From contig OY969425.1 of NCBI GenBank assembly GCA_963699255.1, positions 935,112 through 999,111 of the forward strand: a stretch of 64,000 nucleotides of DNA. Reading direction: 5' to 3'. Positions 1-64,000 of the stretch are shown piece by piece. Origin of the DNA: an uncultured bacterium. GTDB taxonomy: Bacteria > Margulisbacteria > WOR-1 > CAVSGV01. The notes under the pieces are model-generated. The model did no database searches. It saw nothing but the letters and a program-made list of their open reading frames with translations, and was not told the origin of the DNA. The position numbers and the translations under genes were made by a program. Numbering within the stretch: position 1 is the stretch's first letter; the number at the start of each line of letters is the position of its first letter.

Positions 1-63
1 GGCGAGGGAGCTAGTTTACTTATGCAATGTTGCATATATCCCAAAAGCAAAAGCTGTTCCAAT

Positions 64-756
64 CTAAGAGGTTTTACTGTTGATTTGATCAATCAACTTT
101 TGAATTTTTCCAATGCCAATAAAGTCATCAACATGTCCCTTAGCCTTTGCCCATTTCATTAGTGGCACCTTTACCTTACCTTTTTCATCTTGTTCTGCTA
201 TTTTATCGATATCATCCCAATAAGTCCCAACATAATAAAAAAGAACCTTCATATCATTTTTCAATCCTTCTTTCAAAAGAAGGCCATTTAAGATTGCGCT
301 TCTGATGCTGTTTGTATCTAAAAAGTTGCCCTTGAACTCAATGAATACAGCCGTACCCCCCTCTTTAGTTTTCAAATAACAATCTGCTCCAATGGTTGCT
401 TTTTCGTTATTTAACTTTATCTCCACATTCCTCCTGGCCTGTTGAATAAGACCACAGCGGGCACTGACTAGCATACCAATCATTGTTTCCATGTAGTGGA
501 CATGGGCATTTGCTCTTCCTGATTTCATGTTAAGCCAATATTCCTGTATCTTATTAAGAACCTCTTCTTTCCACTTTTTTACCTCATTGCTATCCTCTTC
601 AAGAATTTCCAGGCTTTTTCTATACCATGGATAAGCGCAAGCCGTACTGGCATTGCTTGGGGTACATTTTGGCTTCAGGCATTCAATATTCATTTCCTTG
701 AAATTTGGATCATTGATAATCCGGACATTGTTGCAGGGTTTTACATTGTTTAACAT
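64..756 (-). CDS. Hypothetical protein, possible PD-(D/E)xK-type nuclease
   Basis: 230-aa ORF; motif GADCY...TAVFIEFKG fits a D-x14-E-x-K nuclease signature. Assignment by eye only. Confidence 0.35.
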   Translation of the reverse strand: MLNNVKPCNNVRIINDPNFKEMNIECLKPKCTPSNASTACAYPWYRKSLEILEEDSNEVKKWKEEVLNKIQEYWLNMKSGRANAHVHYMETMIGMLVSARCGLIQQARRNVEIKLNNEKATIGADCYLKTKEGGTAVFIEFKGNFLDTNSIRSAILNGLLLKEGLKNDMKVLFYYVGTYWDDIDKIAEQDEKGKVKVPLMKWAKAKGHVDDFIGIGKIQKLIDQINSKTS

Positions 757-776
757 GAGTTATAATATTCGAAGTA

Positions 777-1133
777 TTACGAACCGCCGATGTCGCGAAT
801 GGCCTTGCTTAGTGAAGTCTGCTTAAATGCTCCAAACATATTCCCATAAAAATTATGGCCCCATTCTTTCCATTGTTCTGTATTTTTACAACTGAGGCCG
901 AGATTGTCCAGATAGCTTTGAGGAATCCTAAGGCCAAATTCAATGATATCTTTTAGTACTATTATATCTTTTTGAAATTGATCGGGGTTTTCGTCTGGAT
1001 CCGCGAATCTATTGCGAGATACGTCTCTAATAATATCTATTAGGCGTGAGATATCATCACAGGTATATTCCCCGACATTGAAATTCTCGCTTATTTTCAA
1101 GAGAGCTTTGGCTTGTTCATCATTGAAATCCAT
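777..1133 (-). CDS. Hypothetical protein
   Basis: 118-aa ORF co-directional with and 20 nt from the upstream gene; no recognisable motif. Confidence 0.4.
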   Translation of the reverse strand: MDFNDEQAKALLKISENFNVGEYTCDDISRLIDIIRDVSRNRFADPDENPDQFQKDIIVLKDIIEFGLRIPQSYLDNLGLSCKNTEQWKEWGHNFYGNMFGAFKQTSLSKAIRDIGGS

Positions 1134-1213
1134 ATGTTTACCCCCTTAATTATTCTAATGGATACTATCGGTTGTGTTCGGGAGTATAACACACAGATAC
1201 AATAGGCTCCATC

Positions 1214-1465
1214 ATGAAAGCAATGTCATTCTATAAACCGGACAAAGCACTGCTTAAGGCGATAGCGCAAGAATTCAAATCAACACGGCTAAAGAGAGGA
1301 TTAACAATTGAGGAACTTTCTGATCTTTGCGGTTTACATGAGAAGTATCTGCAGACTATAGAAAGAAATCACAGAAATATATCCTTATCAGTATTTGTCC
1401 AGATAGCGAAAGCTCTTAAAGTATCGCCATCTAAGCTGCTTGAGAAGACACTAACAGCTAGATAG
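1214..1465 (+). CDS. XRE-family helix-turn-helix transcriptional regulator
   Basis: 83 aa; LTIEELSDLCGLHEKYLQTIERNHRNISLSVFVQIAKALKVSPSKLL is a classic Cro/C1-type HTH; divergent from the neighbouring element genes. Confidence 0.75.
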   Translation: MKAMSFYKPDKALLKAIAQEFKSTRLKRGLTIEELSDLCGLHEKYLQTIERNHRNISLSVFVQIAKALKVSPSKLLEKTLTAR

Positions 1466-1476
1466 CTTCTGACAAT

Positions 1477-1800
1477 CTATATCATCCCTCTGGCATCCAT
1501 CACATCTTTTAATGTCTTATCATGAAAATGTAGGTCTCTTTCAATCCCCAGACCGAATTTACCCCTGAAGCTCTCAAGCTCATCAAGACTGAATGTGCCT
1601 AACTCTGCCATCTCTGGGTCTCCCAGGTTGGCATATCCAAAAAATATCCGGTCAACAGGATCATATTCAACAGCATACCATCGACCCCCGCCTGTAGGAT
1701 TAAAGAACTTCACTATAACCTTTATATCCTCTGCATGTTTCTGAGAGGTATCTCCCTGAGCTTCAAAGGCTTCTAATAGTTCCTTAGTTATCAGTTTCAC
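1477..1800 (-). CDS. DUF2958-family protein (plasmid/phage associated)
   Basis: 107 aa; MKLITKELLEAF...IKVIVKFFNPTGGGRWYAVEYDP...RIFFGYANLGDPEMAELGTFSLDELE matches the conserved DUF2958 pattern as I recall it. Confidence 0.6.
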   Translation of the reverse strand: MKLITKELLEAFEAQGDTSQKHAEDIKVIVKFFNPTGGGRWYAVEYDPVDRIFFGYANLGDPEMAELGTFSLDELESFRGKFGLGIERDLHFHDKTLKDVMDARGMI

Positions 1801-2149
1801 TGTTATCGGTCTCCTTCAGTGAGTTCTTGTAAAACTTTGTATCCAGCATTTGCATGTTATCGGCCACAACCTCCGCAAATGACCGCTTCTCTCCGTTCTT
1901 CTCATATTTGCGTATCGTCAGCTTGCCCTCGATAGCCACAGGCTTACCTTTTTTCAGGTATTCCCCACATACCTTCGCAAGACCTCTCCAGGCAACGACA
2001 TTGATGAAATCCACTTCCTTCTCTCCGTTCTTGCCGGATCTTTCTACTGCAAGAGCAAATCTTGCCACAGGAATCTCGTTAGTGGTGTATCTGACCTCTG
2101 GATCCGCAGCAAGCCGCCCCACAAGGATAGTTCTGTTTAAAGATATCAT
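1784..2149 (-). CDS. ssb: Single-stranded DNA-binding protein
   Basis: 121 aa; N-terminus MISLNRTILVGRLAADPEVRYTTNEIPVARFALAVER is the canonical SSB OB-fold start; strong RBS GGGAGGTG upstream. Confidence 0.8.
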   Translation of the reverse strand: MISLNRTILVGRLAADPEVRYTTNEIPVARFALAVERSGKNGEKEVDFINVVAWRGLAKVCGEYLKKGKPVAIEGKLTIRKYEKNGEKRSFAEVVADNMQMLDTKFYKNSLKETDNSETDN

Positions 2150-2301
2150 TTTTTCACCTCCCTTATTTCTTGATCAAAACAATAAACATCATCGGGCTGA
2201 TCTCTATAAGCAAGCTCTTCTTTTGCTTTTTGTTTGCTCTGAGCTTCGATAATATATTTTTGAACGGTGGTTTCAATTATTTCATATTTCTTCATTTTCA
2301 T
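2146..2301 (-). CDS. Small hypothetical protein (51 aa) translationally coupled to ssb
   Basis: Not in the ORF track (below 60 aa). ATG preceded by RBS GGGGGTG; its stop TGA overlaps the ssb ATG (ATGA). Translation MKMKKYEIIETTVQKYIIEAQSKQKAKEELAYRDQPDDVYCFDQEIREVKK. Confidence 0.3.
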   Translation of the reverse strand: MKMKKYEIIETTVQKYIIEAQSKQKAKEELAYRDQPDDVYCFDQEIREVKK

Positions 2302-2332
2302 TTTATTTCACCCCCTTTCTTAGCTCTAACAA

Positions 2333-2557
2333 CTAAATAAGGCTATTTACTGTTTCCACCATGCTTTGAAGTTTCTCTGTTAGCTCCTCGAACTTCTTTC
2401 GCTTGTGTTTATCTTGGCCTTTCTGGTTCAGCTTTGCCTCCACCTTTACAAGATAATCGTAGAGAGCAAAGTGAAGAATCCCTAGTTCATCAAAGCCAAG
2501 CTCCACAGTCACATGATTTCTGTCAACCTTTAACAGCTTCATGTCTGCCTCCGACAA
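2333..2557 (-). CDS. Hypothetical protein
   Basis: 74-aa ORF in the same minus-strand gene string as ssb. Confidence 0.35.
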   Translation of the reverse strand: MSEADMKLLKVDRNHVTVELGFDELGILHFALYDYLVKVEAKLNQKGQDKHKRKKFEELTEKLQSMVETVNSLI

Positions 2558-2782
2558 TCATCATATTTCCTAAATGTAACTCGAATATTTGTCGTTAACG
2601 CAACAGATACTCATTTAGGTCTTCCACATCCCACACTTAAACCACTTGTCCAGAGCCACTTGTCCAGAAAGTGAGAATGTATCCGCAGTTTTCGCCGGCA
2701 CTGTAAATATTTTCATCTCTTACTCTCCTGTACAATCGATTACTTTGATTGCCCCTCATGTGGATCCTGCCCTTTTATGCGA

Positions 2783-3004
2783 CTATACCTGCGTTCCACA
2801 ATAGGCACAGACAATGACCGCTGGTTCAAAATCTTCACACGTCGTGTCTCCTACCTCCGCTATAAGTCGGCCGTCAACCTTGTGGAATTCGACCTCTTGC
2901 GTCACATGCGCAAAACCTCGTTCAAAGAACTTTTTTGTGTTCCCGCAGTTTTGACACGTGTAAACTGCCTCACTTTTCTTAAGCTCTTGCTTGGTTTCCA
3001 ACAT
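2783..3004 (-). CDS. Zinc-ribbon protein (two CxxC pairs)
   Basis: CQNCG...CAYCG motifs; likely start is the ATG at 3004 (M7 of the tracked ORF, which begins on GTG at 3022) preceded by RBS AAGGGGGTG. Confidence 0.5.
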   Translation of the reverse strand: MLETKQELKKSEAVYTCQNCGNTKKFFERGFAHVTQEVEFHKVDGRLIAEVGDTTCEDFEPAVIVCAYCGTQV

Positions 3005-3141
3005 CTTCACCCCCTTGTACACTTATTTTAATTTATTTTATTTGTATTCAAATCGCCTCACTCCGCTTAAGTTCCTGCTTGGCTTTCAGCATGTTTACCC
3101 TCTTGAATTTTTTATTTTATTTATTTTTCAAGCTCAATACG
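2968..3141. repeat. Tandem imperfect duplication (2 x ~87 bp) of the RBS/start region of the zinc-ribbon gene
   Basis: Unit 1 (2968-3055) and unit 2 (3056-3141) align at roughly 75% identity; unit 2 keeps an RBS-like AGAGGGT, an ATG and 14 codons before a stop. Confidence 0.6.
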
Positions 3142-3726
3142 CATATTCACACTCGAACCTCTGCCAGTTATCTCCTGCAACCATCCTAAATCGAGCTGTA
3201 CGCGATGTTCCTGCCGCAACAATATCCTTTTATATCCTGCGCCCCATCTCATCTTACAATCGATTTTCCACGGCCCCTATACCTTGTCCTGAATGTTTTC
3301 GCGTTCTTCTGATCATTTGCGCTCTTACTGACCGATTGCCCCTTTATAAAAATCCAGAAGGAACCTGTGATTTTCACCTGGGCCACGACAAATATTTTTC
3401 TGGAACGGCCCAGTAGTCTTAATATTTTATTTGCGGCTCCTTTCTTCAAACCTGATATTCATGCTCGAACCCCTCCAAAGTATCGCCGTATCCCGCTCCA
3501 AACAGATGTTTACGCTGGTTATAGCATCGAACAATATATTTACCTTCTCTCGAAACTAACGCCTTGTATAACTGATTTTTCAAGACCCAATACCTTGCTT
3601 TTCTCTTACTTTCACGGAAGAAGGCCTCTTTTCTTGTTCATGAACAAGTATCAAGGCCTATTATCATCCTTAGTTATTAACCAATGTATTAATACCCTTT
3701 TACATACTTTGTATTTATAACTTAAA

Positions 3727-4584
3727 CTATTTAATGTCCTCATTTAAATATTTTAAAGATTTAGGCCTTGCCGGTGGGATAGGGATCACTCTGGAAACTT
3801 TTGTGGCTATATGTTTATTAAAATGTTGCTCTCCCGTCTTACAGAGAATCAGTCCATGTTCAACAAGAGAGGTCAGAGTTGGGGTTATAATAGGCACGGA
3901 TAAATGAGCGTGTGTTGCAATAAGGGCTTGTGAAGCGATTATGAGATTGCTCGGTTTCAACCCCCTCTTTTTTTCAAGCTCAACGATTCCGCAGTACGCC
4001 TTGAGCTCGGCCAATTTCAGATACTTCCACCATCCCATATAGAAAAAAGTCGGTATACCCATTCCCCGCATTGATCTTTCTCCATTATTTTTCGGGAAGT
4101 GGCTTTTATAGTAAGGGCAGTTGTCTTTGCCTAGAATACAGTACTGGGATAGCGGGCCGTTACATCCATAAACCTTATAGCCTCCTTTAATTTTTTGGCC
4201 CTCAGCTCCCTGCTTATATGCTGATGGGACACGATACTTCAATTTTTGTGCATCTAATTTTTCTGGTAACCTCGAATTCCATTCATTTAACTCTTGCAAG
4301 GCCTTTTCCTCAGGAAATCCATACTCCCTAAATTCTGTTGCGAGAATGAAGGCTGAATCATTTCTTGAGCCCTTAACTGCCCCAGTTGCCCAAAGGTATG
4401 CCACACAAGGCTTAATGACATCACAGGACACATTCAGTACATTAGACATATTTCGAACATGCTGTAATGCCTCAATCTCAGTATCGGTGTTTATGGTCTT
4501 TTCAATCATTGTTTCTCTAGCTTTCATTACAAGGACAATCCTTTTTACGATTTTTCTCTCATTCGGGTTTGCATGTATTGACAT
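3727..4584 (-). CDS. Replication-associated protein with PriCT-1-like (primase C-terminal) domain
   Basis: 285 aa; GSRNDSAFILATEFREYGFPEEKALQELNEWNSRLPEKLDAQKLKYRVPSAYK resembles the PriCT_1 helical domain of plasmid/phage primase-replicases. Confidence 0.5.
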   Translation of the reverse strand: MSIHANPNERKIVKRIVLVMKARETMIEKTINTDTEIEALQHVRNMSNVLNVSCDVIKPCVAYLWATGAVKGSRNDSAFILATEFREYGFPEEKALQELNEWNSRLPEKLDAQKLKYRVPSAYKQGAEGQKIKGGYKVYGCNGPLSQYCILGKDNCPYYKSHFPKNNGERSMRGMGIPTFFYMGWWKYLKLAELKAYCGIVELEKKRGLKPSNLIIASQALIATHAHLSVPIITPTLTSLVEHGLILCKTGEQHFNKHIATKVSRVIPIPPARPKSLKYLNEDIK

Positions 4585-4936
4585 GTGTCAACCCAATATA
4601 GAAAGTTCACAGCCTTCGTTGTATGATAAAAATCTAGGCACCAACCTCAAGCCACTTACAGGCGGTTGTTATGCCTCTTATTATTTATAATATGTCCGGG
4701 CTGGGTACCAATACCTTTTCTCTCAATGAACCTCCTCCCGTGTCTCAGTTACCTAACACTTTTCATCACCCTGTCACTGAGGCATTATTTTTCGCCTCCC
4801 TCTTTTTACGTGTGAATAGTGCTTCCTTGATTTGGGCTAAGCGCTTGTGTCAAGGTTGCGAATTTCGACATCGATATCTTCCAGTTCCCCTTTTGAATAA
4901 ATCGTGTCATAACAACTTCCTCCCCGTATGATTATT

Positions 4937-5392
4937 TTAGTGATGGTGGAAGTTCCCCCTATCAATTCCCCTTAAAAAGTAATCGTTTTTATCACGGATT
5001 ATCCACTTGAATGCAAAATCCTCGGCTATAGCTATGTCATCTTCTTCTCCAATTTCAACTTTTTTAATATTTTCACCGGATATCATTCCAGGTAAATATG
5101 CCAATATCATCATTTCCTCTTCATTATCTTGTTGACCAGATAAATATTTTTGAGCCTTAAGTAAGACACCTGCCAATTTAGCCCGATCAAACACCGAAGC
5201 AAAAGGATACTCGGCGTAAATGTTATCTTGTACATAATATTTGTTTTCTATTATCGCTTCATTCAGGGTTTTACCATTATCCATTCTTATTAATACGTCC
5301 ATCAAAGTATTAAAAGCATATTCCCCCAAAGACCCTACATATTCTTTTGCCCCGTCTTCGTAAATCACATAGATGTCTTCCATTTCAACCAT
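4937..5392 (-). CDS. Hypothetical acidic protein
   Basis: 151-aa ORF directly downstream of the ParB-like gene on the same strand. Confidence 0.45.
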   Translation of the reverse strand: MVEMEDIYVIYEDGAKEYVGSLGEYAFNTLMDVLIRMDNGKTLNEAIIENKYYVQDNIYAEYPFASVFDRAKLAGVLLKAQKYLSGQQDNEEEMMILAYLPGMISGENIKKVEIGEEDDIAIAEDFAFKWIIRDKNDYFLRGIDRGNFHHH

Positions 5393-5414
5393 CTCCTTTG
5401 TTCACACCTATTAT

Positions 5415-6722
5415 TCAGCGCCCTCTTTTATGCACCCCTTTATCTTTACGTTTGATTAGCGCTTCCCTGATTAGCCCTAGGCGCGAAATGATTGTGCCAA
5501 GGTTTTGAATTTCAACATCGATAGCTTCTGATCCCCTCAGCAAATCGGGTATTATAATTTGCAAGTCTTGGTCGATAATCATGTCAAGAAACCTACAGAT
5601 CGAGCCGATTGCTTTTCTATAATTCTGATAAACCCAATCTTCGGAAGTTTTACGTGTGGTTTCCTTATCAGCTCCCGGCATTAACATCTGTGAATCTTTT
5701 TGACGGATAGCTCGAATGGCATTCACAACATTACTATAGCTACATTTCTCAAAGTCCATATTCTCCGCCAGCTTTATGCGTTGATCAGGGTTAAGTGATG
5801 TTAATTGACTCACGGCTTCTGCTGGCACCTGACCCTCTCGTATCAATTTCTGCCAATAAGCATCTAAGTCCAGTACTGCGAGCTTGTTTACGAGTGCTAG
5901 TTCAGATAATCCGGTGACTTTCATTGCTTTTTCGACCTCCAAACCATCGTTTGCAAAATTTGCAAGCTCAGTCCCGCCTTCGGTGGTTACCTCATCCTTA
6001 CCCAATGCCTGACAAATGCCCCTTGCTTCCTCAATAGGCGTAAGGTTATCCCTATGCATATTTTCGTGAATGGAAACTTGTTTTGCCTTTTCGTCAGAAT
6101 AATTCTGAACTATGGCCTGTATCGTTGTTAAGCCAGCGATTCCATGTGCCCTGAACCTTCTCTCGCCAGCAACAACCTCATAGCCATCCTTATTTGGCCT
6201 TACGATTATTGGCTCGATAAGCCCAATCCCTTTAATAGACTCCGCCAACTCCCGCAAACTGGTCTCAGTAAAGCTTCTCCGAGGTTGGACATCGCACGGC
6301 GTAATCTTTGATATGGGGATTTCATGAACTTGGGCGATGACCTTTTCATTGTCATTATGGGACTGCGGATGCAACTCCTTTTCAATGGCGCTCACAGTCA
6401 ACTTGTCTTCAATGATACGCTTAACCCATTTGTCCCTTTCAGCCTGATCTTCTAATGTAAGCAACAGCCGGCATTTGGCCACCCCCAAATGTTGCATCGA
6501 TTCAACATCAAGTTGCTCTACTACACGAATAAGCTCGTAGGCGTTGGAACGATGCATATCGACATCCTTTTCAAGATATTCCTCGAACGTCTTGTATTTT
6601 TCCTTATACAAGCGGCCGTCTCGTATCTGCTTCAACCTTATCCCAATCTCCCAGCTATTTTTCCGGATATCGTTCCGCAAACTTACAATCTCATCAGTCA
6701 ATTTCTTTAACATTGCCATCAT
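5415..6722 (-). CDS. ParB/Spo0J-like nuclease-domain protein
   Basis: 435 aa; IEPIIVRPNKDGYEVVAGERRFRAHGIAGLTTIQAIV is the ParB N-terminal box. Confidence 0.75.
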   Translation of the reverse strand: MMAMLKKLTDEIVSLRNDIRKNSWEIGIRLKQIRDGRLYKEKYKTFEEYLEKDVDMHRSNAYELIRVVEQLDVESMQHLGVAKCRLLLTLEDQAERDKWVKRIIEDKLTVSAIEKELHPQSHNDNEKVIAQVHEIPISKITPCDVQPRRSFTETSLRELAESIKGIGLIEPIIVRPNKDGYEVVAGERRFRAHGIAGLTTIQAIVQNYSDEKAKQVSIHENMHRDNLTPIEEARGICQALGKDEVTTEGGTELANFANDGLEVEKAMKVTGLSELALVNKLAVLDLDAYWQKLIREGQVPAEAVSQLTSLNPDQRIKLAENMDFEKCSYSNVVNAIRAIRQKDSQMLMPGADKETTRKTSEDWVYQNYRKAIGSICRFLDMIIDQDLQIIIPDLLRGSEAIDVEIQNLGTIISRLGLIREALIKRKDKGVHKRGR

Positions 6723-7085
6723 CTCCTTTTCTTGCTGAACCCGCTCACCTGATTTGCGTTAACCTTTAACCGCCTCCCGTATCTATATCAGGATTTGTGG
6801 CGAGGAATTTCTTCGGTAATTCTTTTGATGTTTCCGTATGGCTTAGGGACAGTGGAAATACCACATTAATTGAAACTGAAGAGAATCATAACGATGCTAA
6901 TGAGTAGGAGAAGTGATTGACAGTAATTATTTCCCAGCCACCCGTGGTACACCCAACAGCCAAGAATCTGTGTAATATCATGGGCTATTTGGACACCATA
7001 GAAAGAAGCCGAAACCCTTTATTTATAAAAGAATCTCGGCTTTTTCTTGTTAATATGCTACAATTTAATAACTGTAGCGGGCAGT

Positions 7086-7237
<152 letters not shown>

Positions 7238-7348
7238 TTTTAAATATTATCTGCTTTAGCAGTAAAAAAGAAGGCTTTTAAGAGATTAATCTTAAAGTTA
7301 AAGGTCTTTTTTGTTGCCATCTAACAAATATCTAATATATACATACAC

Positions 7349-7376
7349 TTGACAAAAATCTCAATTGTTGTATTAT
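7349..7376 (+). promoter_or_regulatory. Sigma-70-like promoter (TTGACA-N16-TATTAT) upstream of the DUF134 operon
   Basis: -35 TTGACA at 7349-7354 and -10 TATTAT at 7371-7376; ATG at 7408. Confidence 0.4.
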
Positions 7377-7407
7377 TAGCATATGCCAATAACTAATTGG
7401 AATATAT

Positions 7408-7914
7408 ATGCCAAGACCCTGTAAATGTAGATGGGTTAGAGGAAGACCTAATTCCAGGTACTTTAAGCCGCAAGGAATCCCGCTGTCATCACTTGAAGAA
7501 GTTGTTTTGACTGTTGATGAATATGAAGCTGTCCGACTTGCGGACCTTGACGGTATGTACCAGGAAGATGCTGCAAAGAAAATGAATATTTCAAGGCAGA
7601 CCTTTGGAAATATCATTGAGGCAGCGCGCAAGAAGATCGCGGATGCGATAGTGAACGGAAAAGCATTAAAGATAGAAGGAGGTGTTATTAAAATGATGGA
7701 AAAACAATTTATTTGTAATGATTGCAAAAATGAATGGACCATGCCCTATGAAACAGGAAGGCCCATGGAATGTCCAAAATGCAAGAGCAAGAACATCCAC
7801 CGTGCTCCTCAGGATAGAGGTTGTAACCTTTCTGGCGGCAGGCAGGGAAGAGGGATGAGAGGCAATGGCAGGGGATGCGGCAGAGGATCTGGAATGGCTC
7901 AGACTGCAAAATAA
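7408..7914 (+). CDS. DUF134-family DNA-binding protein with C-terminal zinc ribbon
   Basis: MPRPCKCRWVRGRPNSRYFKPQGIPLSSLEEVVLTVDEYEAVRLADLDGMYQEDAAKKMNISRQTFGNIIEAARKKIADAIVNGKAL is the conserved DUF134 core; CNDC...CPKC ribbon follows. Confidence 0.75.
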   Translation: MPRPCKCRWVRGRPNSRYFKPQGIPLSSLEEVVLTVDEYEAVRLADLDGMYQEDAAKKMNISRQTFGNIIEAARKKIADAIVNGKALKIEGGVIKMMEKQFICNDCKNEWTMPYETGRPMECPKCKSKNIHRAPQDRGCNLSGGRQGRGMRGNGRGCGRGSGMAQTAK

Positions 7915-7935
7915 TAAAAGGAAGGTGAGCAAGTT

Positions 7936-8301
7936 TTGAAAATATGTATACCAACAACAACTAAAGATGGCATGTCCGCAAAAGTATATGAACACTTTGG
8001 AAGCGCGCCATATTTCACGATCGTTGATATTGAAAATGCTGCTATCGAAATATTAGATAACACTAATTCGCATCATATGCATGGCATGTGCCAGCCGATG
8101 GATGCTTTAAACGGCAAAAAGATCGATGCCGTGATAAGCGGGGGAATGGGGGCAAGAGCTGTTAATAAATTGAACCAAGGCGGGATAAAAGTATTGCGCT
8201 CAAATGGCCTTACGGTAGAAGATACAGTCAAGAACTATAAAAGCGACAAGCTAAAACCTATAACCATAGAAAGCGCATGCATGGACCATTCTTGTCATTA
8301 G
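7936..8301 (+). CDS. NifX/NifB-like (dinitrogenase FeMo-cofactor-binding domain) protein
   Basis: 121 aa; MKICIPTTTKDGMSAKVYEHFGSAPYFTIVDIEN...AVISGGMGARAVNKLNQGGIKV matches the Nitro_FeMo-Co fold family. Confidence 0.7.
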   Translation: MKICIPTTTKDGMSAKVYEHFGSAPYFTIVDIENAAIEILDNTNSHHMHGMCQPMDALNGKKIDAVISGGMGARAVNKLNQGGIKVLRSNGLTVEDTVKNYKSDKLKPITIESACMDHSCH

Positions 8302-8313
8302 GAATAGGGCTTT

Positions 8314-9318
8314 ATGAAAAAACCCTTTGCCAGTCCAGATAAACATGTATTGAGGTATTTTCCCTCATTTATTACCGTTTCTGCCGGCAGGGTTGTAAAC
8401 ATAACGGAGCCTTCTCTTACTTCATGTCCTCTAGCCTGCCATTTCTTCAAAGACTTTAAGAACAGCGGGAAACCGCACAGTAAACCAATAAAACAGATCA
8501 TTAAAAAAGCTATAGAGTCACAAATAAAGGAATATGGATTCTATACAAGTAAAAGACTGTTGCTTATTAGAGATATTACAACACCTTATGGCGCATCTGA
8601 AATATTAATGTGCACCCTGAAAAAGAAAGAGATCGATGCGGCTGTTATTGTCTGTGATGGAGCAGGGACGGTTATCACGGATAACGGAGACCTTGTACAG
8701 GGGATAGGGGCAAAGATGAACAGTTTATTCTTAACCTCACCCATAAAAAAAACTATATCCCGAATAAATAAGCTTGGCGGTCACGTAGTATCAGAAAGTG
8801 CCGCTATCGATCAGATAAAAGGAGTAGAGAGAGCTATACAAATGGGATATAAAAATATAGCTGTAACTGTAAATGGTTATAGTTCTTCAGACAGCTTAAT
8901 AAAGATACGGAAACTCGAGAAAAAACATAAGGTAAGAACAACTATTCTCGTCGTCTGCACAACTGGGGTTAATAATAGAATTGTGGCGAAAATAAAGAAA
9001 TATGCGGACATTGTCTGGAGCTGTGCTTCTCAGGAAATAAGAAAGGATATCGGAGCTGTTGCGTTGCTGCAGATATCAAAACCGATACCAGTATTTGTAT
9101 TGACCGAGAAAGGTTTGGGATTGGCCGCTGCATATGAGCATGGAGGATCTATCCTTAGGTCATTGGACATTAAAAAACAATATTTGATCTCAAATGAGAC
9201 TGGTGGGCGGCCAATAAAACTCGGGTTCCTTAATGCATTCTTATGTGAGAAGAAGCTGCCGGTGTTATCAAACACACGAACAATGCATTGTTATAAGAAC
9301 AATAGGATGGGCAATTAA
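8314..9318 (+). CDS. Conserved hypothetical protein
   Basis: 334-aa ORF tightly packed between the NifX-like and MBL genes; no family recognised with confidence. Confidence 0.5.
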   Translation: MKKPFASPDKHVLRYFPSFITVSAGRVVNITEPSLTSCPLACHFFKDFKNSGKPHSKPIKQIIKKAIESQIKEYGFYTSKRLLLIRDITTPYGASEILMCTLKKKEIDAAVIVCDGAGTVITDNGDLVQGIGAKMNSLFLTSPIKKTISRINKLGGHVVSESAAIDQIKGVERAIQMGYKNIAVTVNGYSSSDSLIKIRKLEKKHKVRTTILVVCTTGVNNRIVAKIKKYADIVWSCASQEIRKDIGAVALLQISKPIPVFVLTEKGLGLAAAYEHGGSILRSLDIKKQYLISNETGGRPIKLGFLNAFLCEKKLPVLSNTRTMHCYKNNRMGN

Positions 9319-9321
9319 ACA

Positions 9322-10029
9322 ATGGACCTAACCCTTGTAGCCGAAGGCTCAACCGGGTGGCAGAGGTTCATTAAACACTGGGGGATTTCCTTTATTGTTG
9401 GGGATGTGTTATTTGATACTTTCGGCAGAGATGTTGTTTTCCGGAAGAATATCAAAAAGTTCAAGATAGACATTTTAAAGATCAAAAAAGTGGTGATCTC
9501 CCATGATGACTGGGACCATATAGCAGGATTGGGAAATTTCCTTGTTCGTAAACCCGATGTCCCGGTATACATATGTAAGAATTCCGCTCAAAGCCTTAAA
9601 GAGATCATAAAGAAAAGCGGCAATCCGTTACATGAGGTTGATAAGCTTACAGAGATATCTCCTGATATATTTTCTCTGGGCGAGCAGCGCGTAAAAACCG
9701 CTCATGGAGTAGTGTGTGAGCAGGCATTGGCGGTAAGATCCGATAAAGGGCTATCAATAATAACCGGCTGCGCACATCCGGGGATCGTTAATATAGTTAA
9801 GCTTGCCATTAGGGAACTCAAAGAAGCTCCTTATCTGGTTTGCGGCGGTTTTCATTTGAAGGATGATTCTCAGGATGAGGTTATGAAGGTGATATACGAA
9901 CTTGGCGGGCTTGGCGTCAAGAAAGTGATACCACTACACTGCACAGGCAAGGTCGCTCAGAGATCGTTTAGATCGATATACGCTGATAATTGCATCGATA
10001 TTTCTGCAGGGGATCGTTTGGATATCTAA
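9322..10029 (+). CDS. MBL-fold metallo-hydrolase
   Basis: ISHDDWDH metal-binding motif and general beta-lactamase-fold organisation. Confidence 0.65.
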   Translation: MDLTLVAEGSTGWQRFIKHWGISFIVGDVLFDTFGRDVVFRKNIKKFKIDILKIKKVVISHDDWDHIAGLGNFLVRKPDVPVYICKNSAQSLKEIIKKSGNPLHEVDKLTEISPDIFSLGEQRVKTAHGVVCEQALAVRSDKGLSIITGCAHPGIVNIVKLAIRELKEAPYLVCGGFHLKDDSQDEVMKVIYELGGLGVKKVIPLHCTGKVAQRSFRSIYADNCIDISAGDRLDI

Positions 10030-10068
10030 GCTTATCCGCCCTCTATCTAACAACTCAACTCTACCGAG

Positions 10069-10097
10069 TTGACATAAATGCTCATATATCGTATAAT
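10069..10097 (+). promoter_or_regulatory. Perfect-consensus sigma-70 promoter (TTGACA-N17-TATAAT) for the ArsR gene
   Basis: -35 at 10069-10074, -10 at 10092-10097; ATG at 10107 only 9 nt after the -10 box and no visible RBS, implying a leaderless or near-leaderless transcript. Confidence 0.5.
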
Positions 10098-10106
10098 CTA
10101 GATATT

Positions 10107-10367
10107 ATGATATATGATTATGATGGAATCGCAAATAAGCTGAAGGCGCTCGGACATCCGGTAAGGCTGAAAATAGCCAAGGGGCTGTTTAAAGACGGAT
10201 GTAACGTTAACAAGATCGTGGAAGAGCTAAAACTGCCGCAATCGACGATCTCGCAGCATATCACGATATTAAAGAATGCCGGGATAATAGCGGGGGTAAG
10301 GAACGGGGTAAAGATATGTTATAAGGTAGTTGACAGGTTTACTCAACAATTATTAAAGGGGGTATGA
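10107..10367 (+). CDS. ArsR/SmtB-family transcriptional regulator
   Basis: LKALGHPVRLKIAKGL...CNVNKIVEELKLPQSTISQHITILKNAGII is the ArsR HTH. Start moved to the internal ATG at 10107 because the tracked ORF start (9990) overlaps the promoter. Confidence 0.75.
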   Translation: MIYDYDGIANKLKALGHPVRLKIAKGLFKDGCNVNKIVEELKLPQSTISQHITILKNAGIIAGVRNGVKICYKVVDRFTQQLLKGV

Positions 10368-10370
10368 ATA

Positions 10371-10694
10371 ATGGGTACAGTAAAAAATATAACAGATAAC
10401 GATTTTGATGCGGAAGTTGGAGCCAGTAAAGGCATTACATTGGTGGATTTTTGGGCTCCGTGGTGCGGACCGTGCAAAATGATGGCGCTGGTATATGAAA
10501 AGGCAGCTGAGAAATTCAATAAAATAAAGTTCTGCAAGATCAACACCGATGAAAACCCTATTAAACCAGGGCAGTCGGATATATCTGGTATCCCATGTAT
10601 CGTGGTTTATAAAGACGGGAAAGAGATCGACCGCCTTATAGGCTTTCGCGAGCAGAAGAATTTTGAATCTGCACTGATGCGGTTAGATAAATAG
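10371..10694 (+). CDS. Thioredoxin
   Basis: 107 aa; WAPWCGPCKMMA active site with thioredoxin-fold spacing. Confidence 0.85.
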   Translation: MGTVKNITDNDFDAEVGASKGITLVDFWAPWCGPCKMMALVYEKAAEKFNKIKFCKINTDENPIKPGQSDISGIPCIVVYKDGKEIDRLIGFREQKNFESALMRLDK

Positions 10695-10703
10695 GATCTA
10701 ATT

Positions 10704-10883
10704 ATGCCAAAAGTAGTTAACTATCTTTGTCCCCAGAATCATCCATGTCCATGCGTGCCTGTATGCCCAGTAAAGGCTATAACCCAGAAGGGCTATGATG
10801 CTCCTGTCATAGATATGTCCATATGCACAAAATGCGAGAAATGCGTAAAAGTATGCCCTATGGGAGCGGTCCAAAAGGACTGA
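10704..10883 (+). CDS. Small ferredoxin-like Cys-rich protein (59 aa)
   Basis: Not in the ORF track; translation MPKVVNYLCPQNHPCPCVPVCPVKAITQKGYDAPVIDMSICTKCEKCVKVCPMGAVQKD contains CxxCxxCxxxCP. Confidence 0.45.
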   Translation: MPKVVNYLCPQNHPCPCVPVCPVKAITQKGYDAPVIDMSICTKCEKCVKVCPMGAVQKD

Positions 10884-10891
10884 TATAAACC

Positions 10892-11458
10892 ATGCATTTA
10901 TTTGATACAAAAAGGCTGGAGCATCTGGACGATCCGCAAAGAACAGCGCAGATCCCCGTGAAAAAGATCGCCCTGGAACTGGGACTGAAAGACGGAATGT
11001 CGGTGGCAGATATTGGGTGCGGCTCCGGTCTTTTCAGCTATGCTTTTGCTGAATATGTTAATCCTCACGGCAAACTGGTCGGTTTTGATATTCAGCAGGC
11101 GTGCATCGACCATTGTGAGAAGAAAAAAACCCCAGCGCATAAGCATGTTTCATTTGTTTTGAATGGATCGGACAGGATAGGAGCAAAGGATGGCAGTTTT
11201 GACGCGGCTGTAATGATAGTGGTGGCGCATGAACTGCCCGAGCCTCAAAAATTCTTTCATGAAGTAGCGAGGATATTAAAGCCGGGAGGCAGGCTGGCGC
11301 TTATAGAATGGCAGATGGCGCAGACAAAGAACGGCCCCGACCTGAGCGAGCGGATAGCTCCTGATACACTTGAGAAGCTTCTCAATGAAGCCGAGTTCAG
11401 TATTGTTAAAAATGAAGTTCCCAGTGAAAACCATTATATGATCATTGCTCAAAAATAG
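10892..11458 (+). CDS. Class I SAM-dependent methyltransferase
   Basis: VADIGCGSGLFS motif I; 188 aa. Confidence 0.75.
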   Translation: MHLFDTKRLEHLDDPQRTAQIPVKKIALELGLKDGMSVADIGCGSGLFSYAFAEYVNPHGKLVGFDIQQACIDHCEKKKTPAHKHVSFVLNGSDRIGAKDGSFDAAVMIVVAHELPEPQKFFHEVARILKPGGRLALIEWQMAQTKNGPDLSERIAPDTLEKLLNEAEFSIVKNEVPSENHYMIIAQK

Positions 11459-11479
11459 AATATTCAAGGGAGGTGACAT

Positions 11480-11680
11480 ATGGTAAATAATATGGGTTTA
11501 ATGGACAGGGTAATCAGGGTCATACTGGCTTTAGTCGTTATAGCACTATATTGTCTGAAGATGATATCCGGACTAGCTGCCATTATACTTGGGGTGATTG
11601 CCGCAATTTTTATTGTCACAGGTTGTATAGGTTATTGTCCGCTATATCAGTTAATCGGGATCTCCTCAAAGGGAAAGTAA
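11480..11680 (+). CDS. DUF2892-family small membrane protein
   Basis: 66 aa; RVIRVILALVVIAL...GCIGYCPLYQLIGIS matches the YgaP-like DUF2892 pattern. Confidence 0.65.
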   Translation: MVNNMGLMDRVIRVILALVVIALYCLKMISGLAAIILGVIAAIFIVTGCIGYCPLYQLIGISSKGK

Positions 11681-11686
11681 TAATAA

Positions 11687-11736
11687 GGGCTATGTTTTGG
11701 AAATGATCTCATCACATAGCCCTTTCGTTTGTTTTT
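11687..11736 (+). terminator. Putative intrinsic terminator after the DUF2892 gene
   Basis: Stem GGGCTATG...CATAGCCC with a 20-nt loop followed by TTTCGTTTGTTTTT. Confidence 0.35.
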
Positions 11737-11870
11737 CCCAATCTAACATTCACCTGCTGTATCTGACGTTTCTGAGGTTATAATCGCCCGTCTTGTAGCT
11801 GGTTTATAAGGAATTTGGCTTATTTTCAGGGAAATAGTGATAGTAGGGCGGGTAAGTTCCAACCAAGACA

Positions 11871-11958
11871 AAATCCCTCCCCCGCTACCTCTTTTATGCT
11901 TCAGTTACGTAGTAGCCAAGGTTCTCCCGCCAAAGGCGGGAAAATCCTACCCCCGCTA
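11871..11958 (+). repeat. Composite att-like repeat copy B: variant 17-mer, 43-bp block, hairpin, 17-mer
   Basis: AAATCCCTCCCCCGCTA at 11871-11887, shared block at 11888-11930 (one or two mismatches to copy A), AAATCCTACCCCCGCTA at 11942-11958. Confidence 0.7.
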
Positions 11959-12025
11959 TTTAACATGATATCATCGAGGGGCGGATCTTAAGATCGTTCC
12001 GCTAAAGTCAAAGACCGCTTGTTTG

Positions 12026-12664
12026 TTACTTATAAAGTATTGATATTCTTGGATAATATTGAGCATTACTATAATCCCAAAGATTGGTCCTGTTGATCGT
12101 TGATGGACCAGATGTACCATATGGGAATACTTTGACCCCATTGTTCGCGGCCGCACCATCGAACCAATCCCGGACAAGCGATGTTACATCGAAATAATTC
12201 CATCCCACAGCAGTGCTGTTTATATAAGAAGCGTTAACCGAACTGATGGAGGGCTCATTGGTCGCGGATATGGCGGCCTTTTGCCAAGCGCCGGTCACCT
12301 GAGTGATAGTTGTTGTACAGCTGGCATCAAAGGTGGTTATATATATGTTCAGGGAAGCGCTTTCTATCGAAACACCCGAGGGGATCTGCGGCATATAGAA
12401 TTGAATATAAACCTCTTCTTTTAATGAAGTGCCACCACCAGCATAGGAATACCATAGATATTCTAAAGTTCCCGTCCCATATGTTGTACCATAATCAACA
12501 ATTCCGCTACTATTGCTAAAACTAGTGAATGCGCTTTGCTCTACGGTAGCAGTTGCAGTGTGCGTCGGCGGGACCGTTGTATTATTGGAGCCTGTCGGGT
12601 TCCCGCAACCGGATACAACAAGTAATAATGCGAACAGTAAAGAAACAAAGAAAGCCTTTTTCAT
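12026..12664 (-). CDS. Secreted lipoprotein, unknown function
   Basis: Signal peptide with lipobox LLVVSGCG; Thr/Ser-rich linker; start taken at M13 of the tracked ORF. Confidence 0.55.
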   Translation of the reverse strand: MKKAFFVSLLFALLLVVSGCGNPTGSNNTTVPPTHTATATVEQSAFTSFSNSSGIVDYGTTYGTGTLEYLWYSYAGGGTSLKEEVYIQFYMPQIPSGVSIESASLNIYITTFDASCTTTITQVTGAWQKAAISATNEPSISSVNASYINSTAVGWNYFDVTSLVRDWFDGAAANNGVKVFPYGTSGPSTINRTNLWDYSNAQYYPRISILYK

Positions 12665-12911
12665 TTTTAACGCCTTTATATTAGGCTGATTTGTTTGCAA
12701 TGATGCCGCAAGCTGATTTATATTTTATCATTTTTATCTTATATTGATATAAAATTGATTCCGTCATATCCCCGACACCTGTCCGACCGTTGCGCCGCCG
12801 AATATTAGGACCGGCTTCCCCTAATTTTATTCTAATAATATATTAATGTATTTTTAACCGTTACAATGTAATATGTTTATGGCTTGAAAGATCCCCGATA
12901 AGGAGGAAATC

Positions 12912-13847
12912 ATGGAAAAGAAAATGGTCTTTTTGGTCCTTCTCCTGGCTATGGTCGCATTGGCAGGGTGCGGTTCACAATCCACTTCAACTTCTTCAAG
13001 TTCCGGAACTTCATTAAATGACGCGATAAACTCTGACCCTGGCCTTTTTGAAGCAGGCAGTTCAGACCCGAGTACCGGTGACAACACTTCAAGCGTTGGT
13101 TCCCCGTTCAGCATCATGATGCCCCCTTATCATAGATGTAATTCCTGGTACAGGGCATTTACTGATATAAGCCCGATAACGATCACTATCATAACGCAAG
13201 AAGCTTCATCATCCGCGGTGATCGAAGTGACCAGAGAGGCTGACGGGATATTATATGGCAGGATGGCTTCATCAACTGAAGCTGCCACCTCAGAAGCCTT
13301 CACTCAGGACTTCACGCGGTATATCACTCTTGTTGCATCTAACGATGCCTGGCGGATAAAGAAGGTGACTCAGGGTATCGCTCGATCAACGGCAAATACT
13401 TCCAGCACATCCATGACATCGGACGTCACCATCGATTCCGTATCCATATATGACGTAACCTCCGGCATAACCTTTGAAATTACTTCAGCTCCATCAGCCG
13501 AAGGGCCATGGATCGATTATGAAACCATCGCGACGACAGAACCTGGCCACAATTTAGTTGTAACGGCTGTTGTTGAACCTAATGCTCACGGGCAACCTTT
13601 GGTGTTCATTTGGCCGAGAATGGATGAAGCCCTAGCCCTATCGCCCTTATTTCACAGGCGTCAATTCCCCTCTCCCACCGGCTCTACTTACACAACATCA
13701 ATTACGGTACCAAGTGCAAGTGTTGTTCACAAAGAAAAAAAGCGGATGATCATAGGCGCTTTTGACACGGGGACTCTGGCTTCGGGCGAGGCGCTGGGAG
13801 CCTACGATTTTACGAGCTGGCATATTCCAGTTAAAGTAGTTAAATAA
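12912..13847 (+). CDS. Secreted lipoprotein, unknown function
   Basis: Signal peptide MEKKMVFLVLLLAMVALAGCGS with lipobox; Ser/Thr-rich linker. Confidence 0.55.
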   Translation: MEKKMVFLVLLLAMVALAGCGSQSTSTSSSSGTSLNDAINSDPGLFEAGSSDPSTGDNTSSVGSPFSIMMPPYHRCNSWYRAFTDISPITITIITQEASSSAVIEVTREADGILYGRMASSTEAATSEAFTQDFTRYITLVASNDAWRIKKVTQGIARSTANTSSTSMTSDVTIDSVSIYDVTSGITFEITSAPSAEGPWIDYETIATTEPGHNLVVTAVVEPNAHGQPLVFIWPRMDEALALSPLFHRRQFPSPTGSTYTTSITVPSASVVHKEKKRMIIGAFDTGTLASGEALGAYDFTSWHIPVKVVK

Positions 13848-13909
13848 AAACTCACAGGAACAGGCCTGGATATGATACAATCCTCCCCGGGTAAAAAGGA
13901 GCGTGCGAC

Positions 13910-14959
13910 ATGAAAAACAGGCGGTATGTTCCGGTCATAGCAGCTCTCCTGGTCCTCTGTTCAATGGCTTTCCTTTACGGCTGCGGATCGGCTTCTACAA
14001 GCGGCGGAGGAGGCTCAAGCACCAGTCCCTGGATATATGTCGGCGCATCGATCGACAACGCCGTATCGATAATTGACGGCTCGAACAATACTCTAGCTGG
14101 AACGATAGAACTCGCGCCAAGGAAGCCGTATCATATCGCGGCATCCGGGGACGGGAAGCATCTCTATGTTTCCACGGACAGCCTTGAAGTCGTCGTGATA
14201 GACACTGCCACCAATACGATATCCGGCCTTATCACTTCAGACGCCGTTACGCAGTCTTACGGCATGACGGTTTCCGCGAACGGCAAGTTCCTTTATTTCA
14301 CCAGATTCAATGACAGCAAGCTCGTGAGAGCCTACCTGAAAAGCTCTCCTGTAACTTGCGAGGTATCGAGCACCACCGCCACCGGGACGCCTCTGGGGAT
14401 CGTTCTGGCCGATGATGATGAAAAATGCATCGTTGGCGAATATCAAAACCTTGAATTTTTCAAAAATACCACATTCACTATTGACGGCACGCTGAATTAT
14501 CCGGGCTGCGACCTGTATTCCGTGGCCGTTAAGAACGGATCGGTCTATGTTCCGCGAACAAGCGGAGCTTATGACGTCGTGATCGCTGATCCGACCAACG
14601 AAGTTCAGCTCGGCCTGATAACGCCCGAAGGCTCGACCTTTTTATTGGGGATAGTTTCCATTCCCGGGAAGAACAAGCTCTATGTAAGCCAGGATACGAC
14701 CCCCGGCAAGATAAATATCATTGACACGTCCCCCGTACCGACGTTTGAAGCTACCATGATAACCGGGGAGGCGGTTAGCAGCATGCCGGTCCCCACATAC
14801 ATGGCGGCTACGGCTGACGGAAGATACGTATATGTTTATGATACGTCAACTCACGATCGGGTCTGTGTCGTTGACACCAGCACGGATAAGGTCATAAAAA
14901 CTATACCCGTCAATAAAGGCGCGGGTATTTATAATAATCCAGTAATTATCTATAAATAA
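13910..14959 (+). CDS. Lipoprotein with YVTN-type beta-propeller repeats
   Basis: Lipobox LYGCGS; repeated units such as YVSTDSLEVVVIDTATNTI and YVYDTSTHDRVCVVDTSTDKVIKTIPV. Confidence 0.6.
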   Translation: MKNRRYVPVIAALLVLCSMAFLYGCGSASTSGGGGSSTSPWIYVGASIDNAVSIIDGSNNTLAGTIELAPRKPYHIAASGDGKHLYVSTDSLEVVVIDTATNTISGLITSDAVTQSYGMTVSANGKFLYFTRFNDSKLVRAYLKSSPVTCEVSSTTATGTPLGIVLADDDEKCIVGEYQNLEFFKNTTFTIDGTLNYPGCDLYSVAVKNGSVYVPRTSGAYDVVIADPTNEVQLGLITPEGSTFLLGIVSIPGKNKLYVSQDTTPGKINIIDTSPVPTFEATMITGEAVSSMPVPTYMAATADGRYVYVYDTSTHDRVCVVDTSTDKVIKTIPVNKGAGIYNNPVIIYK

Positions 14960-15073
14960 CTTACTCCAATGCCGATCGTTGCCGCGGGAAGATAATTGCT
15001 GATGGGCTCCGCGATCGAATATTGCTTTACGGGACGGAATAATATAATATTACGGCGAAAGGGTGATCATCAC

Positions 15074-15952
15074 ATGAAACGCTTTATATTAAAATATATT
15101 TCCTGCATCGTTCTTGTCGCCTTTGTTTCCGTCTGCCTTATAAATCCCTCTCCCGTACGCGCGGCGGCCAACACCGGGACGCTGAAGATATTCTCCGAGG
15201 TAAAGGGCATTGACCTGTTTATTGACGAGCAGCCGCAGGGCAAGGACAAGGCCGAAATAAACGACGTCCAGGTCGGCAGCCATTACGTAAAAGCGGTAAA
15301 AGACGGCGCGACCATATACAGCGAGCTTATAACCGTTGCCGCCGGAGCGACCACCACGATACTTATCAAGGACACGGGCCAGGTGAAAGAGAAGGTCCTG
15401 GAGAGCAAATACAAGGAGCAGCAGGAATACAAGAGCAAGAAGATCGACATACTCCTGAGCAAAGGCATGCAGACCGTGGGGACGGCCTACACAAGCAGCA
15501 ATTATTTCCCGGGATACTACTCGATATTCGGCTCCGGCTGGACCACTTCTTCTTCGTCGACGGCGTATGAGACCACCGACTGGAAGATAATACAGGGAGG
15601 CGTGCAGGAGATATCCGATGTCCAGTTCGCGTCGCTGGTGAACGACAGTGACGCGTTGAAAGTGAACAAGGATGCCTGGGATACTTACAATAATAATGTC
15701 GTCATATTCGGGGTCATAGGTTTGGTCGGAATAGTTGCCACTGTTGCAGGATTGGGCACCGCCGGAGATTCCGGCGCCGCAGTGGCTGCCGTCGGTATCG
15801 CTGCCGCAGTAATAGGCTGCGGCGTATGTTTGGGTGCTAAGGAACCGAGCGGGCATCTGACAAGCCCGGGCGATGCCGCGAAAAAAGCATATGAGTACAA
15901 CCAGGGCCTGAAAAAGCAGCTTGGACTGCCCGAGGATTACGAGCCGCAGTAA
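15074..15952 (+). CDS. PEGA-domain protein with C-terminal transmembrane segment
   Basis: Signal peptide starting MKRFILKY (M27 of the tracked ORF); TGTLKIFSEVKGIDLFIDEQPQGK...VQVGSHYVKAVKDG resembles a PEGA domain; Gly/Ala-rich TM near the C-terminus. Confidence 0.5.
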   Translation: MKRFILKYISCIVLVAFVSVCLINPSPVRAAANTGTLKIFSEVKGIDLFIDEQPQGKDKAEINDVQVGSHYVKAVKDGATIYSELITVAAGATTTILIKDTGQVKEKVLESKYKEQQEYKSKKIDILLSKGMQTVGTAYTSSNYFPGYYSIFGSGWTTSSSSTAYETTDWKIIQGGVQEISDVQFASLVNDSDALKVNKDAWDTYNNNVVIFGVIGLVGIVATVAGLGTAGDSGAAVAAVGIAAAVIGCGVCLGAKEPSGHLTSPGDAAKKAYEYNQGLKKQLGLPEDYEPQ

Positions 15953-15954
15953 AG

Positions 15955-16035
15955 TAGAGATCAGAGACTGGAGACCAGAGATCGGAATAAGATCCAGGAT
16001 TTCTGATTTCTAATCTCTGATCTCTAATCTCTAAG
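15955..16035. repeat. Low-complexity imperfect palindrome (AGAGATC / GATCTCT motifs)
   Basis: AGAGATCAGAGA at the left and its reverse complement TCTCTGATCTCT at the right; shares the 19-mer CTCTGATCTCTAATCTCT with 30805-30823. Confidence 0.6.
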
Positions 16036-16043
16036 GATTTCTC

Positions 16044-16856
16044 ATGAACAAAAGCCCTGAACATAAATGGAACGCCGCCGACTACGCCGGTAATTCTTCG
16101 GCGCAGGCCAGGTGGGGGCGCGATCTTATCGCCAAACTCGAACTGCGGGGGGGCGAATCCGTCCTGGACATCGGCTGCGGCGACGGAAAGCTTACCGCCG
16201 CGCTTGCAAAGCAGCTTCCCAAAGGTTTCGTTCTGGGTGTGGATAATTCTATAGAGATGATCCGGTTTGCCAGGAAAAATTTCCCCTCTGATGGATTCCC
16301 CAACCTTTCTTTCAAGGTATGCGACGCGCGCAAGTTGAACTTTTCAAAAAAGTTCGACCTTGTGGTTTCTTTTTCCACTCTTCATTGGGTGAAAGACCAC
16401 ATGCCGGTACTCAAGAGAATTCTGCTCAGCCTTAAACCGGGAGGCAAGGCGCTCCTGCAGTTCGGAGGAAAAGGCAATGCCGCAGATATTTTAGCCGTTA
16501 CCGATGATGTCATTGCTGGCGGCAAATGGAAAAAACATTTCCGCCGTTTTATCTTTCCCTGGCATTTTTATGAGCCGAAAGAATACGGCGTTTGGGTAAA
16601 GGAGGCCGGTTTAAAGCCGAAGCGGATCGAGCTTGTTGAAAAAGACATGGTCCAGGAGGGCAAGGAAGGCCTTATCGGCTGGTGCAGGACGACGTGGCTG
16701 CCTTATGTCAGCCGCGTTCCGGCAGGTTTGCAGGATGAATTCCTGGCCGAGGTCGTTGATCGATATCTGGAGCGTTATCCGCTGGATGAAAACGGCCGCG
16801 CCCATGTTAAAATGCAGAGGCTGGAAGTGGAAGCATATAAAAAAAGTAAGAAGTGA
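16044..16856 (+). CDS. Class I SAM-dependent methyltransferase (Tam-like)
   Basis: W.AADY...Q..WGRDLI...VLDIGCGDGKLT pattern as in trans-aconitate methyltransferase-like enzymes. Confidence 0.7.
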   Translation: MNKSPEHKWNAADYAGNSSAQARWGRDLIAKLELRGGESVLDIGCGDGKLTAALAKQLPKGFVLGVDNSIEMIRFARKNFPSDGFPNLSFKVCDARKLNFSKKFDLVVSFSTLHWVKDHMPVLKRILLSLKPGGKALLQFGGKGNAADILAVTDDVIAGGKWKKHFRRFIFPWHFYEPKEYGVWVKEAGLKPKRIELVEKDMVQEGKEGLIGWCRTTWLPYVSRVPAGLQDEFLAEVVDRYLERYPLDENGRAHVKMQRLEVEAYKKSKK

Positions 16857-16884
16857 GAAGTTGAAAGGAAGAAGGAAATCGGTA

Positions 16885-17002
16885 CTTCTAACTTCTTCCT
16901 TCTCCCTTACCCCCTGTTCGCATCTCCCATCTCTCATCTCTTCTGTTGTCCCGATGTCCCGATCCGAAAGGCACCGTCTGGGAAATGAGAAAGATAGACT
17001 GA
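16885..17002 (+). repeat. Direct repeat L (~115 bp, pyrimidine-rich) flanking the ORF6N gene
   Basis: CTTCTAACTTCTTCC...CCCGATCCGAAAGGCACCGT(C/A)TGGGAAATGAGAAAGAT; roughly 85% identical to 17650-17759. Confidence 0.7.
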
Positions 17003-17005
17003 GCT

Positions 17006-17530
17006 CTACTCTCTCCCTTTTAGAAACCCGATATTCTTGGCCGTACGGTCCGGCATCTCAATAAGCTCATTTATAGCATCAAACACAGCCTTGAACTGGC
17101 CGTCATATTTTCTCTCAAGCTCTTCGATCTTCCTCCTCAAACCCTCATGACTTGAAAGTAATACTCTCAATTTAGTGAATGTCCGCATGATCTGGATGTT
17201 CACCTGGATAGCTCTTTTGCTTCTCAGGACAGAGGAAAGCATTGCTATCCCCTGTTCGGTAAATGCGAAAGGTTCGGAACCTCCGAAATAAGACTTTGAT
17301 GGTATGCCAAAATGGCAGACCATCTGATCGATCTCTTTTTGGGTCAGAACAAACATGAAATCGTCGGGAAATCTGTCAATATTCCTTTTCACCTGTCTCT
17401 TAAGTTGAAAATTTTCAACCCCATAAAGCGCTGCCAGGTCCTTATCAAGCATTACTTTTTTGCCTCTGAACAGATAAATATTTTTCTCGATAACCTCATG
17501 CGGAACCAGCTCACTTGCCACATTGATCAC
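17006..17530 (-). CDS. ORF6N-domain protein (KilA-N-like, phage antirepressor family)
   Basis: FRGKKVMLDKDLAALYGVENFQLKRQVKRNIDRFPDDFMFVLTQKE is the ORF6N signature; a coiled-coil ORF6C-like tail follows. Confidence 0.75.
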   Translation of the reverse strand: MINVASELVPHEVIEKNIYLFRGKKVMLDKDLAALYGVENFQLKRQVKRNIDRFPDDFMFVLTQKEIDQMVCHFGIPSKSYFGGSEPFAFTEQGIAMLSSVLRSKRAIQVNIQIMRTFTKLRVLLSSHEGLRRKIEELERKYDGQFKAVFDAINELIEMPDRTAKNIGFLKGRE

Positions 17531-17649
17531 CCCGTGGATAGTAGCAGCAATTTTAATTCCGCATATTTTATTCGTATGTAGAGCAAAATCGTGTAGTTAT
17601 TTTTGACAAGAGTAGTAATTCCCGACAGCAGTTCAAATTATACTTATAA

Positions 17650-17759
17650 CTTCTAACTTCTTCCTTTTTCCTTGTCCCTTGCTCCCATCTCACATCTCTC
17701 ACCTCTTCTCCTATCCCGATCCGAAAGGCACCGTATGGGAAATGAGAAAGATCGATTGA
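17650..17759 (+). repeat. Direct repeat R (~110 bp), partner of 16885-17002
   Basis: Same sequence family and same orientation as repeat L on the other side of the ORF6N gene. Confidence 0.7.
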
Positions 17760-17866
17760 TTTTCTTACAGGCAGATATCGTTGCCGGGGAATGTGGATGA
17801 GAAGAAAGTGAAGATTGAGAGGAAAGGAAGTAAAATTATCATCAGATACAATAAAGCTGATTTGTT

Positions 17867-18412
17867 CTAAATATCCACCAAAATGATTTTAACTGGGACT
17901 GACGGGAAATGTCTTTCTAATCTTTCAATATCAAAAACCAGCTGTTCACCATATGACACGCCAGTCGACATATACTTTTGAAGGTTGTGACACGGAACGA
18001 TTTCCACTCCCACATTCGCTCTGTTTGCATTGAAAAAATATTGGAATTTTGCGAGGTCATAAAACATAAAGGGATATTTTCCAAACTGGACTTCAATTAG
18101 AACTTTATCTTTAACAAAATCCACCTGCTTAAATGCTCCGGGGATCTTGATTTTTGAATTTGGAATCGTAAGAACATATTGATCCTTTAATTCCCTAAAG
18201 CCTCTTTTATGGAATGCATCTTTAAACTTTTGATTTAGGTCTTTTGGGGAATAGAGTTTTACACCCATCATAGTTTTTTCTTTGCTTACTTTCGTTTTTG
18301 TAACTTTTGTTATACTTTTAATAACATCATTGATTTCTTTGTTAATAGCAGGAAAAGTAACTTGGAGTATTTCGCTTCCGCCTAAATGAGAATATTCGTA
18401 TACTTTTTTCAT
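17867..18412 (-). CDS. Type II restriction endonuclease, BglII/BstYI-like (probable)
   Basis: 181 aa; QVDFVKDKVLIEVQFGK gives D-x8-E-x-Q spacing like the BglII catalytic triad (from memory); 4-bp overlap with the adjacent methyltransferase. Confidence 0.5.
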   Translation of the reverse strand: MKKVYEYSHLGGSEILQVTFPAINKEINDVIKSITKVTKTKVSKEKTMMGVKLYSPKDLNQKFKDAFHKRGFRELKDQYVLTIPNSKIKIPGAFKQVDFVKDKVLIEVQFGKYPFMFYDLAKFQYFFNANRANVGVEIVPCHNLQKYMSTGVSYGEQLVFDIERLERHFPSVPVKIILVDI

Positions 18413-19344
18413 ACTGCCGCCAACTCTCTGTCTTTGTATCCTAACGGATATGCAAATTGAATGGTTTCAGCTGGAACTTTATATATCGGCTTATTCATCG
18501 GGCGTGTTTTGATCGTTCCCTCAAAAGTTTCTTTAATTCGCTTTTTTGATATCTGAATATACTCGGGCATTATTTCTGCACCTATCGCTCTTCGGTGATG
18601 CAGAAGCGCTGCCACGGCAGTCGTTCCGGTTCCGATGAAAGGATCAAGGACGAGATCATCTTTTCGTGTCATAGCCAGGATCAATCTTTCAATGAGTTCA
18701 ACGGGAAACTGACATGGATGTTGCGTCTTCTCAACATGATTGTTCTTTACGTTTGGAATGTTCCACAGATCACCCGGATTTTTCCCAAGAGGATTACAAG
18801 AGAGCTGCCCCTTTTTGGGCCCTTTAAAATACTTCTTTTGAGGATATTTCTGAGGGATCCTTATTGGATCAAGATTAAATACATAATCATCGCTTTTCGT
18901 GAACCATAAGACCGATTCGTATCGGCCTGAAAGTCTTTTAGAGCAATGCAGGCCATGCTCAAAATGCCAGATTATTCTGTTGCGCAACTTTAACCCGAGT
19001 GATTTAAATATGGGGTATAAAACTGTATCAAGCGGGACTACTTCGCATCTATCAACATAATTTCCAACCTCCCAGCAAATACTCCCGTTTGGCAACAGTG
19101 TTCGCACACATTCCCTGATAACTGATTCCTGGAACGAGAGATATCGATCCAATGAGGTTTTCTTCTCATATTTCTTCCCTATATTATAGGGTGGGGAGGT
19201 AACGATAAGCTGAATTTTTTTGTCCGGTATTTGTTTAAGCAGATCAAGGCAGTCACCTGGGTAAAGGACGACCTTTGCATTTTCAGAGTAATTTTCGCAT
19301 ATTATTTTTGTCATATCTGAACCTAAATTGTCCATATTATACAC
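18409..19344 (-). CDS. DNA methyltransferase, beta-class, probably N4-cytosine
   Basis: Motif IV TSPPYN (SPPY favours m4C) precedes motif I DPFIGTGTT near the C-terminus. Confidence 0.85.
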   Translation of the reverse strand: MYNMDNLGSDMTKIICENYSENAKVVLYPGDCLDLLKQIPDKKIQLIVTSPPYNIGKKYEKKTSLDRYLSFQESVIRECVRTLLPNGSICWEVGNYVDRCEVVPLDTVLYPIFKSLGLKLRNRIIWHFEHGLHCSKRLSGRYESVLWFTKSDDYVFNLDPIRIPQKYPQKKYFKGPKKGQLSCNPLGKNPGDLWNIPNVKNNHVEKTQHPCQFPVELIERLILAMTRKDDLVLDPFIGTGTTAVAALLHHRRAIGAEIMPEYIQISKKRIKETFEGTIKTRPMNKPIYKVPAETIQFAYPLGYKDRELAAV

Positions 19345-19523
19345 CTCCAGAAACAGTATTCAATTTTAATGGTTGCTTTTAATGGTATACAAGTGTATAC
19401 TTAAAACAAAATTTGTCAAGCTGTTGTTTTTGCTAAGGAGACAATTATATTATTAATGGGACAGTAATAGATGTTTTTAAAGACTATAAGAATATTGTCC
19501 AAAAATAACAAGGGGGTGAGAAT

Positions 19524-19727
19524 ATGGCAAAGTATAATCGAAATTCAGGGAAACAGTGGAAAAGCGCTGAAGTGTCGCAATTAATATCCCTGGCAAAGCA
19601 AAATACTCCGACCAGGGTAATTGGGCTAAAATTGGGGAGGACGGAAGCTTCCATATATACGAAAGCATCACAAGAAAATATAAGCCTGCATCCGACCAAT
19701 CAATCACCATATAATAGGAGTAAATAA
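19524..19727 (+). CDS. Small hypothetical protein, possible HTH
   Basis: 67 aa; TPTRVIGLKLGRTEASIYTKA resembles a helix-turn-helix; divergent from the methyltransferase gene. Confidence 0.35.
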   Translation: MAKYNRNSGKQWKSAEVSQLISLAKQNTPTRVIGLKLGRTEASIYTKASQENISLHPTNQSPYNRSK

Positions 19728-19741
19728 AGGAGGAAAATATT

Positions 19742-20038
19742 ATGAAAGTAAGAAACATTAATGGCACAAGTGATAAGACCTGTAAATGTGGTAGCTGGAT
19801 TGATCATTGGAAGAAGTTTAGCGGTCAGTCAATTCCCGAATATTGCCCGGCAGAAGGTTGCTTGAATAAGTCCTTGGTGGGTGCTCATGTTCAGAAGGAT
19901 AGTAATTCTGATAATAACTGGTATATATTCCCACTTTGTAGCACATGTAATAATAAGAAGGGTGAATCTCTGGTTGTTAGCGACACTTATAAGCTGGTTT
20001 CGGCTAACGTCAGTGAGACTTGTGGAAAGCAATATTAA
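19742..20038 (+). CDS. Cys/His-rich small protein, possible zinc-binding HNH-like fold
   Basis: 98 aa; CKCGSWIDHW...CPAEGC...GAHV...PLCSTCNNKKG. The HNH-like reading is speculative. Confidence 0.4.
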   Translation: MKVRNINGTSDKTCKCGSWIDHWKKFSGQSIPEYCPAEGCLNKSLVGAHVQKDSNSDNNWYIFPLCSTCNNKKGESLVVSDTYKLVSANVSETCGKQY

Positions 20039-20523
20039 AAAGGGTTCTCCAATTAGTTGTCTAAATTATTGAAGTAGCGTAAAGAATGCGATGACTCAGA
20101 AGAAAATGTCGTGTAGTCAGTTTTCACTTTCGGTTGAGAACGGCCAGGCGGGGGTTACGGCATTTGCCGGGATGAAATTGGATTTTGATTTCTGAAGGGT
20201 TGTCCAGCCCTCATTTGTTGAGCTACTTTAAGTCAGAGTTAAGCATGGTTTGTCTCCCAACATTTCAATTTAATATGCCAAAATTACTTTATGGTTTCGA
20301 AATAGGTGATAAAATACATAAATATGCTAACTAGTTCAGATATTAAAAAGGCGATCAATAATTATGGGGCGGAATTCTTCTAAATTCAGAAGTAAGAAAG
20401 ATATCCAATTTTAAGGAGATCAGTATCCATTGGGATCAAGAAGGAGTATCTTCTAAGTCACTTGAAATATTTGACAAAAATTGCTACGAGGCAATATCCA
20501 AATTTACGAAGTATTTAGAGGCT

Positions 20524-20898
20524 ATGATGATAAACGAAGGTATTAAATATTCGGGTGTTTACTTGTGGGAGGATACATCTGATCATTTTACAAAAAACCC
20601 TTTTATCTCAGAAAAGTCAGATATTATCTATATCGGTAAAGCAGATAAAAATGTTTCTGCAAGACAAAGAAAAGCATTCGAATACCCAGTTGATTTTGTA
20701 AAAGCACGTATTGCGGCTTGGTTGGCAATTCAAAATAGACTTACCATATGGTTTAAGAAACTTGATGAAGCTATTGTAAAAAAAGAGGAAATAGAACTAT
20801 TAACTGGGCACTTTGCGGCATTTGGATGCTATCCTTTACTGAATATGAGAGTAGAAGCACAATTCAAGGTAAAGGATTGTTTTAATTTAGACAGATAA
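20524..20898 (+). CDS. Stand-alone GIY-YIG nuclease-domain protein
   Basis: 124 aa; SGVYLWE (GIY) followed by IIYIGKADKNVSARQRK (YIG plus conserved Arg). Confidence 0.55.
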   Translation: MMINEGIKYSGVYLWEDTSDHFTKNPFISEKSDIIYIGKADKNVSARQRKAFEYPVDFVKARIAAWLAIQNRLTIWFKKLDEAIVKKEEIELLTGHFAAFGCYPLLNMRVEAQFKVKDCFNLDR

Positions 20899-20931
20899 TC
20901 CCTGATGCGCCCGCAATAGAAGGGGGAAGAT

Positions 20932-21207
20932 ATGTTTGAACTTCTTAAAAGAATCAAAGCTGGTATTATAGGTTTTGCCCAAGGCTTTACTGGAGGTGAA
21001 AATTATCTTGATGCTGTTTCACAGATACCAGCTTGGAGAAAAGAGTATAAAGACCTAGTTGCAGGGTCAGATATCTTGAAGAAACATAACGATGTTCTAG
21101 AACGATTAACAAGAAATGAAAATCCAGAAATAGCTAAACTAGAAGCGGAAATCGCTGTAAAGCAGGCTAAATTGGAAAACCTTAAAGAGGAAATAGAAGG
21201 AAAATAA
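20932..21207 (+). CDS. Hypothetical coiled-coil protein
   Basis: 91 aa; C-terminal heptad-like EIAKLEAEIAVKQAKLENLKEEIEGK; 33 nt downstream of the GIY-YIG gene. Confidence 0.4.
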   Translation: MFELLKRIKAGIIGFAQGFTGGENYLDAVSQIPAWRKEYKDLVAGSDILKKHNDVLERLTRNENPEIAKLEAEIAVKQAKLENLKEEIEGK

Positions 21208-21308
21208 GCATTTTTATCTTCTTCCATCTAACATTTATCTAACACTTCGTTTCATTTTTTGCTGATTTTGACCGACTTACTCCGACTTTTCAATTTCAAT
21301 AAGGGGGC

Positions 21309-21503
21309 TCATTTTTTCCGTCTATCCGCTATCAGCACCCCGCCGACTCCGACATTCTCCGCCGGGTTTTCGGTGATAGTCACGACATAAGCCTGCCGCG
21401 GGAATTTATAAGCTTTCTCCATGGCATCCGTAACTTCCTTCACAAGCTCGCGCTTTGTTTCAATACTTTCTATCTTCGGCCCGTCTATATATGCGTTCGG
21501 CAT
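21309..21503 (-). CDS. Tautomerase-family (4-oxalocrotonate tautomerase-like) protein
   Basis: 64 aa starting MP with the tautomerase beta-alpha-beta pattern. Confidence 0.6.
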   Translation of the reverse strand: MPNAYIDGPKIESIETKRELVKEVTDAMEKAYKFPRQAYVVTITENPAENVGVGGVLIADRRKK

Positions 21504-21504
21504 T

Positions 21505-22185
21505 TTACACGCCTCCTTTTATCGAAATACTCTCCCGAAGAAATGGCTTTCCATGCCCCGGATAGATCGTTCTGATCTTCATTGTTCTTAGTTTTTCCAG
21601 GCTGCTCTTCAATTGCGCGGAATTCTCTATGATATTCGCTTCCGCGGGCTTTGTGCGGTTCGTGAACATATCGCCGCAGAAAAGATCGCCGTCATCGGTC
21701 AGGACAGAGAGCGAACCGGGAGTATGCCCCGGTGTATGAATAACTTTCGCCGAAACACCGTATTCCGCCAAACTCTGGCCGTCAGATAAAAGAATATCCG
21801 GCTTGAACCTTGGGTAACTCATCTTGTTCTTTTGGAACTTCCTCATCAGCATCCTGAAATTGAACATTACCCAGTATATAAAAGGCTTTATCTGGCGCTT
21901 CAACATTACCCCGTTCTCCACCTGCGCAACATCTCCGGCGTGCATGGCGGCCTTCACATTGTATTTTTCACGCAGCTTGGACACGTTACCGGTATGGTCC
22001 CAGTCCCCGTGCGTGATAACTATCAGCTTTAATTTCCAGGGCAGGCATCCTGCAGCGGCCAGCTGGCTGTCCAGGTTCTCCCACATATACGGCAATCCTG
22101 TATCGATAAGGACGAATCCGTCCTTTGCTTTTAAAAGAAAAGCATTTACCATGCCGAGGTCGATCGTTCTTATCGTTTCATCCAT
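21505..22185 (-). CDS. MBL-fold metallo-hydrolase
   Basis: ITHGDWDHTG motif; HTPGHTPGS downstream. Confidence 0.7.
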   Translation of the reverse strand: MDETIRTIDLGMVNAFLLKAKDGFVLIDTGLPYMWENLDSQLAAAGCLPWKLKLIVITHGDWDHTGNVSKLREKYNVKAAMHAGDVAQVENGVMLKRQIKPFIYWVMFNFRMLMRKFQKNKMSYPRFKPDILLSDGQSLAEYGVSAKVIHTPGHTPGSLSVLTDDGDLFCGDMFTNRTKPAEANIIENSAQLKSSLEKLRTMKIRTIYPGHGKPFLRESISIKGGV

Positions 22186-23629
22186 TTGGACTTTCAGCTA
22201 AGCCTCCCTCTTCCCAATCCGGCTCCGGGCCGCGCAGATAAGATATGAAAGCAGCTATCAGGCTGAATATGAATGAGATAGTGAACGCCACCCTTAAACC
22301 GGAAATAAAATGCGCGATGGCTATCCCCTCCGACCCCACCTGTGCGCCCACGAACAATTTTAGCAGGGTTTTCTGCGAAATGCTCGAGGATATCGCCACC
22401 ATCGCCAGCGCGATGCTTACCACCATTCCGGCATTGTTCATCATCGTCCTTGTGGCCGCGGCGATACCGCGCCTGTCAGACGGCACCGATTCCATGATGG
22501 ACCGCGTGTTGGGAGAAAAGAACATCCCCGAACCGAAACCCATGATGGACATCCAGATAATGATCTCACAGATGGAGGTTTCCGGGCTCAGCTTCATGAA
22601 ACCGAACAGGCCTATGGCCGAGATCAGCAGCCCCAGCGAACTCAGCTCCCTGGAGCCGTATTTGTCCGAAAGAAATCCGCTGATGGGAGAGCTTATCATC
22701 ATCGAGACGGCGAAAGGCGTCAGCAGTATGCCGGACAGGAGCGGATCGTAACCCTTCACGCCCTGGAAATAAAATATCAAAAGGAAGGTCACTGCGCCTC
22801 TCGCGATGCCGTTCAACAGGTTGCTCCCGAAAGCGAAACCGAGGACCCTTGTCTCCAGAAGCCTCATGTCCAGCATCGGCTGTTTGGAACGGCTCTCGAT
22901 GAACACGAACAGGGCAAGCAAAATGACCGAGCTTACAAGCATGATCAGGATATTCCTGTTAAGCCAGCCGACGAAGCCGCCGAACGTCAGTGCGATGAGA
23001 AGCAGCAGCATCCCGACGGAAAAAACTATCGTCCCCTCCCAGTCGAATTTCTGGTGCTCCGGCAGTATGTCCAGCTCTTTCAGCTGCAGCCACGCCCAGA
23101 ACGTGCCGACGATCCCGAAAGGCACGTTCACGAAGAAAATGCTCCGCCATCCTATGGTCGCCAGGAAGCCTCCCAGTATAGGGCCTATAACGGACGCTAT
23201 GCTGATGATCATGGCGTTTATGCCCATCGCTTCGCCCAGCTGGTTCCTGGGAAAAGCGTCGGTCACGATAGCGGTGCTGTTCGCCACAAGAAGAGAACCC
23301 CCGACAGCCTGCACCATCCTGAAAATGAGAAGCTGGGTCCCGTTCACCACCATGCCGCACAGAAGAGAGCCCAGAGTGAATATCGCGAAACCGCTCACGT
23401 ACAGATACTTCCTGCCGTACATGTCGGCGACGCGCCCGATGGACGGGACCAGTATCGTCAGGGCAAGCATATATCCCATGACTGTCCACAGGATGACAGC
23501 TATGCCGGCATGAAGGCTTTTTATTATCTCCGGAAGCGCGATTATCAGGGTGCTTCCGTTCAGAACGGAAAAGAACGCGCCAAGCGATGTGCACGATAAG
23601 GCGATCCATTTATATTCGATGTTCTTCAA
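22178..23629 (-). CDS. MFS transporter, DHA2 (EmrB/QacA-like) family
   Basis: 483 aa, about 14 predicted TM segments, motif A GRVADMYGRK. Confidence 0.85.
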   Translation of the reverse strand: MKNIEYKWIALSCTSLGAFFSVLNGSTLIIALPEIIKSLHAGIAVILWTVMGYMLALTILVPSIGRVADMYGRKYLYVSGFAIFTLGSLLCGMVVNGTQLLIFRMVQAVGGSLLVANSTAIVTDAFPRNQLGEAMGINAMIISIASVIGPILGGFLATIGWRSIFFVNVPFGIVGTFWAWLQLKELDILPEHQKFDWEGTIVFSVGMLLLLIALTFGGFVGWLNRNILIMLVSSVILLALFVFIESRSKQPMLDMRLLETRVLGFAFGSNLLNGIARGAVTFLLIFYFQGVKGYDPLLSGILLTPFAVSMMISSPISGFLSDKYGSRELSSLGLLISAIGLFGFMKLSPETSICEIIIWMSIMGFGSGMFFSPNTRSIMESVPSDRRGIAAATRTMMNNAGMVVSIALAMVAISSSISQKTLLKLFVGAQVGSEGIAIAHFISGLRVAFTISFIFSLIAAFISYLRGPEPDWEEGGLAESPNG

Positions 23630-23644
23630 TGTTCTCTCCTAATA

Positions 23645-26600
23645 TTACTTTTCTTCCCCCGCGATCGCTTCAACTTTGACATGCCTGGAACCAATTAAGC
23701 TATACGCGCAAGGGACGACGAACAGCGTCAGCAGGGTCGAGATGAACAGTCCGCCGATGACGGCTATCGCCATAGGCGTGCGTATCTCGGCTCCGGGTCC
23801 CCACGCCAGCGCCGGCGGTATCGCCCCGGCGATCGTCGCGACCGAAGTCATGAGGATGGGTCGAAGCCTTATAGGACACGCTTCCAGAAGCGCCTCCCTC
23901 ACCGGCATTCCCTTTTCCCTCATCTGATTGGTGAACTCCACCAGAAGTATCGAATTCTTTTTCACGATCCCCATCAGGAGGATAAAACCTATCATGCTGT
24001 ATATGTTCAGCGACTGGCCGGTCACATAAAGCGCGATAAAAGCTCCCGAGAAACTGAACGGCAAAGCGGCAAGGACGACCACAGGGTCGCTGAAACTGTT
24101 GAACTGCGATCCCAGGACCATGTAAGCGATGACTATGCCGAGTATCAGCGCGAATATCAGACTTTCAAAGGATTCCTTGTAAGCCTGCGCATTCCCGCTG
24201 AAGATCACATGATAACCTTCCGGCAGGGTCGCTTTCGCTATCTCATCTATCTTTGCGAGAACTACCGCCTGCGACCTGCCCGGCGCGACATTGGCCGATA
24301 TGGTTATGGCACGCTCCCTGTCCTGGCGGGAAATGCTCTGCATCGCCGGCCGCTCCACAAGACGCGTTACCTTATCCAGGCTGACCAGCTCTCCCCTGTT
24401 GTTGCGGACATAAACGCCTTTCATTATATCCGCCCTGGTATGCTCGGCTCCGATCATCTTTACCGTGATATCGTACCTGTGCCCGCCGTGTTCATATGTC
24501 CCCACCTTCAGGCCGCCCACAAGGGTCGAGATGGTCTGCCCGATGACCGCAAAGCTCACCCCGTGGCGCGAGGCAAGGTCGCGATCCGGCACGACATCGT
24601 ATTCCGTCAGGCCGAGAAGATAATTACTGTTCAGGTCCGTGGTCAGGCCGGTTTTATCTATTTCACTCATCAGCTTTACGCTTAGGTCTCCAAGCTTGTC
24701 CCAGTCGGGGCCTCTCAGGGTCAGCTCTATGGGATATCCGCCCGTTGAAGCGAAGCCGCGCAGCGAAGTATCCATTATGTATACCTGAAGGTCGGGAATT
24801 TTTTTCAGGTCGCTGCGGACGGCTTTCATCGACTCCGCCTGGGAAAGCCTGTGATGGAGCACGGGATCTATCCCGCGCTGGCCCTTGGGCTTCAGCGTAA
24901 GGAAAATAAAAGATTGGTTCAGCCGCCCGCTTCCCCCGAAACCTCCGACCGCGGCGAATACCGAATCCGCTTCCGGCCGTTTCGCGATAATTGATTCCGC
25001 CAGCCTGGATTTTTCATCCATATACGCAAGCGATGCCCATGCCGGCGTCTGGAGGCGCACCGCATATTGGCTCTGGTCCTGAGGCGGAACAAGCTCGCTT
25101 CTCAGCGCCCTGGCTACGGAGAAAGTAATGACAAAAAATATCACCGATGACCATATGATAAGACCCCTGCGGTCCAGCGACCAGGCAAGCGCCTTGCGGT
25201 AACCTCTGTTCAGCCGCTTGAAGCTCCTGTCCAGGAACGCGGCGAACCGGTTCTCCCTGGTGCCCACCTCGACGAACTGCGAGCAGCGCATGGGAGTAAG
25301 GGTAAGCGCCTCAAAAAGCGAGAGCAGTACGGCGACGCTTATCGTCATGCCGAACTGGTAGAAGTATTTCCCGATTATCCCTTTCATGAACGCCACCGGC
25401 AGGAATATCGCGATTATCGCGATGCTCGCCGCCATCGCCGCGAAAGTTATCTCCCGCGCGCCTATCAGCGCGGCCGAAACCTTTTCTTCGCCTTTCTCCT
25501 GGTGCCTCATGATGTTCTCAAGCACCATTATTGCGTCATCCACCACTATGCCGATGGCAAGGCTCAGCGCCATGAGGGTGAACATGTTCAGGGTGAAGCC
25601 CATGAAGTAAACGAATATGAAAGTCCCGATGATGGATGTCGGTATCGCGAGCCATACGTTCAGGACCGCGGACCACGACCCCAGGAAGAACCAGCAGACG
25701 AGCCCGGTAAGTATCGCGGAGAGGAGGAGCGTCACTTTCAGCTCATTCACGGCATCCTCTATGAATTTCGTGTTATCCATCCTTATGGAAAGGTCCATGC
25801 CTTTCGGCAGTTCTTTCTGGACCGCTTTCATTTTTGCGCGGACGGCTTTCGCCACTTCCACGGCATTGGTGCCTCTCTGTTTCAGGATGCCGAGCCCGAC
25901 CGCCGATACTCCGTTGGCGCGCGCCATGTGCTCGATGTCCGCAAGGTCGTCTTTTATGCTCGCCACCTTCACCAGCGCCACGGGAGAATAATTCGGCTGG
26001 CCTCCGCGGTAGTTGAGACGGATATTCTCGAATTCCTGTACGGTTTTTGCCTCTCCGAGGGTCCTGACGGTGTGTTCCGCTTTTACGTCCGCAACGTATC
26101 CGGCGGGCAGCTCCACATGCTCGTTCTGCACCGCGCTCACGACGTCCTGGGCGGTAAGCGCGTAGCGGTTCAGGTCGGACTTCCTCACCTCCACCCGGAG
26201 GTTCGGGTCAACGTATCCGCCGAACACCACGTCCCCGACGCCGGAGACGGTCGTGAACTTATCTTTTAATATATCGTTGACGTAAGCCATGGCATCGCGG
26301 GTCGAGATGCCCGTGGTGTTAAGCGACAGCCATATTATCGGCTGATCGTCGGGATTTGTTTTTGTGATGATGGGCGGATCTATGTCGTTGGGAAGCAGCC
26401 GCTGCGCCTGGGATATCTTGGACTGTATCTCCTGCACCGCCACGTCTATGTTCTTGCTCAGTTCGAATTCCACCGAGATGCTCGTGCTGCCGTCGCGGGA
26501 AGTGGAGGTGACGGTCCTTACGCCTTCCACGCCCATGACCGCGTCCTCTATGTAATCGGCGACGTCCGTTTCCATTATCTGGGGTGAAGCTCCCGGATAA

Positions 26601-26749
26601 GTGACGCTGACGGAAACGACGGGGAAATCCACGTCCGGCATCAGGCTGACGCCCATCCTCATGAAAGAGATCGCGCCGAAAAGTATCAGCGCGAACATCA
26701 TCATCCACGCGAACACGGGCCGCTTTATGGATATGTCAGATAAGATCAT
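23645..26749 (-). CDS. RND efflux transporter permease (AcrB/HAE1-like)
   Basis: 1034 aa; N-terminus MILSDISIKRPVFAWMMMFALILFGAISFMRMGVSLMPDVDFPVV is the RND signature. Confidence 0.9.
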   Translation of the reverse strand: MILSDISIKRPVFAWMMMFALILFGAISFMRMGVSLMPDVDFPVVSVSVTYPGASPQIMETDVADYIEDAVMGVEGVRTVTSTSRDGSTSISVEFELSKNIDVAVQEIQSKISQAQRLLPNDIDPPIITKTNPDDQPIIWLSLNTTGISTRDAMAYVNDILKDKFTTVSGVGDVVFGGYVDPNLRVEVRKSDLNRYALTAQDVVSAVQNEHVELPAGYVADVKAEHTVRTLGEAKTVQEFENIRLNYRGGQPNYSPVALVKVASIKDDLADIEHMARANGVSAVGLGILKQRGTNAVEVAKAVRAKMKAVQKELPKGMDLSIRMDNTKFIEDAVNELKVTLLLSAILTGLVCWFFLGSWSAVLNVWLAIPTSIIGTFIFVYFMGFTLNMFTLMALSLAIGIVVDDAIMVLENIMRHQEKGEEKVSAALIGAREITFAAMAASIAIIAIFLPVAFMKGIIGKYFYQFGMTISVAVLLSLFEALTLTPMRCSQFVEVGTRENRFAAFLDRSFKRLNRGYRKALAWSLDRRGLIIWSSVIFFVITFSVARALRSELVPPQDQSQYAVRLQTPAWASLAYMDEKSRLAESIIAKRPEADSVFAAVGGFGGSGRLNQSFIFLTLKPKGQRGIDPVLHHRLSQAESMKAVRSDLKKIPDLQVYIMDTSLRGFASTGGYPIELTLRGPDWDKLGDLSVKLMSEIDKTGLTTDLNSNYLLGLTEYDVVPDRDLASRHGVSFAVIGQTISTLVGGLKVGTYEHGGHRYDITVKMIGAEHTRADIMKGVYVRNNRGELVSLDKVTRLVERPAMQSISRQDRERAITISANVAPGRSQAVVLAKIDEIAKATLPEGYHVIFSGNAQAYKESFESLIFALILGIVIAYMVLGSQFNSFSDPVVVLAALPFSFSGAFIALYVTGQSLNIYSMIGFILLMGIVKKNSILLVEFTNQMREKGMPVREALLEACPIRLRPILMTSVATIAGAIPPALAWGPGAEIRTPMAIAVIGGLFISTLLTLFVVPCAYSLIGSRHVKVEAIAGEEK

Positions 26750-28039
26750 TGCGCTTCCTTCCCGTCCGGAACATCTACTGATGCCGTTATCGCCATTAGC
26801 GCGTTCATGTCGGATTTTAAGTTGTATATGGCTTTGTTAAGGGAACGCTCCACGTCCTGGTAAGAGGTCATGGCCTGCAGGACATCCAGGTTCGACACCA
26901 GACCGAGGTCGTAATCGCCGGATACCGCGATGTAATTCCTCTTCGCCAGATCCACGGCGTTCTGGAATTCTTTTACCTGCGACATGTCATACGTCAGCCG
27001 CTGGTAGGTCGTCCTCAGGTCCTGCTTAGCCAGGCGTTCCACGCGCTCCAGGTCGTTCCGGCTCTGCCGCAGGAGCGATTCGGCTTCCGCGTGGCGGGAA
27101 GTGTTGAGCCCTCCGGTGAATATCGGAAGTGTCGCGGTGATCGTAGCGTCCCACTCGCTGTTCTGCAGGGTTCCTTTCGGGCGGCTGAAATAATAATCCG
27201 CGGAAAGGTCAGCCGACGGCAGGTATGCGCCTTTTGCGATATCCACGTTGTTTCCCGCCGCTTCGGTCCTTGCGAGCGCCGCTTTTATGTCGGGGCGGCC
27301 GGATAATCTAGCGTTATAAGATTCAAAGCTTCCGATCGATGAAGGTATTTTATCCGCATCGGAAAGTTCCACCGACGGCGAGAGTCCCGTCAGGAAAGAG
27401 AGAAGTTCCCTGGCCGTGGACAGCTGCGACTTCACCTGCTCCACCTGGGCCATGAGCGTCGCGCGCGAAACCTGCACGGTAAGCACCTCCGTGGACCTGG
27501 ACCTGCCTATCGCCACGCGCGCGCGCAGTTCCGTTATCCTCTTATCATACAGGTCCGCTTCCTTGCGTAATATAGCGATGTCGTTCTCAAGGGACAGGAC
27601 AAGGTAGAAAGCGTTCGCGGTGTCCTGGTAAAGCTGAAGGGCCGCCCACTGGTAAGACCGCTTCTGCGATGTAATAAGGTTCTGGTTCAGCTTCAGCGCC
27701 GCGAAATCGCGGAAGCCCCTGAAGAGCGGCTGCGAAATTGAAAGCCTTGTCGTCGCCTGGTCCTTGTAAAGCGAAGTGTCGGTCGTTTCGGGGACAAGGT
27801 CCGAAGTGTCTTCATTAAAATATGTATAGCCTGCCGATATCCCCGGCATGCATCGCCGCCAGCGCCTGCCTGTAGTGCTCTTCGGCCTGCCGCACAAGCT
27901 CCTGATCGTCGGCCATGACCTCGCTCTGTTTCAGCGCCGACCGGAAACACGATTCAAGGCTTATTCCGTCGGCTGAACACTTAACGGCGGATCCCGCTAT
28001 CATAAGACATATAATAATGTATATACTAAATTTTTTCAC
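26746..28039 (-). pseudogene. Outer-membrane efflux protein (TolC/OEP family) with an apparent 1-nt frameshift near 27846-27852
   Basis: The N-terminal ORF (28039-27815, signal peptide MKKFSIYIIICLMIAGSA) and the main ORF (27897-26746) are in different frames and overlap; removing one base near GCATGC would give a continuous ...ALAAM-LPGISAGYTYF... join. May be a sequencing error. Confidence 0.55.
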
Positions 28040-28160
28040 GAATTGAATATTTTATCAGCAAATCGGAGGGTATGGCAAGTAAAATCTATGTAAAGATCGG
28101 GTAAAATCCATGGAACGACATTGCCTGTGCCGTTGAATTCATTGAAAGCTGCCGATCTTA

Positions 28161-28637
28161 TCAGAATCCCATCTTTCCAAACCCTCGGCCTCCGCCCATG
28201 CCTCCCCTTTTGCCCCCGCCTTTTCTTCCGCCCGCCTGGCTCTGCTGGGCTTTCTGCATGTCTTCCAGCTTCTTCATTTGATCATCGGTCAGGTACTGCG
28301 CCAGCTTATTGTTCGTCTGGATCTGGAGGTCGTTCATCGCGCTTTTTATCGCATCCCGGTTCCCCTGATCGTTCTTTATTATTTCGCTTCTCTTCGCCAT
28401 ATCTTCTTCAACGACCGGCTTTATCTGCTGAGCCTGCTTGTCGGTCAACGAAAGATATATGGCCATTTTGCTTACGACCTGATCGGCCGTTAGAGGCGCC
28501 TGCCGTTTCTGTTCTCCCTGTTTCTGCTGGTCGGCTGAAGGCGCTGCTCCGCCCATAGCGTACGCGGCGGCGCTTAACATCGAAATAATACTGAACATCA
28601 GAATGAAAACAAAAACAATATTTTTCCTGTGGAACAT
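28161..28637 (-). CDS. Periplasmic LTXXQ-motif protein (Spy/CpxP-like)
   Basis: Signal peptide; two LTxxQ motifs (LSLTDKQAQQ, LTDDQMKKL); Gly-rich tail. Confidence 0.55.
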   Translation of the reverse strand: MFHRKNIVFVFILMFSIISMLSAAAYAMGGAAPSADQQKQGEQKRQAPLTADQVVSKMAIYLSLTDKQAQQIKPVVEEDMAKRSEIIKNDQGNRDAIKSAMNDLQIQTNNKLAQYLTDDQMKKLEDMQKAQQSQAGGRKGGGKRGGMGGGRGFGKMGF

Positions 28638-28655
28638 ATTTTCACCTCGCTCTGT

Positions 28656-28690
28656 CTGTCATATAAGAAAAAAGCCCTCCGAATTCCCGG
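28656..28690 (-). terminator. Intrinsic terminator (potentially bidirectional) downstream of the 28708-29013 gene
   Basis: GC stem GCCCTCCG/CGGAGGGC flanked by an A9 run on one side and T4 on the other. Confidence 0.5.
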
Positions 28691-28707
28691 AGGGCTTTTC
28701 GGTCGCA

Positions 28708-29013
28708 TTACTTTACGCTTTTTGCATGAACATGATGCCTGTGCATCCCCGCTCCTCCGGTCACATTCGATTTTTCCGTAGTGGTCATATTTGAAGCTCC
28801 CTTGTCGGATCCGTATTCATGGTGCATGCGTCCGAAAGAACGCGCGCCGTATAGAACGGATATCAACGCAAGAACGATTATGACAACAGAAATGACCGCT
28901 CCGGTCGTTTTCATGCCGCCTTCCTCTTTGGCAGCCAGCACCCAGATGATGTACGCAAGCCCCAAAGCCGATAAAAGTTTCAATAAAGCCGAGCAAATTA
29001 ACATTAATCCCAT
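28708..29013 (-). CDS. Small membrane protein with His-rich C-terminus
   Basis: Two hydrophobic helices; RBS AAGGGGGTG before the internal start MGLMLICS; C-terminal GMHRHHVHAKSVK. Confidence 0.4.
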   Translation of the reverse strand: MGLMLICSALLKLLSALGLAYIIWVLAAKEEGGMKTTGAVISVVIIVLALISVLYGARSFGRMHHEYGSDKGASNMTTTEKSNVTGGAGMHRHHVHAKSVK

Positions 29014-29177
29014 TAGTTTCACCCCCTTATTATGCGATCTTAACACGCATTGTATTACTAATGCATTAGATTAACATTAAAACGGGATTAGAACTTAATT
29101 AAAGCATTGAAGCGTGATATTTTCGGGTATAGTATATATGTAAGCGATAATATTGCCCGTTAAAGGAGGTAATTCAT

Positions 29178-29894
29178 ATGAATAAGCTTTTAAAGGATAT
29201 TTGTGAGAGGCGTTCTGACAGGGTGTTCTTTGATCCCGGTCGTCCTATAGCAAAGAAGGCCCTGGATCAGATACTTGAGGCGGCGCGCTGGGCGCCCACG
29301 GCCCACAACATGCAGAACTTCGAGCTGATAGTTGTTGACGATAAAAAGATACTCGGGGCCATCTCAAAGATAGAACGCCCGATGTCCGAAGCGTTCATCC
29401 GCGAGAATTATCCGCTGCTTTCTTTTTCAAAAGAGGAGCTCCTCAAAAGGAAAGTGGGGATACTGGGCACTACGTTCCCGCCGTCATGGAGGGATCCCGC
29501 AAAACTTGACGAAGCGGTCAAAGAAGCTACGCCGATGCCTCTCGGCGACCAGATCAAAAAAAGTGCCGTATTGCTTATCGTGGTCTATGACCCGGCAAGA
29601 AGAGCTCCGGCTTCTGAAGGCGATTTCCTGGGCCATATCAGCCTCGGCTGCATGACGGAGAACATGTGGATCATGGCTAATTCACTGGGGATCGGTTTCC
29701 ATATAGTCAGCACGGTGGGTTCCGATCCTGCGGAAAAAGAGGTAAAGGATATCCTGAACATCCCGAAAAACCTTAAGATAGTTTACGGGATACGCCTGGG
29801 GTATGTCGCGGGTAAAGCGGCCCAGCCGCTCAGGGTGCGCCGTGACATAAATGATTTTACATACCATAACAGGTACGGGAGCAAGGGGGAATAA
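29178..29894 (+). CDS. Nitroreductase-family protein
   Basis: RRSDRVFFDPGRPIAKKALDQILEAARWAPTAHNMQNFE is typical of NAD(P)H nitroreductases. Confidence 0.8.
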   Translation: MNKLLKDICERRSDRVFFDPGRPIAKKALDQILEAARWAPTAHNMQNFELIVVDDKKILGAISKIERPMSEAFIRENYPLLSFSKEELLKRKVGILGTTFPPSWRDPAKLDEAVKEATPMPLGDQIKKSAVLLIVVYDPARRAPASEGDFLGHISLGCMTENMWIMANSLGIGFHIVSTVGSDPAEKEVKDILNIPKNLKIVYGIRLGYVAGKAAQPLRVRRDINDFTYHNRYGSKGE

Positions 29895-29895
29895 T

Positions 29896-30651
29896 ATGAA
29901 CTTATCCGGCAATACGGTCCTGATAACCGGCGGAGCGACGGGGATCGGATATGCGATGGCGGAGGCGTTCCTTGAAGCCGGCAGCGAAGTCCTGATCTGC
30001 GGGCGCAGGGCGACCAGGCTGCGCGAAGCGCAAAAGAACCATCCCGAATTCCATAATAAAGTTTGCAACATTGCGGATGATAAGGATAGAAAGTCCCTTT
30101 TCGAGTGGGCGACGTCGAATTTCAGGGATCTGAACGTCCTTGTGAACAATGCCGGCATTCAGCGCGACATAGACCTGACAAAGGGCCTTTATGAGATCAC
30201 CTCGGGCGAAAACGAGATAAAGGTAAACCTGGAAGCGCCGATATATCTCTCCGCGCTGTTCATCCCGTTCCTGGCGAAAAAGAAAGGTGCGGCGATAATA
30301 AACGTATCATCCGGGCTTGGTTTTGTGCCGGCAGTCAAGATGCCGATATACAGCGCGACAAAAGCCGGCGTCCACGCTTACAGCATGGTCCTGAGGCAGC
30401 AGATGTTAAAGATCGGCATAAAAGTTTATGAAGTGATACCGCCGACGGTGGACAGCGAGCTGAACAAAGAAGGAAGGGCGAAGAGGCACATGCCGGCGCC
30501 GGAGCTTAAGCCGAAGGAATTCGTAGCCGCCGTAATGAAGGGGCTTCAGCAGGATGAACCAGAGATAGGTTACGGCATGTCGGCAGGGTTCAAGACCGCT
30601 TCAAGGGCCGATCTGGACAAGAGTTTTCAGATGATGAACAGCAGAATGTAA
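29896..30651 (+). CDS. Short-chain dehydrogenase/reductase (SDR)
   Basis: TGGATGIG cofactor motif, NNAG and catalytic YSATKAG; start moved to the ATG at 29896 with RBS AGGGGGA. Confidence 0.85.
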   Translation: MNLSGNTVLITGGATGIGYAMAEAFLEAGSEVLICGRRATRLREAQKNHPEFHNKVCNIADDKDRKSLFEWATSNFRDLNVLVNNAGIQRDIDLTKGLYEITSGENEIKVNLEAPIYLSALFIPFLAKKKGAAIINVSSGLGFVPAVKMPIYSATKAGVHAYSMVLRQQMLKIGIKVYEVIPPTVDSELNKEGRAKRHMPAPELKPKEFVAAVMKGLQQDEPEIGYGMSAGFKTASRADLDKSFQMMNSRM

Positions 30652-30654
30652 ATG

Positions 30655-30830
30655 ACAAAACCCAAATGTCAAAATCCAAATGAATCATTTAAAGCCAAAT
30701 AACAAACCGGTCTTTCGTGTTCATTTGGAATTGGTCATTCTGTCTTGATTCATTTGTCATTTGATATTGGACATTTGTCATTATGCCCCCGTTAATCTCT
30801 ATTCTCTGATCTCTAATCTCTGCTTTTGTG
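30655..30830. repeat. Intergenic low-complexity repeat element (TGTCATTTG / AAATGACAAA motifs plus CTCTGATCTCTAATCTCT)
   Basis: Imperfect palindrome; the segment at about 30745-30786 (GATTCATTTGTCATTTGATATTGGACATTTGTCATTA) recurs at about 63113-63149, and the 19-mer recurs at about 16013-16031. Confidence 0.65.
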
Positions 30831-30856
30831 ATAGAATTGCCTCCGAGGTGATATTA

Positions 30857-31084
30857 ATGAATAGATGGCAAATGGTTCTTATGTGGCTCGTAGGTTTATA
30901 TGTTTCGCTTATTATTTCCGATACCGGTCTGAAGCTCCTAATCCACGCCAAAAAGTCCGCGGAGACGCTTGAAACGGGATATCCTTTTACAGTGCTGGCT
31001 GGCACCGCCTGGGCTTATATTATTCCGATCATTATCATCGGGGCGTTGGTGTTCATAACTGTTAAGGAGAATAAGAAGAAATAA
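30857..31084 (+). CDS. Small membrane protein
   Basis: 75 aa from an internal ATG with RBS GAGGTGA; two hydrophobic segments. Confidence 0.35.
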   Translation: MNRWQMVLMWLVGLYVSLIISDTGLKLLIHAKKSAETLETGYPFTVLAGTAWAYIIPIIIIGALVFITVKENKKK

Positions 31085-31136
31085 TAATCAGATACAGTTT
31101 CTAGACTATACCTTGCGGCGAAAGGTGGTCAGCGTC

Positions 31137-31397
31137 TTATCCCTTTATTTTCCATCCTTGTTTCTTATAAGTCTCGACTATTATCCTCTCCGCGAAAAAA
31201 GGATATATCAGGATGGATATCCCGCCGGAAATGACGGCTAAAATGCCCGAAACCAGAGCGGAATCCCAGATCCCCAGATAGGCAAAATAGAACGGGCCGA
31301 ACAATAATGTCCAGAGAAAAACCCTGCTTAGCTTGACCTCTCTCTGCCCCGTCGGCGAAACCAGAACGACCGCCATAAGATATATTCTCCCCTGCAT
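31137..31397 (-). CDS. Small membrane protein
   Basis: 86-aa ORF with two or three hydrophobic helices. Confidence 0.4.
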   Translation of the reverse strand: MQGRIYLMAVVLVSPTGQREVKLSRVFLWTLLFGPFYFAYLGIWDSALVSGILAVISGGISILIYPFFAERIIVETYKKQGWKIKG

Positions 31398-31625
31398 AAT
31401 TCTATAGCCCCCGCTCCAGATCAGTCAAGCGCAATGATGGTCTTCAATTATATTATCAGGCTAATATGAAAACTACAAAAAGGTATTACTGCTACAATAA
31501 TGTAATCAATCGTTAAACAACCAACAAAAATGTAACAGTTAAGCGCTCTTGATAAGATACCTTCTCACAGATAAGGATGGCAATATTATTGCTGCTTATT
31601 ACGTGTAAGAAGGGATGTGAGGGAG

Positions 31626-31751
31626 ATGGACATGACAGATTGCCTGGTATTAACGGTCTTCATTCTCATGTTCATAGGCATAGCAGGAATGATCGTAAAT
31701 AAAGGAGAGACTGTCAGCTATGACCCGACACAAGATTATTACCGCGTTTAG
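31626..31751 (+). CDS. Possible 41-aa hydrophobic leader/small membrane peptide upstream of the permease gene
   Basis: Not in the ORF track; RBS GAGGGAG before the ATG; translation MDMTDCLVLTVFILMFIGIAGMIVNKGETVSYDPTQDYYRV. Confidence 0.25.
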   Translation: MDMTDCLVLTVFILMFIGIAGMIVNKGETVSYDPTQDYYRV

Positions 31752-31787
31752 ATTCGGAGCTGAATTTAATAAAGGGGGCTGGTTAAT

Positions 31788-33653
31788 ATGAACAAAAGTA
31801 AAATTGATTCGGCAAAACTGGTGAAACCAACGCTGGGATTATTGGGGGCGTCAATGAACGCGATGGCGCTGATAGCTCCGGGCGCGTTCCTGTGGATCAC
31901 CTATCAGCTGCAGGCCGCGGCGACCGCGCCCAGCGGCGCATCCGTCGCCGGCGACATCTGGGCGGGAATAGTCCTGGCCCTGATAGTCGCTTTTCTCACG
32001 GCTGTTTCATATTCCGAACTCGCGAAAATATATCCCGAAGCCGGTTTCGCCAGCGTCACGTATTTCGCGGAGAAAGCTTTCCTCGACCGCGAAGGCGCGA
32101 AAAGGTCCGCTCCGGCCTCCCTGGCCAGGATAGCGAAACTTATCACCGGCTGGGCGGCCCACCTGTTCTACTGGGTGTACCCCGGCATAATGGTCGCCAT
32201 GATGGCGAACCTCATCGGTTACATATATACACAGCTGACCGGGCTCACTTTATCTGTCATAGCGCTCACCATGATCGGCGTCGTCTTTACCGCAGTGACC
32301 GGGTACATAGCGTACCGCGGAGTAACGGGCTCCACAAAAACATCGATATGGATCAACGTCATTCAATGGGTAACCCTCATAATATTCAGCGGACTTGCCA
32401 TCTGGTACCGCGTTGCCAACCCGCAGGGCGTCACGGTGTGGGCTTTCAGCAGCGCCTGGGATGTCGTACGCCCACATACTATTAACGGCGTACTTGTACA
32501 GTCGACTCTCGCCATATTGATATTGGTCGGATTCGAAAGCTGCACGGCCCTCGCAGCTGAAACGAAAGAGCCGGAAAAGAACCTGCCGAAAGCCATTATC
32601 ATTTCTCTGATCATACAGGGGCTGATCGCGTATCTTCTTGAATATTTCGCGGCTGCCGCAATGATAGGAGACAAACTGGTCAACGGGAAGGTTTCCGGAA
32701 TGGCCGCGGCTGCGGCATCAGCCGCCCCCATCGGCGACCTTGCGAAGCTCATCGGCAAAAGCCTGCTCGGAGGCATAGGCTTCGGGCTCATGATAACGAT
32801 GGCGGTCACAGTGGCGATAGCCATCATCGGGACCACGCTCAGCTGCATGAACACCGCAATGAGGATAAGCGCCGGGATGGCGGAGGACAGGGAGCTTCCC
32901 ACGATGATGGGATTCATGTCCAGGAAATTCAGCACTCCCCACATGTCGCTTCTGATGTTGATACTGGTCTCGTCCGTAATAGCCGCCGTCGGCGTGCGGT
33001 CGGTCGTCGGATTGACGGGGATAACTCTCGCTTCGAACCTCGGCACTTTCATCCTTTACGGCCTGACGTGCATTTGGACTATAGTGGCATTCAAGGACAG
33101 GATCGAGTTCAATCTCCTGAAACACGGGATCATCCCTTTCCTAGGAGTGGTCACAAACATCATAATGGCGGTCGCCATCGTTTACCTGTACGCCGTCGGG
33201 AATGCGGACGCTAAAGCCGAAGCGGATATCTGCTTCCTCATCGCGGGCGCATGGGGGCTTGTCAGCGTCGCTTATGTTGTGCTCACCAGCGTCAAGAGGT
33301 CGTACAGCCTTAAAATGGTCTCGGCGATGATCCGCCCGGAATCATTGAATGCTCTTGTGGACGTTCTCCAGGACGAAGAGCTCATCCTCGGGATAACGGT
33401 CACGAAAGTGAAAGGGTTCGGAAGGCAGAAAGGCAAGATAGACGCGGATGCGGAGCCCATCAATGACAAAATATCCTTCATCCCCAAACTGCGCGTGGAT
33501 CTTGTGGTGAACGACTGGGATGCTCCGGAGGTCATGAAGATAATGAGGGACGCATTGTTCACAGGCAATATCGGGGACGGGAAAATATTCGTCATGGATG
33601 CAGCCGACGCCATGAGGATAAGAACGGGAGAACGCGGCGTGTTCGCCGTCTAA
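31788..33653 (+). CDS. APC-superfamily amino-acid/polyamine permease fused to a C-terminal PII (GlnB-like) signal-transduction domain
   Basis: About 500-aa polytopic domain with the APC motif GFESCTALAAETKEPEKNLPKAI; the last ~110 aa (MVSAMIRPESL...KVKGFGRQKGK...GNIGDGKIFVMDAADAMRIRTGERG) carry PII T-loop and GDGKIF signatures. Confidence 0.7.
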   Translation: MNKSKIDSAKLVKPTLGLLGASMNAMALIAPGAFLWITYQLQAAATAPSGASVAGDIWAGIVLALIVAFLTAVSYSELAKIYPEAGFASVTYFAEKAFLDREGAKRSAPASLARIAKLITGWAAHLFYWVYPGIMVAMMANLIGYIYTQLTGLTLSVIALTMIGVVFTAVTGYIAYRGVTGSTKTSIWINVIQWVTLIIFSGLAIWYRVANPQGVTVWAFSSAWDVVRPHTINGVLVQSTLAILILVGFESCTALAAETKEPEKNLPKAIIISLIIQGLIAYLLEYFAAAAMIGDKLVNGKVSGMAAAAASAAPIGDLAKLIGKSLLGGIGFGLMITMAVTVAIAIIGTTLSCMNTAMRISAGMAEDRELPTMMGFMSRKFSTPHMSLLMLILVSSVIAAVGVRSVVGLTGITLASNLGTFILYGLTCIWTIVAFKDRIEFNLLKHGIIPFLGVVTNIIMAVAIVYLYAVGNADAKAEADICFLIAGAWGLVSVAYVVLTSVKRSYSLKMVSAMIRPESLNALVDVLQDEELILGITVTKVKGFGRQKGKIDADAEPINDKISFIPKLRVDLVVNDWDAPEVMKIMRDALFTGNIGDGKIFVMDAADAMRIRTGERGVFAV

Positions 33654-33666
33654 AGGAGGAACCGAC

Positions 33667-34005
33667 ATGAAAAGGATAGAAGCGATAATCAGGCCCGGCA
33701 AGGTAAATGACGTGTGCGGCGCGCTTGATAAAGTGGGCCATCCGGGAGTGATGGTGTCGGAGATAGAAGGCCACGGAAAGCAAAAAGGACTGGAGCAGCA
33801 GGTGCGCGGAAAGACGTATAAGGTGGATCTCCTACCCAAAGCCCGCCTGGAAGTGGTGGTAAAAGACTCGGACGTGGAAAAGACGGTAACGGCGATACGG
33901 GAAGCGGCGTACAGCGGCAATGTGGGAGACGGGAAAATATTCATTTATCCCGTGGATGACACGGTAAGGATACGCACCGCCGAGCATGGTGATATTGCGA
34001 TATAA
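33667..34005 (+). CDS. PII-family nitrogen regulatory protein (GlnB/GlnK-like), stand-alone
   Basis: 112 aa; MKRIEAIIRPGK...EGHGKQKG...GNVGDGKIFIYPVDDTVRIRTAEHG aligns along its length with canonical GlnB; T-loop residues diverge (KTYKVD). Confidence 0.85.
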   Translation: MKRIEAIIRPGKVNDVCGALDKVGHPGVMVSEIEGHGKQKGLEQQVRGKTYKVDLLPKARLEVVVKDSDVEKTVTAIREAAYSGNVGDGKIFIYPVDDTVRIRTAEHGDIAI

Positions 34006-34131
34006 TCTCCGGACCAAAAAGCGCGGATCAAAAAAGCGGGCTCATTTATTGATGCCGCAAGGCCCATCACGAACAAAAGCCGAAGGGCATTTCTGGCCTT
34101 CGGCTTTATCTTGGTCGGAACGGGAGATTAT

Positions 34132-34395
34132 CTATTGTGTCGGCGTAGTTGGCGCGGGCTGAGTCGTCGCTTTCGCCTTCCTTTTCGCGCGTCTTGCCGC
34201 ACGTTTCGCCTTCATGGCGGCCTTTAGATCTTTCCTTTTCTGTTTCCTATCCTGCATTAATTTTTGCCTGTCAGCTTTTATCTTTTGCGTATCCTGTTTC
34301 ACCGGTGCAACAGCCTGATCCGCATAAGCAAGCTGCGTCGCGAAACATCCCAGGACCAATAACAACACGAATAGTGAAGAGATGCTCTTTTTCAT
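34132..34395 (-). CDS. Secreted Lys/Arg-rich small protein
   Basis: Signal peptide MKKSISSLFVLLLVLGCFATQLAYA after RBS AAGGGGGGA; mature part is highly basic. Confidence 0.45.
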   Translation of the reverse strand: MKKSISSLFVLLLVLGCFATQLAYADQAVAPVKQDTQKIKADRQKLMQDRKQKRKDLKAAMKAKRAARRAKRKAKATTQPAPTTPTQ

Positions 34396-34438
34396 CTGAT
34401 ATCCCCCCTTTACATATGTATTCTTACATATATTAAGT

Positions 34439-34909
34439 TTAATATCCATTTCCGGACGGAGATGGCGCTACCGGAGGCACAGGAGCCGGAGCTTCGGGAG
34501 CCATAGGAGCCGAAGGAGCTGGAGCTTCCGGAGCCGCAGGCGCCACAGGAGCCGGAGCTTCCGGAGCCGGGGTCACAACAGGCGCCGCCGGTGCCGCCTC
34601 AGGAGCCGTTGCCGGAACTGTCGCAGTCGACGTCGGTACCACTACGGGAGCCGGAGCTGCTGCCGGCGCCACAGCCGGTGCCGCAGCCTTGACCGGTTTA
34701 GCCGCCTTTGGAGCCGCCTTTTTTACAGCCGCTTTCTTCACTACCCTCTTTATCTTTTTAACCTTTTTGACCTTTACAACTTTGGAAGCTTCGGTCGTGG
34801 ACGCTGGTTTCGTCATTGACGGAGCATTTACAACATCAGCCGAGGCCACAAGAGAGAACGCACCCAGGCAGAAAGCCGCCATAACAAGCCAACTTATCTT
34901 TTTCATCAT
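34439..34909 (-). CDS. Secreted protein with Lys-rich and Ala/Pro-rich low-complexity regions
   Basis: Signal peptide MMKKISWLVMAAFCLGAFSLVASA; KVKKVKKIKRVVKK block then APxAP repeats; the DNA is internally repetitive. Confidence 0.5.
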   Translation of the reverse strand: MMKKISWLVMAAFCLGAFSLVASADVVNAPSMTKPASTTEASKVVKVKKVKKIKRVVKKAAVKKAAPKAAKPVKAAAPAVAPAAAPAPVVVPTSTATVPATAPEAAPAAPVVTPAPEAPAPVAPAAPEAPAPSAPMAPEAPAPVPPVAPSPSGNGY

Positions 34910-35163
34910 TTAATTCACCTCCTTATCCTTATATTATTATTATGTAACGATCTTGATGCGTATTCTAATACTATCGCATTAGATTTACATTAAAACATAA
35001 TTAGAATTCGATTAATGCGAACAAGCCTGATATCGCCTTGTAATGCTCATAGAGCGATGATATTTTCCGTTGCGGCTTCATCCGTCCGTTATCCAAACAC
35101 TTGACGGAAATTAACGTATGTGATATAAATCTAACGTTTTAATGTTCTTGCGGAGGTAAAAAA

Positions 35164-35862
35164 ATGAAAAAGCAAATGATCCTGGTCCTGGGCTGCGTTC
35201 TTATTTTCGCGTGCGGCTTCGGCGGTCCGGCCCCTACGGCATCTTCCGGCGGCAGCTCCGCAACATCTTCAAATATATACATGATCGATGATTTCGAGGA
35301 CGGCGACTATACGACCAATCCCGAATGGTGGAAGTTCGACAACATCACCGCTTCGATAGCCGACAACACGCTTTACCAGACCGGCGATCCCGCCGTTGTC
35401 GCGGCGGTCGGGAAAAACTCGCTCAACATAACAGGGAGCGCCTCCGACTGGTATGCGGGAGGGATGGGAACATATCTCGCGAGAAAGAACAACGACCTCG
35501 GCAAATATAACGCGGTGCAGATGGATGTTTTCGGCAACGGCCCCGGATCGGGCACGATAAAGATAGAGCTGGTGGATGACGACAAGGGCAACTGGCAGGT
35601 GGAGCAGGATTCAAAAGGCGTGCCGCTTTATGATGATAAGTTCGTATACAACGTGAACGTGGACTGGAAAGGCTGGAAAAGTGTCGTCATACCGTTCAGC
35701 GATTTCGCCCTTGAAAACCCGGGCAAAGGCGACGGCGTCCTGACAGTCGGGCAGGAGAACGGGCACGGCGGGCTGCTCCAGATGCAGTTCATTTTCATCG
35801 CGTCCCAAAAGGTCGGTTCATTGAATTACAACCTGGATAACATATCGCTGGTAAAACAATAA
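35164..35862 (+). CDS. Secreted lipoprotein, unknown function
   Basis: Lipobox LIFACGF; Gly/Ser linker; predicted beta-rich mature domain. Confidence 0.55.
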   Translation: MKKQMILVLGCVLIFACGFGGPAPTASSGGSSATSSNIYMIDDFEDGDYTTNPEWWKFDNITASIADNTLYQTGDPAVVAAVGKNSLNITGSASDWYAGGMGTYLARKNNDLGKYNAVQMDVFGNGPGSGTIKIELVDDDKGNWQVEQDSKGVPLYDDKFVYNVNVDWKGWKSVVIPFSDFALENPGKGDGVLTVGQENGHGGLLQMQFIFIASQKVGSLNYNLDNISLVKQ

Positions 35863-35892
35863 GATCTTTGGGGGCGGGTCGGGCGTCAGGGT

Positions 35893-36624
35893 CTATTTTA
35901 CCGCCCCGTAAACGGCGAAGTTGTAATACTTAAAGTGCGCATCGGCTGAACTGAACCCGGCTTTTCTAAGCCACTCCAGTTCGAGGTTCAGCTTGTTCGG
36001 CCTGTCTTCGCGATTATATCGCTCCAGGTTCTCCTTCATGTCTTCCTGAGGCAGATTGCTTATGACGAATTCCCCCCACTTTTTCAGGTATACCTCCTGG
36101 ATTTTTTCGTCATCTGCCAATATGATGTCAGCGTTCAAAAATATCCCGCCCGGGTTGAGAGCCTCGTATAGTCTGCGGTAAAATCCCATTTTGTTCTTAT
36201 CCGGTTCCAGATGATGCAGCGCCAGGGAAGAAACGACCGCGTCATATTTTTCCTTGAATTTGTAGGCGGCCAGATCGGCCTGCTCATACTTGATGCCGGA
36301 AAACCCGCCCAGCTTCTTTTTGGACATTTCCAGCATCTGCGGGGCGATGTCCATGCACGTTATCCGGGCCTGGGGAAACGCCTGTTTTATAAGGCAGGCA
36401 GCAGTTCCCGTGCCGGCGCCCAGGTCAAGCACGGAAAATTCCTGCTCCCCGGTGAAAGGCAGAAGACTGACCATGACCGCCAGCATTTCCTTATAATATG
36501 GGACCCTCTGCAAGGCCCTCGTATCCCAGATGCCCGCTTCCGAGTTGAAATGATCTTTAACGGTCCTCATTCTGTCTTCGCCCATGATCGGGACATTATA
36601 GACAGTAGTTCCCGCCGTGTCCAT
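35893..36624 (-). CDS. Class I SAM-dependent methyltransferase
   Basis: VLDLGAGTGTAACL motif I; about 240 aa. Confidence 0.75.
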   Translation of the reverse strand: MDTAGTTVYNVPIMGEDRMRTVKDHFNSEAGIWDTRALQRVPYYKEMLAVMVSLLPFTGEQEFSVLDLGAGTGTAACLIKQAFPQARITCMDIAPQMLEMSKKKLGGFSGIKYEQADLAAYKFKEKYDAVVSSLALHHLEPDKNKMGFYRRLYEALNPGGIFLNADIILADDEKIQEVYLKKWGEFVISNLPQEDMKENLERYNREDRPNKLNLELEWLRKAGFSSADAHFKYYNFAVYGAVK

Positions 36625-36825
36625 ATCGTTGCATAATTAATAATTAATAATATTGTTTTTCACAAATGTTTTGATATAATATGAAAGGCAGTGAGGTTTC
36701 CCTGAAAGATTCGATCTTCGGATTCGATCGCCTCTACCAAAGACCGGTTAAATGGTTAAGGGGGGTTTTTTGTTCAGAGGCGCTGCCAGATGGCTGATGG
36801 ATAGAAAAGAAGGGGGAAAATAAAA

Positions 36826-39060
36826 ATGTCAGAATCAAGCGTCATGCTTCCGTTGTTAGGGGCTCTGGAGAACAATCTTCTGTGGATGGTATTCGGGTCG
36901 GCGATAATCGCGCTTCTTTACGGGGCGTACCTCGCCTGGAAGGTCTTGAAGGCTCCGCAGGGGTCGCAGGCCATGATCGACGTGTCAAAAGCCATCCAGC
37001 AGGGTTCGGCAGCTTACCTCGCCCGCCAGTTCAAAGTGATGGGCATCATCATATTTTTACTGACCATAGGTCTGTATTTAATGTACAGGCCGATCTATAC
37101 CAATAATCCGTTCCTGCCGATCGGCATAGCGGGCGCTTTCCTGCTGGGTTCCATGGCATCGGCCGGCGCAGGTTTTGTGGGAATGAACCTGGCCGTACGC
37201 GCTAATGTGCGCGTGGCCAACGCGGCCCTGACCAGCTATAAGAAAGCCCTGGAGATCGCCTTCCAGGCCGGCACAATATCCGGCATGTTCACCGTAGGGC
37301 TTGGATTGCTGGGAGCCACCATCATATTCATGATATTCAAGCAGGATGCCATGAAGGTCCTTATCGGTTTCGGTTTCGGCGGCTCGCTGGTCGCTCTCTT
37401 TATGCGCGTCGGCGGCGGCATCTTCACGAAAGCGGCTGACGTAGGCGCAGACCTGGTCGGCAAAGTCGAGAAGAACATTCCGGAAGACGATCCGAGGAAC
37501 GCGGCGGTCATAGCCGACAACGTCGGCGACAACGTCGGCGACTGCGCCGGCATGGCAGCCGACGTTTTTGAGAGCTACGAAGTGACCCTGGTCGCGGCGA
37601 TCATACTTGGCGCGGGGCTCCTGCTCGACAGCGGCTTCAAGGCGTTCTACGGGGCGGGCGCGGCGGCCATGGCTCTGAAGCTTATCCTTTATCCTCTATT
37701 GGTCCGAGCGGTCGGGGTTTTCGCGTCGATCATCGGGACACTGCTGGTGCGCGGCAAAGACACCGAGGAGATCGGCGATCCCATGCAATCGATCAATTTC
37801 GGCTTCTGGGCGGCGTCCATAACCGCGACGATCGGTTTCGGCGCGGTCAATTATTTTTATCTTAAGGATTGGCGATTTTTCTTCGCGACCCTGACCGGGA
37901 TCATCCTGGCGATCGTGATCGAATGGATAACGAATTACTTCACTCACACGTCAAACCGTCCGGTCCAGGAAACAGCTTACGCGTCAAAGACCGGCCCGGC
38001 GACACTCCTGCTTTCAGGTTTCGGCCTGGGCAAGGAATCTTCTGTCTGGGCGATCCTTGCCATTGCCGCGACTATATTCGTATCAACAAGCATTTTCGGC
38101 GGGAACATAGGGCTCTCGGCTTACGGCATAGCCCTGGCGGGACTGGGGCTTTTAACGACCACCGGCTTTATCCTGGCCGAAGACACTTTCGGGCCGATCT
38201 CGGATAACGCCAGCGGAATTTTTGAAATGTCCGGCGCCAACAAAGGTGCCGGCAAACGCGCGCAGGAAATAACGATCAAGCTCGACGCGGTCGGGAACAC
38301 GACCAAAGCCCTGACAAAAGGTTTTGCCATAGCCACGGCGGTCATCGCGGCCATCGCGCTGTACAGGTCATTTATCTCCGAAGGCGGGCTCCTGCTAACG
38401 GGCATTCAGCTCAATATGCCGGATGTATTCATCGGCCTGCTGATAGGAGGCGCTGTGCCGTTCCTTTTCTCTTCGCTATTGATAAACGCGGTCGGACGCT
38501 CCGCTTTCTTCGTGGTCGAAGAGGTCCGTCGCCAGTTCAGGGAGATCCCCGGGATCATGGAAGGCAAAAATAAGCCGGAGTACGACAAGTGCGTGGACAT
38601 CGTGACCATCGCCGCGCAGAAAGAGCTGGTCGGTCCGGTAATAATCGGGGTTTGCACCCCTATCGCCGTCGGTTTCGGCCTGGGCGTCGCGGCGCTCGGC
38701 GGCTATCTGGCGGGCACTATACTTGTCGGACAGCTTCTCGCGGTCATGCTCTCGAACTCCGGTGCGATCTGGGATAACGCCAAGAAGGTAATTGAGATGG
38801 GCGCGCACGGGGGCAAAGGCAGCGAGTGTCACAAGGCGGCGGTCATCGGCGATACGGTCGGCGATCCATTCAAAGATACGGCCGGTCCGGCGCTCAACCC
38901 GTTGATCAAGGTAATGAACCTGGTATCGATCCTGATCCTGCCGCTTCTTCTTCTCGGATTTGATATAAAGATCCGTTTGGGCATCGTGATCGTTTGCGTT
39001 CTTCTGATCATTTTCGCGCTCTGGCTGTCGAAAAAAGAAGGGATAATGACCGAGCGATAA
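36826..39060 (+). CDS. hppA: Membrane-bound proton/sodium-translocating pyrophosphatase
   Basis: 744 aa polytopic; hallmark DNVGDNVGDCAGMAADVFESY and GDTVGDPFKDTAGPALN motifs. Confidence 0.9.
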   Translation: MSESSVMLPLLGALENNLLWMVFGSAIIALLYGAYLAWKVLKAPQGSQAMIDVSKAIQQGSAAYLARQFKVMGIIIFLLTIGLYLMYRPIYTNNPFLPIGIAGAFLLGSMASAGAGFVGMNLAVRANVRVANAALTSYKKALEIAFQAGTISGMFTVGLGLLGATIIFMIFKQDAMKVLIGFGFGGSLVALFMRVGGGIFTKAADVGADLVGKVEKNIPEDDPRNAAVIADNVGDNVGDCAGMAADVFESYEVTLVAAIILGAGLLLDSGFKAFYGAGAAAMALKLILYPLLVRAVGVFASIIGTLLVRGKDTEEIGDPMQSINFGFWAASITATIGFGAVNYFYLKDWRFFFATLTGIILAIVIEWITNYFTHTSNRPVQETAYASKTGPATLLLSGFGLGKESSVWAILAIAATIFVSTSIFGGNIGLSAYGIALAGLGLLTTTGFILAEDTFGPISDNASGIFEMSGANKGAGKRAQEITIKLDAVGNTTKALTKGFAIATAVIAAIALYRSFISEGGLLLTGIQLNMPDVFIGLLIGGAVPFLFSSLLINAVGRSAFFVVEEVRRQFREIPGIMEGKNKPEYDKCVDIVTIAAQKELVGPVIIGVCTPIAVGFGLGVAALGGYLAGTILVGQLLAVMLSNSGAIWDNAKKVIEMGAHGGKGSECHKAAVIGDTVGDPFKDTAGPALNPLIKVMNLVSILILPLLLLGFDIKIRLGIVIVCVLLIIFALWLSKKEGIMTER

Positions 39061-39123
39061 CCGGCCTTCGCTCGATACGGGGCTATTTGATCGACTCTGA
39101 TGATCCGGTCAGGAAGTGACCTG

Positions 39124-40359
39124 TTAATGGTTCACGCCGTTTTCTTTCTTAAATTGAGCGACCAGAGCCGGGATATCCAGATACGCGCGCATCGAATCCG
39201 TACAGCAGAAGAATTTTTTCGCGTTCTTATCCACGTATTTTTTTATCGCGGGGAAATCGTCCTGAAGTTTCAGCAGCTGGACCATCGCCTCTTTCATTAA
39301 GAACATCTTGATAAGTTTCTTTTCGTCTCCCGTGGCGCCGTCGTGATCAAAAAAGCGGGACAGGGGCTTTTCCAATACCTGATAATAGAAAGGATCCACA
39401 AAACCCCTGAAATGTTGCATGGTGTCGATCTTTGCCGCCGCAACATACGAATATGTCCTGAGGACAAGCGGATCGTCCGCCCATGTAAGCGCTTTCAGGT
39501 TCTTTATATATTGTCCGTATTCACCCGCAAAACAGACGTATTTATCCACATTAGATAAATAGGCTGCTCCAATCTCCTTTTTTACGTCCGAGCCGGCTTC
39601 AGACATCGCCTGATTAATGACTCTCGAGACTTTCCTGTCCGCGATATTCCCTTCTATGATCGCAATGTCATTATTTATTGCCCGCTCTCGCAGATAATTG
39701 AATGATTCCATGGTGAACAGCCACTCGTTCTGGTAAGGCTTAAGGGACGTCTCCCCTGTCCAAATATGAAAGAACGAATACAGGAATATATCCCTCAGGA
39801 ATCTTTTTTCAGGGTTGGTCAACATTTCCGTTAACAGGGCGAATTCTTCCGCGTCTTTTATTGCACCCCTTGCATACTGGAGATTTTTCTGGGCTATCAT
39901 CATATTACCACAACCCTCGTTTTTTATGGGATCGCTGATATCAAAAATATGCTTCGAGATCGCGCTCAAGAGTTCGTTATCATCCTGAATGGCAATGTTT
40001 CGTGCCTCCTTGATGAGCATGGCGCTTTTTGCAAAAGCAAGGAATTCAAAAGGATTCTTTGTGATCTTTAATAATGTCTTTATCGCCGAAAGGTGGTCGG
40101 CAACATCAACGGAAACATCCACTATTATCGATTTCTGCGGCTTAATTTTGCATATGTGATCGAAGTTCTGATGGCTGCCGATCCCTAAATATATCCCTTT
40201 TGTCTCCCTCTGACCATAAGTAAATCCGGACAATCTTTCATTGGAATGGATGTCTCCAAATCCCCCGCTTTCAAACCCCACCGTACATCCCGGCGGACGT
40301 ATCTTCTTAATATAAGCGGGAGCCTTTATTCTCGTAACCGCCTTTGAAAATATGCTCAT
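39124..40359 (-). CDS. Hypothetical cytoplasmic protein (411 aa)
   Basis: Long ORF with no signal peptide and no motif I can place. Confidence 0.5.
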   Translation of the reverse strand: MSIFSKAVTRIKAPAYIKKIRPPGCTVGFESGGFGDIHSNERLSGFTYGQRETKGIYLGIGSHQNFDHICKIKPQKSIIVDVSVDVADHLSAIKTLLKITKNPFEFLAFAKSAMLIKEARNIAIQDDNELLSAISKHIFDISDPIKNEGCGNMMIAQKNLQYARGAIKDAEEFALLTEMLTNPEKRFLRDIFLYSFFHIWTGETSLKPYQNEWLFTMESFNYLRERAINNDIAIIEGNIADRKVSRVINQAMSEAGSDVKKEIGAAYLSNVDKYVCFAGEYGQYIKNLKALTWADDPLVLRTYSYVAAAKIDTMQHFRGFVDPFYYQVLEKPLSRFFDHDGATGDEKKLIKMFLMKEAMVQLLKLQDDFPAIKKYVDKNAKKFFCCTDSMRAYLDIPALVAQFKKENGVNH

Positions 40360-40524
40360 GATATCTTCTTATCGATAAAATCAATGAAAAATCCCACTTT
40401 TCACAGCGGATCCCCGCGCGAAGCAACACTACTGGTCAGAAAAGCCATGCCTCCAAAACAATGCAAGTTTACGGCGCCATCTCCCGATATATATCATGGA
40501 AGATGAAGCAAAGGAGATGTGCAA

Positions 40525-40776
40525 ATGAGCGGATCAATAAGCGGATTATCCTTAAATTCCAGTACCGCAATATCAAGTGCGCAAGACGAGACGAATTTAT
40601 TCGATGCGATCAACAGCATCGCCACAAGTTCATCGTCAGATTCGGATTCGGATGCTATTGATTCCATGGCTTCATCCCTGAATAGTTCAGCGCCATCCAG
40701 CACAAGCACAAGCGGTACCAGCTCTGTATCAAATCCCTTTTCAACTTCGGGGACGATAACGAACACCATAGCTTAG
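40525..40776 (+). CDS. Ser/Thr-rich low-complexity small protein
   Basis: RBS AAGGAG then ATG; translation is over 40% Ser/Thr (SSSSDSDSDAIDS...). Coding status uncertain. Confidence 0.3.
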   Translation: MSGSISGLSLNSSTAISSAQDETNLFDAINSIATSSSSDSDSDAIDSMASSLNSSAPSSTSTSGTSSVSNPFSTSGTITNTIA

Positions 40777-40833
40777 GAACGCCGCTCCCTCGTTTTGCTC
40801 ATGCTCCCGCCGAAAAAACCAAAACGCCTTCAA

Positions 40834-40862
40834 TTTACATTGCTTATTTTATTCACTATAAT
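40834..40862 (+). promoter_or_regulatory. Sigma-70-like promoter (TTTACA-N17-TATAAT) ending 6 nt before the rpoN ATG
   Basis: -35 at 40834-40839, -10 at 40857-40862; rpoN ATG at 40869 with no room for an RBS, so a leaderless transcript is predicted. Confidence 0.45.
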
Positions 40863-40868
40863 GCCCAC

Positions 40869-42236
40869 ATGAACAAACTGGGGCTCGGATATGAACTTAA
40901 CCTCTCAAATACGCTTGAGCTGATGCTCTCGCCGCGCATGATCCAGATGCTCAGGATGCTGAACCTCTCCTATGTGGAGCTTGTGGAGGAGATAGAGAAA
41001 AGATCCGAAGAGAACGTGATGCTGGAGCTGGAACACCCGGACAGGCTGCTGGAATACCTGAAGCACATAAGCACCGAGAGGATATCTAAAAAGGAGATCC
41101 CTTATGAAGAGCTGCCGGGAATAGAGAGCCTGGCCGACACGGCAGAGACCCTTGAGGACCACCTCCTCAAGCAGCTTGATCTTGAAGAGCTGAATGAAAA
41201 GAAAAGAAAGATCGCTGAATTCATCATAGGCAGTATCGACACGAGAGGTTATCTGCAGAATTACGAGCAGATCAGCGGAGCGATAAAAAAGGAACTGGGC
41301 GCGAGCCAGAATGAGATAGACAGCACGCTGGAGGTGATCCAGGATCTGGAGCCGGATGGCGTGGGAGCAAGGGCCCTGAAGGAATGCCTCCTTATACAGG
41401 TAAGGGAATACAACTTTGAAAGCGAAGAACTGGAAGATTTGCTGACAAAGGCGATAGAGGACCACCTGGATGACTTCGCGGAAAAGAAATTCGACAGGAT
41501 CGCGAAAGCGCTGAAGATCGGAAGGGACGGCGCCGAAAAGCTCGCCGAGTTCATAAAGAACAACCTCAATCCCAACCCGGGATCGATGTTCGCCGAGAGG
41601 CTTCCCTGCGTGATCCCTTCTTTTTCGATCGTAAAAGAAAAGGACAAATACAAGGCCGTTAACCTGGAAAAGACCTACGGCCCGTCGCTCAAGATCAGTC
41701 CCGTGTATGAAAAAATGCTGAGAGACCCGAAAACCGACGCGAAGAGCCTTGAATTCCTGAAGGAAAAACTTGAAGCGGCAAAGGATTTCCTGGAGAACAT
41801 CGCGAAACGGCATGAAACGATCGAAAAAATACTTGACCTGATAATCGCGGCCCAGAGCGGATCTTTTGAAGGCGGCAAGCTTAAGTTGAACCCTCTTATG
41901 CAAAAGAACATCGCAAAGGACCTCGGCCTTCACCCGTCCACCATCTCAAGGGCGATCGCGAACAAATATATACAGACCCCCCGCGGGATCATCCTCCTGA
42001 AAACCCTCTGCCCCCGGGAGATAAAAGGCACGACCGGCGAAAAGATCCATAAGCTTATACAGGTCATCATCGATTCGGAAGACAAAAAAGATCCGCTGAC
42101 GGACGAGGAGATAGCCGAAAAGCTGAAGAGCGACGGCCTGTACCTTGAGAGAAGGACCGTGGCTCTGTACAGGAAAAAGCTGGGATTTGAAATAGCTTCG
42201 AAAAAGAGTGAAATTTTAAGTCGGAACATACGATAA
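40869..42236 (+). CDS. rpoN: RNA polymerase sigma-54 factor
   Basis: Region I LELMLSPRMIQMLRMLNLSYVELVEEIE; HTH LGLHPSTISRAIANKYIQTPRGIILLKTL; RpoN box ERRTVALYRKKLG. Confidence 0.9.
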   Translation: MNKLGLGYELNLSNTLELMLSPRMIQMLRMLNLSYVELVEEIEKRSEENVMLELEHPDRLLEYLKHISTERISKKEIPYEELPGIESLADTAETLEDHLLKQLDLEELNEKKRKIAEFIIGSIDTRGYLQNYEQISGAIKKELGASQNEIDSTLEVIQDLEPDGVGARALKECLLIQVREYNFESEELEDLLTKAIEDHLDDFAEKKFDRIAKALKIGRDGAEKLAEFIKNNLNPNPGSMFAERLPCVIPSFSIVKEKDKYKAVNLEKTYGPSLKISPVYEKMLRDPKTDAKSLEFLKEKLEAAKDFLENIAKRHETIEKILDLIIAAQSGSFEGGKLKLNPLMQKNIAKDLGLHPSTISRAIANKYIQTPRGIILLKTLCPREIKGTTGEKIHKLIQVIIDSEDKKDPLTDEEIAEKLKSDGLYLERRTVALYRKKLGFEIASKKSEILSRNIR

Positions 42237-42266
42237 TATAGCGTCAAAACACCTATTCGCAAGGCC

Positions 42267-43721
42267 TTGACGGAAGCGGGAGAAAAAATGACCGACGGTA
42301 AAGCAGACATATTGATAGTTGAAGATGAAAAAAACGTAAGAGCCGCGCTCTCCCTTGCTCTCTCGGATAAATACAACCTCTTTTCGGCATCCGACGGGAA
42401 AAAGGCCCTCGAAATGATCTTTGAAAGGAACATCGACCTGGTGCTTCTGGACATAAGGCTTCCCGAAGTGAACGGGATGGACGTCCTTAAACAAATAAAG
42501 GACATGAGCAGCTCGATCCCGGTGATAATGCTTACGGCAGTCAGGACCGTTGATTCCGCCGTATCAGCCATGAAGCTCGGCGCCTACGATTACGTGATAA
42601 AGCCTTTTGACATAAACGAACTGATGGCGCTGATCGAAAAAGCGCTTGAAAAAAGGAACCTTGAAAAGGAGAACGTTTTTCTGAAGAACGAGCTTGAGAA
42701 GACCGGCGGCTTTGAAAAGATCATAGGCATGAGCGAGAAAATGAGGGAAATTTTCAAGCTGATAAAAAGCGTGGCGAGAGGCGACGCAACGGTGCTTATC
42801 ACAGGAGAGTCCGGGACCGGCAAGGAACTTGTCGCGAGGGCGATACACCACCAGAGCAAGAGGGCAAAAAAACTGTTCGTCCCGGTGAACTGCGCGGCGA
42901 TCCCCGAGAACCTTCTCGAGTCCGAGCTCTTCGGCTATGAAAAGGGCGCTTTTACGGGGGCGTATGAGCGGCGTCTGGGTAAATTCGAGATCGCCAACGG
43001 CGGAACGATATTCCTGGATGAGATAAGCACAATGCCGCTCCCAATGCAGGCAAAGCTACTCAGGGTCCTTCAGGAGCGCGTCATAGACAGGGTGGGCGGC
43101 ACGATCCAGGTAGAGATCGACGTGAGAGTGATCTCCGCCACGAATTCGGACCTTAAACAGGAGGTCGACAACAAAAAATTCAGGGGCGACCTGTTCTACA
43201 GGCTTAACGTGATCCCGATGGTCATCCCTCCGCTCAGGGAGCGAACGGAAGACATACCTCTGCTGGTGAACTATTTCCTTGATAAGTACAACAAGGAGTT
43301 CGGCAAAAAGATAAAAGAGTTCGACGCTGATGCCATGCACGTTCTCACTTCCTATCCCTGGCCGGGCAACGTCAGGGAACTGGAGAACCTGATAGAGCGG
43401 CTCGTGGTCCTGAGCGACAGGAACATTATCACAAAAGACAAGCTCCCTCCCGAGATATACAAAAAGCTGATGGACGAACACGCGAAAAGATTCGAAATGG
43501 ACTTCATAAAACAAGCCATACAAAAATCCAACTTGAACGAACGGCAGCTGAAAGCGATAGAACTCGTCAAAAGCCAGGGGAAGATAACGAAGCAAACCTA
43601 TATCAAGCTGACCAACACCCCGAAAACCACTGCTTTCAGGGACCTGCATACGCTCGTAAAGCTCCACATATTGACCCAGAAAGGCATCGGAAAGAGCTCC
43701 TGCTACACGCTCTCGGATTAG
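42267..43721 (+). CDS. Sigma-54-dependent response regulator (NtrC/PilR-like activator)
   Basis: REC domain; AAA+ domain with Walker [15 protein letters not shown] loop and Walker B FLDEI; the C-terminal DNA-binding region is not the usual Fis-type HTH. Confidence 0.9.
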
Positions 43722-43743
43722 CGCCCGGAATCCAGTCCACTTA

Positions 43744-43781
43744 GGACCGCAAACGGACCGCAAAACGGACCGCAAAACGGA
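43744..43781 (+). repeat. Three tandem copies of GGACCGCAAA(A)C
   Basis: GGACCGCAAAC GGACCGCAAAAC GGACCGCAAAAC GGA, 23 nt after the activator stop codon and about 110 nt before the next gene. Confidence 0.7.
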
Positions 43782-43888
43782 AACTCATCATATTTACCCG
43801 CGTCCATTATGGCTTTATTTGGTATGATAATTGCTATATAATAGATGGAACCAATGTTTAGGCACGATCCTATAAAGGAGTGATCTAC

Positions 43889-44290
43889 ATGGCAAGGCTT
43901 GAGCCCGGTGAGCAGAATGAACAAAAAGAGATGAACCCGAAGTTCCTTTCCGTGATCCTTGACAGGGATTTCCAGAAACAGCAACTCGAGGAAAAAGACA
44001 GATCAAAGGTGGAGCTGTTCGAGCGCGGGCTCGCGTGTGAGCTATTAACGTCCGATACCATCGACAGGTCCGTGGAAAAGATAGTGAAAATGGCCCTTGC
44101 CTGCGAATTCGGCGCGGAGCTGGTAACAAAACCGGCCGCAAAAAAAATGGTCTCCGTTATAAGCCGCGGCATCCTGTCGGACAGGGATCTGAGGAGATCC
44201 GCTCTTATCATAGCCGACAGGTTCGCGACCAGCAGGAAGACCAAGATCGTGCCTCTTAGGGGGAAGGGAAAGTCCGTGATAAATGGCTGA
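43889..44290 (+). CDS. Hypothetical protein (133 aa) between the two activator genes
   Basis: RBS AAAGGAG then ATG at 43889 (the tracked ORF starts on GTG at 43880); its stop overlaps the start of the next gene. Confidence 0.5.
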   Translation: MARLEPGEQNEQKEMNPKFLSVILDRDFQKQQLEEKDRSKVELFERGLACELLTSDTIDRSVEKIVKMALACEFGAELVTKPAAKKMVSVISRGILSDRDLRRSALIIADRFATSRKTKIVPLRGKGKSVING

Positions 44291-45587
44291 TATTAAACCA
44301 GTAATACTTGTCGTCGATGACGAAACGAACATAAGAGAATCTTTCACCCTCATTCTGGAGAAAGAATTCAATGTGATCACCGCCGCCTCAGGAGAAGCCG
44401 CGCTTAAAAGGATCATAGACGAGAAGGTCGACCTGGTATACCTCGACATAAGAATGCCGGGAATGAACGGCATGGAAACGCTTAAGAGGATAAAAGAAAT
44501 AGACAGCAGCATTGAAGTTATAATGGTCACCGCACTGAATGACGTTGGAGGCGCGGCCGCCGCGATCAAGCTCGGGGCCAAAGATTACATCGTAAAGCCT
44601 TTCGACGTGAAGGATATCCTGAACAGGACGAGAAGCTTTGTGATAAAAGCCCAGACAAAAGCCATAAAGCCGCCAATGGAGGATGAACTGATAGGCAACA
44701 GCAGGCAGATCCAGAACATAAGGAAAGTTGTGGAGCAGCTATCGCAAAAGGGCTCTTCCGTACTGATCATCGGGGAGAAGGGACTCGAAGCCGAACAGAT
44801 CGCCGCGATCGTGAACGGCGAATCCGAAAAGGAACTGAAGAAGCTGGACGCGTCTTCCGATCTCGGAAGTTGGGTCCTTTTTGGGCGCGAGAAGGGTTCT
44901 TTCACGTCTGAGTTCGAAAAAGAAGCCGGCATGCTGGAGGAAGCGAACGGTGGCATACTGTTCATAAGGAACATAGAACTCCTTCCCATGGACGTTCAGA
45001 AAAAGCTGGGACAGGCGCTTTCAAAAAAAGAATTTTCCCGCGACGGCTCCTCTGCGGCGATACACGTGGACTTGAGGGTTATAGCGGAAACATCCGCAGA
45101 TCCGGCTGAACTCATAAAAGAAGGCAGCTTTGACAGGGACCTTTATAACGCCATAAGCAGAACGGTGATCGAGCTGCCTCCGCTCAGGATGAGGGAAAGC
45201 GACATACCGATACTGATAAACCACTATGTTGATAAATTTTCGATCAAATACGACAGGCAATTAAAAGTATCCCCCGAAGCCCTTGAAATACTCGCGGGCT
45301 ATCCATGGCCCGGGAATCTGGCCGAGCTGTCGAACGTTATAGAGGCGATCATGCTGTCGAGCAAAAAGGAAGTGCTGGAACCGGACGATCTCCCCCTGGA
45401 TATCCTGATAAAAAGCCCCGCCGGAGGAAGGCCATTCACGACGCTTGAGAATATCGAAGGAAAGTTCGAAAAAGCCCATATCCTTAGCGTTTATAAAAAA
45501 GCCGGGGAAAGCAAAGAGAAGGCTTCGGCAATGCTCGGTATAGGGCTGAAGACCCTGGAATCCAAGCTTGAATCGATCAACGCCTGA
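44283..45587 (+). CDS. Response regulator with degenerate sigma-54-activator AAA+ domain
   Basis: Intact REC; Walker A position reads GEKGLEAE (no GK), GAFTGA position reads GSFTSEF, Walker B position reads FIRNI. Confidence 0.7.
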   Translation: MADIKPVILVVDDETNIRESFTLILEKEFNVITAASGEAALKRIIDEKVDLVYLDIRMPGMNGMETLKRIKEIDSSIEVIMVTALNDVGGAAAAIKLGAKDYIVKPFDVKDILNRTRSFVIKAQTKAIKPPMEDELIGNSRQIQNIRKVVEQLSQKGSSVLIIGEKGLEAEQIAAIVNGESEKELKKLDASSDLGSWVLFGREKGSFTSEFEKEAGMLEEANGGILFIRNIELLPMDVQKKLGQALSKKEFSRDGSSAAIHVDLRVIAETSADPAELIKEGSFDRDLYNAISRTVIELPPLRMRESDIPILINHYVDKFSIKYDRQLKVSPEALEILAGYPWPGNLAELSNVIEAIMLSSKKEVLEPDDLPLDILIKSPAGGRPFTTLENIEGKFEKAHILSVYKKAGESKEKASAMLGIGLKTLESKLESINA

Positions 45588-46243
45588 TGGCCTCAAGACT
45601 TATCCCGATAGACCTCCTTATCCTTGACTTTGACGGCACGCTTACGGACTCGATCCCGCCCGCGGTCGCCGCGATACAGAAAATGCTCAAAAAACTGGGC
45701 CTTCCCTACAGATCAAAGAAAGAGATCAATGAACACGTCGGCTACGGAGAGCCCCCGCTTCTTGAAGGGTCAACAGGTTCCAAAGACCCGGAGCTGCTGA
45801 AGAAAGCGATGAGCACCTATGAGAAGATATATATGAAAGAAGGGATCAAAAAAGTCACATTATATCCCCACGTGAAGGGATTCCTTGAATATTTCAAAGA
45901 TAAGCCAAAAATTATCGTTTCCAACAAAAAAGATCTTTTCATAAAAATGATACTCAAGAACCTGGGGTTGACGAAGTATTTTAAAGAAATTCATGGAGGG
46001 GATACCCTGCCCTGCCTTAAGCCGGACCCGCACGCGATAAACATCATGATAAAGAAATACCGGGTTTCGAGGAATCGGGTGTTGTTCATCGGGGACATGA
46101 CGGTGGACATCGAGACCGGAAAGAACGCGCATGTGCGCACATGCGCTGTGACCTACGGATTTGACAGCGTGAGCAAATTAAAGAAGCACAAGCCTGATAT
46201 CCTGATCGATAATCTGATGGAGCTGAAGGATCTGATAGAATGA
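45587..46243 (+). CDS. HAD-superfamily hydrolase (phosphoglycolate phosphatase-like)
   Basis: Motif I LILDFDGTLTDS and motif FIGDMTVD. Confidence 0.75.
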   Translation: MASRLIPIDLLILDFDGTLTDSIPPAVAAIQKMLKKLGLPYRSKKEINEHVGYGEPPLLEGSTGSKDPELLKKAMSTYEKIYMKEGIKKVTLYPHVKGFLEYFKDKPKIIVSNKKDLFIKMILKNLGLTKYFKEIHGGDTLPCLKPDPHAINIMIKKYRVSRNRVLFIGDMTVDIETGKNAHVRTCAVTYGFDSVSKLKKHKPDILIDNLMELKDLIE

Positions 46244-46244
46244 A

Positions 46245-46329
46245 TGCCCAGAGTCGGACTCGAACCGACATGACCTATTCGGTCAAGGGATTTTAAGTCC
46301 CTCGCGTCTACCAATTCCGCCATCCGGGC
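46245..46329 (-). tRNA. tRNA-Leu (anticodon UAA)
   Basis: Reverse complement GCCCGGATGGCGGAATTGGTAGACGCGAGGGACTTAAAATCCCTTGACCGAATAGGTCATGTCGGTTCGAGTCCGACTCTGGGCA folds by eye into a cloverleaf with a long variable arm; no encoded CCA. Confidence 0.8.
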
Positions 46330-46354
46330 TGGTAAAAGAAAGCGGCCGGAGCTC

Positions 46355-46801
46355 CTAAAACTTCTTGGGTTTCTTGCCTTCCTGTTTTACCTGTATGTTC
46401 CGCTTCCAATCAAGCAGTTTTTCTTCGCTCTGTTTCAGGAAATTGGTCATCTTTTCCTCGAAAGAATTGGAGAATTTCCTCGGTTCGCGCCTTTCATATC
46501 TCCTTGGGCCGCCCGCCGGGCCGCCCGCCGACTGGCCGGGCCTGTCGAATTTCTTCTCTTCCCGCTTCTCCAGCTGCTTTATCGAGAGGTCATACTTGCC
46601 GTCCTTGGTCACGCCTATGACCCTTACCTTAACGGTGTCCCCTACTTTTAAATGCTGGGCCACGTCCGTGACATAAGTGTTCGATATCTGCGAAATATGG
46701 ATAAGCCCCACGTTCCTTTCGCCAAGATCAACGAACGCGCCGAATTTCATGATGCCCGTCACGCGTCCCTCAACGATACTGTCAACTGCTATAGACCCCA
46801 T
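46355..46801 (-). CDS. S1 RNA-binding domain protein
   Basis: VEGRVTGIMKFGAFVDLGERNVGLIHISQISNTYV...VKVRVIGV is an S1 domain; basic C-terminal tail. Confidence 0.75.
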   Translation of the reverse strand: MGSIAVDSIVEGRVTGIMKFGAFVDLGERNVGLIHISQISNTYVTDVAQHLKVGDTVKVRVIGVTKDGKYDLSIKQLEKREEKKFDRPGQSAGGPAGGPRRYERREPRKFSNSFEEKMTNFLKQSEEKLLDWKRNIQVKQEGKKPKKF

Positions 46802-46823
46802 ATTCTCCCCTCCCGAAGATCGA

Positions 46824-48468
<1,645 letters not shown>

Positions 48469-48478
48469 ACCATATCGT

Positions 48479-49174
48479 TCACCATATCAAAATTGAAACA
48501 ATTGCCCCCAAAGCGAGGAAAGGCGCGAACGGAATATAATCCTCCCTGTTCAGCTTTTTCAGCAGGATTAGCGCTATGCCCGCTGCGGCTCCGGTCAGCG
48601 AAGCGAAGAGAACGGATAGAAGCGTCCTCTCGATGCCGAGATTTGCCCCGAGCATGATAAGCAGCTTTATATCCCCGTCGCCCATCGCCTCTTTTTTTAA
48701 CGCGTATTTTGCCGCCGACGAGATCAGGAACATGAACGAAAAACCGAAACAAGCGCCGGTCAGGCTTTCGATAAAGTTGCCGCTATAAGCCGAATACGCG
48801 AGCCCCGTGCCGATCCCGATCAGCATCAGGAAATCGGGGATCACCATGTGTTCAATGTCAATAAAAGAAATAAGGACCAGCAGGATCGAGAATATTAAAA
48901 TAGCGGCGAACCGGACTGAAAAACCCACCTTTAGATAGAAGATCAATAACAGCGCCGCGGTCAGGGCTTCAACAACAGGATAGCGGATGGATATCTTTTC
49001 CCCGCAATATCTGCAGCGGCCGCGAAGGATCAAATAACTGATCAGGGGAATAAGGTCGTAAGCTCTCAAAGTTGACTTGCATTTCGGGCAGTGGGACGGC
49101 GGGTAAACGATCGATCCCTCTTCAGGGATCCTGGAAATACATACGTTCAGAAAACTTCCCGTAACAAGGCCCAA
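48479..49174 (-). CDS. pilD: Prepilin peptidase (A24 family)
   Basis: Zinc-binding CPKC...CRYCGEKIS and catalytic region MGDGDIKL; multiple TM helices. Confidence 0.8.
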   Translation of the reverse strand: MGLVTGSFLNVCISRIPEEGSIVYPPSHCPKCKSTLRAYDLIPLISYLILRGRCRYCGEKISIRYPVVEALTAALLLIFYLKVGFSVRFAAILIFSILLVLISFIDIEHMVIPDFLMLIGIGTGLAYSAYSGNFIESLTGACFGFSFMFLISSAAKYALKKEAMGDGDIKLLIMLGANLGIERTLLSVLFASLTGAAAGIALILLKKLNREDYIPFAPFLALGAIVSILIW

Positions 49175-49229
49175 AACAATTATTAGTGAGTAAATCGCTG
49201 CCGTTTCTACTTTAATGCCGCCTCTTTTC

Positions 49230-49258
49230 TTGACTTTACCAGCAAATAAATATATATT
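49230..49258 (+). promoter_or_regulatory. Sigma-70-like promoter (TTGACT-N17-TATATT) for the REC-pilB-pilC operon
   Basis: -35 at 49230-49235, -10 at 49253-49258. Confidence 0.4.
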
Positions 49259-49288
49259 AGTATATCTTTGAAGTCAAATCCGTCTTGA

Positions 49289-49308
49289 CCTGCCTGCCGG
49301 CAGGCAGG
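49289..49308 (+). promoter_or_regulatory. Perfect 20-bp GC-rich palindrome CCTGCCTGCCGGCAGGCAGG in the leader of the pilus operon
   Basis: Exact inverted repeat (10+10) between the predicted promoter and the ATG at 49322, with no following T-run. Confidence 0.5.
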
Positions 49309-49321
49309 GGCAGAAAGATCT

Positions 49322-49675
49322 ATGAAAAAAATCCTAGTGGTGGACGACGAGGAAAGCGTAAGAATCATATTAAAACAGATGCTTGAAAAGGGCGGCTACA
49401 GCGTTGAGGTCAGGAGCGACGGAGAGGAAGCGCTGGGGGCGCTAAAAAGCGGCCGTTTTAACATGCTTATCACCGACATTAATATGCCGAAAATGAACGG
49501 CATTGAACTCCTTTATAAAACAAAAGAAGAGTTCCCCGCCATGCCTGTGGTCTTTATCACCGCTTACGGAAAAGACAAAACGATAATTGAGGCAATGAAA
49601 ATGGGGCTCTCCGATAACATAGAAAAACCGTTCAGGATGGATGATGTCCTGAAGACCGTTAAAGACCTCATTTAA
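49322..49675 (+). CDS. Stand-alone response-regulator receiver (CheY-like)
   Basis: 117 aa; KILVVDDEESVR...MLITDINMPKMNG with acceptor Asp; no output domain. Confidence 0.8.
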   Translation: MKKILVVDDEESVRIILKQMLEKGGYSVEVRSDGEEALGALKSGRFNMLITDINMPKMNGIELLYKTKEEFPAMPVVFITAYGKDKTIIEAMKMGLSDNIEKPFRMDDVLKTVKDLI

Positions 49676-49692
49676 AGAAGGGACGTGAGCAG

Positions 49693-51390
49693 ATGCCCGT
49701 CAGGCAAAGAAAATCCCTCGGGGAAAGCCTTGTTGAACAAAAGATAATATCCGAAGAGCAGCTCAGGACCGCCGTAAAAGAAAGCGAGAACAGCGGCGAA
49801 CCGCTGAGAAAAACGCTTGTAAAGACCGGATTGGTCTCTGAAGAAGACATCTGCGGCTTCTTTGAGGAACAGCTAGGGATCCCCAGAATAGACCTGAAAA
49901 ATTACCTGATAGATCAAAAGATACTTTCGCTGATCCCCGAAAGTCTCGCCAAGAAATACAACCTGATCCCGCTTTTCAAGACCGGGGATACCCTGACGAT
50001 AGCCACCGCCGACCCTCTAAATGTCGTGGCTATGGATGAGATCAGGATAAAGACCAAAAGCAACATTGAACCCGCGGTGGCGACAGAAACCGAAATAAGG
50101 AACTCGATAAACCAGTATTACGGGGTAGGCGGCTCCATAGAAGACATCATCAGGAGCATTGACATAAAATCGCTCGCCATAGATGAAGGCAAGGAAGAAA
50201 TAGAGCCGGAAAAGCTGAAAAATATCGCGGAAGAAGCGCCCATAATCAAGCTTGTGAACCTGATAATCCTTCAGGCGATAAGGGATAAAGCTTCCGATAT
50301 TCACGTGGAACCGGAAGAGGACAGCCTGCAGATCAGGTTCAGGGTCGATGGGATCCTGCATGAGCAGGCCACCATCCCGAAACAGATGCAGGCGGCGGTG
50401 CTTTCCAGAATGAAAATAATGTCCGACATGAACATCGCGACAAAAAGGATCCCTCAGGACGGAAGGTTCAGGTTGAACATAGAGGGAGGACAGATAGATA
50501 TGAGAGTGTCATCCCTCCCGACCATCTTCGGCGAAAATATCGTGATGAGGCTTCTTGATACGACAAGCATACTTATCGGTCTGGAAAGGCTGGGCTTTGA
50601 CGAAAAAAACCTTGAAAAATTCAAGTCCCTTATCGTCAAACCGCACGGGATAATCCTTGTTACGGGTCCTACAGGTTCCGGGAAAACAACGACGCTGTAT
50701 TCCGCTTTGAACACCATAAACACTCCGGACAAGAACATCATTACGGTCGAAGATCCGGTGGAATATCAGCTGAAAATGATCCGCCAGTCGCAGATAAACC
50801 CGAAAGCGGGGCTTACTTTCGCGACGGGACTGCGTTCGATCTTAAGGCAGGATCCGGACGTAATAATGGTCGGTGAAATAAGGGACCTGGAGACGGCTGA
50901 AATATCGATCCAGGCGGCGCTGACCGGGCATCTGGTGTTTTCCACCCTTCACACGAACGATGCCCCCAGTTCGCTGACCAGATTGACCGACATGGGGGTT
51001 GAACCTTTCCTTATATCCTCTTCCGTGATCGGGATCATCGCCCAGAGACTTGTAAGAACGATATGTCCGTCCTGCAAGCAATCCTATACCCCTTCCAAGG
51101 AGGCCCTTGATGATATAGGCGTAACACTTCCGGAAGGACCGCTGAAGTTCTACAGGGGCGCCGGATGCAAGGTCTGCAAGAACACCGGATACAAAGGCAG
51201 GATAGGGATATTTGAAATGCTCCTGCTTGATGACAAGATCAGGGACCTGATCCTTGCCAAAACCTCGAGTGCTCAGATAAAACACCTGGCGCAGGAATCC
51301 GGCATGAAGACGCTGCGCGAGGACGGGGTCGTAAAAGTGCTCGCGGGCGCTACCACGATAGATGAAGTTATCAGGGTAACTCAGGAATAA
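49693..51390 (+). CDS. pilB: Type IV pilus assembly ATPase (GspE/PilB family)
   Basis: N-terminal GspE-type domain, Walker A VTGPTGSGKTTTLYS, C-terminal tetracysteine CPSC...CKVCKNTGYKGRIGIFE. Confidence 0.9.
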   Translation: MPVRQRKSLGESLVEQKIISEEQLRTAVKESENSGEPLRKTLVKTGLVSEEDICGFFEEQLGIPRIDLKNYLIDQKILSLIPESLAKKYNLIPLFKTGDTLTIATADPLNVVAMDEIRIKTKSNIEPAVATETEIRNSINQYYGVGGSIEDIIRSIDIKSLAIDEGKEEIEPEKLKNIAEEAPIIKLVNLIILQAIRDKASDIHVEPEEDSLQIRFRVDGILHEQATIPKQMQAAVLSRMKIMSDMNIATKRIPQDGRFRLNIEGGQIDMRVSSLPTIFGENIVMRLLDTTSILIGLERLGFDEKNLEKFKSLIVKPHGIILVTGPTGSGKTTTLYSALNTINTPDKNIITVEDPVEYQLKMIRQSQINPKAGLTFATGLRSILRQDPDVIMVGEIRDLETAEISIQAALTGHLVFSTLHTNDAPSSLTRLTDMGVEPFLISSSVIGIIAQRLVRTICPSCKQSYTPSKEALDDIGVTLPEGPLKFYRGAGCKVCKNTGYKGRIGIFEMLLLDDKIRDLILAKTSSAQIKHLAQESGMKTLREDGVVKVLAGATTIDEVIRVTQE

Positions 51391-51401
51391 GATAATTCAG
51401 C

Positions 51402-52616
51402 ATGCCAACTTTTTCCTATAAAGCGAGAGACGAAACCGGCAAGCCGATCTCCAGCATAATGGAAGCGTCAAATAAAGATGCCCTTGCCTCAAGGCTGCAA
51501 AAGCTCAAGTACACGGTCATCTCAATTTCCGAAAAAGCGATCCCGTTCACAATAGATAAGTTCCTGCGAAGGTTCACCAGAGTAAAGATCAATGACCTGG
51601 TAATGTTCAATGTTCAACTTGCCAATATGATAGGCGCCGGGATCCCGTTGCCATCGAGCCTTATGACCCTTTCGGAACAGATCGAGAACGAAAGATTAAA
51701 GGATGCCGTAAGCGACGTATATAACGAGATAAAGGGAGGCCAGACCTTCGCTGACTCCTTAAAAAAACATCCCGATATTTTCCCCCCGCTTTTCACGAAC
51801 ATGATACATGCCGGCGAGGTCGCCGGGAACCTGGATGAAATATTGAACAGGCTGGCGACATTCGTGGAACACGAATCGGAGCTGAGGCAAAAAATAACCA
51901 CGGCGCTGTTTTATCCGATGATCCTTGCCGTATTCGGCACTGCCGTCGTGGTGTTAATTATTGTTACTATACTTCCCTCTTTCGCCAAAATATTCATCGA
52001 AGCTAATGTTCCGCTGCCGCTGCCGACAATGGTGCTTTATAACCTGAACCTGGTAATAAGGGCTTACTGGAAGCATATTATTGTGGCGATTGCAGCGCTG
52101 TTCTTTCTCGCGAGGTGGTACAAAAGGACCCCGACCGGGAAATATTACCTGGACAGCGCCATGCTCAATATCCCTGTCTGGGGAAAACTGATAAGGGAGT
52201 CAACGGTCGCCCGCCTCACAAGGACACTTGCGTCGCTCATTTCAGCCGGCGTCCCGATGCTGCAGTCACTTGAGGTAACGGAGAAGACAATAGACAACTC
52301 GATAATCTCCGGGGTTCTGAAGGACGTATATTCATCGGTAAGCAAAGGCGAGACTATTTCAGAACCGCTAAGGAAAAGCGGCCAGTTCCCGGCTATGCCC
52401 ATCCACATGATAGCCGTTGGTGAAGAAACCGGTGCACTGGATACAATGCTCAACAAAGTTGCCGATTATTACGACATGGAAACAGAATACAGCATAAAAA
52501 GGATCACTTCGCTTCTTGAGCCTATTTTTCTGGTCATTATCGGCGGTATGGTGGGATTCATTTTTGCATCTATACTGCTGCCCATATTCCAGATGGTGAA
52601 GACGCTGAAACACTAG
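51402..52616 (+). CDS. pilC: Type IV pilus inner-membrane platform protein (GspF/PilC family)
   Basis: Two-repeat GspF architecture with three TM segments; 404 aa. Confidence 0.9.
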   Translation: MPTFSYKARDETGKPISSIMEASNKDALASRLQKLKYTVISISEKAIPFTIDKFLRRFTRVKINDLVMFNVQLANMIGAGIPLPSSLMTLSEQIENERLKDAVSDVYNEIKGGQTFADSLKKHPDIFPPLFTNMIHAGEVAGNLDEILNRLATFVEHESELRQKITTALFYPMILAVFGTAVVVLIIVTILPSFAKIFIEANVPLPLPTMVLYNLNLVIRAYWKHIIVAIAALFFLARWYKRTPTGKYYLDSAMLNIPVWGKLIRESTVARLTRTLASLISAGVPMLQSLEVTEKTIDNSIISGVLKDVYSSVSKGETISEPLRKSGQFPAMPIHMIAVGEETGALDTMLNKVADYYDMETEYSIKRITSLLEPIFLVIIGGMVGFIFASILLPIFQMVKTLKH

Positions 52617-52768
52617 AGGAGCTAGAAGAACTAGATGTTAAGAGGTGAAAAGGTTGAGAAGAAAAAGAGGAAGGACCTCTTTACCTCTTCCACTTTTAGC
52701 TCCCCTAGCTCTTCTAATTCTTGCGTATTATTATTACGGTAGTATAATGTTTTTCGTCTCTGGTACAT

Positions 52769-53815
52769 ATGGAAATAAACAGCTTACTTAAAATAGTAGT
52801 TGAAAAAAATGCTTCGGATCTGCTCATCGTATCCGGAACAGCTCCTGTACTCAGGATCAACGGGGCGCTTTCTCCCATAGATTCCGCGAGACTCTCTGAA
52901 AGCGAAGCAAAATCCCTGATCTACGGTCTTCTCACTCCGAAACAGATAGAAACCTTCGAGAAAACAAAGGAACTTGACTGCGGTTATGAACTTAAAGGCG
53001 TATCAAGGTTCAGGGTCAACGTTCACTATCAAAGAGGCACGGCAGCAGCGGCACTGAGGCTTATCCCTTCCGAGATCCCGACGCTCGAGGACTTAAGGCT
53101 CCCAAATGTTGTTGCCGATTTCGCCAACCTTGAGCGGGGGCTGGTGCTTGTGACCGGACCCACGGGATCCGGGAAAACCACAACGCAGGCGTGCATGGTG
53201 GACATTATCAATGCGAGCAGGAGCCGCCACGTGATAACCATAGAAGACCCCATCGAATACGTCCACGGAAACAAAAGAAGCATTGTGGAACAAAGAGAGG
53301 TCGGACTCGACACCGAATCCTTTGATTCCGCCTTGAAGAGAGTGCTAAGGCAGAACCCTGATGTCATACTGATAGGGGAAATGAGAGACCTGGAAACCAT
53401 ACAAACCGCTATAACAGCCGCGGAAACAGGCCACCTTGTCATATCCACCCTTCATACGAACGACGCTGTGCAGGCGGTAGACCGCATTATCGATGTTTTC
53501 CCGCCATACCAGCAGACCCAGGTAAGGATGCAGCTTTCGCTGTCCCTGCAGGGGATAATGGCCCAGCAGCTTATACCGAGAATAGACAAGAAGGGACAGA
53601 TAGTCGCCACAGAGGTCCTTATTGCCACTTCGGCCGTCAGGAATTTGATCAGGAAAGGCACCACCCAGGAGCTATATTCCACACTGGACATAGGCGCGAA
53701 ATTCGGGATGCAGAGCATGGATGCCTGCCTTAAGAATCTATACAAGAACAAGTTGATATCATACGACGAAGCTTTCGCGCACGCGATAAACCAGGAGCAT
53801 TTCGAGAAACTTTGA
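52769..53815 (+). CDS. pilT: Twitching-motility retraction ATPase
   Basis: 348 aa; LVLVTGPTGSGKTTT Walker A, GHLVISTLHTND and general PilT length. Confidence 0.9.
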   Translation: MEINSLLKIVVEKNASDLLIVSGTAPVLRINGALSPIDSARLSESEAKSLIYGLLTPKQIETFEKTKELDCGYELKGVSRFRVNVHYQRGTAAAALRLIPSEIPTLEDLRLPNVVADFANLERGLVLVTGPTGSGKTTTQACMVDIINASRSRHVITIEDPIEYVHGNKRSIVEQREVGLDTESFDSALKRVLRQNPDVILIGEMRDLETIQTAITAAETGHLVISTLHTNDAVQAVDRIIDVFPPYQQTQVRMQLSLSLQGIMAQQLIPRIDKKGQIVATEVLIATSAVRNLIRKGTTQELYSTLDIGAKFGMQSMDACLKNLYKNKLISYDEAFAHAINQEHFEKL

Positions 53816-53839
53816 CATTTCGTCCCGTTATAATATAAT
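53812..53839 (+). promoter_or_regulatory. Sigma-70-like promoter (TTGACA-N16-TATAAT) for the pilin gene
   Basis: -35 at 53812-53817, -10 at 53834-53839, then RBS AGGAGGGGG and ATG at 53864. Confidence 0.45.
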
Positions 53840-53863
53840 GTAAAAAAAGGAGGGGGTGAAAAA

Positions 53864-54316
53864 ATGAAAACAAGCAAAGGCTTTACTCTTATCGAGTTAC
53901 TCATAGTCATGGCGGTCATAGCCATATTGATCGCTATAGCGATCCCTAGCTTCAGAGGCATGCAGCAGGAAGCAAGGAAGACAAAGGCTCAGGGCGACGT
54001 CAGGGTAATAAAGATTGCTATCGAATCTTACTACAAGAATCATAACAATCAATACCCGGCTACTGGAGTCGACTACCAGACAACACTGCAAAACGCTGTA
54101 CCAAGGATACTTGAAGGAACGTTGAACGATCCTTTCAGCGTAGGTGCAAATGTGCCTTATCAGTATGCTCTAAGCGGTGCAGACCCAACGAGTTCCGATT
54201 ACTATATCATATGGTCAGTCGGACCGAATCAATCAGCTGTACCGGCCACAGTGTCAACATCAGGCATTGTTACGGCAACAAATGAGGTGATCTGGGAATC
54301 GAACGGTCACATGTAA
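53864..54316 (+). CDS. Type IV pilin (major pilin candidate)
   Basis: Class III signal MKTSKG/FTLIELLIVMAVIAILIAIAIPSF with Glu5 after the G/F cleavage site; 150 aa. Confidence 0.85.
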   Translation: MKTSKGFTLIELLIVMAVIAILIAIAIPSFRGMQQEARKTKAQGDVRVIKIAIESYYKNHNNQYPATGVDYQTTLQNAVPRILEGTLNDPFSVGANVPYQYALSGADPTSSDYYIIWSVGPNQSAVPATVSTSGIVTATNEVIWESNGHM

Positions 54317-54350
54317 TCACGGAATGTCTTTAAAGACATGTTGATTTAAA

Positions 54351-54381
54351 GGGAGCTGACTAGTCGGCTCCCTTTCTTTTT
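54351..54381 (+). terminator. Intrinsic terminator after the pilin gene
   Basis: Stem GGGAGC...GCTCCC followed by TTTCTTTTT. Confidence 0.55.
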
Positions 54382-54384
54382 AAT

Positions 54385-54545
54385 TTCCAATGACCAATCC
54401 CAAATAAATACCAATTAATTTGCAATTACCAATTTGACAATTGACCGCTAAGTACAAAAGCGCACAATTTGTCTTATTTCATTGACTAATTGGACATTGG
54501 TCATTAATTTGACATTTGACACTGGAAATTGGTAATTGATTTTCC
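54385..54545. repeat. Low-complexity intergenic repeat (CCAAT / ATTGG and TTGACA motifs)
   Basis: CCAATGACCAATCC...CAATTACCAATTTGACAATTGACC...TTGGACATTGGTCATTAATTTGACATTTGACACTGGAAATTGGTAATTG with inverted symmetry. Confidence 0.55.
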
Positions 54546-54564
54546 TTTGTGTTATCATTTCTTC

Positions 54565-54924
54565 ATGAAATCAAAGGGTTTTACTCTACTTGAGATCCTC
54601 CTGATAATAATCATCCTTATTTTAGTTTTCTTTCCGCTTTTGGAGATGCTCTCAAGCGGCCTTCTGGTAAGCGACAAAGTAAAAAGCACGAACACCGCCA
54701 TGATACTTGCCCAGCAACAAATGGAGGCCGTTAAGAATTCCTCCTTCACTTCCATAAGCAGCACACCTCAGACCACGATCGCGTCATACCCGGCCTATAG
54801 CTCACAGGTCATAGTAAGCACGCCTCAAACTAATTTAAAGGATGTTCAGGTGATAGTATACTGGCTTTCGGTCACAGGATCACAAACAAGTGTATCTATT
54901 GAAACATTTATATCGAATTTCTAA
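54565..54924 (+). CDS. Minor pilin / pseudopilin with prepilin-type N-terminus
   Basis: MKSKG/FTLLEILLIIIILILVF; start taken at the internal ATG at 54565. Confidence 0.65.
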   Translation: MKSKGFTLLEILLIIIILILVFFPLLEMLSSGLLVSDKVKSTNTAMILAQQQMEAVKNSSFTSISSTPQTTIASYPAYSSQVIVSTPQTNLKDVQVIVYWLSVTGSQTSVSIETFISNF

Positions 54925-54937
54925 GGAGCTCACACAG

Positions 54938-55501
54938 ATGCTTGGATTTGCTCAGCATGACACACAATGTCGCTCTGAACGAAGTGAAGGATCTGCCTTG
55001 AAGGAAAGTCTGCGGCGTTCTGCAGGGTTCACCTTAGTGGAATCCGTTTTAGTGCTGGCTATGCTCGGTTTTTTGATGGTCGTGATCTTTTACGCCTTCA
55101 CGGCCTCCATGCGCATCTTCACGAGTGAGATGTCCGAAGCCGATACATCCCTGGAAACGCACAGGGCCATGGAGCGGATGACAAAAGAGCTGAGGGGCGC
55201 CCTTCAGATAGTTTCGGCGGAGGCTTCAAGCATAACCTTCTGGTATAACGATCTAAATGGTGATGGAACAATGGAAGCGAATGAAACCGTAACATATTCC
55301 TGGACAGGAGCATCTCCGGGATACATAAACAGGACTGTGCAAACTTCGACACAGGAGGTCTCGTCCGGGATCATGAACTTTTCTCTTACATATAATGACC
55401 CGGACCCGTCCAATATCAACTTCATCACCATATTTATGGCCGCTCAGAATGGCTCTACCATGAGCACGCTCGAATCCAGTGTGGACTGCAGAAATTTATG
55501 A
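54938..55501 (+). CDS. Minor pilin / pseudopilin with long leader
   Basis: RRSAG/FTLVESVLVLAMLGFLMVVIFYAF after a ~30-aa leader; RBS AAGGAG before the ATG at 54938. Confidence 0.6.
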   Translation: MLGFAQHDTQCRSERSEGSALKESLRRSAGFTLVESVLVLAMLGFLMVVIFYAFTASMRIFTSEMSEADTSLETHRAMERMTKELRGALQIVSAEASSITFWYNDLNGDGTMEANETVTYSWTGASPGYINRTVQTSTQEVSSGIMNFSLTYNDPDPSNINFITIFMAAQNGSTMSTLESSVDCRNL

Positions 55502-55513
55502 TATAATCAGGTT

Positions 55514-57130
55514 GTGCCGGGAAATAATATAGTTATTGGACTGGACATAGACGGAAAATCTGTCAAGTTCGCAAAGCTTAAGAAAACTGACAGCGAAACG
55601 ACCCTTTTAAAATACGCCGTCCGCGAAGTTCCCCCATCAGAAGATAAGATCAAAGCGGTCTCAGACATCCTTAAAGACCTGTTCAAGGGCGAAAGACAGG
55701 ACACCGAAGTTTACACCTGCGCGTTCGGGACAAATGTTAGCTTAAAACGCCTGACCATCCCCGTGATGCCGGATGAAGAGATAAGGGAAGCCCTGCAGTG
55801 GGAAGCCAAAAACCTGGTCCCCTTCCCTATCGAGAATTCCACATTGGATTTCTACAAGATAGGCAAGATATCCGACAAGGCTGTGGAAAAGTATGACGTC
55901 ATGTTCGCCGTCGCCGGTGAGGAATTGCTCAGCTTCCTGACCTCCGTCTCAAAAGAATCCGGGATCCGATTTTCAGGGATATCGCTTATCCCTCTTGCGC
56001 TAAGCGCGCTCCTGCTCCACAACAAAAAGTTCGATAAAGATAAGATCAATGCCATCATAGATATCGGGGCCGAAGCTGCCAGCATAAACCTTTTCAAAGG
56101 CGATGTGCTTAACTTCACAAGGGTGATAACCGTTGCAGGCGACTCCCTCACAAAAGCCATGACAGGGCTCCTTGTGGCTGACCGATGGCAGCTGAATCTG
56201 ACCTATGAACAAGCCGAGGAAATAAAGAAAAAATACGGCATACCAAAAAAAGACACGACCGAGGTCACGGACAGCGGGATACCGCTGGTCCACATCTACG
56301 AGATGATGGCTCCAACACTGCGCAGGCTCCAGAACGAGATCCTAAGATCTTTCGATTATTATAAAGAGGAATTCAGGGAGGAAAAGATCGACAGAATATT
56401 CCTTACAGGCGGCACCTCACACCTGATCAATCTGGAAGAATTCCTCTCCAACGCGCTCGGAATAAAGGTAGAGACCTTAAATCCCTTTGAAAACCTGAAA
56501 ATAGACCCATCATCAGGAATAGCCCCCGCAGCATTAAAAGAAGCGTCGCCAAGGCTTGCCCTTGCTGCAGGTCTTGCCCTGGAACAAAGCGAAAAAATAA
56601 ATTTCCAGAGGAAAATGGAAAAGTCGCGAAAGCTGATAGGCCTGGAAGGGATGTTCGGCAAGATCAAATTAAAGATCCCGGTACAGATCCCGGTAAATCT
56701 TTTCGCCTATGGTTTAGTGGCGTTATTGATCCTTGCTTTCTCATATAACTTTTACCTGACAAGACTTAGGGATCACTACAAAAAAGAGATCGCGTCAAAA
56801 CAAGCCATTCTAACGGATGTTAAGACCCTTATTGACAAAAGAACGATCCTTGAACAGATCTCAAAGGAAGAAACCCACATAAGAGAAACCCTGTCGCAAA
56901 TGACGCGGGTGCTGCCCGCGGGCATAACCCTGACGGACCTTACATACGATAACTCGCAGCGCCAGATATGGCTGGCAGGCGCCGCCAGTGACACAAATGC
57001 GGTCGGCAGACTGCTGAAGAACTTTGAGGATTCTCCGAACTTCAAAAAAGCGGTGCTGATAGAAGCGCGCAAAGGGGCGTTTGAAGGCGTCCAAAAGGTC
57101 ATTTTTAAGATTACTTTTAACCTGACTTGA
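55514..57130 (+). CDS. PilM-PilN fusion protein
   Basis: N-terminal actin-like PilM domain (IGLDIDGKSVKFAKL..., IDIGAEAASINLF), then a TM helix and PilN-like periplasmic region; 538 aa. Confidence 0.75.
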   Translation: MPGNNIVIGLDIDGKSVKFAKLKKTDSETTLLKYAVREVPPSEDKIKAVSDILKDLFKGERQDTEVYTCAFGTNVSLKRLTIPVMPDEEIREALQWEAKNLVPFPIENSTLDFYKIGKISDKAVEKYDVMFAVAGEELLSFLTSVSKESGIRFSGISLIPLALSALLLHNKKFDKDKINAIIDIGAEAASINLFKGDVLNFTRVITVAGDSLTKAMTGLLVADRWQLNLTYEQAEEIKKKYGIPKKDTTEVTDSGIPLVHIYEMMAPTLRRLQNEILRSFDYYKEEFREEKIDRIFLTGGTSHLINLEEFLSNALGIKVETLNPFENLKIDPSSGIAPAALKEASPRLALAAGLALEQSEKINFQRKMEKSRKLIGLEGMFGKIKLKIPVQIPVNLFAYGLVALLILAFSYNFYLTRLRDHYKKEIASKQAILTDVKTLIDKRTILEQISKEETHIRETLSQMTRVLPAGITLTDLTYDNSQRQIWLAGAASDTNAVGRLLKNFEDSPNFKKAVLIEARKGAFEGVQKVIFKITFNLT

Positions 57131-57209
57131 AAATAGAAATTGAAGACCCGAGACTAAAGTCTCGGATAAGTTAACCGCGACTTCAGTCGCAAGGTTTAGG
57201 AAAAATAAT

Positions 57210-58028
57210 ATGCAGGAATTCTCATCTAAATGGCAGAATTTAATAGTGTGGACACTGGCGGTCCTCCTTCTGCTCTACGGCGCATACCATTATCTTTATC
57301 AACCCAAGCTGAAGGAGATCGAAACCCTGAAAAGCTCGCTGAAAATGATCGACAACGAAATAATGATGATAGAAGGCGGCGACCTTTTGCTCAAGGACCT
57401 GAACGCGGCCAAAGTCATGCTGAAGAAAGAACTGGAAGAGCTTTCAGTAAAGATCCCTTCGGAGGTGGACACCCCCTATCTGATAAATAACTTCATCTCT
57501 GTTGTTGGCAAAGGATTGAATATAGATTATAATCTTATCCAGCCTTCGGGTCTTGAGGATGAGCAGAAATATAAAAGACTTCCTCTTAAAGTTGAATTTG
57601 AGGGGGATTACTCTGGCCTGAATTCGTATCTGGCACAGTTAAAGAAGTTGCCGGTCACAATAAGAGTGGATTCCATGGAGCTTCGCAAGGTATCCGGGAC
57701 CAACAAGCTTACCGTAAGCATGATGCTTTCTGCGTTCGTAATGCCCGGGGGACCCGAAAAACCGCCGGGAACAGTAAGAGGGTATTCTTACATGTTCGAT
57801 CCTTTTTACGTGGGAAGCGGGAAGGCAAAACAACAAAAGCCTGAAGGAATTCAAGGTTTGCAGTACTCCGGCTACTTTAAGGGCAGGGAAATAAAGGCCA
57901 TTATTAACGATGAGCCCCTTCAGGCCGGGGAAAGCATACAGGGGTTCAGGATATTGAAAATTTACAAGGACAGGGTTATCCTTATTAAGGACAAAAAGTC
58001 GTATGTGCTTACTCTTGAGGGAAAATAA
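57210..58028 (+). CDS. PilO-like protein, possibly with PilP-like C-terminal domain
   Basis: N-terminal TM plus coiled coil typical of PilO; the C-terminal ~80 aa resemble a PilP beta-domain. 272 aa is long for PilO alone. Confidence 0.55.
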   Translation: MQEFSSKWQNLIVWTLAVLLLLYGAYHYLYQPKLKEIETLKSSLKMIDNEIMMIEGGDLLLKDLNAAKVMLKKELEELSVKIPSEVDTPYLINNFISVVGKGLNIDYNLIQPSGLEDEQKYKRLPLKVEFEGDYSGLNSYLAQLKKLPVTIRVDSMELRKVSGTNKLTVSMMLSAFVMPGGPEKPPGTVRGYSYMFDPFYVGSGKAKQQKPEGIQGLQYSGYFKGREIKAIINDEPLQAGESIQGFRILKIYKDRVILIKDKKSYVLTLEGK

Positions 58029-59852
58029 ATGAGATACATTTCGGAAACAATGAACCTGCGACTAAACCCCAACCAGGGTGTTGGGGTAAACGTCGCGGTT
58101 CCTTTTAGTGAACGTAAATCGCTCAGATTTTGGAACCGAGAAGTTTATTCTCAGGTTCCAAAAATTATTTGTTTATTGATCGTTTTGACCGCGGCATCTG
58201 CCGCCTTTCCGGCATCATCACACAGCATCCCGAACCAGACCGCGAACATATCCGCAACAAGAGCTGAGGCTTATTTCGCGCAGGGATATCTTTACTTCCT
58301 GGAGAAAAGTTATAATGAAGCCATACCGGAATTCGTTAAAGCGCTCCAGCTTGTGCCCGATATGGTTAAAGCTCGTTACTGGATGGCAAAGACTTATTAC
58401 CAGTTAGGGCGGTACAAGAACGTCGTAAATCAATGCTCCGCGGCTTTATCTGTCGCCCCGAAATATAAGAACGCGAGATCCCTTCTGCTTCGCGCGCAGA
58501 CAATGCTTGATACCGAAAAGGCACCACGGACAAAGGCGGTCAGGGCAAGGAAAAGAACAGGGATAAGAAGAACCATAACAAGAAGGACTGAAACAAGAAG
58601 AACTGAAACAAGCACGGCCACGGTAAACAGCAACTCACAACACACGATCTCCCTGGATCTAAGGAACGTGGACATAAGTTCGGTGCTTCAGATCCTCTCA
58701 AGGGAAACAGGTATCAGCATAATTGCCGGCTCCGACGTATACGGAAAAGTAACGGCCATATTGAACAATGTTCCGCCCCAGGAAGCTCTTGATACCATAC
58801 TTAAATCCAACGGCTATACATACACGAGGCAGGGCGACATCGTTCAGGTGTTCTCTTCATCCGAGCCCGCAAGAGTGGAAGAGCTTCCCGGAGGTGTATT
58901 TGTAAGGACGTTCATTATCAATTATGTGGGTCCCGACGAGCTTCTCTCGACCCTGACAAAGCTTATGCCCGAGGATACCAGCATATACACAACAAAAGGA
59001 AGCAAGACCGTGGTCGTAAAAGGATCCGCCAATGATATCAGGAGAGCGGAAGTCCTGATAAGGAACCTGGACATTCCCCCCCGTCAGGTAATGGTTGAGG
59101 CCAAGATAATCGAGGTGGACCTGAACGAAACTCAAACCTTGGGAATGAACAACTCCTGGACCAATCCGGACAACGCCACTCAGAACCTTCAAACAACTGG
59201 ACTTGCGAATCCGCCGACCGCCACCGGAGCAACAGGGCTTTATTACTCGATCACGGACCAGAACATCACATCCCTTGTTGAAGCGCTCTCAACCAGAACA
59301 GGCTTCAACATACTTTCCAGCCCGAAGGTCATGGCCCTGAACGAACAGAAAGCAGAAATAATGACCGGCTCGCAGCTTGGTTACTACGTAAATACCGTCA
59401 CGACCACCGGACTTGTGCAGAACGTTGAGTTCATGGATGTCGGCACAAAACTGGACATAACGCCATCGGTAAAGAGCGACGGCATGATCGTAATGGACAT
59501 TCACCCCGAAATATCTGACGGTTCGATCGTGAACAATCTCCCTCAAAAGAATTCAACGGAAACAACGACCCAGCTTATAGTGAAGGACGGGCAGACCATA
59601 ATAATCGGCGGGCTGGTAAGGGACACTCAACAAAAAGAGGTCCACGGAGTCCCTGTTCTTATGGACATACCGGTTCTTGGAGCCTTTCTTAAAAGGACGG
59701 AATATACTTCCGAGAAAAAGGAGATCATAGTGCTGATGACCCCCCACATAGTGAATTCGAAATATATAGAAGAAATGGAAAGTAAAGCCTCGGACATGGA
59801 AAAACAAAGAAGGGATATCACCCCCTCAATGCCTCTCGACCTTGTAAGGTAA
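58029..59852 (+). CDS. pilQ: Type IV pilus secretin (GspD/PilQ family) with N-terminal TPR-like region
   Basis: Secretin N-domain ISLDLRNVDISSVLQILSRETGISIIAG and C-terminal signature GVPVLMDIPVLGAFLKRTEYTSEKKEIIVLMTPHIV. Confidence 0.8.
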   Translation: MRYISETMNLRLNPNQGVGVNVAVPFSERKSLRFWNREVYSQVPKIICLLIVLTAASAAFPASSHSIPNQTANISATRAEAYFAQGYLYFLEKSYNEAIPEFVKALQLVPDMVKARYWMAKTYYQLGRYKNVVNQCSAALSVAPKYKNARSLLLRAQTMLDTEKAPRTKAVRARKRTGIRRTITRRTETRRTETSTATVNSNSQHTISLDLRNVDISSVLQILSRETGISIIAGSDVYGKVTAILNNVPPQEALDTILKSNGYTYTRQGDIVQVFSSSEPARVEELPGGVFVRTFIINYVGPDELLSTLTKLMPEDTSIYTTKGSKTVVVKGSANDIRRAEVLIRNLDIPPRQVMVEAKIIEVDLNETQTLGMNNSWTNPDNATQNLQTTGLANPPTATGATGLYYSITDQNITSLVEALSTRTGFNILSSPKVMALNEQKAEIMTGSQLGYYVNTVTTTGLVQNVEFMDVGTKLDITPSVKSDGMIVMDIHPEISDGSIVNNLPQKNSTETTTQLIVKDGQTIIIGGLVRDTQQKEVHGVPVLMDIPVLGAFLKRTEYTSEKKEIIVLMTPHIVNSKYIEEMESKASDMEKQRRDITPSMPLDLVR

Positions 59853-60545
59853 TCTGGGAACGGATTCAAGAAGCAGCTTCGTATAAGGATGCTTCGGATT
59901 CGAGTATAGCTCTTCAACCCCGCCAGTCTCTATTATCCGGCCGTTCTTCATGACCGCCAGCACGCCGCACATGAATTTAACGACTGACAGGTCATGGGCG
60001 ATAATAAGGAAGGTCAAAGCGAATTGAGCCTTCAGCTTCTTTAAAAGTTTCAATATCTCAAGCTGTACGGTCATATCAAGCGAGGAAACCGGCTCATCAA
60101 GAACGATGAATTTAGGCCTGATGCTCATGGCGCGCGCGATGCAGAGCCTCTGCCTCTCCCCTCCCGAGAGCTCGTGCGGATATCTATCCGCGTAGCTTTC
60201 ATCAAGGTCCACTTCGCGCAGGATCTCACTGATGTCCCTGGTTATCCCGTGAATTTTAAGCGGTTCCGCAAGGGCCTCCCCCACCTTCATCCTGGGATCG
60301 AGCGACGTATACGGGTTCTGGAATACGATCTGATAGTCCTTCCTTGAGAAGCCCGGAGAATATGTAACTTCTCCCGAAGAAGCGGATATCAGCTTCAGTA
60401 TGATCCTCGCGAGCGTCGTCTTGCCCGATCCCGATTCCCCGACAAGCCCGAAAGATCCGCCCTCGTCGATCGAAAAGCTCACGCTATCGAGCGCTTTTAA
60501 TCCGCCAAAAAGTTTTGAAATATTATTTACTTCCACTGATCTCAA
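59826..60545 (-). CDS. ABC transporter ATP-binding protein (OppF/DppF-like)
   Basis: Walker A GESGSGKTT, signature LSGGERQR, Walker B IVLDEP. Confidence 0.9.
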   Translation of the reverse strand: MRSVEVNNISKLFGGLKALDSVSFSIDEGGSFGLVGESGSGKTTLARIILKLISASSGEVTYSPGFSRKDYQIVFQNPYTSLDPRMKVGEALAEPLKIHGITRDISEILREVDLDESYADRYPHELSGGERQRLCIARAMSIRPKFIVLDEPVSSLDMTVQLEILKLLKKLKAQFALTFLIIAHDLSVVKFMCGVLAVMKNGRIIETGGVEELYSNPKHPYTKLLLESVPRLPYKVERH

Positions 60546-61327
60546 GGGTTCATCTCCCTGTAAGAGCTCACGAGCTTAGCCGTATAGGCGTCCTTCGGGA
60601 CGGCGATGATATCGCTGGAGCTCCCCTCTTCCACGATCCGGCCGTTCTGCATCACGTATATCCTGCCGCAAAGCATGGAGACAAGCGCTATGTTGTGAGA
60701 GATGAAAAGCATGGTCGTCTTAAGCTCCCGCAAAAGATCCAATATGTTCTTCTGCATCGTCACATCAAGGGCCGTTGTCGGTTCATCTGCAATAAGAAGG
60801 TCCGGAGAAAGCGCGTAAGCCATAGCCACCGCGACCCTCTGCTTCATCCCGCCGCTGAACTGGTGCGGATAGTCGTTCGCCCGCTGATGCGGGTCCTTTA
60901 TGTGTACCAGGTCCAGAAGTTCAACCGCCCTGTCCCAGGCCTGCTTCCTTGGAAGCCCCTGATGGATCCTGAACACCTCCGCTATCTGCTCTCCTATCTT
61001 GAATACCGGGTTCAGTGAGGAGAACGGGTCCTGGAACACCATTGAGATATCCCCGCCCCTTATTTCCTGCATCTCCGCTTCGGAAAGATTCAGCAGGTTC
61101 CTGCCTTTCCATTTGATCTCGCCATATATCTTTCCCGGCGGGTCGATCAACCTGAGTATCGCGAGCGCCAGCGAAGATTTGCCGCAGCCCGATTCCCCCA
61201 CAAGCCCCACGATCTCGCCTTTTTGAATGTAAAGACTCGCGTTCTCAACGGCTTTTTTGATATCATCCTTGTAGCCGTAGTGAACGGAAAGTTTTTGTAT
61301 GTCCAGCAGCCTGTCTTCCGTGTTCAT
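60542..61327 (-). CDS. ABC transporter ATP-binding protein (OppD/DppD-like)
   Basis: Walker A GESGCGKSS, signature FSGGMKQR, Walker B LIADEPTTALD. Confidence 0.9.
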   Translation of the reverse strand: MNTEDRLLDIQKLSVHYGYKDDIKKAVENASLYIQKGEIVGLVGESGCGKSSLALAILRLIDPPGKIYGEIKWKGRNLLNLSEAEMQEIRGGDISMVFQDPFSSLNPVFKIGEQIAEVFRIHQGLPRKQAWDRAVELLDLVHIKDPHQRANDYPHQFSGGMKQRVAVAMAYALSPDLLIADEPTTALDVTMQKNILDLLRELKTTMLFISHNIALVSMLCGRIYVMQNGRIVEEGSSSDIIAVPKDAYTAKLVSSYREMNP

Positions 61328-62148
61328 TCCTTTGGATTCAACTCCTCCCTTAAAGCTTCACCGACAAAGTAAAGAGAAAGCACCGCAAGAACTATCACAA
61401 GCCCGGGAATGACCGCCATCCACGGAGCATCCAGAAGATAAGACTGAGAATCCATCAGCATGTTCCCCCAGCTCGGCATGGGAGGCTGCACTCCGAGGCC
61501 GAGAAAGCTCAAGGCTGATTCGGTAAGTATCGCTCCGGCCGCCCCCAGAGTGCCGGCCACAATAACAGGAGGCAGAGCATTGGGAAGGATGTGCCTGAAT
61601 ATGATCCTGAGATCGCTGCAGCCTATCGCCCTAGCCGCTTCCACGAATTCGCGCTCCTTTATGGCCAGGAACTCCCCTCTTACAAGCCGCGCTATACCCA
61701 TCCAGGAAGTCGCGCCGATCACGATCATCACGTTGAATATGCTGGGCGTCAGGACCGACTGTATCGCTAGTATCAGAAAAATGGTCGGAAAGGAGAGCAT
61801 GATATCCGTAAAACGCATAATCACTTCATCAAGTATCCCGCCGTAATAGCCGGATACGCACCCGAACAGGATCCCGATCGTCAAGGAAACGGAAACAGCT
61901 ATCAGAGCGACCGAAAGGGATACTCTTCCCCCATATAAAAGGCGGCTGAAAATATCGCGCCCAAGATCATCTGTCCCGAATATGTGCCTCACCGAAGGCG
62001 CGGCGATATGGTCTTCCAGTATATCGTTCGGATCATACGGGGCAATAACAGGAGCGAACACCGCCAGAAAGAACAGAGCTGACAGTATTATCAGTCCGAA
62101 TAATGCGAGCTTATTTTTTTTCAGCATATCTGATCCTCGGGTCAACAA
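61324..62148 (-). CDS. ABC transporter permease (OppC/DppC-like)
   Basis: Polytopic; EAA-like loop FVEAARAIGCSDLRIIFRHILPN typical of binding-protein-dependent permeases. Confidence 0.85.
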   Translation of the reverse strand: MLTRGSDMLKKNKLALFGLIILSALFFLAVFAPVIAPYDPNDILEDHIAAPSVRHIFGTDDLGRDIFSRLLYGGRVSLSVALIAVSVSLTIGILFGCVSGYYGGILDEVIMRFTDIMLSFPTIFLILAIQSVLTPSIFNVMIVIGATSWMGIARLVRGEFLAIKEREFVEAARAIGCSDLRIIFRHILPNALPPVIVAGTLGAAGAILTESALSFLGLGVQPPMPSWGNMLMDSQSYLLDAPWMAVIPGLVIVLAVLSLYFVGEALREELNPKE

Positions 62149-63025
62149 CAGCGTACCCTATATCGGCCAAAAGGTTGCACAGGACTATCAAGACGGCGGT
62201 GAACAGGGTTATCCCCATGATAACAGGGTAATTCCTTGAAAATACGGCGGAAACGCCCAGCCGTCCCATTCCCGGCCATGCGAATATCGTCTCGATGATG
62301 AACGCGCCGCCGAAAAGGTCGGGAACCGAAAGACCGAGCAGCGTGACTATGGGTATGAGCGAATTCCTCAGCGCGTGCTTGAAAATGACTATGTTCTCCG
62401 GGAGCCCTTTCGCCCTGGCGACCTTAATGTATTCCTGTCCGAGCACTTCCAGCATGCTCGCCCTCTGGTACCTTGTTATTCCGGCAAGTCCCGAAATAAC
62501 CATCACCGCACATGGAAGGGCCAGATGGCCGAAAGGCGGGACCCATTCGAGCTTGAGAGAGAAAACAAGCATGAATATAAGGGCCAGCCAGAAGGACGGC
62601 ATGGACATGAAGACGAATGATATGACGGTAAAAAGATTATCGAAGACAGATCCTTTTTTTACGGCCGATATGACGCCGACAGGTATGGAGATAAGGAGGA
62701 TCAAAATGAACGAAAGGCCCGTTAACAGTAGCGTCGCGGGAAGTCTCTCGAATATCTCCTCGGCAACAGGTTTGCCGGAAATGTATGAATATCCAAAATT
62801 CAGGACCGCGGCGTTCTTAAGCCACATGACATACTGGACGGCTACGGGCTTATCGAGTCCCCAGTTCGAACGGATCCTGGCGAGTTCCTCCGGCTTCACG
62901 TTCGGGTCCGTGAAAAGTGATGTCGGATCCCCGGGAGCAAGATGCATCACAAAAAAAGTTATTAGGGTAATCCCTATTAACAAAGGTATTAGCTGTATTA
63001 ATCTTCTTACTATATATTTTTTCAT
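62111..63025 (-). CDS. ABC transporter permease (OppB/DppB-like)
   Basis: MKKYIVRRLIQLIPLLIGITLITFFVMHLAPGDP N-terminus and EAA-like loop YIKVARAKGLPENIVIFKHALRN. Confidence 0.85.
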   Translation of the reverse strand: MKKYIVRRLIQLIPLLIGITLITFFVMHLAPGDPTSLFTDPNVKPEELARIRSNWGLDKPVAVQYVMWLKNAAVLNFGYSYISGKPVAEEIFERLPATLLLTGLSFILILLISIPVGVISAVKKGSVFDNLFTVISFVFMSMPSFWLALIFMLVFSLKLEWVPPFGHLALPCAVMVISGLAGITRYQRASMLEVLGQEYIKVARAKGLPENIVIFKHALRNSLIPIVTLLGLSVPDLFGGAFIIETIFAWPGMGRLGVSAVFSRNYPVIMGITLFTAVLIVLCNLLADIGYAVVDPRIRYAEKK

Positions 63026-63029
63026 ATAA

Positions 63030-63150
63030 TTTCAAAATCCAAATGACAAAGCTCAAAGGAATCTATTAAATCCAAATCAAACAAAAACATTTCCCTTGAT
63101 TTGTCATTCTCAGATTCATTTGTCATTTGATATTTGTCATTTGTCATTAC
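63030..63150. repeat. Second copy of the TGTCATTTG-type intergenic repeat
   Basis: GATTCATTTGTCATTTGATATTTGTCATTTGTCATTA at about 63113-63149 nearly matches 30745-30786; it overlaps the last codons and stop of the substrate-binding gene. Confidence 0.65.
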
Positions 63151-64000
63151 TCTTTATGTAAACTTTCTCGATATCAACGAACAATCCTGCCGGGCCGGGT
63201 TCGGATAATCCTCCTACCCTGTCCCTTACCCCGGTCAGGACGTTCGGATACCACAGGAACACGTAAGGAGCGCTCCCCGTGATCTCCTTGTACATCCGCG
63301 CGTATATCTTCTTCCTGGCGGCTTTTGACTGTTCCCGTCTTCCGGCGTCAAGAAGCCTGTCCACTTTCGGATCGCTGTATCCGATAAAATTAAGCCCCGC
63401 CGGATACTGGCTTGAATGCCATATCGAATATGAATCGGGATCGATGCCCGTGGACCAGCCGATTATGACCGCGTCAAAATCTTTCGGGTCCTTTCGCGCG
63501 TTGATCACCTTCAGCAGCGCGCTCCATTCAAGCACCCTTATGTTCATCTTTACTCCGACCCGCTTGAATTGCTGTTGAAGTATCGTCGCGGCCTTTTCCC
63601 TCTCTTTGTTCCCGTGGTTCACCAGGACGGTGAATTCAAGGTTCCTCACTTTTGCCTTACGCAGAAGTTCCTTTGCTTTTGCGGGATCGTATCCATATTT
63701 ATCCACGTCATCGCTGTAAGCCCAGGAAACAGGCGCGGAAGGAGAGTATGCCGGCGAAGCCAATCCCATGAAGATAAGGCCGATTAGCTGCTTCCTGTTG
63801 ACCGCGTAAGACAGGGCTTTTCTAACTCTTACATCCGAGAACTTTGGCGACCTGAGGTTGAATCCGAGATAGGTATACAGAAGCGCGTCGTACTTATAAA
63901 GGTTCACGTGTTTTATCGGATGGAAATCTTTCGGAGGAATGTCCGTTACATCAATGTCCCCCGACCTGAGGGCTACAAGCGCGGTGTTCTCATCGGGGAT
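63137..64000 (-). CDS. ABC transporter substrate-binding protein (family 5, peptide/nickel type), N-terminal part outside the window
   Basis: C-terminal 256+ aa resemble Opp/Dpp-type binding proteins; the reading frame stays open to the window edge. Confidence 0.7.
   Translation of the reverse strand: MPDENTALVALRSGDIDVTDIPPKDFHPIKHVNLYKYDALLYTYLGFNLRSPKFSDVRVRKALSYAVNRKQLIGLIFMGLASPAYSPSAPVSWAYSDDVDKYGYDPAKAKELLRKAKVRNLEFTVLVNHGNKEREKAATILQQQFKRVGVKMNIRVLEWSALLKVINARKDPKDFDAVIIGWSTGIDPDSYSIWHSSQYPAGLNFIGYSDPKVDRLLDAGRREQSKAARKKIYARMYKEITGSAPYVFLWYPNVLTGVRDRVGGLSEPGPAGLFVDIEKVYIKSNDK

Follow-up and report, generated by a model that had tools for sequence, protein, structure and literature searches.

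A predicted sigma-54 control cassette with a conserved degenerate activator paralogue in an uncultivated bacterial phylum

In the 64-kb stretch of DNA analysed here (the window), five genes lie in a row on the + strand, encoding sigma-54 (RpoN), a sigma-54 activator (EBP1), a small orphan protein, a second protein of enhancer-binding architecture (EBP2) and a HAD hydrolase (Table 1), a gene content in full agreement with the initial annotation. The rpoN product matches PF00309, PF04963 and PF04552 above cutoff as well as TIGR02395 (327.7 bits, cutoff 277.35) and bears the RpoN-box-like motif ERRTVALYR. As the -10 box of its promoter ends 6 nt upstream of the ATG and a Shine-Dalgarno sequence is missing, the rpoN mRNA is probably leaderless; a TATAAT likewise precedes the rpoN ATG by 6-7 nt in eight related loci. 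EBP1 likely starts at ATG 42288, which is preceded by a GGGAG ribosome-binding site, and not at TTG 42267. The small ORF begins with ATG 43889 downstream of AAAGGAG, and its stop overlaps the EBP2 start (ATGGCTGA). At the other end of EBP2, stop and HAD start overlap as well (TGATG), corroborating the translational coupling ascribed earlier to the phosphatase gene. However, a HAD gene directly follows EBP2 only in the window and in the related loci L003, L004 and L005, and is absent downstream of EBP2 from L006, L008, L011, L012, L013 and L142-L144, by which synteny it is a dispensable accessory passenger outside the module core. Judged from gene content, from motif loss and its conservation, and from the conserved promoter, upstream sites, coupling and synteny, the five genes form a cassette for sigma-54 control, which is conserved across Margulisbacteria and relatives, an uncultivated phylum.

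Table 1. Positions of genes and predicted elements of the cassette and the linked pilus locus in the window.
Feature	Position	Strand	Remarks
rpoN promoter	40834..40862	+	sigma-70-type, TTTACA-17-TATAAT
rpoN	40869..42236	+	sigma-54, 455 aa; Pfam Sigma54_AID, Sigma54_CBD, Sigma54_DBD; TIGR02395
EBP1	42288..43721	+	canonical response-regulator-type sigma-54 activator; REC and active-looking AAA+, motifs intact
Putative upstream activator sites	43734..43781	+	AGTCC, then three direct GGACCGCAAAAC repeats; TRF score 69
Predicted sigma-54 promoter	43820..43835	+	-24 TGGTAT, -12 TTGCT; GG-N10-GC
Small orphan protein	43889..44290	+	133 aa; helical core between disordered tails; coupled to EBP2
EBP2	44283..45587	+	atypical/pseudo enhancer-binding protein; REC intact, AAA+ motifs lost
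HAD-IA hydrolase	45587..46243	+	phosphoglycolate-phosphatase-like; HAD_2; best NCBIfam model under its cutoff
tRNA-Leu(TAA)	46245..46329	-	convergent with the cassette, marks its downstream end
Type IV pilus locus	48479..59852	PilD -; others +	PilD; REC-only gene, PilB, PilC, PilT, pilins, PilMN, PilO, PilQ
Pilus-operon promoter	49230-49258		sigma-70-like, TTGACT-17-TATATT
REC-only gene	49322-49675	+	first gene of the pilus operon; PF00072
Pilin promoter	53812-53839		sigma-70-like, TTGACA-16-TATAAT

EBP1 consists of a receiver (REC) domain, a Sigma54_activat domain (PF00158, 246 bits) and an AAA lid, with Walker A, Walker B DE, GAFTGA, arginine finger and sensor II (PGNVRELEN) all intact. Its C-terminus does not match the Fis helix-turn-helix (HTH_8, PF02954) and gives only sub-threshold winged-helix matches (HTH_IclR, E=0.0099; HTH_DeoR, E=0.015) in addition to TBPIP, so that the non-Fis character noted initially is confirmed. 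Instead of the usual Fis HTH, EBP1 thus appears to carry a domain of about 65 aa, probably a winged helix, which is conserved in L002-L006. The orthologues in L007, L008 and L012 have a Fis-type C-terminus (GIHRNTL; 40 bits to HTH_8 in L008, the one scored). The receiver domains of EBP1, EBP2 and the REC-only protein of the pilus operon score 102-108 bits against PF00072 and possess the conserved DD/ED, LDIRxP, T and KPF elements. Neither HisKA nor HATPase_c is present in any scanned ORF of at least 120 aa across the 64-kb window, in line with the earlier statement that no histidine kinase is encoded nearby.

In EBP2, the REC domain and AAA lid are likewise present, albeit the AAA+ domain reaches only 107 bits against PF00158. 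Here, Walker A reads GEKGLEAE, with the lysine lost, Walker B DE is replaced by RN (FIRNIE) and GAFTGA by GSFTSE, the arginine finger has disappeared (FDRDLYNAIS) and the sensor II arginine is changed to alanine (PGNLAELSN). This closer look at the motifs, none of which is intact, bears out the initial assignment as a pseudo-ATPase, and EBP2 is predicted to be incapable of binding or hydrolysing ATP or of contacting sigma-54. The paralogue is, however, not an oddity of one genome but a member of an ancient conserved family that is always paired with the small protein. More than 100 homologues, with identities as low as 37%, have degenerate motifs; GILFIRNIE and GEKGLEAE recur in those of 51-90% identity, and the farther ones (Margulisiibacteriota, WOR-1 and Saganbacteria, to 37%) show related but more variable motifs. 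Conservation is highest in the REC domain, with a mean top-residue frequency of 0.87 versus 0.69 for AAA+. From this pattern, the motif loss is not decay, and since the AAA+ domain and the HTH retain family-wide conserved positions as well, both of them are expected to do something. The canonical proteins nearest to EBP2 are EBP1-like, sharing 48-55% identity with EBP1. One JGI record designates an EBP2 homologue as 'PilR'.

The small ORF is considered a real gene because 57 homologues at 51-80% identity with invariant positions exist, and members of the family can be recognized at identities as low as 21%. It has no match among known families and represents a tiny family missing from Pfam, distant members of which are adjoined by FliA-like sigma factors. 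In 12 of 12 genome loci and additionally in L142-L144, the small gene directly neighbours EBP2, with either an overlap or a distance of a few bases; the translationally coupled 133-aa unknown of the initial annotation has thus proved to be a conserved gene.

The 167 nt separating EBP1 from the small gene contain a predicted sigma-54 promoter (TGGTATGATAATTGCT) with two mismatches to TGGCAC-N5-TTGCW, located about 43 nt 5' of the small ORF. Among 14 independent loci, counting the window and L001, as well as L142 and L143, as one locus each, 13 keep its GG-N10-GC signature 5' of the small gene: together with TTGCT it occurs in the window, L001 and L002-L012, and it is also found in L144, which was outside the set used for building the matrix, whereas L142/L143 show AG in place of GG. 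The scan for GG-N10-GC promoters envisaged in the initial annotation was run on the 64-kb window and has its best site here, inside the cassette, at 21 bits with a position weight matrix built from the orthologous sites of these loci. Only four positions in 64 kb reach at least 17 bits, versus 0.1 in shuffles of the window.

Upstream of this promoter, three GGACCGCAAAAC repeats are spaced at 11-12 bp, 40-85 bp from the -24 element, forming the only cluster of at least three GGACCG copies in the 64-kb window. The repeats are conserved in L002-L006, and all six loci with the novel EBP1 C-terminus show GGTCC and then two to four direct repeats resembling GGACCG, spaced by 11-12 bp. The four loci with a Fis-HTH EBP1 (L007, L008, L012 and L144) have GCAC-N8-GTGC-type palindromes instead, with a variant right half (ATGC) in L007. 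Hence, the upstream sites appear to co-vary with the DNA-binding domain of EBP1, a link amounting to essentially one evolutionary swap. In L009-L011 and L142/L143, palindrome and promoter are kept without an adjoining EBP1. With only about 22-31 bp between them and the -24 element downstream, the palindromes would be unusually near for enhancers.

Initially, the genes had been viewed as a single co-transcribed module without obvious targets. The conserved internal sigma-54 promoter with its upstream sites argues against this and therefore suggests two transcription units in a cascade, the first target being the cassette itself. With moderate confidence, we propose a two-tier arrangement in which EBP1 switches on the small protein and the dead EBP2, and this pair feeds back on the pathway. 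In the first tier, the sigma-70 promoter would drive rpoN and EBP1, probably from a leaderless mRNA, and EBP1 would be a phosphorylation-controlled AAA+ activator whose cognate kinase would be encoded elsewhere. In the second tier, activated EBP1 may bind the GGACCG array via its swapped-in winged-helix-like C-terminal domain and then remodel the sigma-54 holoenzyme at the GG-N10-GC promoter, leading to expression of the coupled small protein and EBP2, with the HAD hydrolase as passenger. That EBP1 switches on the pair from the internal promoter is probable. For the induced pair, feedback on the pathway would be the most likely role: EBP2 might serve as a phospho-acceptor decoy or poison mixed EBP1/EBP2 rings as one of their subunits, and the small protein might be a stoichiometric partner of EBP2 or an anti-activator. 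Because an ATP site needs both the Walker motifs and the neighbour's arginine finger, an alternating EBP1/EBP2 ring would not have a single complete one.

Besides such feedback or decoy action on EBP1, the pair may be involved in sigma-70-type regulation of the type IV pilus locus. The latter was originally placed next door to the module; it is indeed linked, but tRNA-Leu and four opposite-strand genes (S1, DivIC, enolase and PilD) intervene between the end of the HAD gene at 46243 and the start of the REC-PilB operon at 49322. In nine loci (the window, L003, L004, L008, L012, L013 and L142-L144), the small-EBP2 pair is encoded about 1-4 kb from PilD/PilB, with varying genes in between, and it is this conserved gene neighbourhood alone that suggests a pilus link of the cassette. 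The pilin and pilus-operon promoters are sigma-70-like, as already recognized in the initial annotation, and the window contains no sigma-54 site 5' of the pilus genes. Just 3' of the pilus-operon -10 element, a AAGTCAAA box is conserved in six loci and represents a candidate operator.

In line with these observations, EBP2 could be an atypical EBP resembling VpsR, NtrX, TyrR or HupR. It would then bind DNA under control by phosphorylation and regulate sigma-70 promoters, those of the pilus locus being the most plausible, with the small protein as co-regulator and sigma-54/EBP1 setting its amount only. This reading, which we regard as possible yet rather unlikely, is favoured by the precedent of the atypical EBPs, all of which, as far as characterised, bind DNA and regulate in the sigma-70 manner (PMC6158489), and which EBP2 resembles in having lost GAFTGA and Walker B. 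It also agrees with an AA.LLG....LE.KL motif conserved family-wide in the EBP2 C-terminus. However, the Fis-like HTH at this end is weak (HTH_8 at 17.8 bits versus the Pfam cutoff of 22), lacks HRNTL-type residues and has a net charge of 0 to +2 versus +5 to +7 for genuine Fis HTHs from the same loci. Moreover, the C-terminal helix is missing altogether from the L008 orthologue, the domain swap of EBP1 is not mirrored in the EBP2 C-terminus, the strongest constraint is on REC and not on the DNA-binding end, and no common motif was detected between the promoters of the pilus locus and the cassette.

The proposed cascade would fail if the GG-N10-GC element were non-functional and small gene, EBP2 and HAD were expressed by sigma-70, either from the overlapping TGnTATAAT-like element or through transcription continuing from rpoN-EBP1, in which case the repeats would be operators of another regulator. 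Consistent with this, each of the six close-clade loci has a TATAAT directly 3' of TTGCT that abuts the -12 element and, in the window, overlaps the downstream edge of the predicted promoter. Terminator prediction gave none on the + strand within the cassette, including after EBP1, loose sigma-54 consensus matches are no more frequent in the window than in shuffles, and GG is missing in L142/L143. An extended -10 promoter of the sigma-70 type or read-through could accordingly be additional routes to small-EBP2 expression. As the complete explanation, however, they are doubtful, given the conservation, in nearly all independent loci, of GG and TTGCT with an exact spacing of 10 nt, the distant loci such as L010 and L012 that keep the element without a TATAAT after it, the excess of high-scoring positions over shuffles, and the presence of rpoN and an activator gene alongside with enhancer-like sites upstream. 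Finally, the loss of every catalytic motif and the orphan status of the ORF might suggest that EBP2 is a duplicate on its way to becoming a pseudogene and that the small ORF is spurious. This idea can practically be dismissed, being refuted by full-length EBP2 homologues with characteristic replacement motifs, by the invariant positions of the small protein and by the conservation of both as a pair.

Among known systems, PilS/PilR-sigma-54 control of pilin genes operates in Pseudomonas, Myxococcus and Geobacter, and the predicted cassette resembles it in the proximity of the genes for sigma-54 and a REC-AAA+ activator to those of the type IV pilus. In contrast to PilS/PilR, a PilS-like kinase is not found nearby, and the pilin and pilus-operon promoters are of the sigma-70 type with no sigma-54 site before them. 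In the anti-activator loops PspF-PspA, HrpR/HrpS-HrpV, FleQ-FleN and FlbD-FliX, a small or accessory protein binds the AAA+ domain of the activator and tunes it, PspA acting on PspF and FliX on FlbD. HrpV (PMC4145663) and FleN (PMC8528422) are accessory proteins of sigma-54 activators, and some accessory proteins are made downstream of the activator, a situation similar to the small gene under its predicted sigma-54 promoter. Known anti-activators and anti-sigma factors (PspA, HrpV, FleN, FliX and FlgM) show no sequence or fold similarity to the small protein.

With the atypical EBPs (VpsR, NtrX, TyrR, PhhR, HupR and HsfA), in which GAFTGA and in some cases the Walker motifs are degenerate, EBP2 has in common the EBP architecture and the degenerate sigma-54-contact loop by which the class is defined, VpsR and NtrX even displaying the same REC-AAA+-HTH arrangement (PMC6158489). 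NtrX (5M7N) and VpsR (7V2B) are detectable sequence relatives, although VpsR is less similar to EBP2 in sequence than ordinary NtrC-type proteins (Aquifex NtrC4, 4L4U) are. Unlike the sigma-70-acting atypical EBPs with their good HTHs, EBP2 has a sub-threshold, non-basic one, and its gene lies beside rpoN under a predicted sigma-54 promoter, coupled to that of an orphan protein. In the Fla1 flagellar system of Cereibacter (Rhodobacter) sphaeroides, the master activator FleQ drives FleT from a sigma-54 promoter and then forms a hetero-oligomer with it (PMC7277832). The cassette would parallel this in that a sigma-54 activator drives an operon encoding a second EBP-family protein. While FleT is described as an activator acting with FleQ, Walker A, Walker B, GAFTGA and the arginine finger are lost from EBP2, a REC domain is present, and the small orphan always comes before it. 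What is new here is a conserved dead paralogue, a predicted sigma-54 target inside the module itself and a small-protein family missing from Pfam.

The cassette consists of rpoN, an intact REC-AAA+ activator gene (EBP1), a small orphan gene, the gene of a second REC-AAA+ protein (EBP2) and a HAD hydrolase gene. Against the Sigma54_activat model, EBP1 scores 246 bits, compared with merely 107 bits for EBP2. The EBP1 ORF already opens at TTG 42267, upstream of its likely start. Overlapping stop and start codons bear out the translational coupling of the small gene and of the HAD gene proposed in the initial annotation. Since the HAD gene follows EBP2 only in the window and in three of the related loci used for comparison (L003, L004 and L005), it is regarded as a passenger; as a core component it is ruled out by being missing from many loci. 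In agreement with the earlier statement that no kinase is encoded nearby, scanning all other gene-like ORFs of at least 120 aa in the 64-kb window gave no histidine kinase domain. Just 6 nt separate the end of the rpoN promoter (TTTACA-17-TATAAT) from the ATG, no Shine-Dalgarno sequence is present, and this TATAAT-N6/7-ATG layout is found in eight related loci (L002-L008 among them), pointing to an rpoN mRNA that is probably leaderless across the phylum. Upstream, a Ser/Thr-rich ORF of 85 aa was rejected as part of the module and is probably not a gene, because it has neither a family match nor a counterpart in seven related loci, and the gene divergent from rpoN encodes a DUF7790 protein weakly similar to the LIC_10091 lipoproteins of Leptospira.

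Features of the sigma-54 cassette, the pilus-operon leader and further sites in the window
Feature	Position	Strand	Remarks
Sigma-54-like site	14985-15000	+	about 17 bits, intergenic
Sigma-54-like site	17546-17561	-	about 17 bits, intergenic
Sigma-54-like site	31578-31593	+	TGGCAATATTATTGCT, 19.3 bits, second best
DUF7790 protein	39124-40359	-	
85-aa ORF	40519-40776	+	rejected
rpoN promoter region	40834-40871		
rpoN	40869-42236	+	all three sigma-54 Pfam domains; TIGR02395 cutoff passed
EBP1, REC-AAA+ activator	42288 (ATG, likely start)-43721	+	GGGAG ribosome-binding site before ATG
Internal sigma-54 promoter (candidate)	43820-43835		TGGTATGATAATTGCT
Small ORF, 133 aa	43889 (ATG)	+	AAAGGAG ahead of start
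EBP2, second REC-AAA+ protein	44283-45587	+	start overlaps small-ORF stop (ATGGCTGA)
HAD hydrolase	45587-46243	+	start overlaps EBP2 stop (TGATG)
tRNA-Leu	46245-46329		convergent, end of unit
Pilus-operon sigma-70 promoter and leader	49230-49308		
AAGTCAAA box	49271-49278		about 12 nt 3' of -10
Palindrome, perfect, 20 bp	49289-49308		CCTGCCTGCCGGCAGGCAGG, in leader
REC-only gene, 117 aa	49322-49675	+	first in pilus operon

For the small ORF, no match was obtained in Pfam or NCBIfam. Its 57 homologues (51-80% identity) share many invariant positions, and searching 1.84 billion cluster representatives with a profile returned a family of just 54 members, all of them small proteins; none of the 49 tested matches any Pfam family, and structure-based searches with the small protein found nothing. 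A scan of species-representative genomes located the gene in 12 loci, all from MAGs and, where labelled by taxon, from Margulisiibacteriota, WOR-1 or Saganbacteria. An EBP2 orthologue lies directly 3', overlapping or a few bases off, in every one of the 12, and rpoN-EBP1 immediately precedes the pair in the seven loci reaching far enough (L002-L008); EBP1 is at the contig edge in L012, and L009-L011 carry the pair without rpoN-EBP1. The same pair occurs in three more loci obtained via EBP2 homologues, with rpoN-EBP1 in L144 and without it in L142/L143. The small ORF is accordingly a genuine gene, and in these loci EBP2 is its constant neighbour.

Alignment of EBP1, EBP2 and 119 EBP2 homologues revealed replacement of the catalytic motifs in EBP2, namely Walker A (GEKGLEAE versus GESGTGKE in EBP1), the GAFTGA loop (GSFTSE versus GAFTGA), Walker B (FIRNIE versus FLDEIS), the arginine finger (FDRDLYNAIS versus a 10-letter motif of EBP1's own) and sensor II (PGNLAELSN versus PGNVRELEN). 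These replacements are seen again in homologues of 51-90% identity, and related, more variable degenerate forms, such as GEAGTEKE and FINNLE, extend to homologues of only 37% identity. Most of the named records among them belong to Candidatus Margulisiibacteriota, WOR-1 and Saganbacteria. This recurrence rules out decay to a pseudogene. Hence, the suspicion in the initial annotation that the second regulator is a pseudo-ATPase withstood closer alignment, where the motifs turned out degenerate in EBP2 and homologues alike, and by this comparison the pseudo-ATPase is real and ancient. The few matches of the EBP2 search with intact motifs (P0081, P0083, P0089, P0117 and P0118) are 48-55% identical to EBP1; therefore, the active proteins most closely related to EBP2 resemble EBP1, which fits a paralogy of the two proteins. 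Among known structures, the closest by sequence are of the ordinary NtrC type, for example, Aquifex NtrC4 (4L4U), with NtrX and VpsR scoring lower. Within the close clade (window and L002-L006), REC is the best-conserved part of EBP2 with a top-residue frequency of 0.87 and 36 of 114 positions invariant, compared with a frequency of 0.69 for the AAA+ domain. The C-terminal Fis-like helix stays below the Pfam cutoff (17.8 versus 22 bits), has neither the positive charge nor the HRNTL-type residues seen in genuine Fis HTHs from these loci and is wholly absent from the L008 orthologue. EBP2 is thus predicted to be unable to bind or hydrolyse ATP or to contact sigma-54, and its DNA binding is probably poor.

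While sigma-54 targets were not obvious in the initial annotation, a candidate is found inside the module itself, as a GG-N10-GC match lies in the 167 nt that separate EBP1 from the small gene. A GG-N10-GC/TTGCT element is present in all orthologous gaps from L002 to L012 (e.g., TGGCATGAAAATTGCT, TGGCAATAAGCTTGCT and GGGCGAGCAAATTGCT), the flanking sequence being otherwise unalignable between clades. Scored with a matrix derived from these elements, the 64-kb window has only four positions reaching 17 bits, versus 0.1 in shuffles. L144, which was outside the matrix sample, bears TGGCGCGCAAATTGCT about 35 nt 5' of the small gene. The sole exception is L142/L143, where AG replaces the -24 GG (TAGCATAACGATTGCT) and the sigma-54 promoter may be weakened or lost, although TTGCT and a palindrome of the GCAC-N8-GTGC form are retained.

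In the close clade, the promoter is preceded by GGTCC and then, spaced 11-12 bp apart, two to four repeats resembling GGACCG, the only such cluster in the window, in place of which distant loci possess one or two GCAC-N8-GTGC-type palindromes. The C-terminus of EBP1, correctly described earlier as non-Fis, is of a novel type common to the close clade, and a Fis HTH is found in EBP1 of L007, L008, L012 and L144. Hence, the type of upstream site follows the DNA-binding domain of EBP1, a co-variation representing a single evolutionary event, and the C-terminus of EBP2 does not change in step. From this we infer that EBP1 would be the activator at the internal promoter, and the cassette would then comprise two transcription units in cascade. 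Because TATAAT directly adjoins the -12 element in the close clade and no terminator is predicted between the two units, sigma-70 transcription or read-through may contribute to expression of the small protein and EBP2. A metagenome-wide scan for further EBP1 targets by threefold GGACCG arrays gave, among the matches listed, chance or Gly-Pro-like repeats, none with a sigma-54 site downstream. Searching with the 66-aa C-terminal domain of EBP1 retrieved only three close matches, one labelled 'predicted HTH transcriptional regulator'; its AF2 model (pLDDT 58) has no Foldseek match below E=4, and its winged-helix Pfam matches are all sub-threshold.

Elsewhere in the window, the second-best site precedes an ORF that may encode a hydrophobic peptide of 41 aa, as well as the gene of a 621-aa amino-acid-permease/P-II fusion (31788-33653); no GGACCG array is found near it, and therefore a different activator would be needed. 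Of the two intergenic sites of about 17 bits, the one on the plus strand is about 75 nt 5' of a signal-peptide PEGA-domain protein (start 15075) and the one on the minus strand just 5' of an ORF6N-domain protein (17006-17530), beside a BglII-like restriction-modification pair (17867-19344). Regions 1-7000 and 17000-22000 have a G+C content of 0.38-0.42 versus about 0.50, and their ParB-like, PriCT primase, ORF6N and restriction-modification genes suggest integrated mobile elements.

The type IV pilus locus, to which the module had been placed next, is indeed close by but not adjacent, as opposite-strand S1, DivIC, enolase and PilD genes intervene. Its plus-strand operon, encoding PilB, PilC, PilT, pilins, PilMN, PilO and PilQ, is led by the REC-only gene in the window, L003 and L004. 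As had been stated for the pilus promoters, control looks sigma-70-like, the promoter being conserved in the window, L003, L004, L008, L012 and L013. The intergenic regions of the locus in the window contain no sigma-54 site of at least 9 bits in the matrix scan, the lone match being one of 10.8 bits inside pilB (51326-51341). A PilT-like ATPase gene of WOR-1 and Saganbacteria loci has a sigma-54-like site 13-16 nt before its ATG (L010 6625-6640 (-), TGGCGCCAAAATTGCT; L011 5130-5145 (-), AGGCGGGATAATTGCT), a hint that sigma-54 may control a pilus motor gene, here too with an almost leaderless mRNA.

The main rival explanation casts EBP2 as a regulator of sigma-70 promoters after the manner of the characterised atypical EBPs, with the pilus genes as obvious targets. 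In its favor, these genes have sigma-70-type promoters, the operon promoter with the AAGTCAAA box is kept in six of six loci, and the small-EBP2 pair stays beside PilD/PilB in nine loci though the intervening genes vary. The favored reading is feedback of the pair on EBP1. EBP2 appears devoid of ATP and sigma-54 functions, but its REC is strongly conserved, and the two proteins of the pair would be synthesised at a constant ratio. Under such feedback, EBP1 would activate the internal promoter, and the induced EBP2 might act as phospho-acceptor decoy, poison subunit or both, with the small protein as its partner or as an anti-activator. An AAA+ active site is formed by the Walker motifs of one subunit and the arginine finger of the next; since EBP2 has neither, every copy that enters a ring would put two sites out of action.

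Distant relatives of the small protein (21-30% identity) have a different, also regulatory gene context. Directly after flhA, L134, L138 and L139 show the order small gene, ~75-aa gene (no Pfam match) and FliA-like sigma factor, and the same triad occurs without flhA on one Saganbacteria contig (L140/L141). Thus, from both contexts, the family appears to be present wherever an alternative-sigma circuit for surface appendages is encoded; an adaptor or anti-factor role fits this, which is no proof of it. With considerable doubt, we propose that the small protein and the dead paralogue constitute an undescribed sigma-54-induced EBP brake (poison subunit or phosphate sink plus adaptor), the small protein representing a new adaptor family in alternative-sigma circuits for cell-surface appendages, with a pseudo-EBP branch by type IV pilus genes and another in the small gene/~75-aa gene/FliA-like sigma operons often following flhA.

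Enhancer-dependent, ATP-driven transcription in bacteria has its textbook example in sigma-54 systems, and to our knowledge the activator paralogues without catalytic function reported until now are all stand-alone sigma-70 regulators. By sequence comparison, the dead-paralogue arrangement is kept across Margulisbacteria, Saganbacteria and WOR-1. Should the two proteins act back on the active activator, AAA+ transcription control would gain a new design principle, that of built-in dominant-negative subunits. For a phylum that, as far as we know, has no cultured representatives, the cassette offers a first set of regulators together with their candidate sigma-54 promoter. Through the co-variation of EBP1 domain and upstream sites, an uncharacterised winged-helix-like domain comes with putative DNA sites on which it can be tested, and the analysis suggests that leaderless mRNAs, rpoN included, occur in this phylum. 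As a possible anti-activator, the small protein may be likened to the anti-activator PspA as well as to HrpV and FleN. HrpV (PMC4145663) and likewise FleN (PMC8528422) are anti-activators of their respective activators. The cascade resembles that of FleQ, which drives fleT from a sigma-54 promoter (PMC7277832), and the atypical EBPs VpsR, NtrX, TyrR, PhhR, HupR and HsfA are regulators of sigma-70 promoters (PMC6158489). Sigma-54 cascades, atypical EBPs and anti-activators each have precedent singly; as far as the searched literature shows, there is none for the full combination, in which a dead EBP paralogue, probably controlled by sigma-54, is encoded beside rpoN and an active EBP, obligately paired with an orphan protein and conserved across a candidate phylum.

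Follow-up and report, generated by a model that had tools for sequence, protein, structure and literature searches.

A sigma-54 activator paralogue with degenerate ATPase motifs, encoded with a small conserved protein beside rpoN in an uncultured Margulisiibacteriota bacterium

Gene content and features of the locus

Sigma-54 activators are the textbook ATP-driven transcription switch. In the uncultured Margulisiibacteriota, a sister lineage of Cyanobacteria, we analysed a window of 64,000 nucleotides (the whole stretch of DNA under study) in which rpoN is followed, in the same direction, by a canonical activator, a small open reading frame and a degenerate paralogue of the activator. The genes and features are as follows.

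40834..40862, + strand: sigma-70-type promoter TTTACA-17-TATAAT before rpoN (consensus scan, 11/12 matches)
40869..42236, + strand: rpoN (sigma-54), 455 aa (Pfam Sigma54_AID, CBD and DBD; NCBIfam TIGR02395)
42267..43721, + strand: canonical REC-AAA+ sigma-54 activator, 484 aa (Sigma54_activat, E 1.7e-73; all motifs intact)
43744..43776, + strand: three direct repeats GGACCGCAAA, candidate upstream activator sequence (repeat detection, recurrence in relatives)
43820..43835, + strand: sigma-54-type -24/-12 promoter TGGTATGATAATTGCT (strict match and conservation upstream of the small ORF)
43889..44290, + strand: small conserved helical protein, 133 aa, without annotated family (homologue family, gene order)
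44283..45587, + strand: degenerate response regulator with REC, pseudo-AAA+, lid and vestigial HTH, 434 aa (alignments, Pfam, AF2 model)
44304..44627, + strand: REC domain of the paralogue, aa 8-115 (Response_reg, E 3.2e-29)
44445-44447, + strand: phospho-acceptor Asp55 of the paralogue REC (alignment)
44772..44795, + strand: Walker A remnant GEKGLEAE, aa 164-171 (alignments)
44895..44912, + strand: L1 loop remnant GSFTSE replacing GAFTGA, aa 205-210 (alignments)
44961..44975, + strand: Walker B remnant FIRNI replacing FLDEI, aa 227-231 (alignments)
45465..45572, + strand: vestigial Fis-type HTH of the paralogue, aa 395-430 (HTH_8, below threshold)
45587..46243, + strand: HAD-type phosphatase, 218 aa (HAD_2, E 5e-32)

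The rpoN product reaches 327.7 bits with TIGR02395 (cut-off 277). The C-terminus of the canonical activator is a winged-helix-like domain and not a Fis HTH_8; it gives weak HTH_DeoR/IclR matches and resembles the C-terminal end of a Fic family protein (PDB 8cil, E 9e-4). The stop of the small ORF overlaps the start of the paralogue by 8 nt (ATGGCTGA), and the paralogue stop codon shares one base with the start of the HAD phosphatase gene. The latter, whose product scores below the cut-offs of the phosphoglycolate-phosphatase models, is present here and in one relative (L002), is absent from L001 and L003-L005, and would be an operon member in this clade.

Loss of the ATPase and sigma-54 contact motifs

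The products of 44283-45587 and 42267-43721 share 36% identity over 394 aa (BLASTP, E 2e-85). Residues 136-295 of the former match positions 1-166 of the 168 in the Pfam Sigma54_activat profile (PF00158, E 7.6e-31, 107.5 bits against a cut-off of 20.2), and an AAA_lid_14 match is also found (E 1.9e-21). The protein is a homologue of the NtrC1/NtrC4-type sigma-54 activators and a pseudo-enzyme member of the bEBP family.

The initial annotation had claimed that the Walker A, GAFTGA and Walker B motifs were all replaced while the REC domain was retained, and the pairwise and profile alignments bear this out, with BLASTP, Pfam and phmmer to Aquifex NtrC4 (4l4u) agreeing on the register. GEKGLEAE is placed at the Walker A by both BLASTP and the profile, with the last P-loop Gly changed to Glu and the Lys to Ala; BLASTP pairs the GSFT-type remnant with the GAFTGA of the neighbour and sets FIRNI opposite its FLDEI. 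The REC active site is complete (D12-D13, D55, T83 and K105). Further losses, beyond those first described, are the change of the sensor I Asn to Ser (ETS), the disappearance of both arginine fingers (FDRDLYNAIS) and the change of the sensor II Arg to Ala (GNLAEL vs GNVREL in the neighbour). That the motifs could be intact but offset is ruled out by the concordant HMM and pairwise registers and by the lack of an alternative P-loop, GAFTGA or DE motif: a regular-expression scan of the whole paralogue protein found no G..G.GK[STE], [AG]....GK[ST], GAFTGA-like string or hhhDE.

In PspF and NtrC1 the Walker A Lys, the Walker B Asp-Glu, the arginine fingers, sensor II and the Phe and Thr of GAFTGA are all required. 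Since every residue needed for these activities is lost, the paralogue is predicted neither to hydrolyse ATP nor to engage sigma-54 on its own, as had been proposed, and this prediction is well supported. The fold is nevertheless kept in the AF2 model (mean pLDDT 85.5), in which the AAA+ domain superposes on those of NtrC1 and FleQ at 2.5-2.9 A (TM ~0.88) and a long linker helix spans residues 109-128.

Conservation and origin of the paralogue family

The family, counted here as 115 cluster representatives, is monophyletic in 100/100 bootstrap replicates and almost confined to Margulisiibacteriota (WOR-1, Saganbacteria), which suggests a single and old origin. The last Gly of the P-loop is Glu in 113/115 members, and the Walker A Lys is kept in 67/115, having been lost in the clade of this locus. 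The catalytic Walker B Glu is missing from all 115, being replaced by N (92), H (20), D (2) or G (1). Neither the sensor II Arg nor the second arginine-finger Arg is present in a single member, and at positions 5 and 6 of GAFTGA the members carry varying, acidic residues. Chance decay is excluded because these motif losses are common to 115 relatives in one clade.

It could still be argued that the paralogue is a non-functional duplication relic heading for loss, given the roughly twofold faster evolution of its AAA+ core relative to that of the active neighbour (pairwise identity 0.37 vs 0.74 in the same 23 genomes). However, the ORF is full-length in every locus with complete sequence and persists across the phylum at identities down to about 37-40%, the substitutions are derived and fixed rather than random, as the Walker A Glu illustrates, and conservation extends to the translational coupling and the promoter. 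The REC domain, moreover, is more strongly constrained than that of the active paralogue. We regard a relic as hardly credible, and the conservation data refute it for practical purposes.

Constraint on the REC domain

With a mean pairwise identity of 0.68-0.69, the REC domain is the most constrained part of the paralogue, and in the same 23 genomes it is better conserved than the REC of the activator (0.69 vs 0.63). Its D/D/D/T/K residues are invariant in 115/115 family members. Purifying selection on the paralogue is concentrated in REC. Beyond this domain, the conserved landmarks of the family are LFG, GG.LF, PPLR.R..DI and WPGN.

This pattern is what would be expected if only REC mattered and the sigma-54-induced paralogue served as a sink, draining phosphoryl groups from the kinase of the activator: the phospho-acceptor residues are all invariant, REC is by far the best-conserved part, and no output activity seems to remain. 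For such a role about 120 residues would suffice, yet some 115 lineages keep about 300 more, with landmarks and a confident fold. The alpha-1 specificity region is also unlike that of the activator, the two paralogues differing consistently in this helix (SIRESF vs Ks.R.s), so that a shared kinase is not indicated, and a cognate histidine kinase was sought among the scanned ORFs of the window but none was found. We consider the phosphate sink very unlikely.

Gene order and the small protein

The four genes rpoN, activator, small ORF and paralogue follow one another in this order in 28 loci. About nine further loci are pair-only, having the small ORF and the paralogue but neither rpoN nor an activator within some 6 kb (L004, L005/L036, L025, L027, L030, L034 and L039, besides L029 and L031, which are short); the pair can therefore persist away from the activator gene. 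Wherever downstream sequence is present, the paralogue comes directly after the small ORF, and the two overlap by 4-8 nt in 5/5 loci with public gene calls as well as in this window. By gene order, the obligatory partner of the paralogue would therefore be the small protein and not the activator. Every locus examined for neighbours has type IV pilus genes adjoining the pair.

The small protein family ranges from 106 to 145 aa. It has 69 representatives among 1.84 billion proteins, and no Pfam domain is annotated in any of its 378 homologues, whose names are either 'hypothetical' or inconsistent automatic ones. The protein of this locus gave no match to Pfam, NCBIfam or PDB sequences, and no resemblance to solved anti-activators was found by sequence or fold. 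Distant homologues occur in the order flhA, X, 70-aa ORF, sigma-28-like gene. As these adjoin another alternative sigma-factor gene, they hint that the small protein may have a role linked to sigma factors or to activators of these.

Promoters and upstream repeats

Only two strict -24/-12 matches occur in the 64 kb, where 0.30 would be expected, and the element at 43820..43835 is one of them. Such an element stands upstream of the small ORF in 28/28 four-gene loci and in 6 pair-only loci, and is missing in 3 pair-only loci.

The three GGACCGCAAA repeats lie at about -101 to -69 relative to the inferred transcription start, and no exact copy was found elsewhere in the 64 kb window. They recur in six relatives (L002, L006, L007, L009, L010 and L056). 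A metagenome-wide scan for the repeats returned 59 stretches, one of them from a relative (L056, in the same intergenic region), few close relatives being assembled. The type of upstream site co-varies with the DNA-binding domain of the activator: GGACCGCAAA repeats accompany the winged helix, and an NtrC-like GCACA..TGTGC palindrome accompanies activators with an LGIHRNTL helix. We infer that the repeats are a candidate binding site for the neighbouring activator. The coupled small gene, the sigma-54 promoter and the repeats matching the neighbour together suggest that a single module comprises rpoN, the activator, the small protein and the dead paralogue.

A PilR-like role, with sigma-54 controlling the adjoining type IV pilus genes, was considered and rejected: no -24/-12 element was found upstream of the response regulator/pilB, pilT and pilin genes, which are preceded by sigma-70-like -10 elements.

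Comparison with atypical EBPs

NtrC-family proteins without a functional GAFTGA are known as atypical EBPs and act with sigma-70 (PMC6158489). They include E. coli TyrR, R. capsulatus HupR, M. xanthus HsfA, P. putida PhhR, B. abortus NtrX and V. cholerae VpsR, which, like the paralogue, have the NtrC-family architecture and have lost GAFTGA, and some of them also carry non-consensus Walker motifs. In VpsR, ND replaces the Walker B DE and there is no detectable ATPase (PMC6158489). By analogy, the paralogue could be a sigma-54-independent transcription factor like NtrX, VpsR, HupR or TyrR: induced by sigma-54 and phosphorylated, it would di- or oligomerise through its dead AAA+ domain, bind DNA by its Fis-like HTH and regulate sigma-70 promoters, for example those of nearby genes for type IV pili and cell division. 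Several observations point this way besides the atypical EBPs themselves. The best structural match of the paralogue is NtrX, its C-terminus resembles HTH_8 (E 0.002), with PF02954 on record for some relatives, the pilus genes adjoin the pair, and the pair also occurs where no activator is adjacent, in L005 behind a sigma-70-like TGTGCTATAAT.

On the other hand, the HTH_8 match reaches only 18.2 bits, under the Pfam gathering score of 22, and the C-terminus is conserved no better than the dead AAA+ core (0.35 vs 0.37). Fis/NtrC-type HTHs make their DNA contacts through an Arg and an Asn that do not vary among the canonical neighbours (LGIHRNTL); the recognition helix of the paralogue has neither, is variable across the family and often stops 9-10 residues past LGI. 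With a helix so variable and devoid of basic residues, the paralogue is unlikely to bind DNA itself. No candidate binding site for it was identified, and the obligatory small partner would be left unexplained. A role as a transcription factor is unlikely, in our judgement.

The differences from the atypical EBPs are also considerable. These regulators bind DNA, and for most of them action with sigma-70 RNA polymerase has been demonstrated, whereas the HTH of the paralogue is vestigial; NtrX has been crystallised with ATP and ADP (5m7n, 5m7p), whereas the P-loop of the paralogue is destroyed. The paralogue is, unlike them, coupled to a small partner, behind a sigma-54 promoter and beside rpoN and an intact paralogue. 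NCBIfam equivalog models fall far below their cut-offs (NtrX 224.7 vs 600, TyrR 108 vs 576), and VpsR matches much more weakly than NtrC4 (phmmer, E 1.5e-23 vs 1.8e-57). Judging from these scores and from its own clade, supported in 100/100 replicates, the paralogue is not the orthologue of any of these atypical EBPs.

The closest sequences are those of Aquifex NtrC4 (4l4u, at the E value just given) and NtrC1 (1ny5, E 2.1e-53), which share with the paralogue the order REC, helical linker, AAA+, lid and Fis HTH. They are active ATPases with an intact GAFTGA, which the paralogue apparently is not. A c-di-GMP receptor like FleQ or VpsR was also considered and rejected: the Arg after Walker A is missing (IAAIVN vs VARAIH), and it is this residue that serves c-di-GMP reception in FleQ and VfmH (PMC10714721).

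Comparison with HrpR/HrpS and small anti-activators

HrpR and HrpS of Pseudomonas syringae are tandem, functionally specialised bEBP paralogues that form a mixed ring and have been described in terms of "partial paralogue degeneration" (PMC3105312). Here, too, two paralogous bEBP genes lie in the same direction, with a small ORF between them, in 28 loci. However, both Hrp proteins keep their ATPase motifs and the sigma-54 contact, whereas one partner here is without all of these motifs, and both are without a REC domain, whereas that of the dead paralogue is highly conserved. In the Hrp system the small inhibitor HrpV binds one AAA+ domain and HrpG relieves the inhibition, and PspA is likewise a negative regulator of PspF (PMC3105312).

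A related arrangement can be envisaged in which the small protein is an anti-activator acting on the AAA+ domain of the activator (cf. PspA, HrpV and FleN), or a sigma-54 binder, and the paralogue, as an AAA+ look-alike, sequesters it, phosphorylation of REC setting capture or release much as HrpG does to HrpV. This would account for an AAA+ fold kept without catalysis and for the strict coupling of the small gene to the paralogue, and both would be sigma-54-induced, like pspA and (indirectly) hrpV; the distant homologues beside a sigma-28-like gene would fit as well. This support is purely contextual, though, the small protein is unlike any solved anti-activator, and the pair-only loci argue for a function of the pair without an adjacent activator. 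We consider such a decoy distinctly unlikely. It is just as improbable in its broadest form, as a new, phylum-wide partner-switch feedback on the rpoN-linked activator in which a pseudo-AAA+ look-alike with its own REC gating captures and releases a small anti-activator or anti-sigma-54 factor. Under partner switching, the distant relatives between flhA and a sigma-28-like gene would make the small protein the founder of a wider family at alternative sigma-factor modules.

A possible modulator of the neighbouring activator

The reading that we favour, as possible if short of probable, is that the paralogue, induced by sigma-54 and gated by phosphorylation, works together with the small protein to modulate the activator, most likely as an inhibitor that closes a negative feedback. 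The sigma-70-type promoter would read rpoN and the canonical activator; the activator would then bind the three GGACCGCAAA repeats and, with sigma-54, fire the -24/-12 promoter at 43820. This promoter would drive the small protein, through translational coupling the dead paralogue and, in this clade, also the HAD phosphatase. The scheme is drawn from conserved sequence, its sigma-70-type promoter being a consensus match only. By its REC, linker and AAA+ scaffold, the paralogue may pair with activator protomers or join their ring, where a subunit without P-loop and arginine finger would disable its own site and that of its neighbour. The small protein would be a stoichiometric co-factor of the paralogue.

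The initial annotation had already read the protein as a phosphorylation-controlled partner or antagonist of the activator, and this is plausible because it fits the gene order of the 28 loci, the sigma-54 promoter with its matching site and the constrained REC. The motif losses in a kept fold and the single origin of the family also speak for a modulator, and the tandem HrpR/HrpS paralogues with their small anti-activator HrpV are a precedent for the design (PMC3105312). In the PspF-PspA and FleQ-FleN systems, too, the AAA+ domain is the target of a negative regulator that is encoded in the sigma-54 regulon or in the same gene cluster. Several points count against a modulator of the activator: the pair-only loci, three of which are without the sigma-54 promoter; the consistent difference between the alpha-1 helices of the two REC domains, which does not indicate a shared kinase; and the HTH, which even in its vestigial state is still an HTH. 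If the operon were the only target of the activator, the system would be pure feedback without an output, as seen from the 64 kb of genome visible.

Degenerate EBPs as such are already known and the paralogue family is found almost wholly in uncultured bacteria, so the surprise is limited. To our knowledge, however, the negative regulators of sigma-54 activators described so far are unrelated proteins, such as PspA, NifL, HrpV and FleN, and the pseudo-enzyme subunits that we know to regulate AAA+ machines are documented mainly in eukaryotic AAA+ assemblies. The sigma-54 induction, the strongly conserved REC fusion and the coupling to an uncharacterised small protein are pointers to regulation of this kind. 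Two uncharacterised protein families of Margulisiibacteriota hereby gain a concrete hypothesis open to testing in vitro, together with a ready-made promoter and binding site for reconstitution. A phylum-wide dead activator paralogue, if true, would mean that bacteria too control AAA+ transcription machines by pseudo-enzyme subunits.

Motif loss and predicted fold

The gene studied here, which we call the dead paralogue, encodes a relative of sigma-54 activators (bEBPs) and lies in the following setting:

39124-40359, minus strand, DUF7790 protein, upstream of rpoN
40519-40776, plus strand, serine-rich 85-aa ORF, immediately upstream of the rpoN promoter
40869-42236, plus strand, rpoN (Sigma54_AID, CBD and DBD; TIGR02395 above cut-off)
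42267-43721, plus strand, canonical REC-AAA+ activator (Sigma54_activat, E 1.7e-73)
43744-43776, three exact copies of GGACCGCAAA, candidate activator-binding site
43820-43835, sigma-54-type -24/-12 element reading TGGTATGATAATTGCT, upstream of the small ORF
43889-44290, plus strand, small ORF, 133 aa, overlapping the dead-paralogue start by 8 nt (ATGGCTGA)
44283-45587, plus strand, dead paralogue, 434 aa, on the same strand as the three preceding genes
45587-46243, HAD-family phosphatase gene, starting on the last base of the dead-paralogue stop codon
46245-46329, strand opposite the HAD gene and immediately after it, tRNA-Leu(TAA)

The dead paralogue aligned with the canonical activator at 36% identity over 394 residues (BLASTP, E 2e-85), and the replacement of Walker A, GAFTGA and Walker B claimed in the initial annotation was borne out, with GEKGLEAE, the GAFTGA counterpart and FIRNI (opposite FLDEI of the activator) all paired in register. 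The Pfam match (residues 136-295, profile positions 1-166 of 168) and an independent phmmer alignment to Aquifex NtrC4 (4l4u) gave a concordant register, and no offset P-loop, GAFTGA-like string or hhhDE was found in the whole protein, which rules out motifs that are intact but displaced. The degeneracy is broader than first annotated and extends to sensor I (ETS), both arginine fingers (in a region reading FDRDLYNAIS) and sensor II (GNLAEL vs GNVREL in the canonical activator). The annotated retention of the REC domain also holds, its active-site residues D12/D13, D55, T83 and K105 being intact. Because the P-loop, Walker B, arginine fingers, sensor II and GAFTGA are lost, we infer from what is known of the family that the protein would be unable to bind or hydrolyse ATP or to remodel sigma-54.

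An AF2 model with 45 relatives as input was confident, with a mean pLDDT of 85.5; its AAA+ domain fits NtrC1 and FleQ at 2.5-2.9 A (TM about 0.88), and the top structural matches of the model are full-length NtrX, NtrC4 and NtrC1. As modelled, the protein retains its fold and has lost its chemistry. At the C-terminus a Fis HTH scores below threshold (18.2 bits vs 22); its recognition helix is variable and has neither the Arg nor the Asn found without exception in the canonical neighbours (LGIHRNTL).

Conservation of the family

A protein search returned more than 110 cluster representatives, whose named source organisms are Margulisiibacteriota, WOR-1 and Saganbacteria; a handful of records carry the label Omnitrophota or just "bacterium". 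Once five ordinary activators in the search list were set aside, the same motif losses were common to 115 relatives: the last Gly of the P-loop is Glu in 113, the Walker A Lys is kept in 67 (Ala in the clade of the window), the Walker B Glu is absent from all 115 (Asn in 92, His in 20), as are the sensor II Arg and the second finger Arg, and the D/D/D/T/K set of REC is invariant throughout. A neighbour-joining tree built with outgroups and the neighbouring canonical activators placed the dead proteins in a single clade with long branches (100 of 100 bootstrap replicates). On these comparisons the dead paralogue is a family, not a decaying copy, and the conservation rules out its being a relic, a reading to which we give next to no probability.

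Mean pairwise identity by domain, over the same 23 genomes for both paralogues
REC: 0.69 in the dead paralogue vs 0.63 in the active neighbour
AAA+ core: 0.37 in the dead paralogue vs 0.74 in the active neighbour
Lid: 0.40 in the dead paralogue vs 0.59 in the active neighbour

Judged by these identities, the receiver is the business end of the dead paralogue and the AAA+ part a relaxed but retained scaffold, in which the landmarks LFG, GG.LF, PPLR.R..DI and WPGN are still conserved. A pure phosphate sink would leave some 300 retained residues unexplained, and we regard it as very unlikely.

Gene order and the small coupled protein

With the small protein as query, a scan of species-representative genomes found 35 loci, all from Margulisiibacteriota, Saganbacteria, WOR-1 or unnamed MAGs apart from one labelled Omnitrophota. 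The dead paralogue directly follows every small ORF that has downstream sequence; the order rpoN, activator, small ORF, dead paralogue occurs at 28 loci, and about nine carry the pair without adjacent rpoN or activator. All seven pair-only loci in the paralogue tree cluster, in two adjacent groups (L025, L027, L030, L034 and L004, L005, L039).

The small ORF is a real gene, since orthologues with 45-63% identity occupy the equivalent place, overlapping the next gene by 4 or 8 nt, at all five loci with public gene calls. Its family has 378 members, all "hypothetical" or with inconsistent automatic names and none with a Pfam domain; no Pfam, NCBIfam or PDB relative of the small protein was found, and only 69 matches came from an exhaustive profile search across 1.84 billion representatives. 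Significant distant homologues (profile E 5e-9 to 5e-8) are found at L041 391-777, L042 395-796, L044 1221-1601 and on an ENA contig of sample ERZ1426847, in the fixed order flhA, homologue (126-133 aa), an ORF of 69-74 aa with the conserved motif LKRFWDFT, and a sigma-28-like sigma factor; one sits within a flagellar export cluster. A link to alternative sigma-factor modules may be a general feature of the small-protein family. Genomic context could also suggest that the dead paralogue is a decoy sequestering the small protein as an anti-activator, which we consider quite unlikely.

The HAD gene was seen after the dead paralogue only in the window and in the related locus L002; its product resembles phosphoglycolate phosphatase, with scores below cut-offs. 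In the window (46355-59852) and in L001-L005 the module adjoins a constant block encoding an S1-domain protein, FtsB/DivIC, prepilin peptidase and type IV pilus components (pilB, pilC, pilT, pilins, a pilM-pilN fusion, pilO, secretin); the window also encodes enolase and, at 49322-49675, a single-domain response regulator. We saw no sigma-54 promoter ahead of the window's pilus genes, nor any histidine kinase among its scanned ORFs. Positions 1-21000 have a G+C content of 0.38-0.43 vs 0.45-0.57 elsewhere, except for an excursion at about 12-18 kb, and encode ParB-like, PriCT-type primase and N6/N4 DNA methylase proteins, and are therefore probably an integrated mobile element.

Promoters and candidate activator-binding sites

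All 28 four-gene loci, and six pair-only loci as well, have the -24/-12 element shortly before the small ORF, typical copies reading TGGCAATAAGATTGCT, and the strict motif occurs only twice in the 64 kb vs 0.30 expected. The other match (31578-31593, plus strand, TGGCAATATTATTGCT) is about 200 nt before 31788-33653, which encodes an amino-acid permease / P-II nitrogen-regulatory domain fusion; with no GGACCGCAAA repeats near it, this element would require another activator. The rpoN gene carries a near-consensus sigma-70 promoter, and no terminator-like site was found on the plus strand from rpoN to the end of the HAD gene.

Candidate activator-binding sites sit upstream of the sigma-54 promoter. 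In the window clade (window, L002, L006, L007, L009, L010 and the metagenome locus L056), GGACCGCAAA or a close variant of it is directly repeated, with two to four copies, and most other clades have an NtrC-like palindrome, TTGATTTGCACA-N7-8-TGTGCTAAA, in many cases accompanied by another half-site upstream. No such repeats occur elsewhere in the window, and a metagenome scan found them only in the same intergenic region of one relative. The site type switches exactly with the type of the activator's C-terminal domain, which is a Fis HTH with LGIHRNTL outside the window clade and winged-helix-like within it (window 43440-43721; weak DeoR/IclR matches and a Fic C-terminal match). Such joint switching is good, though indirect, evidence for the adjacent activator binding the candidate sites and driving the small-ORF promoter, and from the conserved cis-elements we infer that the small ORF and dead paralogue would be sigma-54 transcription products fired by it. 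In a comparison of L002, L006, L007, L009 and L010 with L001, L003 and L011-L037, the window clade shows a natural exchange of both the activator's DNA-binding domain and its candidate operator: the Fis-type HTH has given way to a Fic-family-like C-terminus, and the GCACA..TGTGC palindrome for the direct repeats.

The palindrome, where followed by (A/G)T, can also be read as a good sigma-70 promoter (TTGATT, 17-nt spacer, extended -10), some 20-45 nt ahead of the -24 element in L001, L004, L005, L011-L029 and L039. It reads TGTGCTATAAT in L005 and L036, which are without a sigma-54 element, and in the window clade TATAAT directly follows the -12 element (TTGCTATATAAT). Overlapping sigma-70 and sigma-54 promoters are possible.

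Relation to known systems and possible role

Atypical EBPs (TyrR, HupR, HsfA, PhhR, NtrX, VpsR) are a recognised category without GAFTGA, some with non-consensus Walker motifs and VpsR with no ATPase (PMC6158489), so that degeneracy alone is not new. By family models, sequence comparison and the tree, the dead paralogue is orthologous to no characterised member. NtrX crystals bind ATP and ADP, whereas here the P-loop itself is destroyed; unlike the atypical EBPs, the dead paralogue has a vestigial HTH, a gene translationally coupled to an uncharacterised small protein, and its own sigma-54 promoter beside rpoN and an intact paralogue. It could be a sigma-70-type transcription factor of the atypical-EBP kind, but the vestigial, variable HTH weakens this reading, which we find unlikely. 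Our literature search found no paper linking Margulisbacteria with sigma-54 and, on degenerate or inactive bEBP paralogues, only HrpRS, RedR1/2 and VnfA/AnfA-type systems, all with active subunits.

Tentatively, the dead paralogue may be induced by sigma-54 and modulate the activator, probably as an inhibitor, with phosphorylation as the gate. Against this stand the pair-only loci, three of them without a sigma-54 promoter, and the differing alpha-1 helices of the two REC domains; the window is also only 3.6% of the genome, a caveat as regards the activator's other targets. As a modulator, the dead paralogue would pair with the activator via REC and linker or enter its ring, where each such subunit would kill two catalytic sites, with the small protein as its co-factor. 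The near-invariant Glu at the P-loop Gly position would obstruct the phosphate pocket, repelling nucleotide, and we speculate that it might mimic an occupied site. HrpR/HrpS/HrpV/HrpG offer a precedent for such a design (PMC3105312). Whatever its role, the dead paralogue is an old pseudo-enzyme whose receiver is intact; it is under selection, and its gene is coupled to that of a small partner.

Follow-up and report, generated by a model that had tools for sequence, protein, structure and literature searches.

An inverted heptamer-array repeat at the binding-protein/permease junction of a peptide ABC transporter operon

In an operon for a peptide ABC transporter, a 123-base element, referred to as copy 2, lies at the junction between the genes of the substrate-binding protein and the first permease; it is built of two inverted arrays of seven-base units. 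We consider it probable that copy 2 represents a dispersed repeat of 120–140 bp, akin to the REP, MITE and STRR sequences, and that its insertion broke the coupling of the two genes, with polarity as a likely, inferred consequence. All positions given here refer to the window, the whole stretch of 64,000 nucleotides that was analysed, and those of the features are compiled in Table 1.

On the basis of its Pfam domains, the minus-strand operon is an Opp/Dpp-type peptide ABC transporter composed of a binding protein, two permeases and two ATPases. The domain assignments also confirm that the element lies between the substrate-binding and first permease genes, as had been claimed in an earlier reading of the bare sequence (the sequence-only reading). 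According to the list of open reading frames, the downstream genes of the operon overlap by 38, 4 and 4 nt. The first permease opens with ATG AAA AAA TAT, and no clear Shine-Dalgarno sequence was read ahead of its AUG. The closest named relatives of the host are members of Candidatus Margulisiibacteriota/WOR-1, with 80% identity for enolase and 70% for the permease.

Table 1. Positions of the element, its parts, its further copies and the surrounding operon genes in the window.
Feature	Position	Strand	Basis
Element copy 2, whole insert relative to empty orthologous junctions	63026..63148	minus	alignment and junctions of L128, L129, L131, L134, L147; nhmmer profile E 1e-28
5′ arm on mRNA, AATGA CAAATGA CAAATAT CAAATGA CAAATGA ATC	63113..63148	minus	sequence; TRF period 7, 4.7 copies at 63116-63148
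Inner module, 49 nt, with short inner hairpin CAAAUCAAGGGAAAUGUUUUUGUUUGAUUUG	63064..63112	minus	fold
3′ arm on mRNA, GATTCCTTTGAGCTTTGTCATTTGGATTTTGAAATT (GATTC CTTTGAG CTTTGTC ATTTGGA TTTTGAA ATT)	63028..63063	minus	inverted repeats I1-I4; sequence
Element-supplied codons N-D-K and TGA stop of binding-protein gene	63137..63148	minus	ORF end; comparison with relatives
41-codon ORF spanning the whole element	63022..63147	minus	ORF list; no Pfam match
Predicted mRNA hairpin, ca. 100 nt, AU-rich	63040..63143	minus	fold: dG -33.2 kcal/mol, z -4.5
Substrate-binding protein gene (SBP_bac_5)	63137..64000, truncated at window end	minus	Pfam E 3.4e-47, domain 63140-63997
First permease gene (BPD_transp_1_N/BPD_transp_1)	62111..63025	minus	Pfam; orthologues at 94-84% identity
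Second permease gene (OppC_N/BPD_transp_1)	61324-62148	minus	Pfam
Rest of operon: second permease and two ABC_tran ATPases	59826..62148	minus	Pfam
Element copy 1	30648..30785	plus	nhmmer E 1e-37
Diverged third member, CCAATGA/ATTGGAC heptamers	54385..54540		nhmmer E 3.9e-5; fold z -2.9

The basic architecture of copy 2 is a pair of inverted arrays of the heptamer CAAATNN, which share a phased CAAA(T) core and flank a short inner hairpin. As the arrays are inverted, a CAAAT-type arm precedes an ATTTG-type arm on either strand. Over 36 nt, the arms match in register at 28 positions in copy 1 and at 24 in copy 2, and the inverted repeats I1-I4 are 78–86% complementary. Only 5 of 12 (copy 1) and 3 of 12 (copy 2) variable heptamer positions pair in register according to a hand count, which indicates that the phased core is conserved rather than perfect pairing. 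A hand count across the four full-length copies, whose alignment is ambiguous through the repetitive arms, likewise revealed no compensation at variable stem positions. Against an expectation of 0.57, the window contains four instances of the word TGTCATTTG, at 30755, 63121 and 63135 and, in minus-strand orientation, at 63040; three of these fall within 63040–63143, and none of 100 shuffled sequences reached a count of four.

With its first 12 bases, the element contributes the three final codons and the stop to the binding-protein gene, whose 3′ end on the minus strand reads AGT AAT GAC AAA TGA, with N-D-K at 63148–63140 and the stop at 63139–63137. The corresponding claim of the sequence-only reading, that words of the element encode these residues, is thereby borne out by the ORF end. 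The element is also spanned by a 41-codon open reading frame, the ATG of which resides inside the codons N-D while its TGA overlaps the permease ATG, again as an ATGA overlap. This frame (63147–63022) may keep the coupling to the permease or may have arisen by chance; the probability of a 41-codon open frame in AT-rich sequence is roughly estimated at 0.06–0.2 and such a frame is not rare. In copy 2 the CAAATGA arm does not provide a TGA in every frame, as had been conceived, since two frames are closed and the third is the 41-codon ORF.

The region 63030–63150 had been described in the sequence-only reading as the second copy of a TGTCATTTG-rich element, and this holds at 80% identity to copy 1, the actual limits being at about 63026–63148. 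The identity is that of alignment columns between 63010–63165 and 30630–30800; the right arms of both copies share 95% identity over 37 nt (blastn E 3e-11). A family profile was built from four copies, and its search against the window gave copies 1 and 2 and the diverged third member. The window therewith contains three family copies within 64 kb, compared with almost none in ca. 250 kb of relatives' DNA. Full-length relatives of the element were found in L005, L091, L086 and L062; copy 1, L005 and L091 follow the same plan as copy 2 and share the inner borders GAATC...GATTC, while the loops are not conserved. Since the arms are always paired around the bordered module, the element behaves as a discrete unit of 120–140 bp with presence/absence polymorphism.

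The TAA stop of an SDR gene marks the start of copy 1, which is located upstream of a gene for a membrane protein of 75 amino acids. In all relatives the SDR protein ends with NSRM; the stop codon that follows is TAG there, as against TAA in the window. The site of copy 1 is empty in the closer relatives L137, L138 and L139 (88, 81 and 77% protein identity, 75-aa gene); the more distant L005 carries the element 38 nt from the start codon of the 75-aa gene, versus 72 nt in the window. A TAATCTC/GATCTCT run just upstream of this gene is conserved in L137 and L139. The third member directly follows a canonical terminator between two pilin-like genes. It is present with a different interior in L147 and L141, and absent in L129; the hairpin potential at this site is kept while the sequence diverges (z -2.9, -3.0 and -5.0).

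Beyond these copies, the 19-mer of the arm retrieved seven loci from genome contigs, among which L005 alone is full-length, L006 displays a paired CAAAT-heptamer architecture, L001 contains the arm alone and the rest are chance matches. In metagenomes more than 120 contigs of 23–65% GC were matched, most of which share the arm alone or are unrelated coding matches. By a strict criterion, 25 paired inverted arrays were counted over all loci examined, including copy 1 and its duplicate L136. Where the flanks of paired-array elements could be classified, 12 of 16 are positioned between co-directional genes, and many are only a few bases away from the flanking ORFs or extend into the end of one. 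In L048, an unrelated metagenomic contig, heptamer hairpins at 1690–1802 and 2898–3006 (z -2.8 and -6.4) separate the pilus genes T2SSE, T2SSE and T2SSF, so that the intra-operon placement recurs. Period-7 arrays are frequent in the window, with twelve TRF rows including 63116–63148 and 30750–82, and comprise the heptamer families TCATTTG, GATCTCT/AGAGACC, CATCTCT, ACTTCTA, TAATCTC, ATCGATA and ATTGGAC. One hairpin of AGAGATC/GATCTCT units at 15954–16036 (dG -39.7 kcal/mol, z -4.4) fills the spacer of two co-directional genes, the preceding stop being at 15951–53 and the following ATG at 16045. Further arrays of this period were noted at 16921–16941, 17642–17661, 30793–30821, 36633–36651 and 48392–48424 (CATCTCT, ACTTCTA, TAATCTC, ATAATTA, ATCGATA). 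Metagenome loci such as L012, L020, L033, L087, L109 and L117 contain a longer conserved soil-metagenome repeat of the form …cagtaaatcgcgaaatagacgaagagttccatttgtcattgt-TCATTTGTCATTTGATATT-ggtcattgccggagga…caatgcccaatgttcatcgggcgatttccgg, which shares heptamer words with the element and otherwise looks like a separate family. The exact heptamer strings gave no match in the searchable literature.

The history of copy 2 can be traced by comparison with orthologous operons, which were found via permease homologues at 94, 93, 91, 87 and 84% identity together with the closest relative L147. The junction is empty in six related lineages (L128, L134, L129/L130, L147, L131-L133 and L148-L150), in which the two genes overlap by ATGA; the window has ca. 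120 extra bases, with 111 nt between the genes. The C-terminus of the binding protein is VYIKK in five of these lineages, VYIKKK in L131 and VYIKSNDK in the window, each followed by the stop. A BLAST alignment with L147 (86–90% at the nucleotide level) breaks exactly at 63140 and 63025; the two edges of the insert, ATGACAAA and ATGAAAAA, each align with the octamer ATGAGAAA of L147. In a neighbour-joining tree based on 2.2 kb of the operon, the window is the sister of the empty L147 (90% at the nucleotide level) within a clade of empty sites. This nested position implies that the insertion is later than the split from L147. Judged by these junctions, copy 2 was recently inserted at an ATGA stop/start overlap after the split from the closest sampled relative; in the same comparison, the ancestral K-stop was replaced by S-N-D-K-stop and the gene overlap was lost through the insertion.

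The element has terminal inverted repeats in the form of its 36-nt arms, and empty and filled orthologous sites were found at the junction, the copy-1 site and the pilin site. The dinucleotide TA flanks both window copies (AG-TA-ATGAC...GAAAT-TA-TATG and ATG-TA-AATGAC...GTCAT-TA-TGCC). As an alternative to TA, an 8-nt ATGAnAAA repeat at both ends of copy 2 might represent the target-site duplication; L005 fits TA poorly. Neither a transposase nor a RAYT, the IS200/IS605-like Y1 transposase that accompanies REP/BIME sequences, was recognized by Pfam among the ca. 30 ORFs of the window, and no IS is present within its 64 kb. Mobility of the element is inferred from the presence/absence comparison.

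On the mRNA strand, copy 2 is predicted to form the long hairpin listed in Table 1, and none of 200 shuffled sequences folded as stably. Folding of the opposite strand is weaker (-24.1, z -3.8); for copy 1 the value is -36.6 (z -3.8). The UGA stop of the binding-protein gene is located within the 5′ arm of the hairpin, and 14 nt separate the end of the stem from the permease AUG. A search of the whole window against Rfam 15 at gathering threshold yielded a tRNA as sole match; at the locus, matches up to E 10 were sub-threshold microRNA-like noise, the best local scores being 13–24 bits versus thresholds of 54–211. No IHF site was recognized in the element.

If copy 2 is a dispersed repeat inserted at this site, its effect on the operon might be envisaged as follows. 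The operon mRNA would now hold an interrupted AU-rich hairpin of ca. 100 nt between two cistrons, with a stop codon in its 5′ arm. ATGA stop/start overlaps are classically linked to translational coupling. With the loss of the overlap this coupling would be lost as well, and the permease would have to initiate alone on an AU-rich leader devoid of a Shine-Dalgarno sequence. The hairpin might moreover impede 3′-to-5′ exonucleases or attract an endonuclease, in either case protecting the upstream segment. Less permease than binding protein would then be produced, owing to the lost coupling and to the exonuclease barrier or processing site, and by analogy such a polarity in the binding protein : permease ratio is plausible. 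The barrier to exonucleases may be weak, as the stems are AU-rich and interrupted and their variable positions pair so sparsely. The direction of the effect is complicated by two observations. The 41-codon ORF could preserve the coupling, and, as the stem encloses the stop codon, ribosomes may stall at termination, so that less of the upstream product would result. In E. coli, a REP within 15 nt of a stop codon reportedly can lower the expression of the upstream gene through stalling and tmRNA tagging, as Liang, Rudd and Deutscher are said to have described in 2015. Any such polarity is probably a side effect of the insertion that is tolerated, and not the reason for the element.

The sequence-only reading had suggested that an intra-operon hairpin at this position sets the stoichiometry of binding protein to permease. 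Its structural part stands, as the element is intra-operonic, overlaps the gene end and folds significantly; a conserved device is contradicted by the six related lineages that have no spacer. That reading had also called for a comparison with orthologous operons lacking the element, and the empty ATGA overlaps of these lineages, the sister included, instead characterize it as a recent insertion of a dispersed repeat. Selection might nevertheless have kept the element to establish a high binding protein : permease ratio by partial termination or by protection of the upstream mRNA, as with the REP sequence at malE-malF. We regard such a selected regulatory hairpin as rather unlikely. It would be in line with the significant fold on the transcribed strand and with the precedent of REP-containing transcripts, which are stabilised in E. 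coli (PMC10100675). The operon evidently works without the element, which is absent from six of the eight sampled lineages, and members of the family also reside at unrelated sites (30648 and 54385). In addition, a U-tract terminator is missing and the stop codon within the stem may reduce, rather than raise, the output of binding protein.

A further argument on this question is provided by the lineage L141-L146, whose permease is 88% identical and which carries a different insert of 164 nt at the same junction (L141 9837–10000). This insert is composed of GAAGTNG-type heptamers, is predicted to fold into a very stable hairpin with a dG of -58.8 (z -5.0) and has a good AGGAG before the permease ATG; no other copies of it were detected among the loci examined. 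The lineage branches separately from the window in the operon tree. Two different hairpin inserts in separate lineages are compatible with a benefit, and the remaining two ATGA junctions of the operon contain neither. Their coincidence suggests either that junctions are the sole tolerated sites in a packed operon or that some benefit is involved. However, as the operon offers three permissive ATGA junctions, two inserts would meet at one of them by chance in about one of three cases, and the coincidence therefore does not decide between tolerance and benefit. The operon is found in three states, ATGA-coupled, with the heptamer hairpin and with an unrelated hairpin, which constitutes a clean natural experiment; in this uncultured lineage, the three states would make it possible to test directly how the insertion of a small repeat affects translational coupling and the proportion of binding protein to permease.

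A more far-reaching scenario, which we consider improbable, would view heptamer-array hairpins as widespread, cross-phylum and self-propagating elements that home to stop/start junctions by the similarity of the junction AAATGAAAAAAT to the unit AAATGACAAAT and that were recruited repeatedly, twice independently in this case; in compact genomes which otherwise depend on ATGA overlaps, they would serve to decouple translation and adjust the ratios of subunits. Element arms identical over 19–34 nt do recur among contigs of 30–65% GC.

The phased CAAAT cores could also act at the DNA level, their inverted arrays with 7-bp spacing being bound by a protein in the manner of the heptad arrays of ribbon-helix-helix repressors (omega) or by a nucleoid protein, with the hairpin being incidental. 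Conservation of the CAAAT core and of the 7-nt phase between arms and copies, instead of full complementarity, fits such an array, as does the recurrence of the arm motif in contigs across 30–65% GC. However, no candidate binding protein was identified, and unrelated heptamers (AGAGATC, ATCGATA, GAAGTNG) share the architecture in the lineage, which favours a structural or mutational origin. The orthologous copies at the pilin site, in addition, retain hairpin potential despite their diverged sequence. A binding array of this kind is accordingly quite improbable in our view.

Very improbable, finally, is a signal borne by the element itself, either an outward promoter for the permease genes with TTGTCA as -35 region or a terminator of the binding-protein transcript. 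MITEs such as the Correia elements carry promoters (PMC4853749), and in L005 (7463–7492) the terminal TTGTCA is situated 17 nt upstream of a TATAAT before the orthologous 75-aa gene, which might form a possible hybrid promoter. In the window, by contrast, a consensus scan of 62800–63400 revealed no promoter and no terminator in the element. The sole candidate -10 region (TATGAA) overlaps the permease ATG, so that a transcript starting from it could not encode the permease. An intrinsic terminator would consist of a GC-rich stem and a U run, whereas the stem of the element is AU-rich and followed by GAUUUUGAAAUUAU with four U only. The same scan of copy 1 detected just two weak promoter-like sites on the minus strand. 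A mere low-complexity spacer unrelated to any repeat family is effectively refuted. AT-rich spacers are common, and slippage during replication can generate short runs of heptamers (PMC4692102); however, the word count exceeds that of all shuffles, the identity to copy 1 persists over ca. 130 nt, the profile match is highly significant (Table 1) and the element is cleanly absent from orthologous junctions.

Among known repeat systems, REP/BIME sequences at binding-protein/permease junctions are the closest functional precedent, whereas STRR-type repeats and MITEs are closest in architecture. As in REP/BIME, a small imperfect palindrome repeated in the genome is transcribed directly after the binding-protein gene of an ABC transporter operon, and hairpin formation in the mRNA is predicted here. 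At malE-malF and hisJ-hisQ, REP hairpins reportedly cause upstream stabilisation and polarity, as Newbury et al. 1987 and Stern et al. 1984 are said to have found. The sequences are unrelated: REP is a GC-rich palindrome of 35–40 nt with a GTAG head, while the element has AU-rich arms of phased heptamers and contains no GTAG head in 63026–63148 or 30648–30785, and hence falls outside the REP sequence definition. It is also longer (123 nt) and, in copy 2, overlaps the coding end by 12 nt including the stop. REP sequences are defined as strictly extragenic and as having many copies per genome.

STRR repeats are tandem intergenic units of period 7 with several heptamers per genome, partly organized as inverted arrays or stem-loops and partly within operons (PMC4692102; PMC4679880), and tandem period-7 intergenic units of several distinct heptamer families are found in the window as well. 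The Nostoc heptamer repeat ttgtcagttgtcagttgtca (PMC2408588) deviates by one base per unit from TTGTCAT of the element, and other intergenic heptamer repeats are TAACTGA of Beggiatoaceae and GGGAATC of Xanthomonas. In contrast to STRR, the arrays of the element are short (4–5 units), degenerate at 2–3 positions and always arranged as inverted arms around an inner module with GAATC/GATTC borders. The original STRR hosts are heterocystous cyanobacteria, which the host of the window is not (Margulisiibacteriota/WOR-1 being nearest named). Margulisiibacteriota are a sister group of Cyanobacteria. MITEs such as the Correia elements of Neisseria resemble the element in being non-coding and AT-rich sequences of 100–160 bp with terminal inverted repeats, which form long hairpins and occur in both orientations; they may have TA at both flanks, are often co-transcribed with their neighbours and vary in presence between relatives (PMC4853749). 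The inverted termini of the element match at only about 67–78% and are internally repetitive; a functional promoter was not recognized, and the element is not known to have a parental IS. On these comparisons, the element is a further member of the known small palindromic intergenic repeats. STRR-like heptamer hairpins are herewith extended beyond cyanobacteria to a probable Margulisiibacteriota relative and many metagenomic contigs. As palindromic repeats after binding-protein genes have been known since the 1980s, the value of these data is mainly descriptive and comparative.

Several other features of the window were recorded. Genes for a protein with a PriCT_1 primase C-terminal domain and for a ParB-like protein are found at 3727–6722, with an 88-nt tandem repeat nearby (2967–3127); this region may have been integrated or may derive from a plasmid. 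On the minus strand (17867–19344), genes for a BglII-like restriction endonuclease and an N6/N4 DNA methylase stand side by side and form a type II restriction-modification pair. At 34473–34587 a 33-nt tandem repeat (GGAGCCACAGGAGCCGGAGCTTCC...) of about three copies is located apparently within a coding region. At 40869–45587 two genes for NtrC-type response regulators follow a sigma-54 gene, and a large type IV pilus cluster (prepilin peptidase, T2SSE, T2SSF, PilM/N and others), syntenic with that of relatives, extends from 48479 to 59852.
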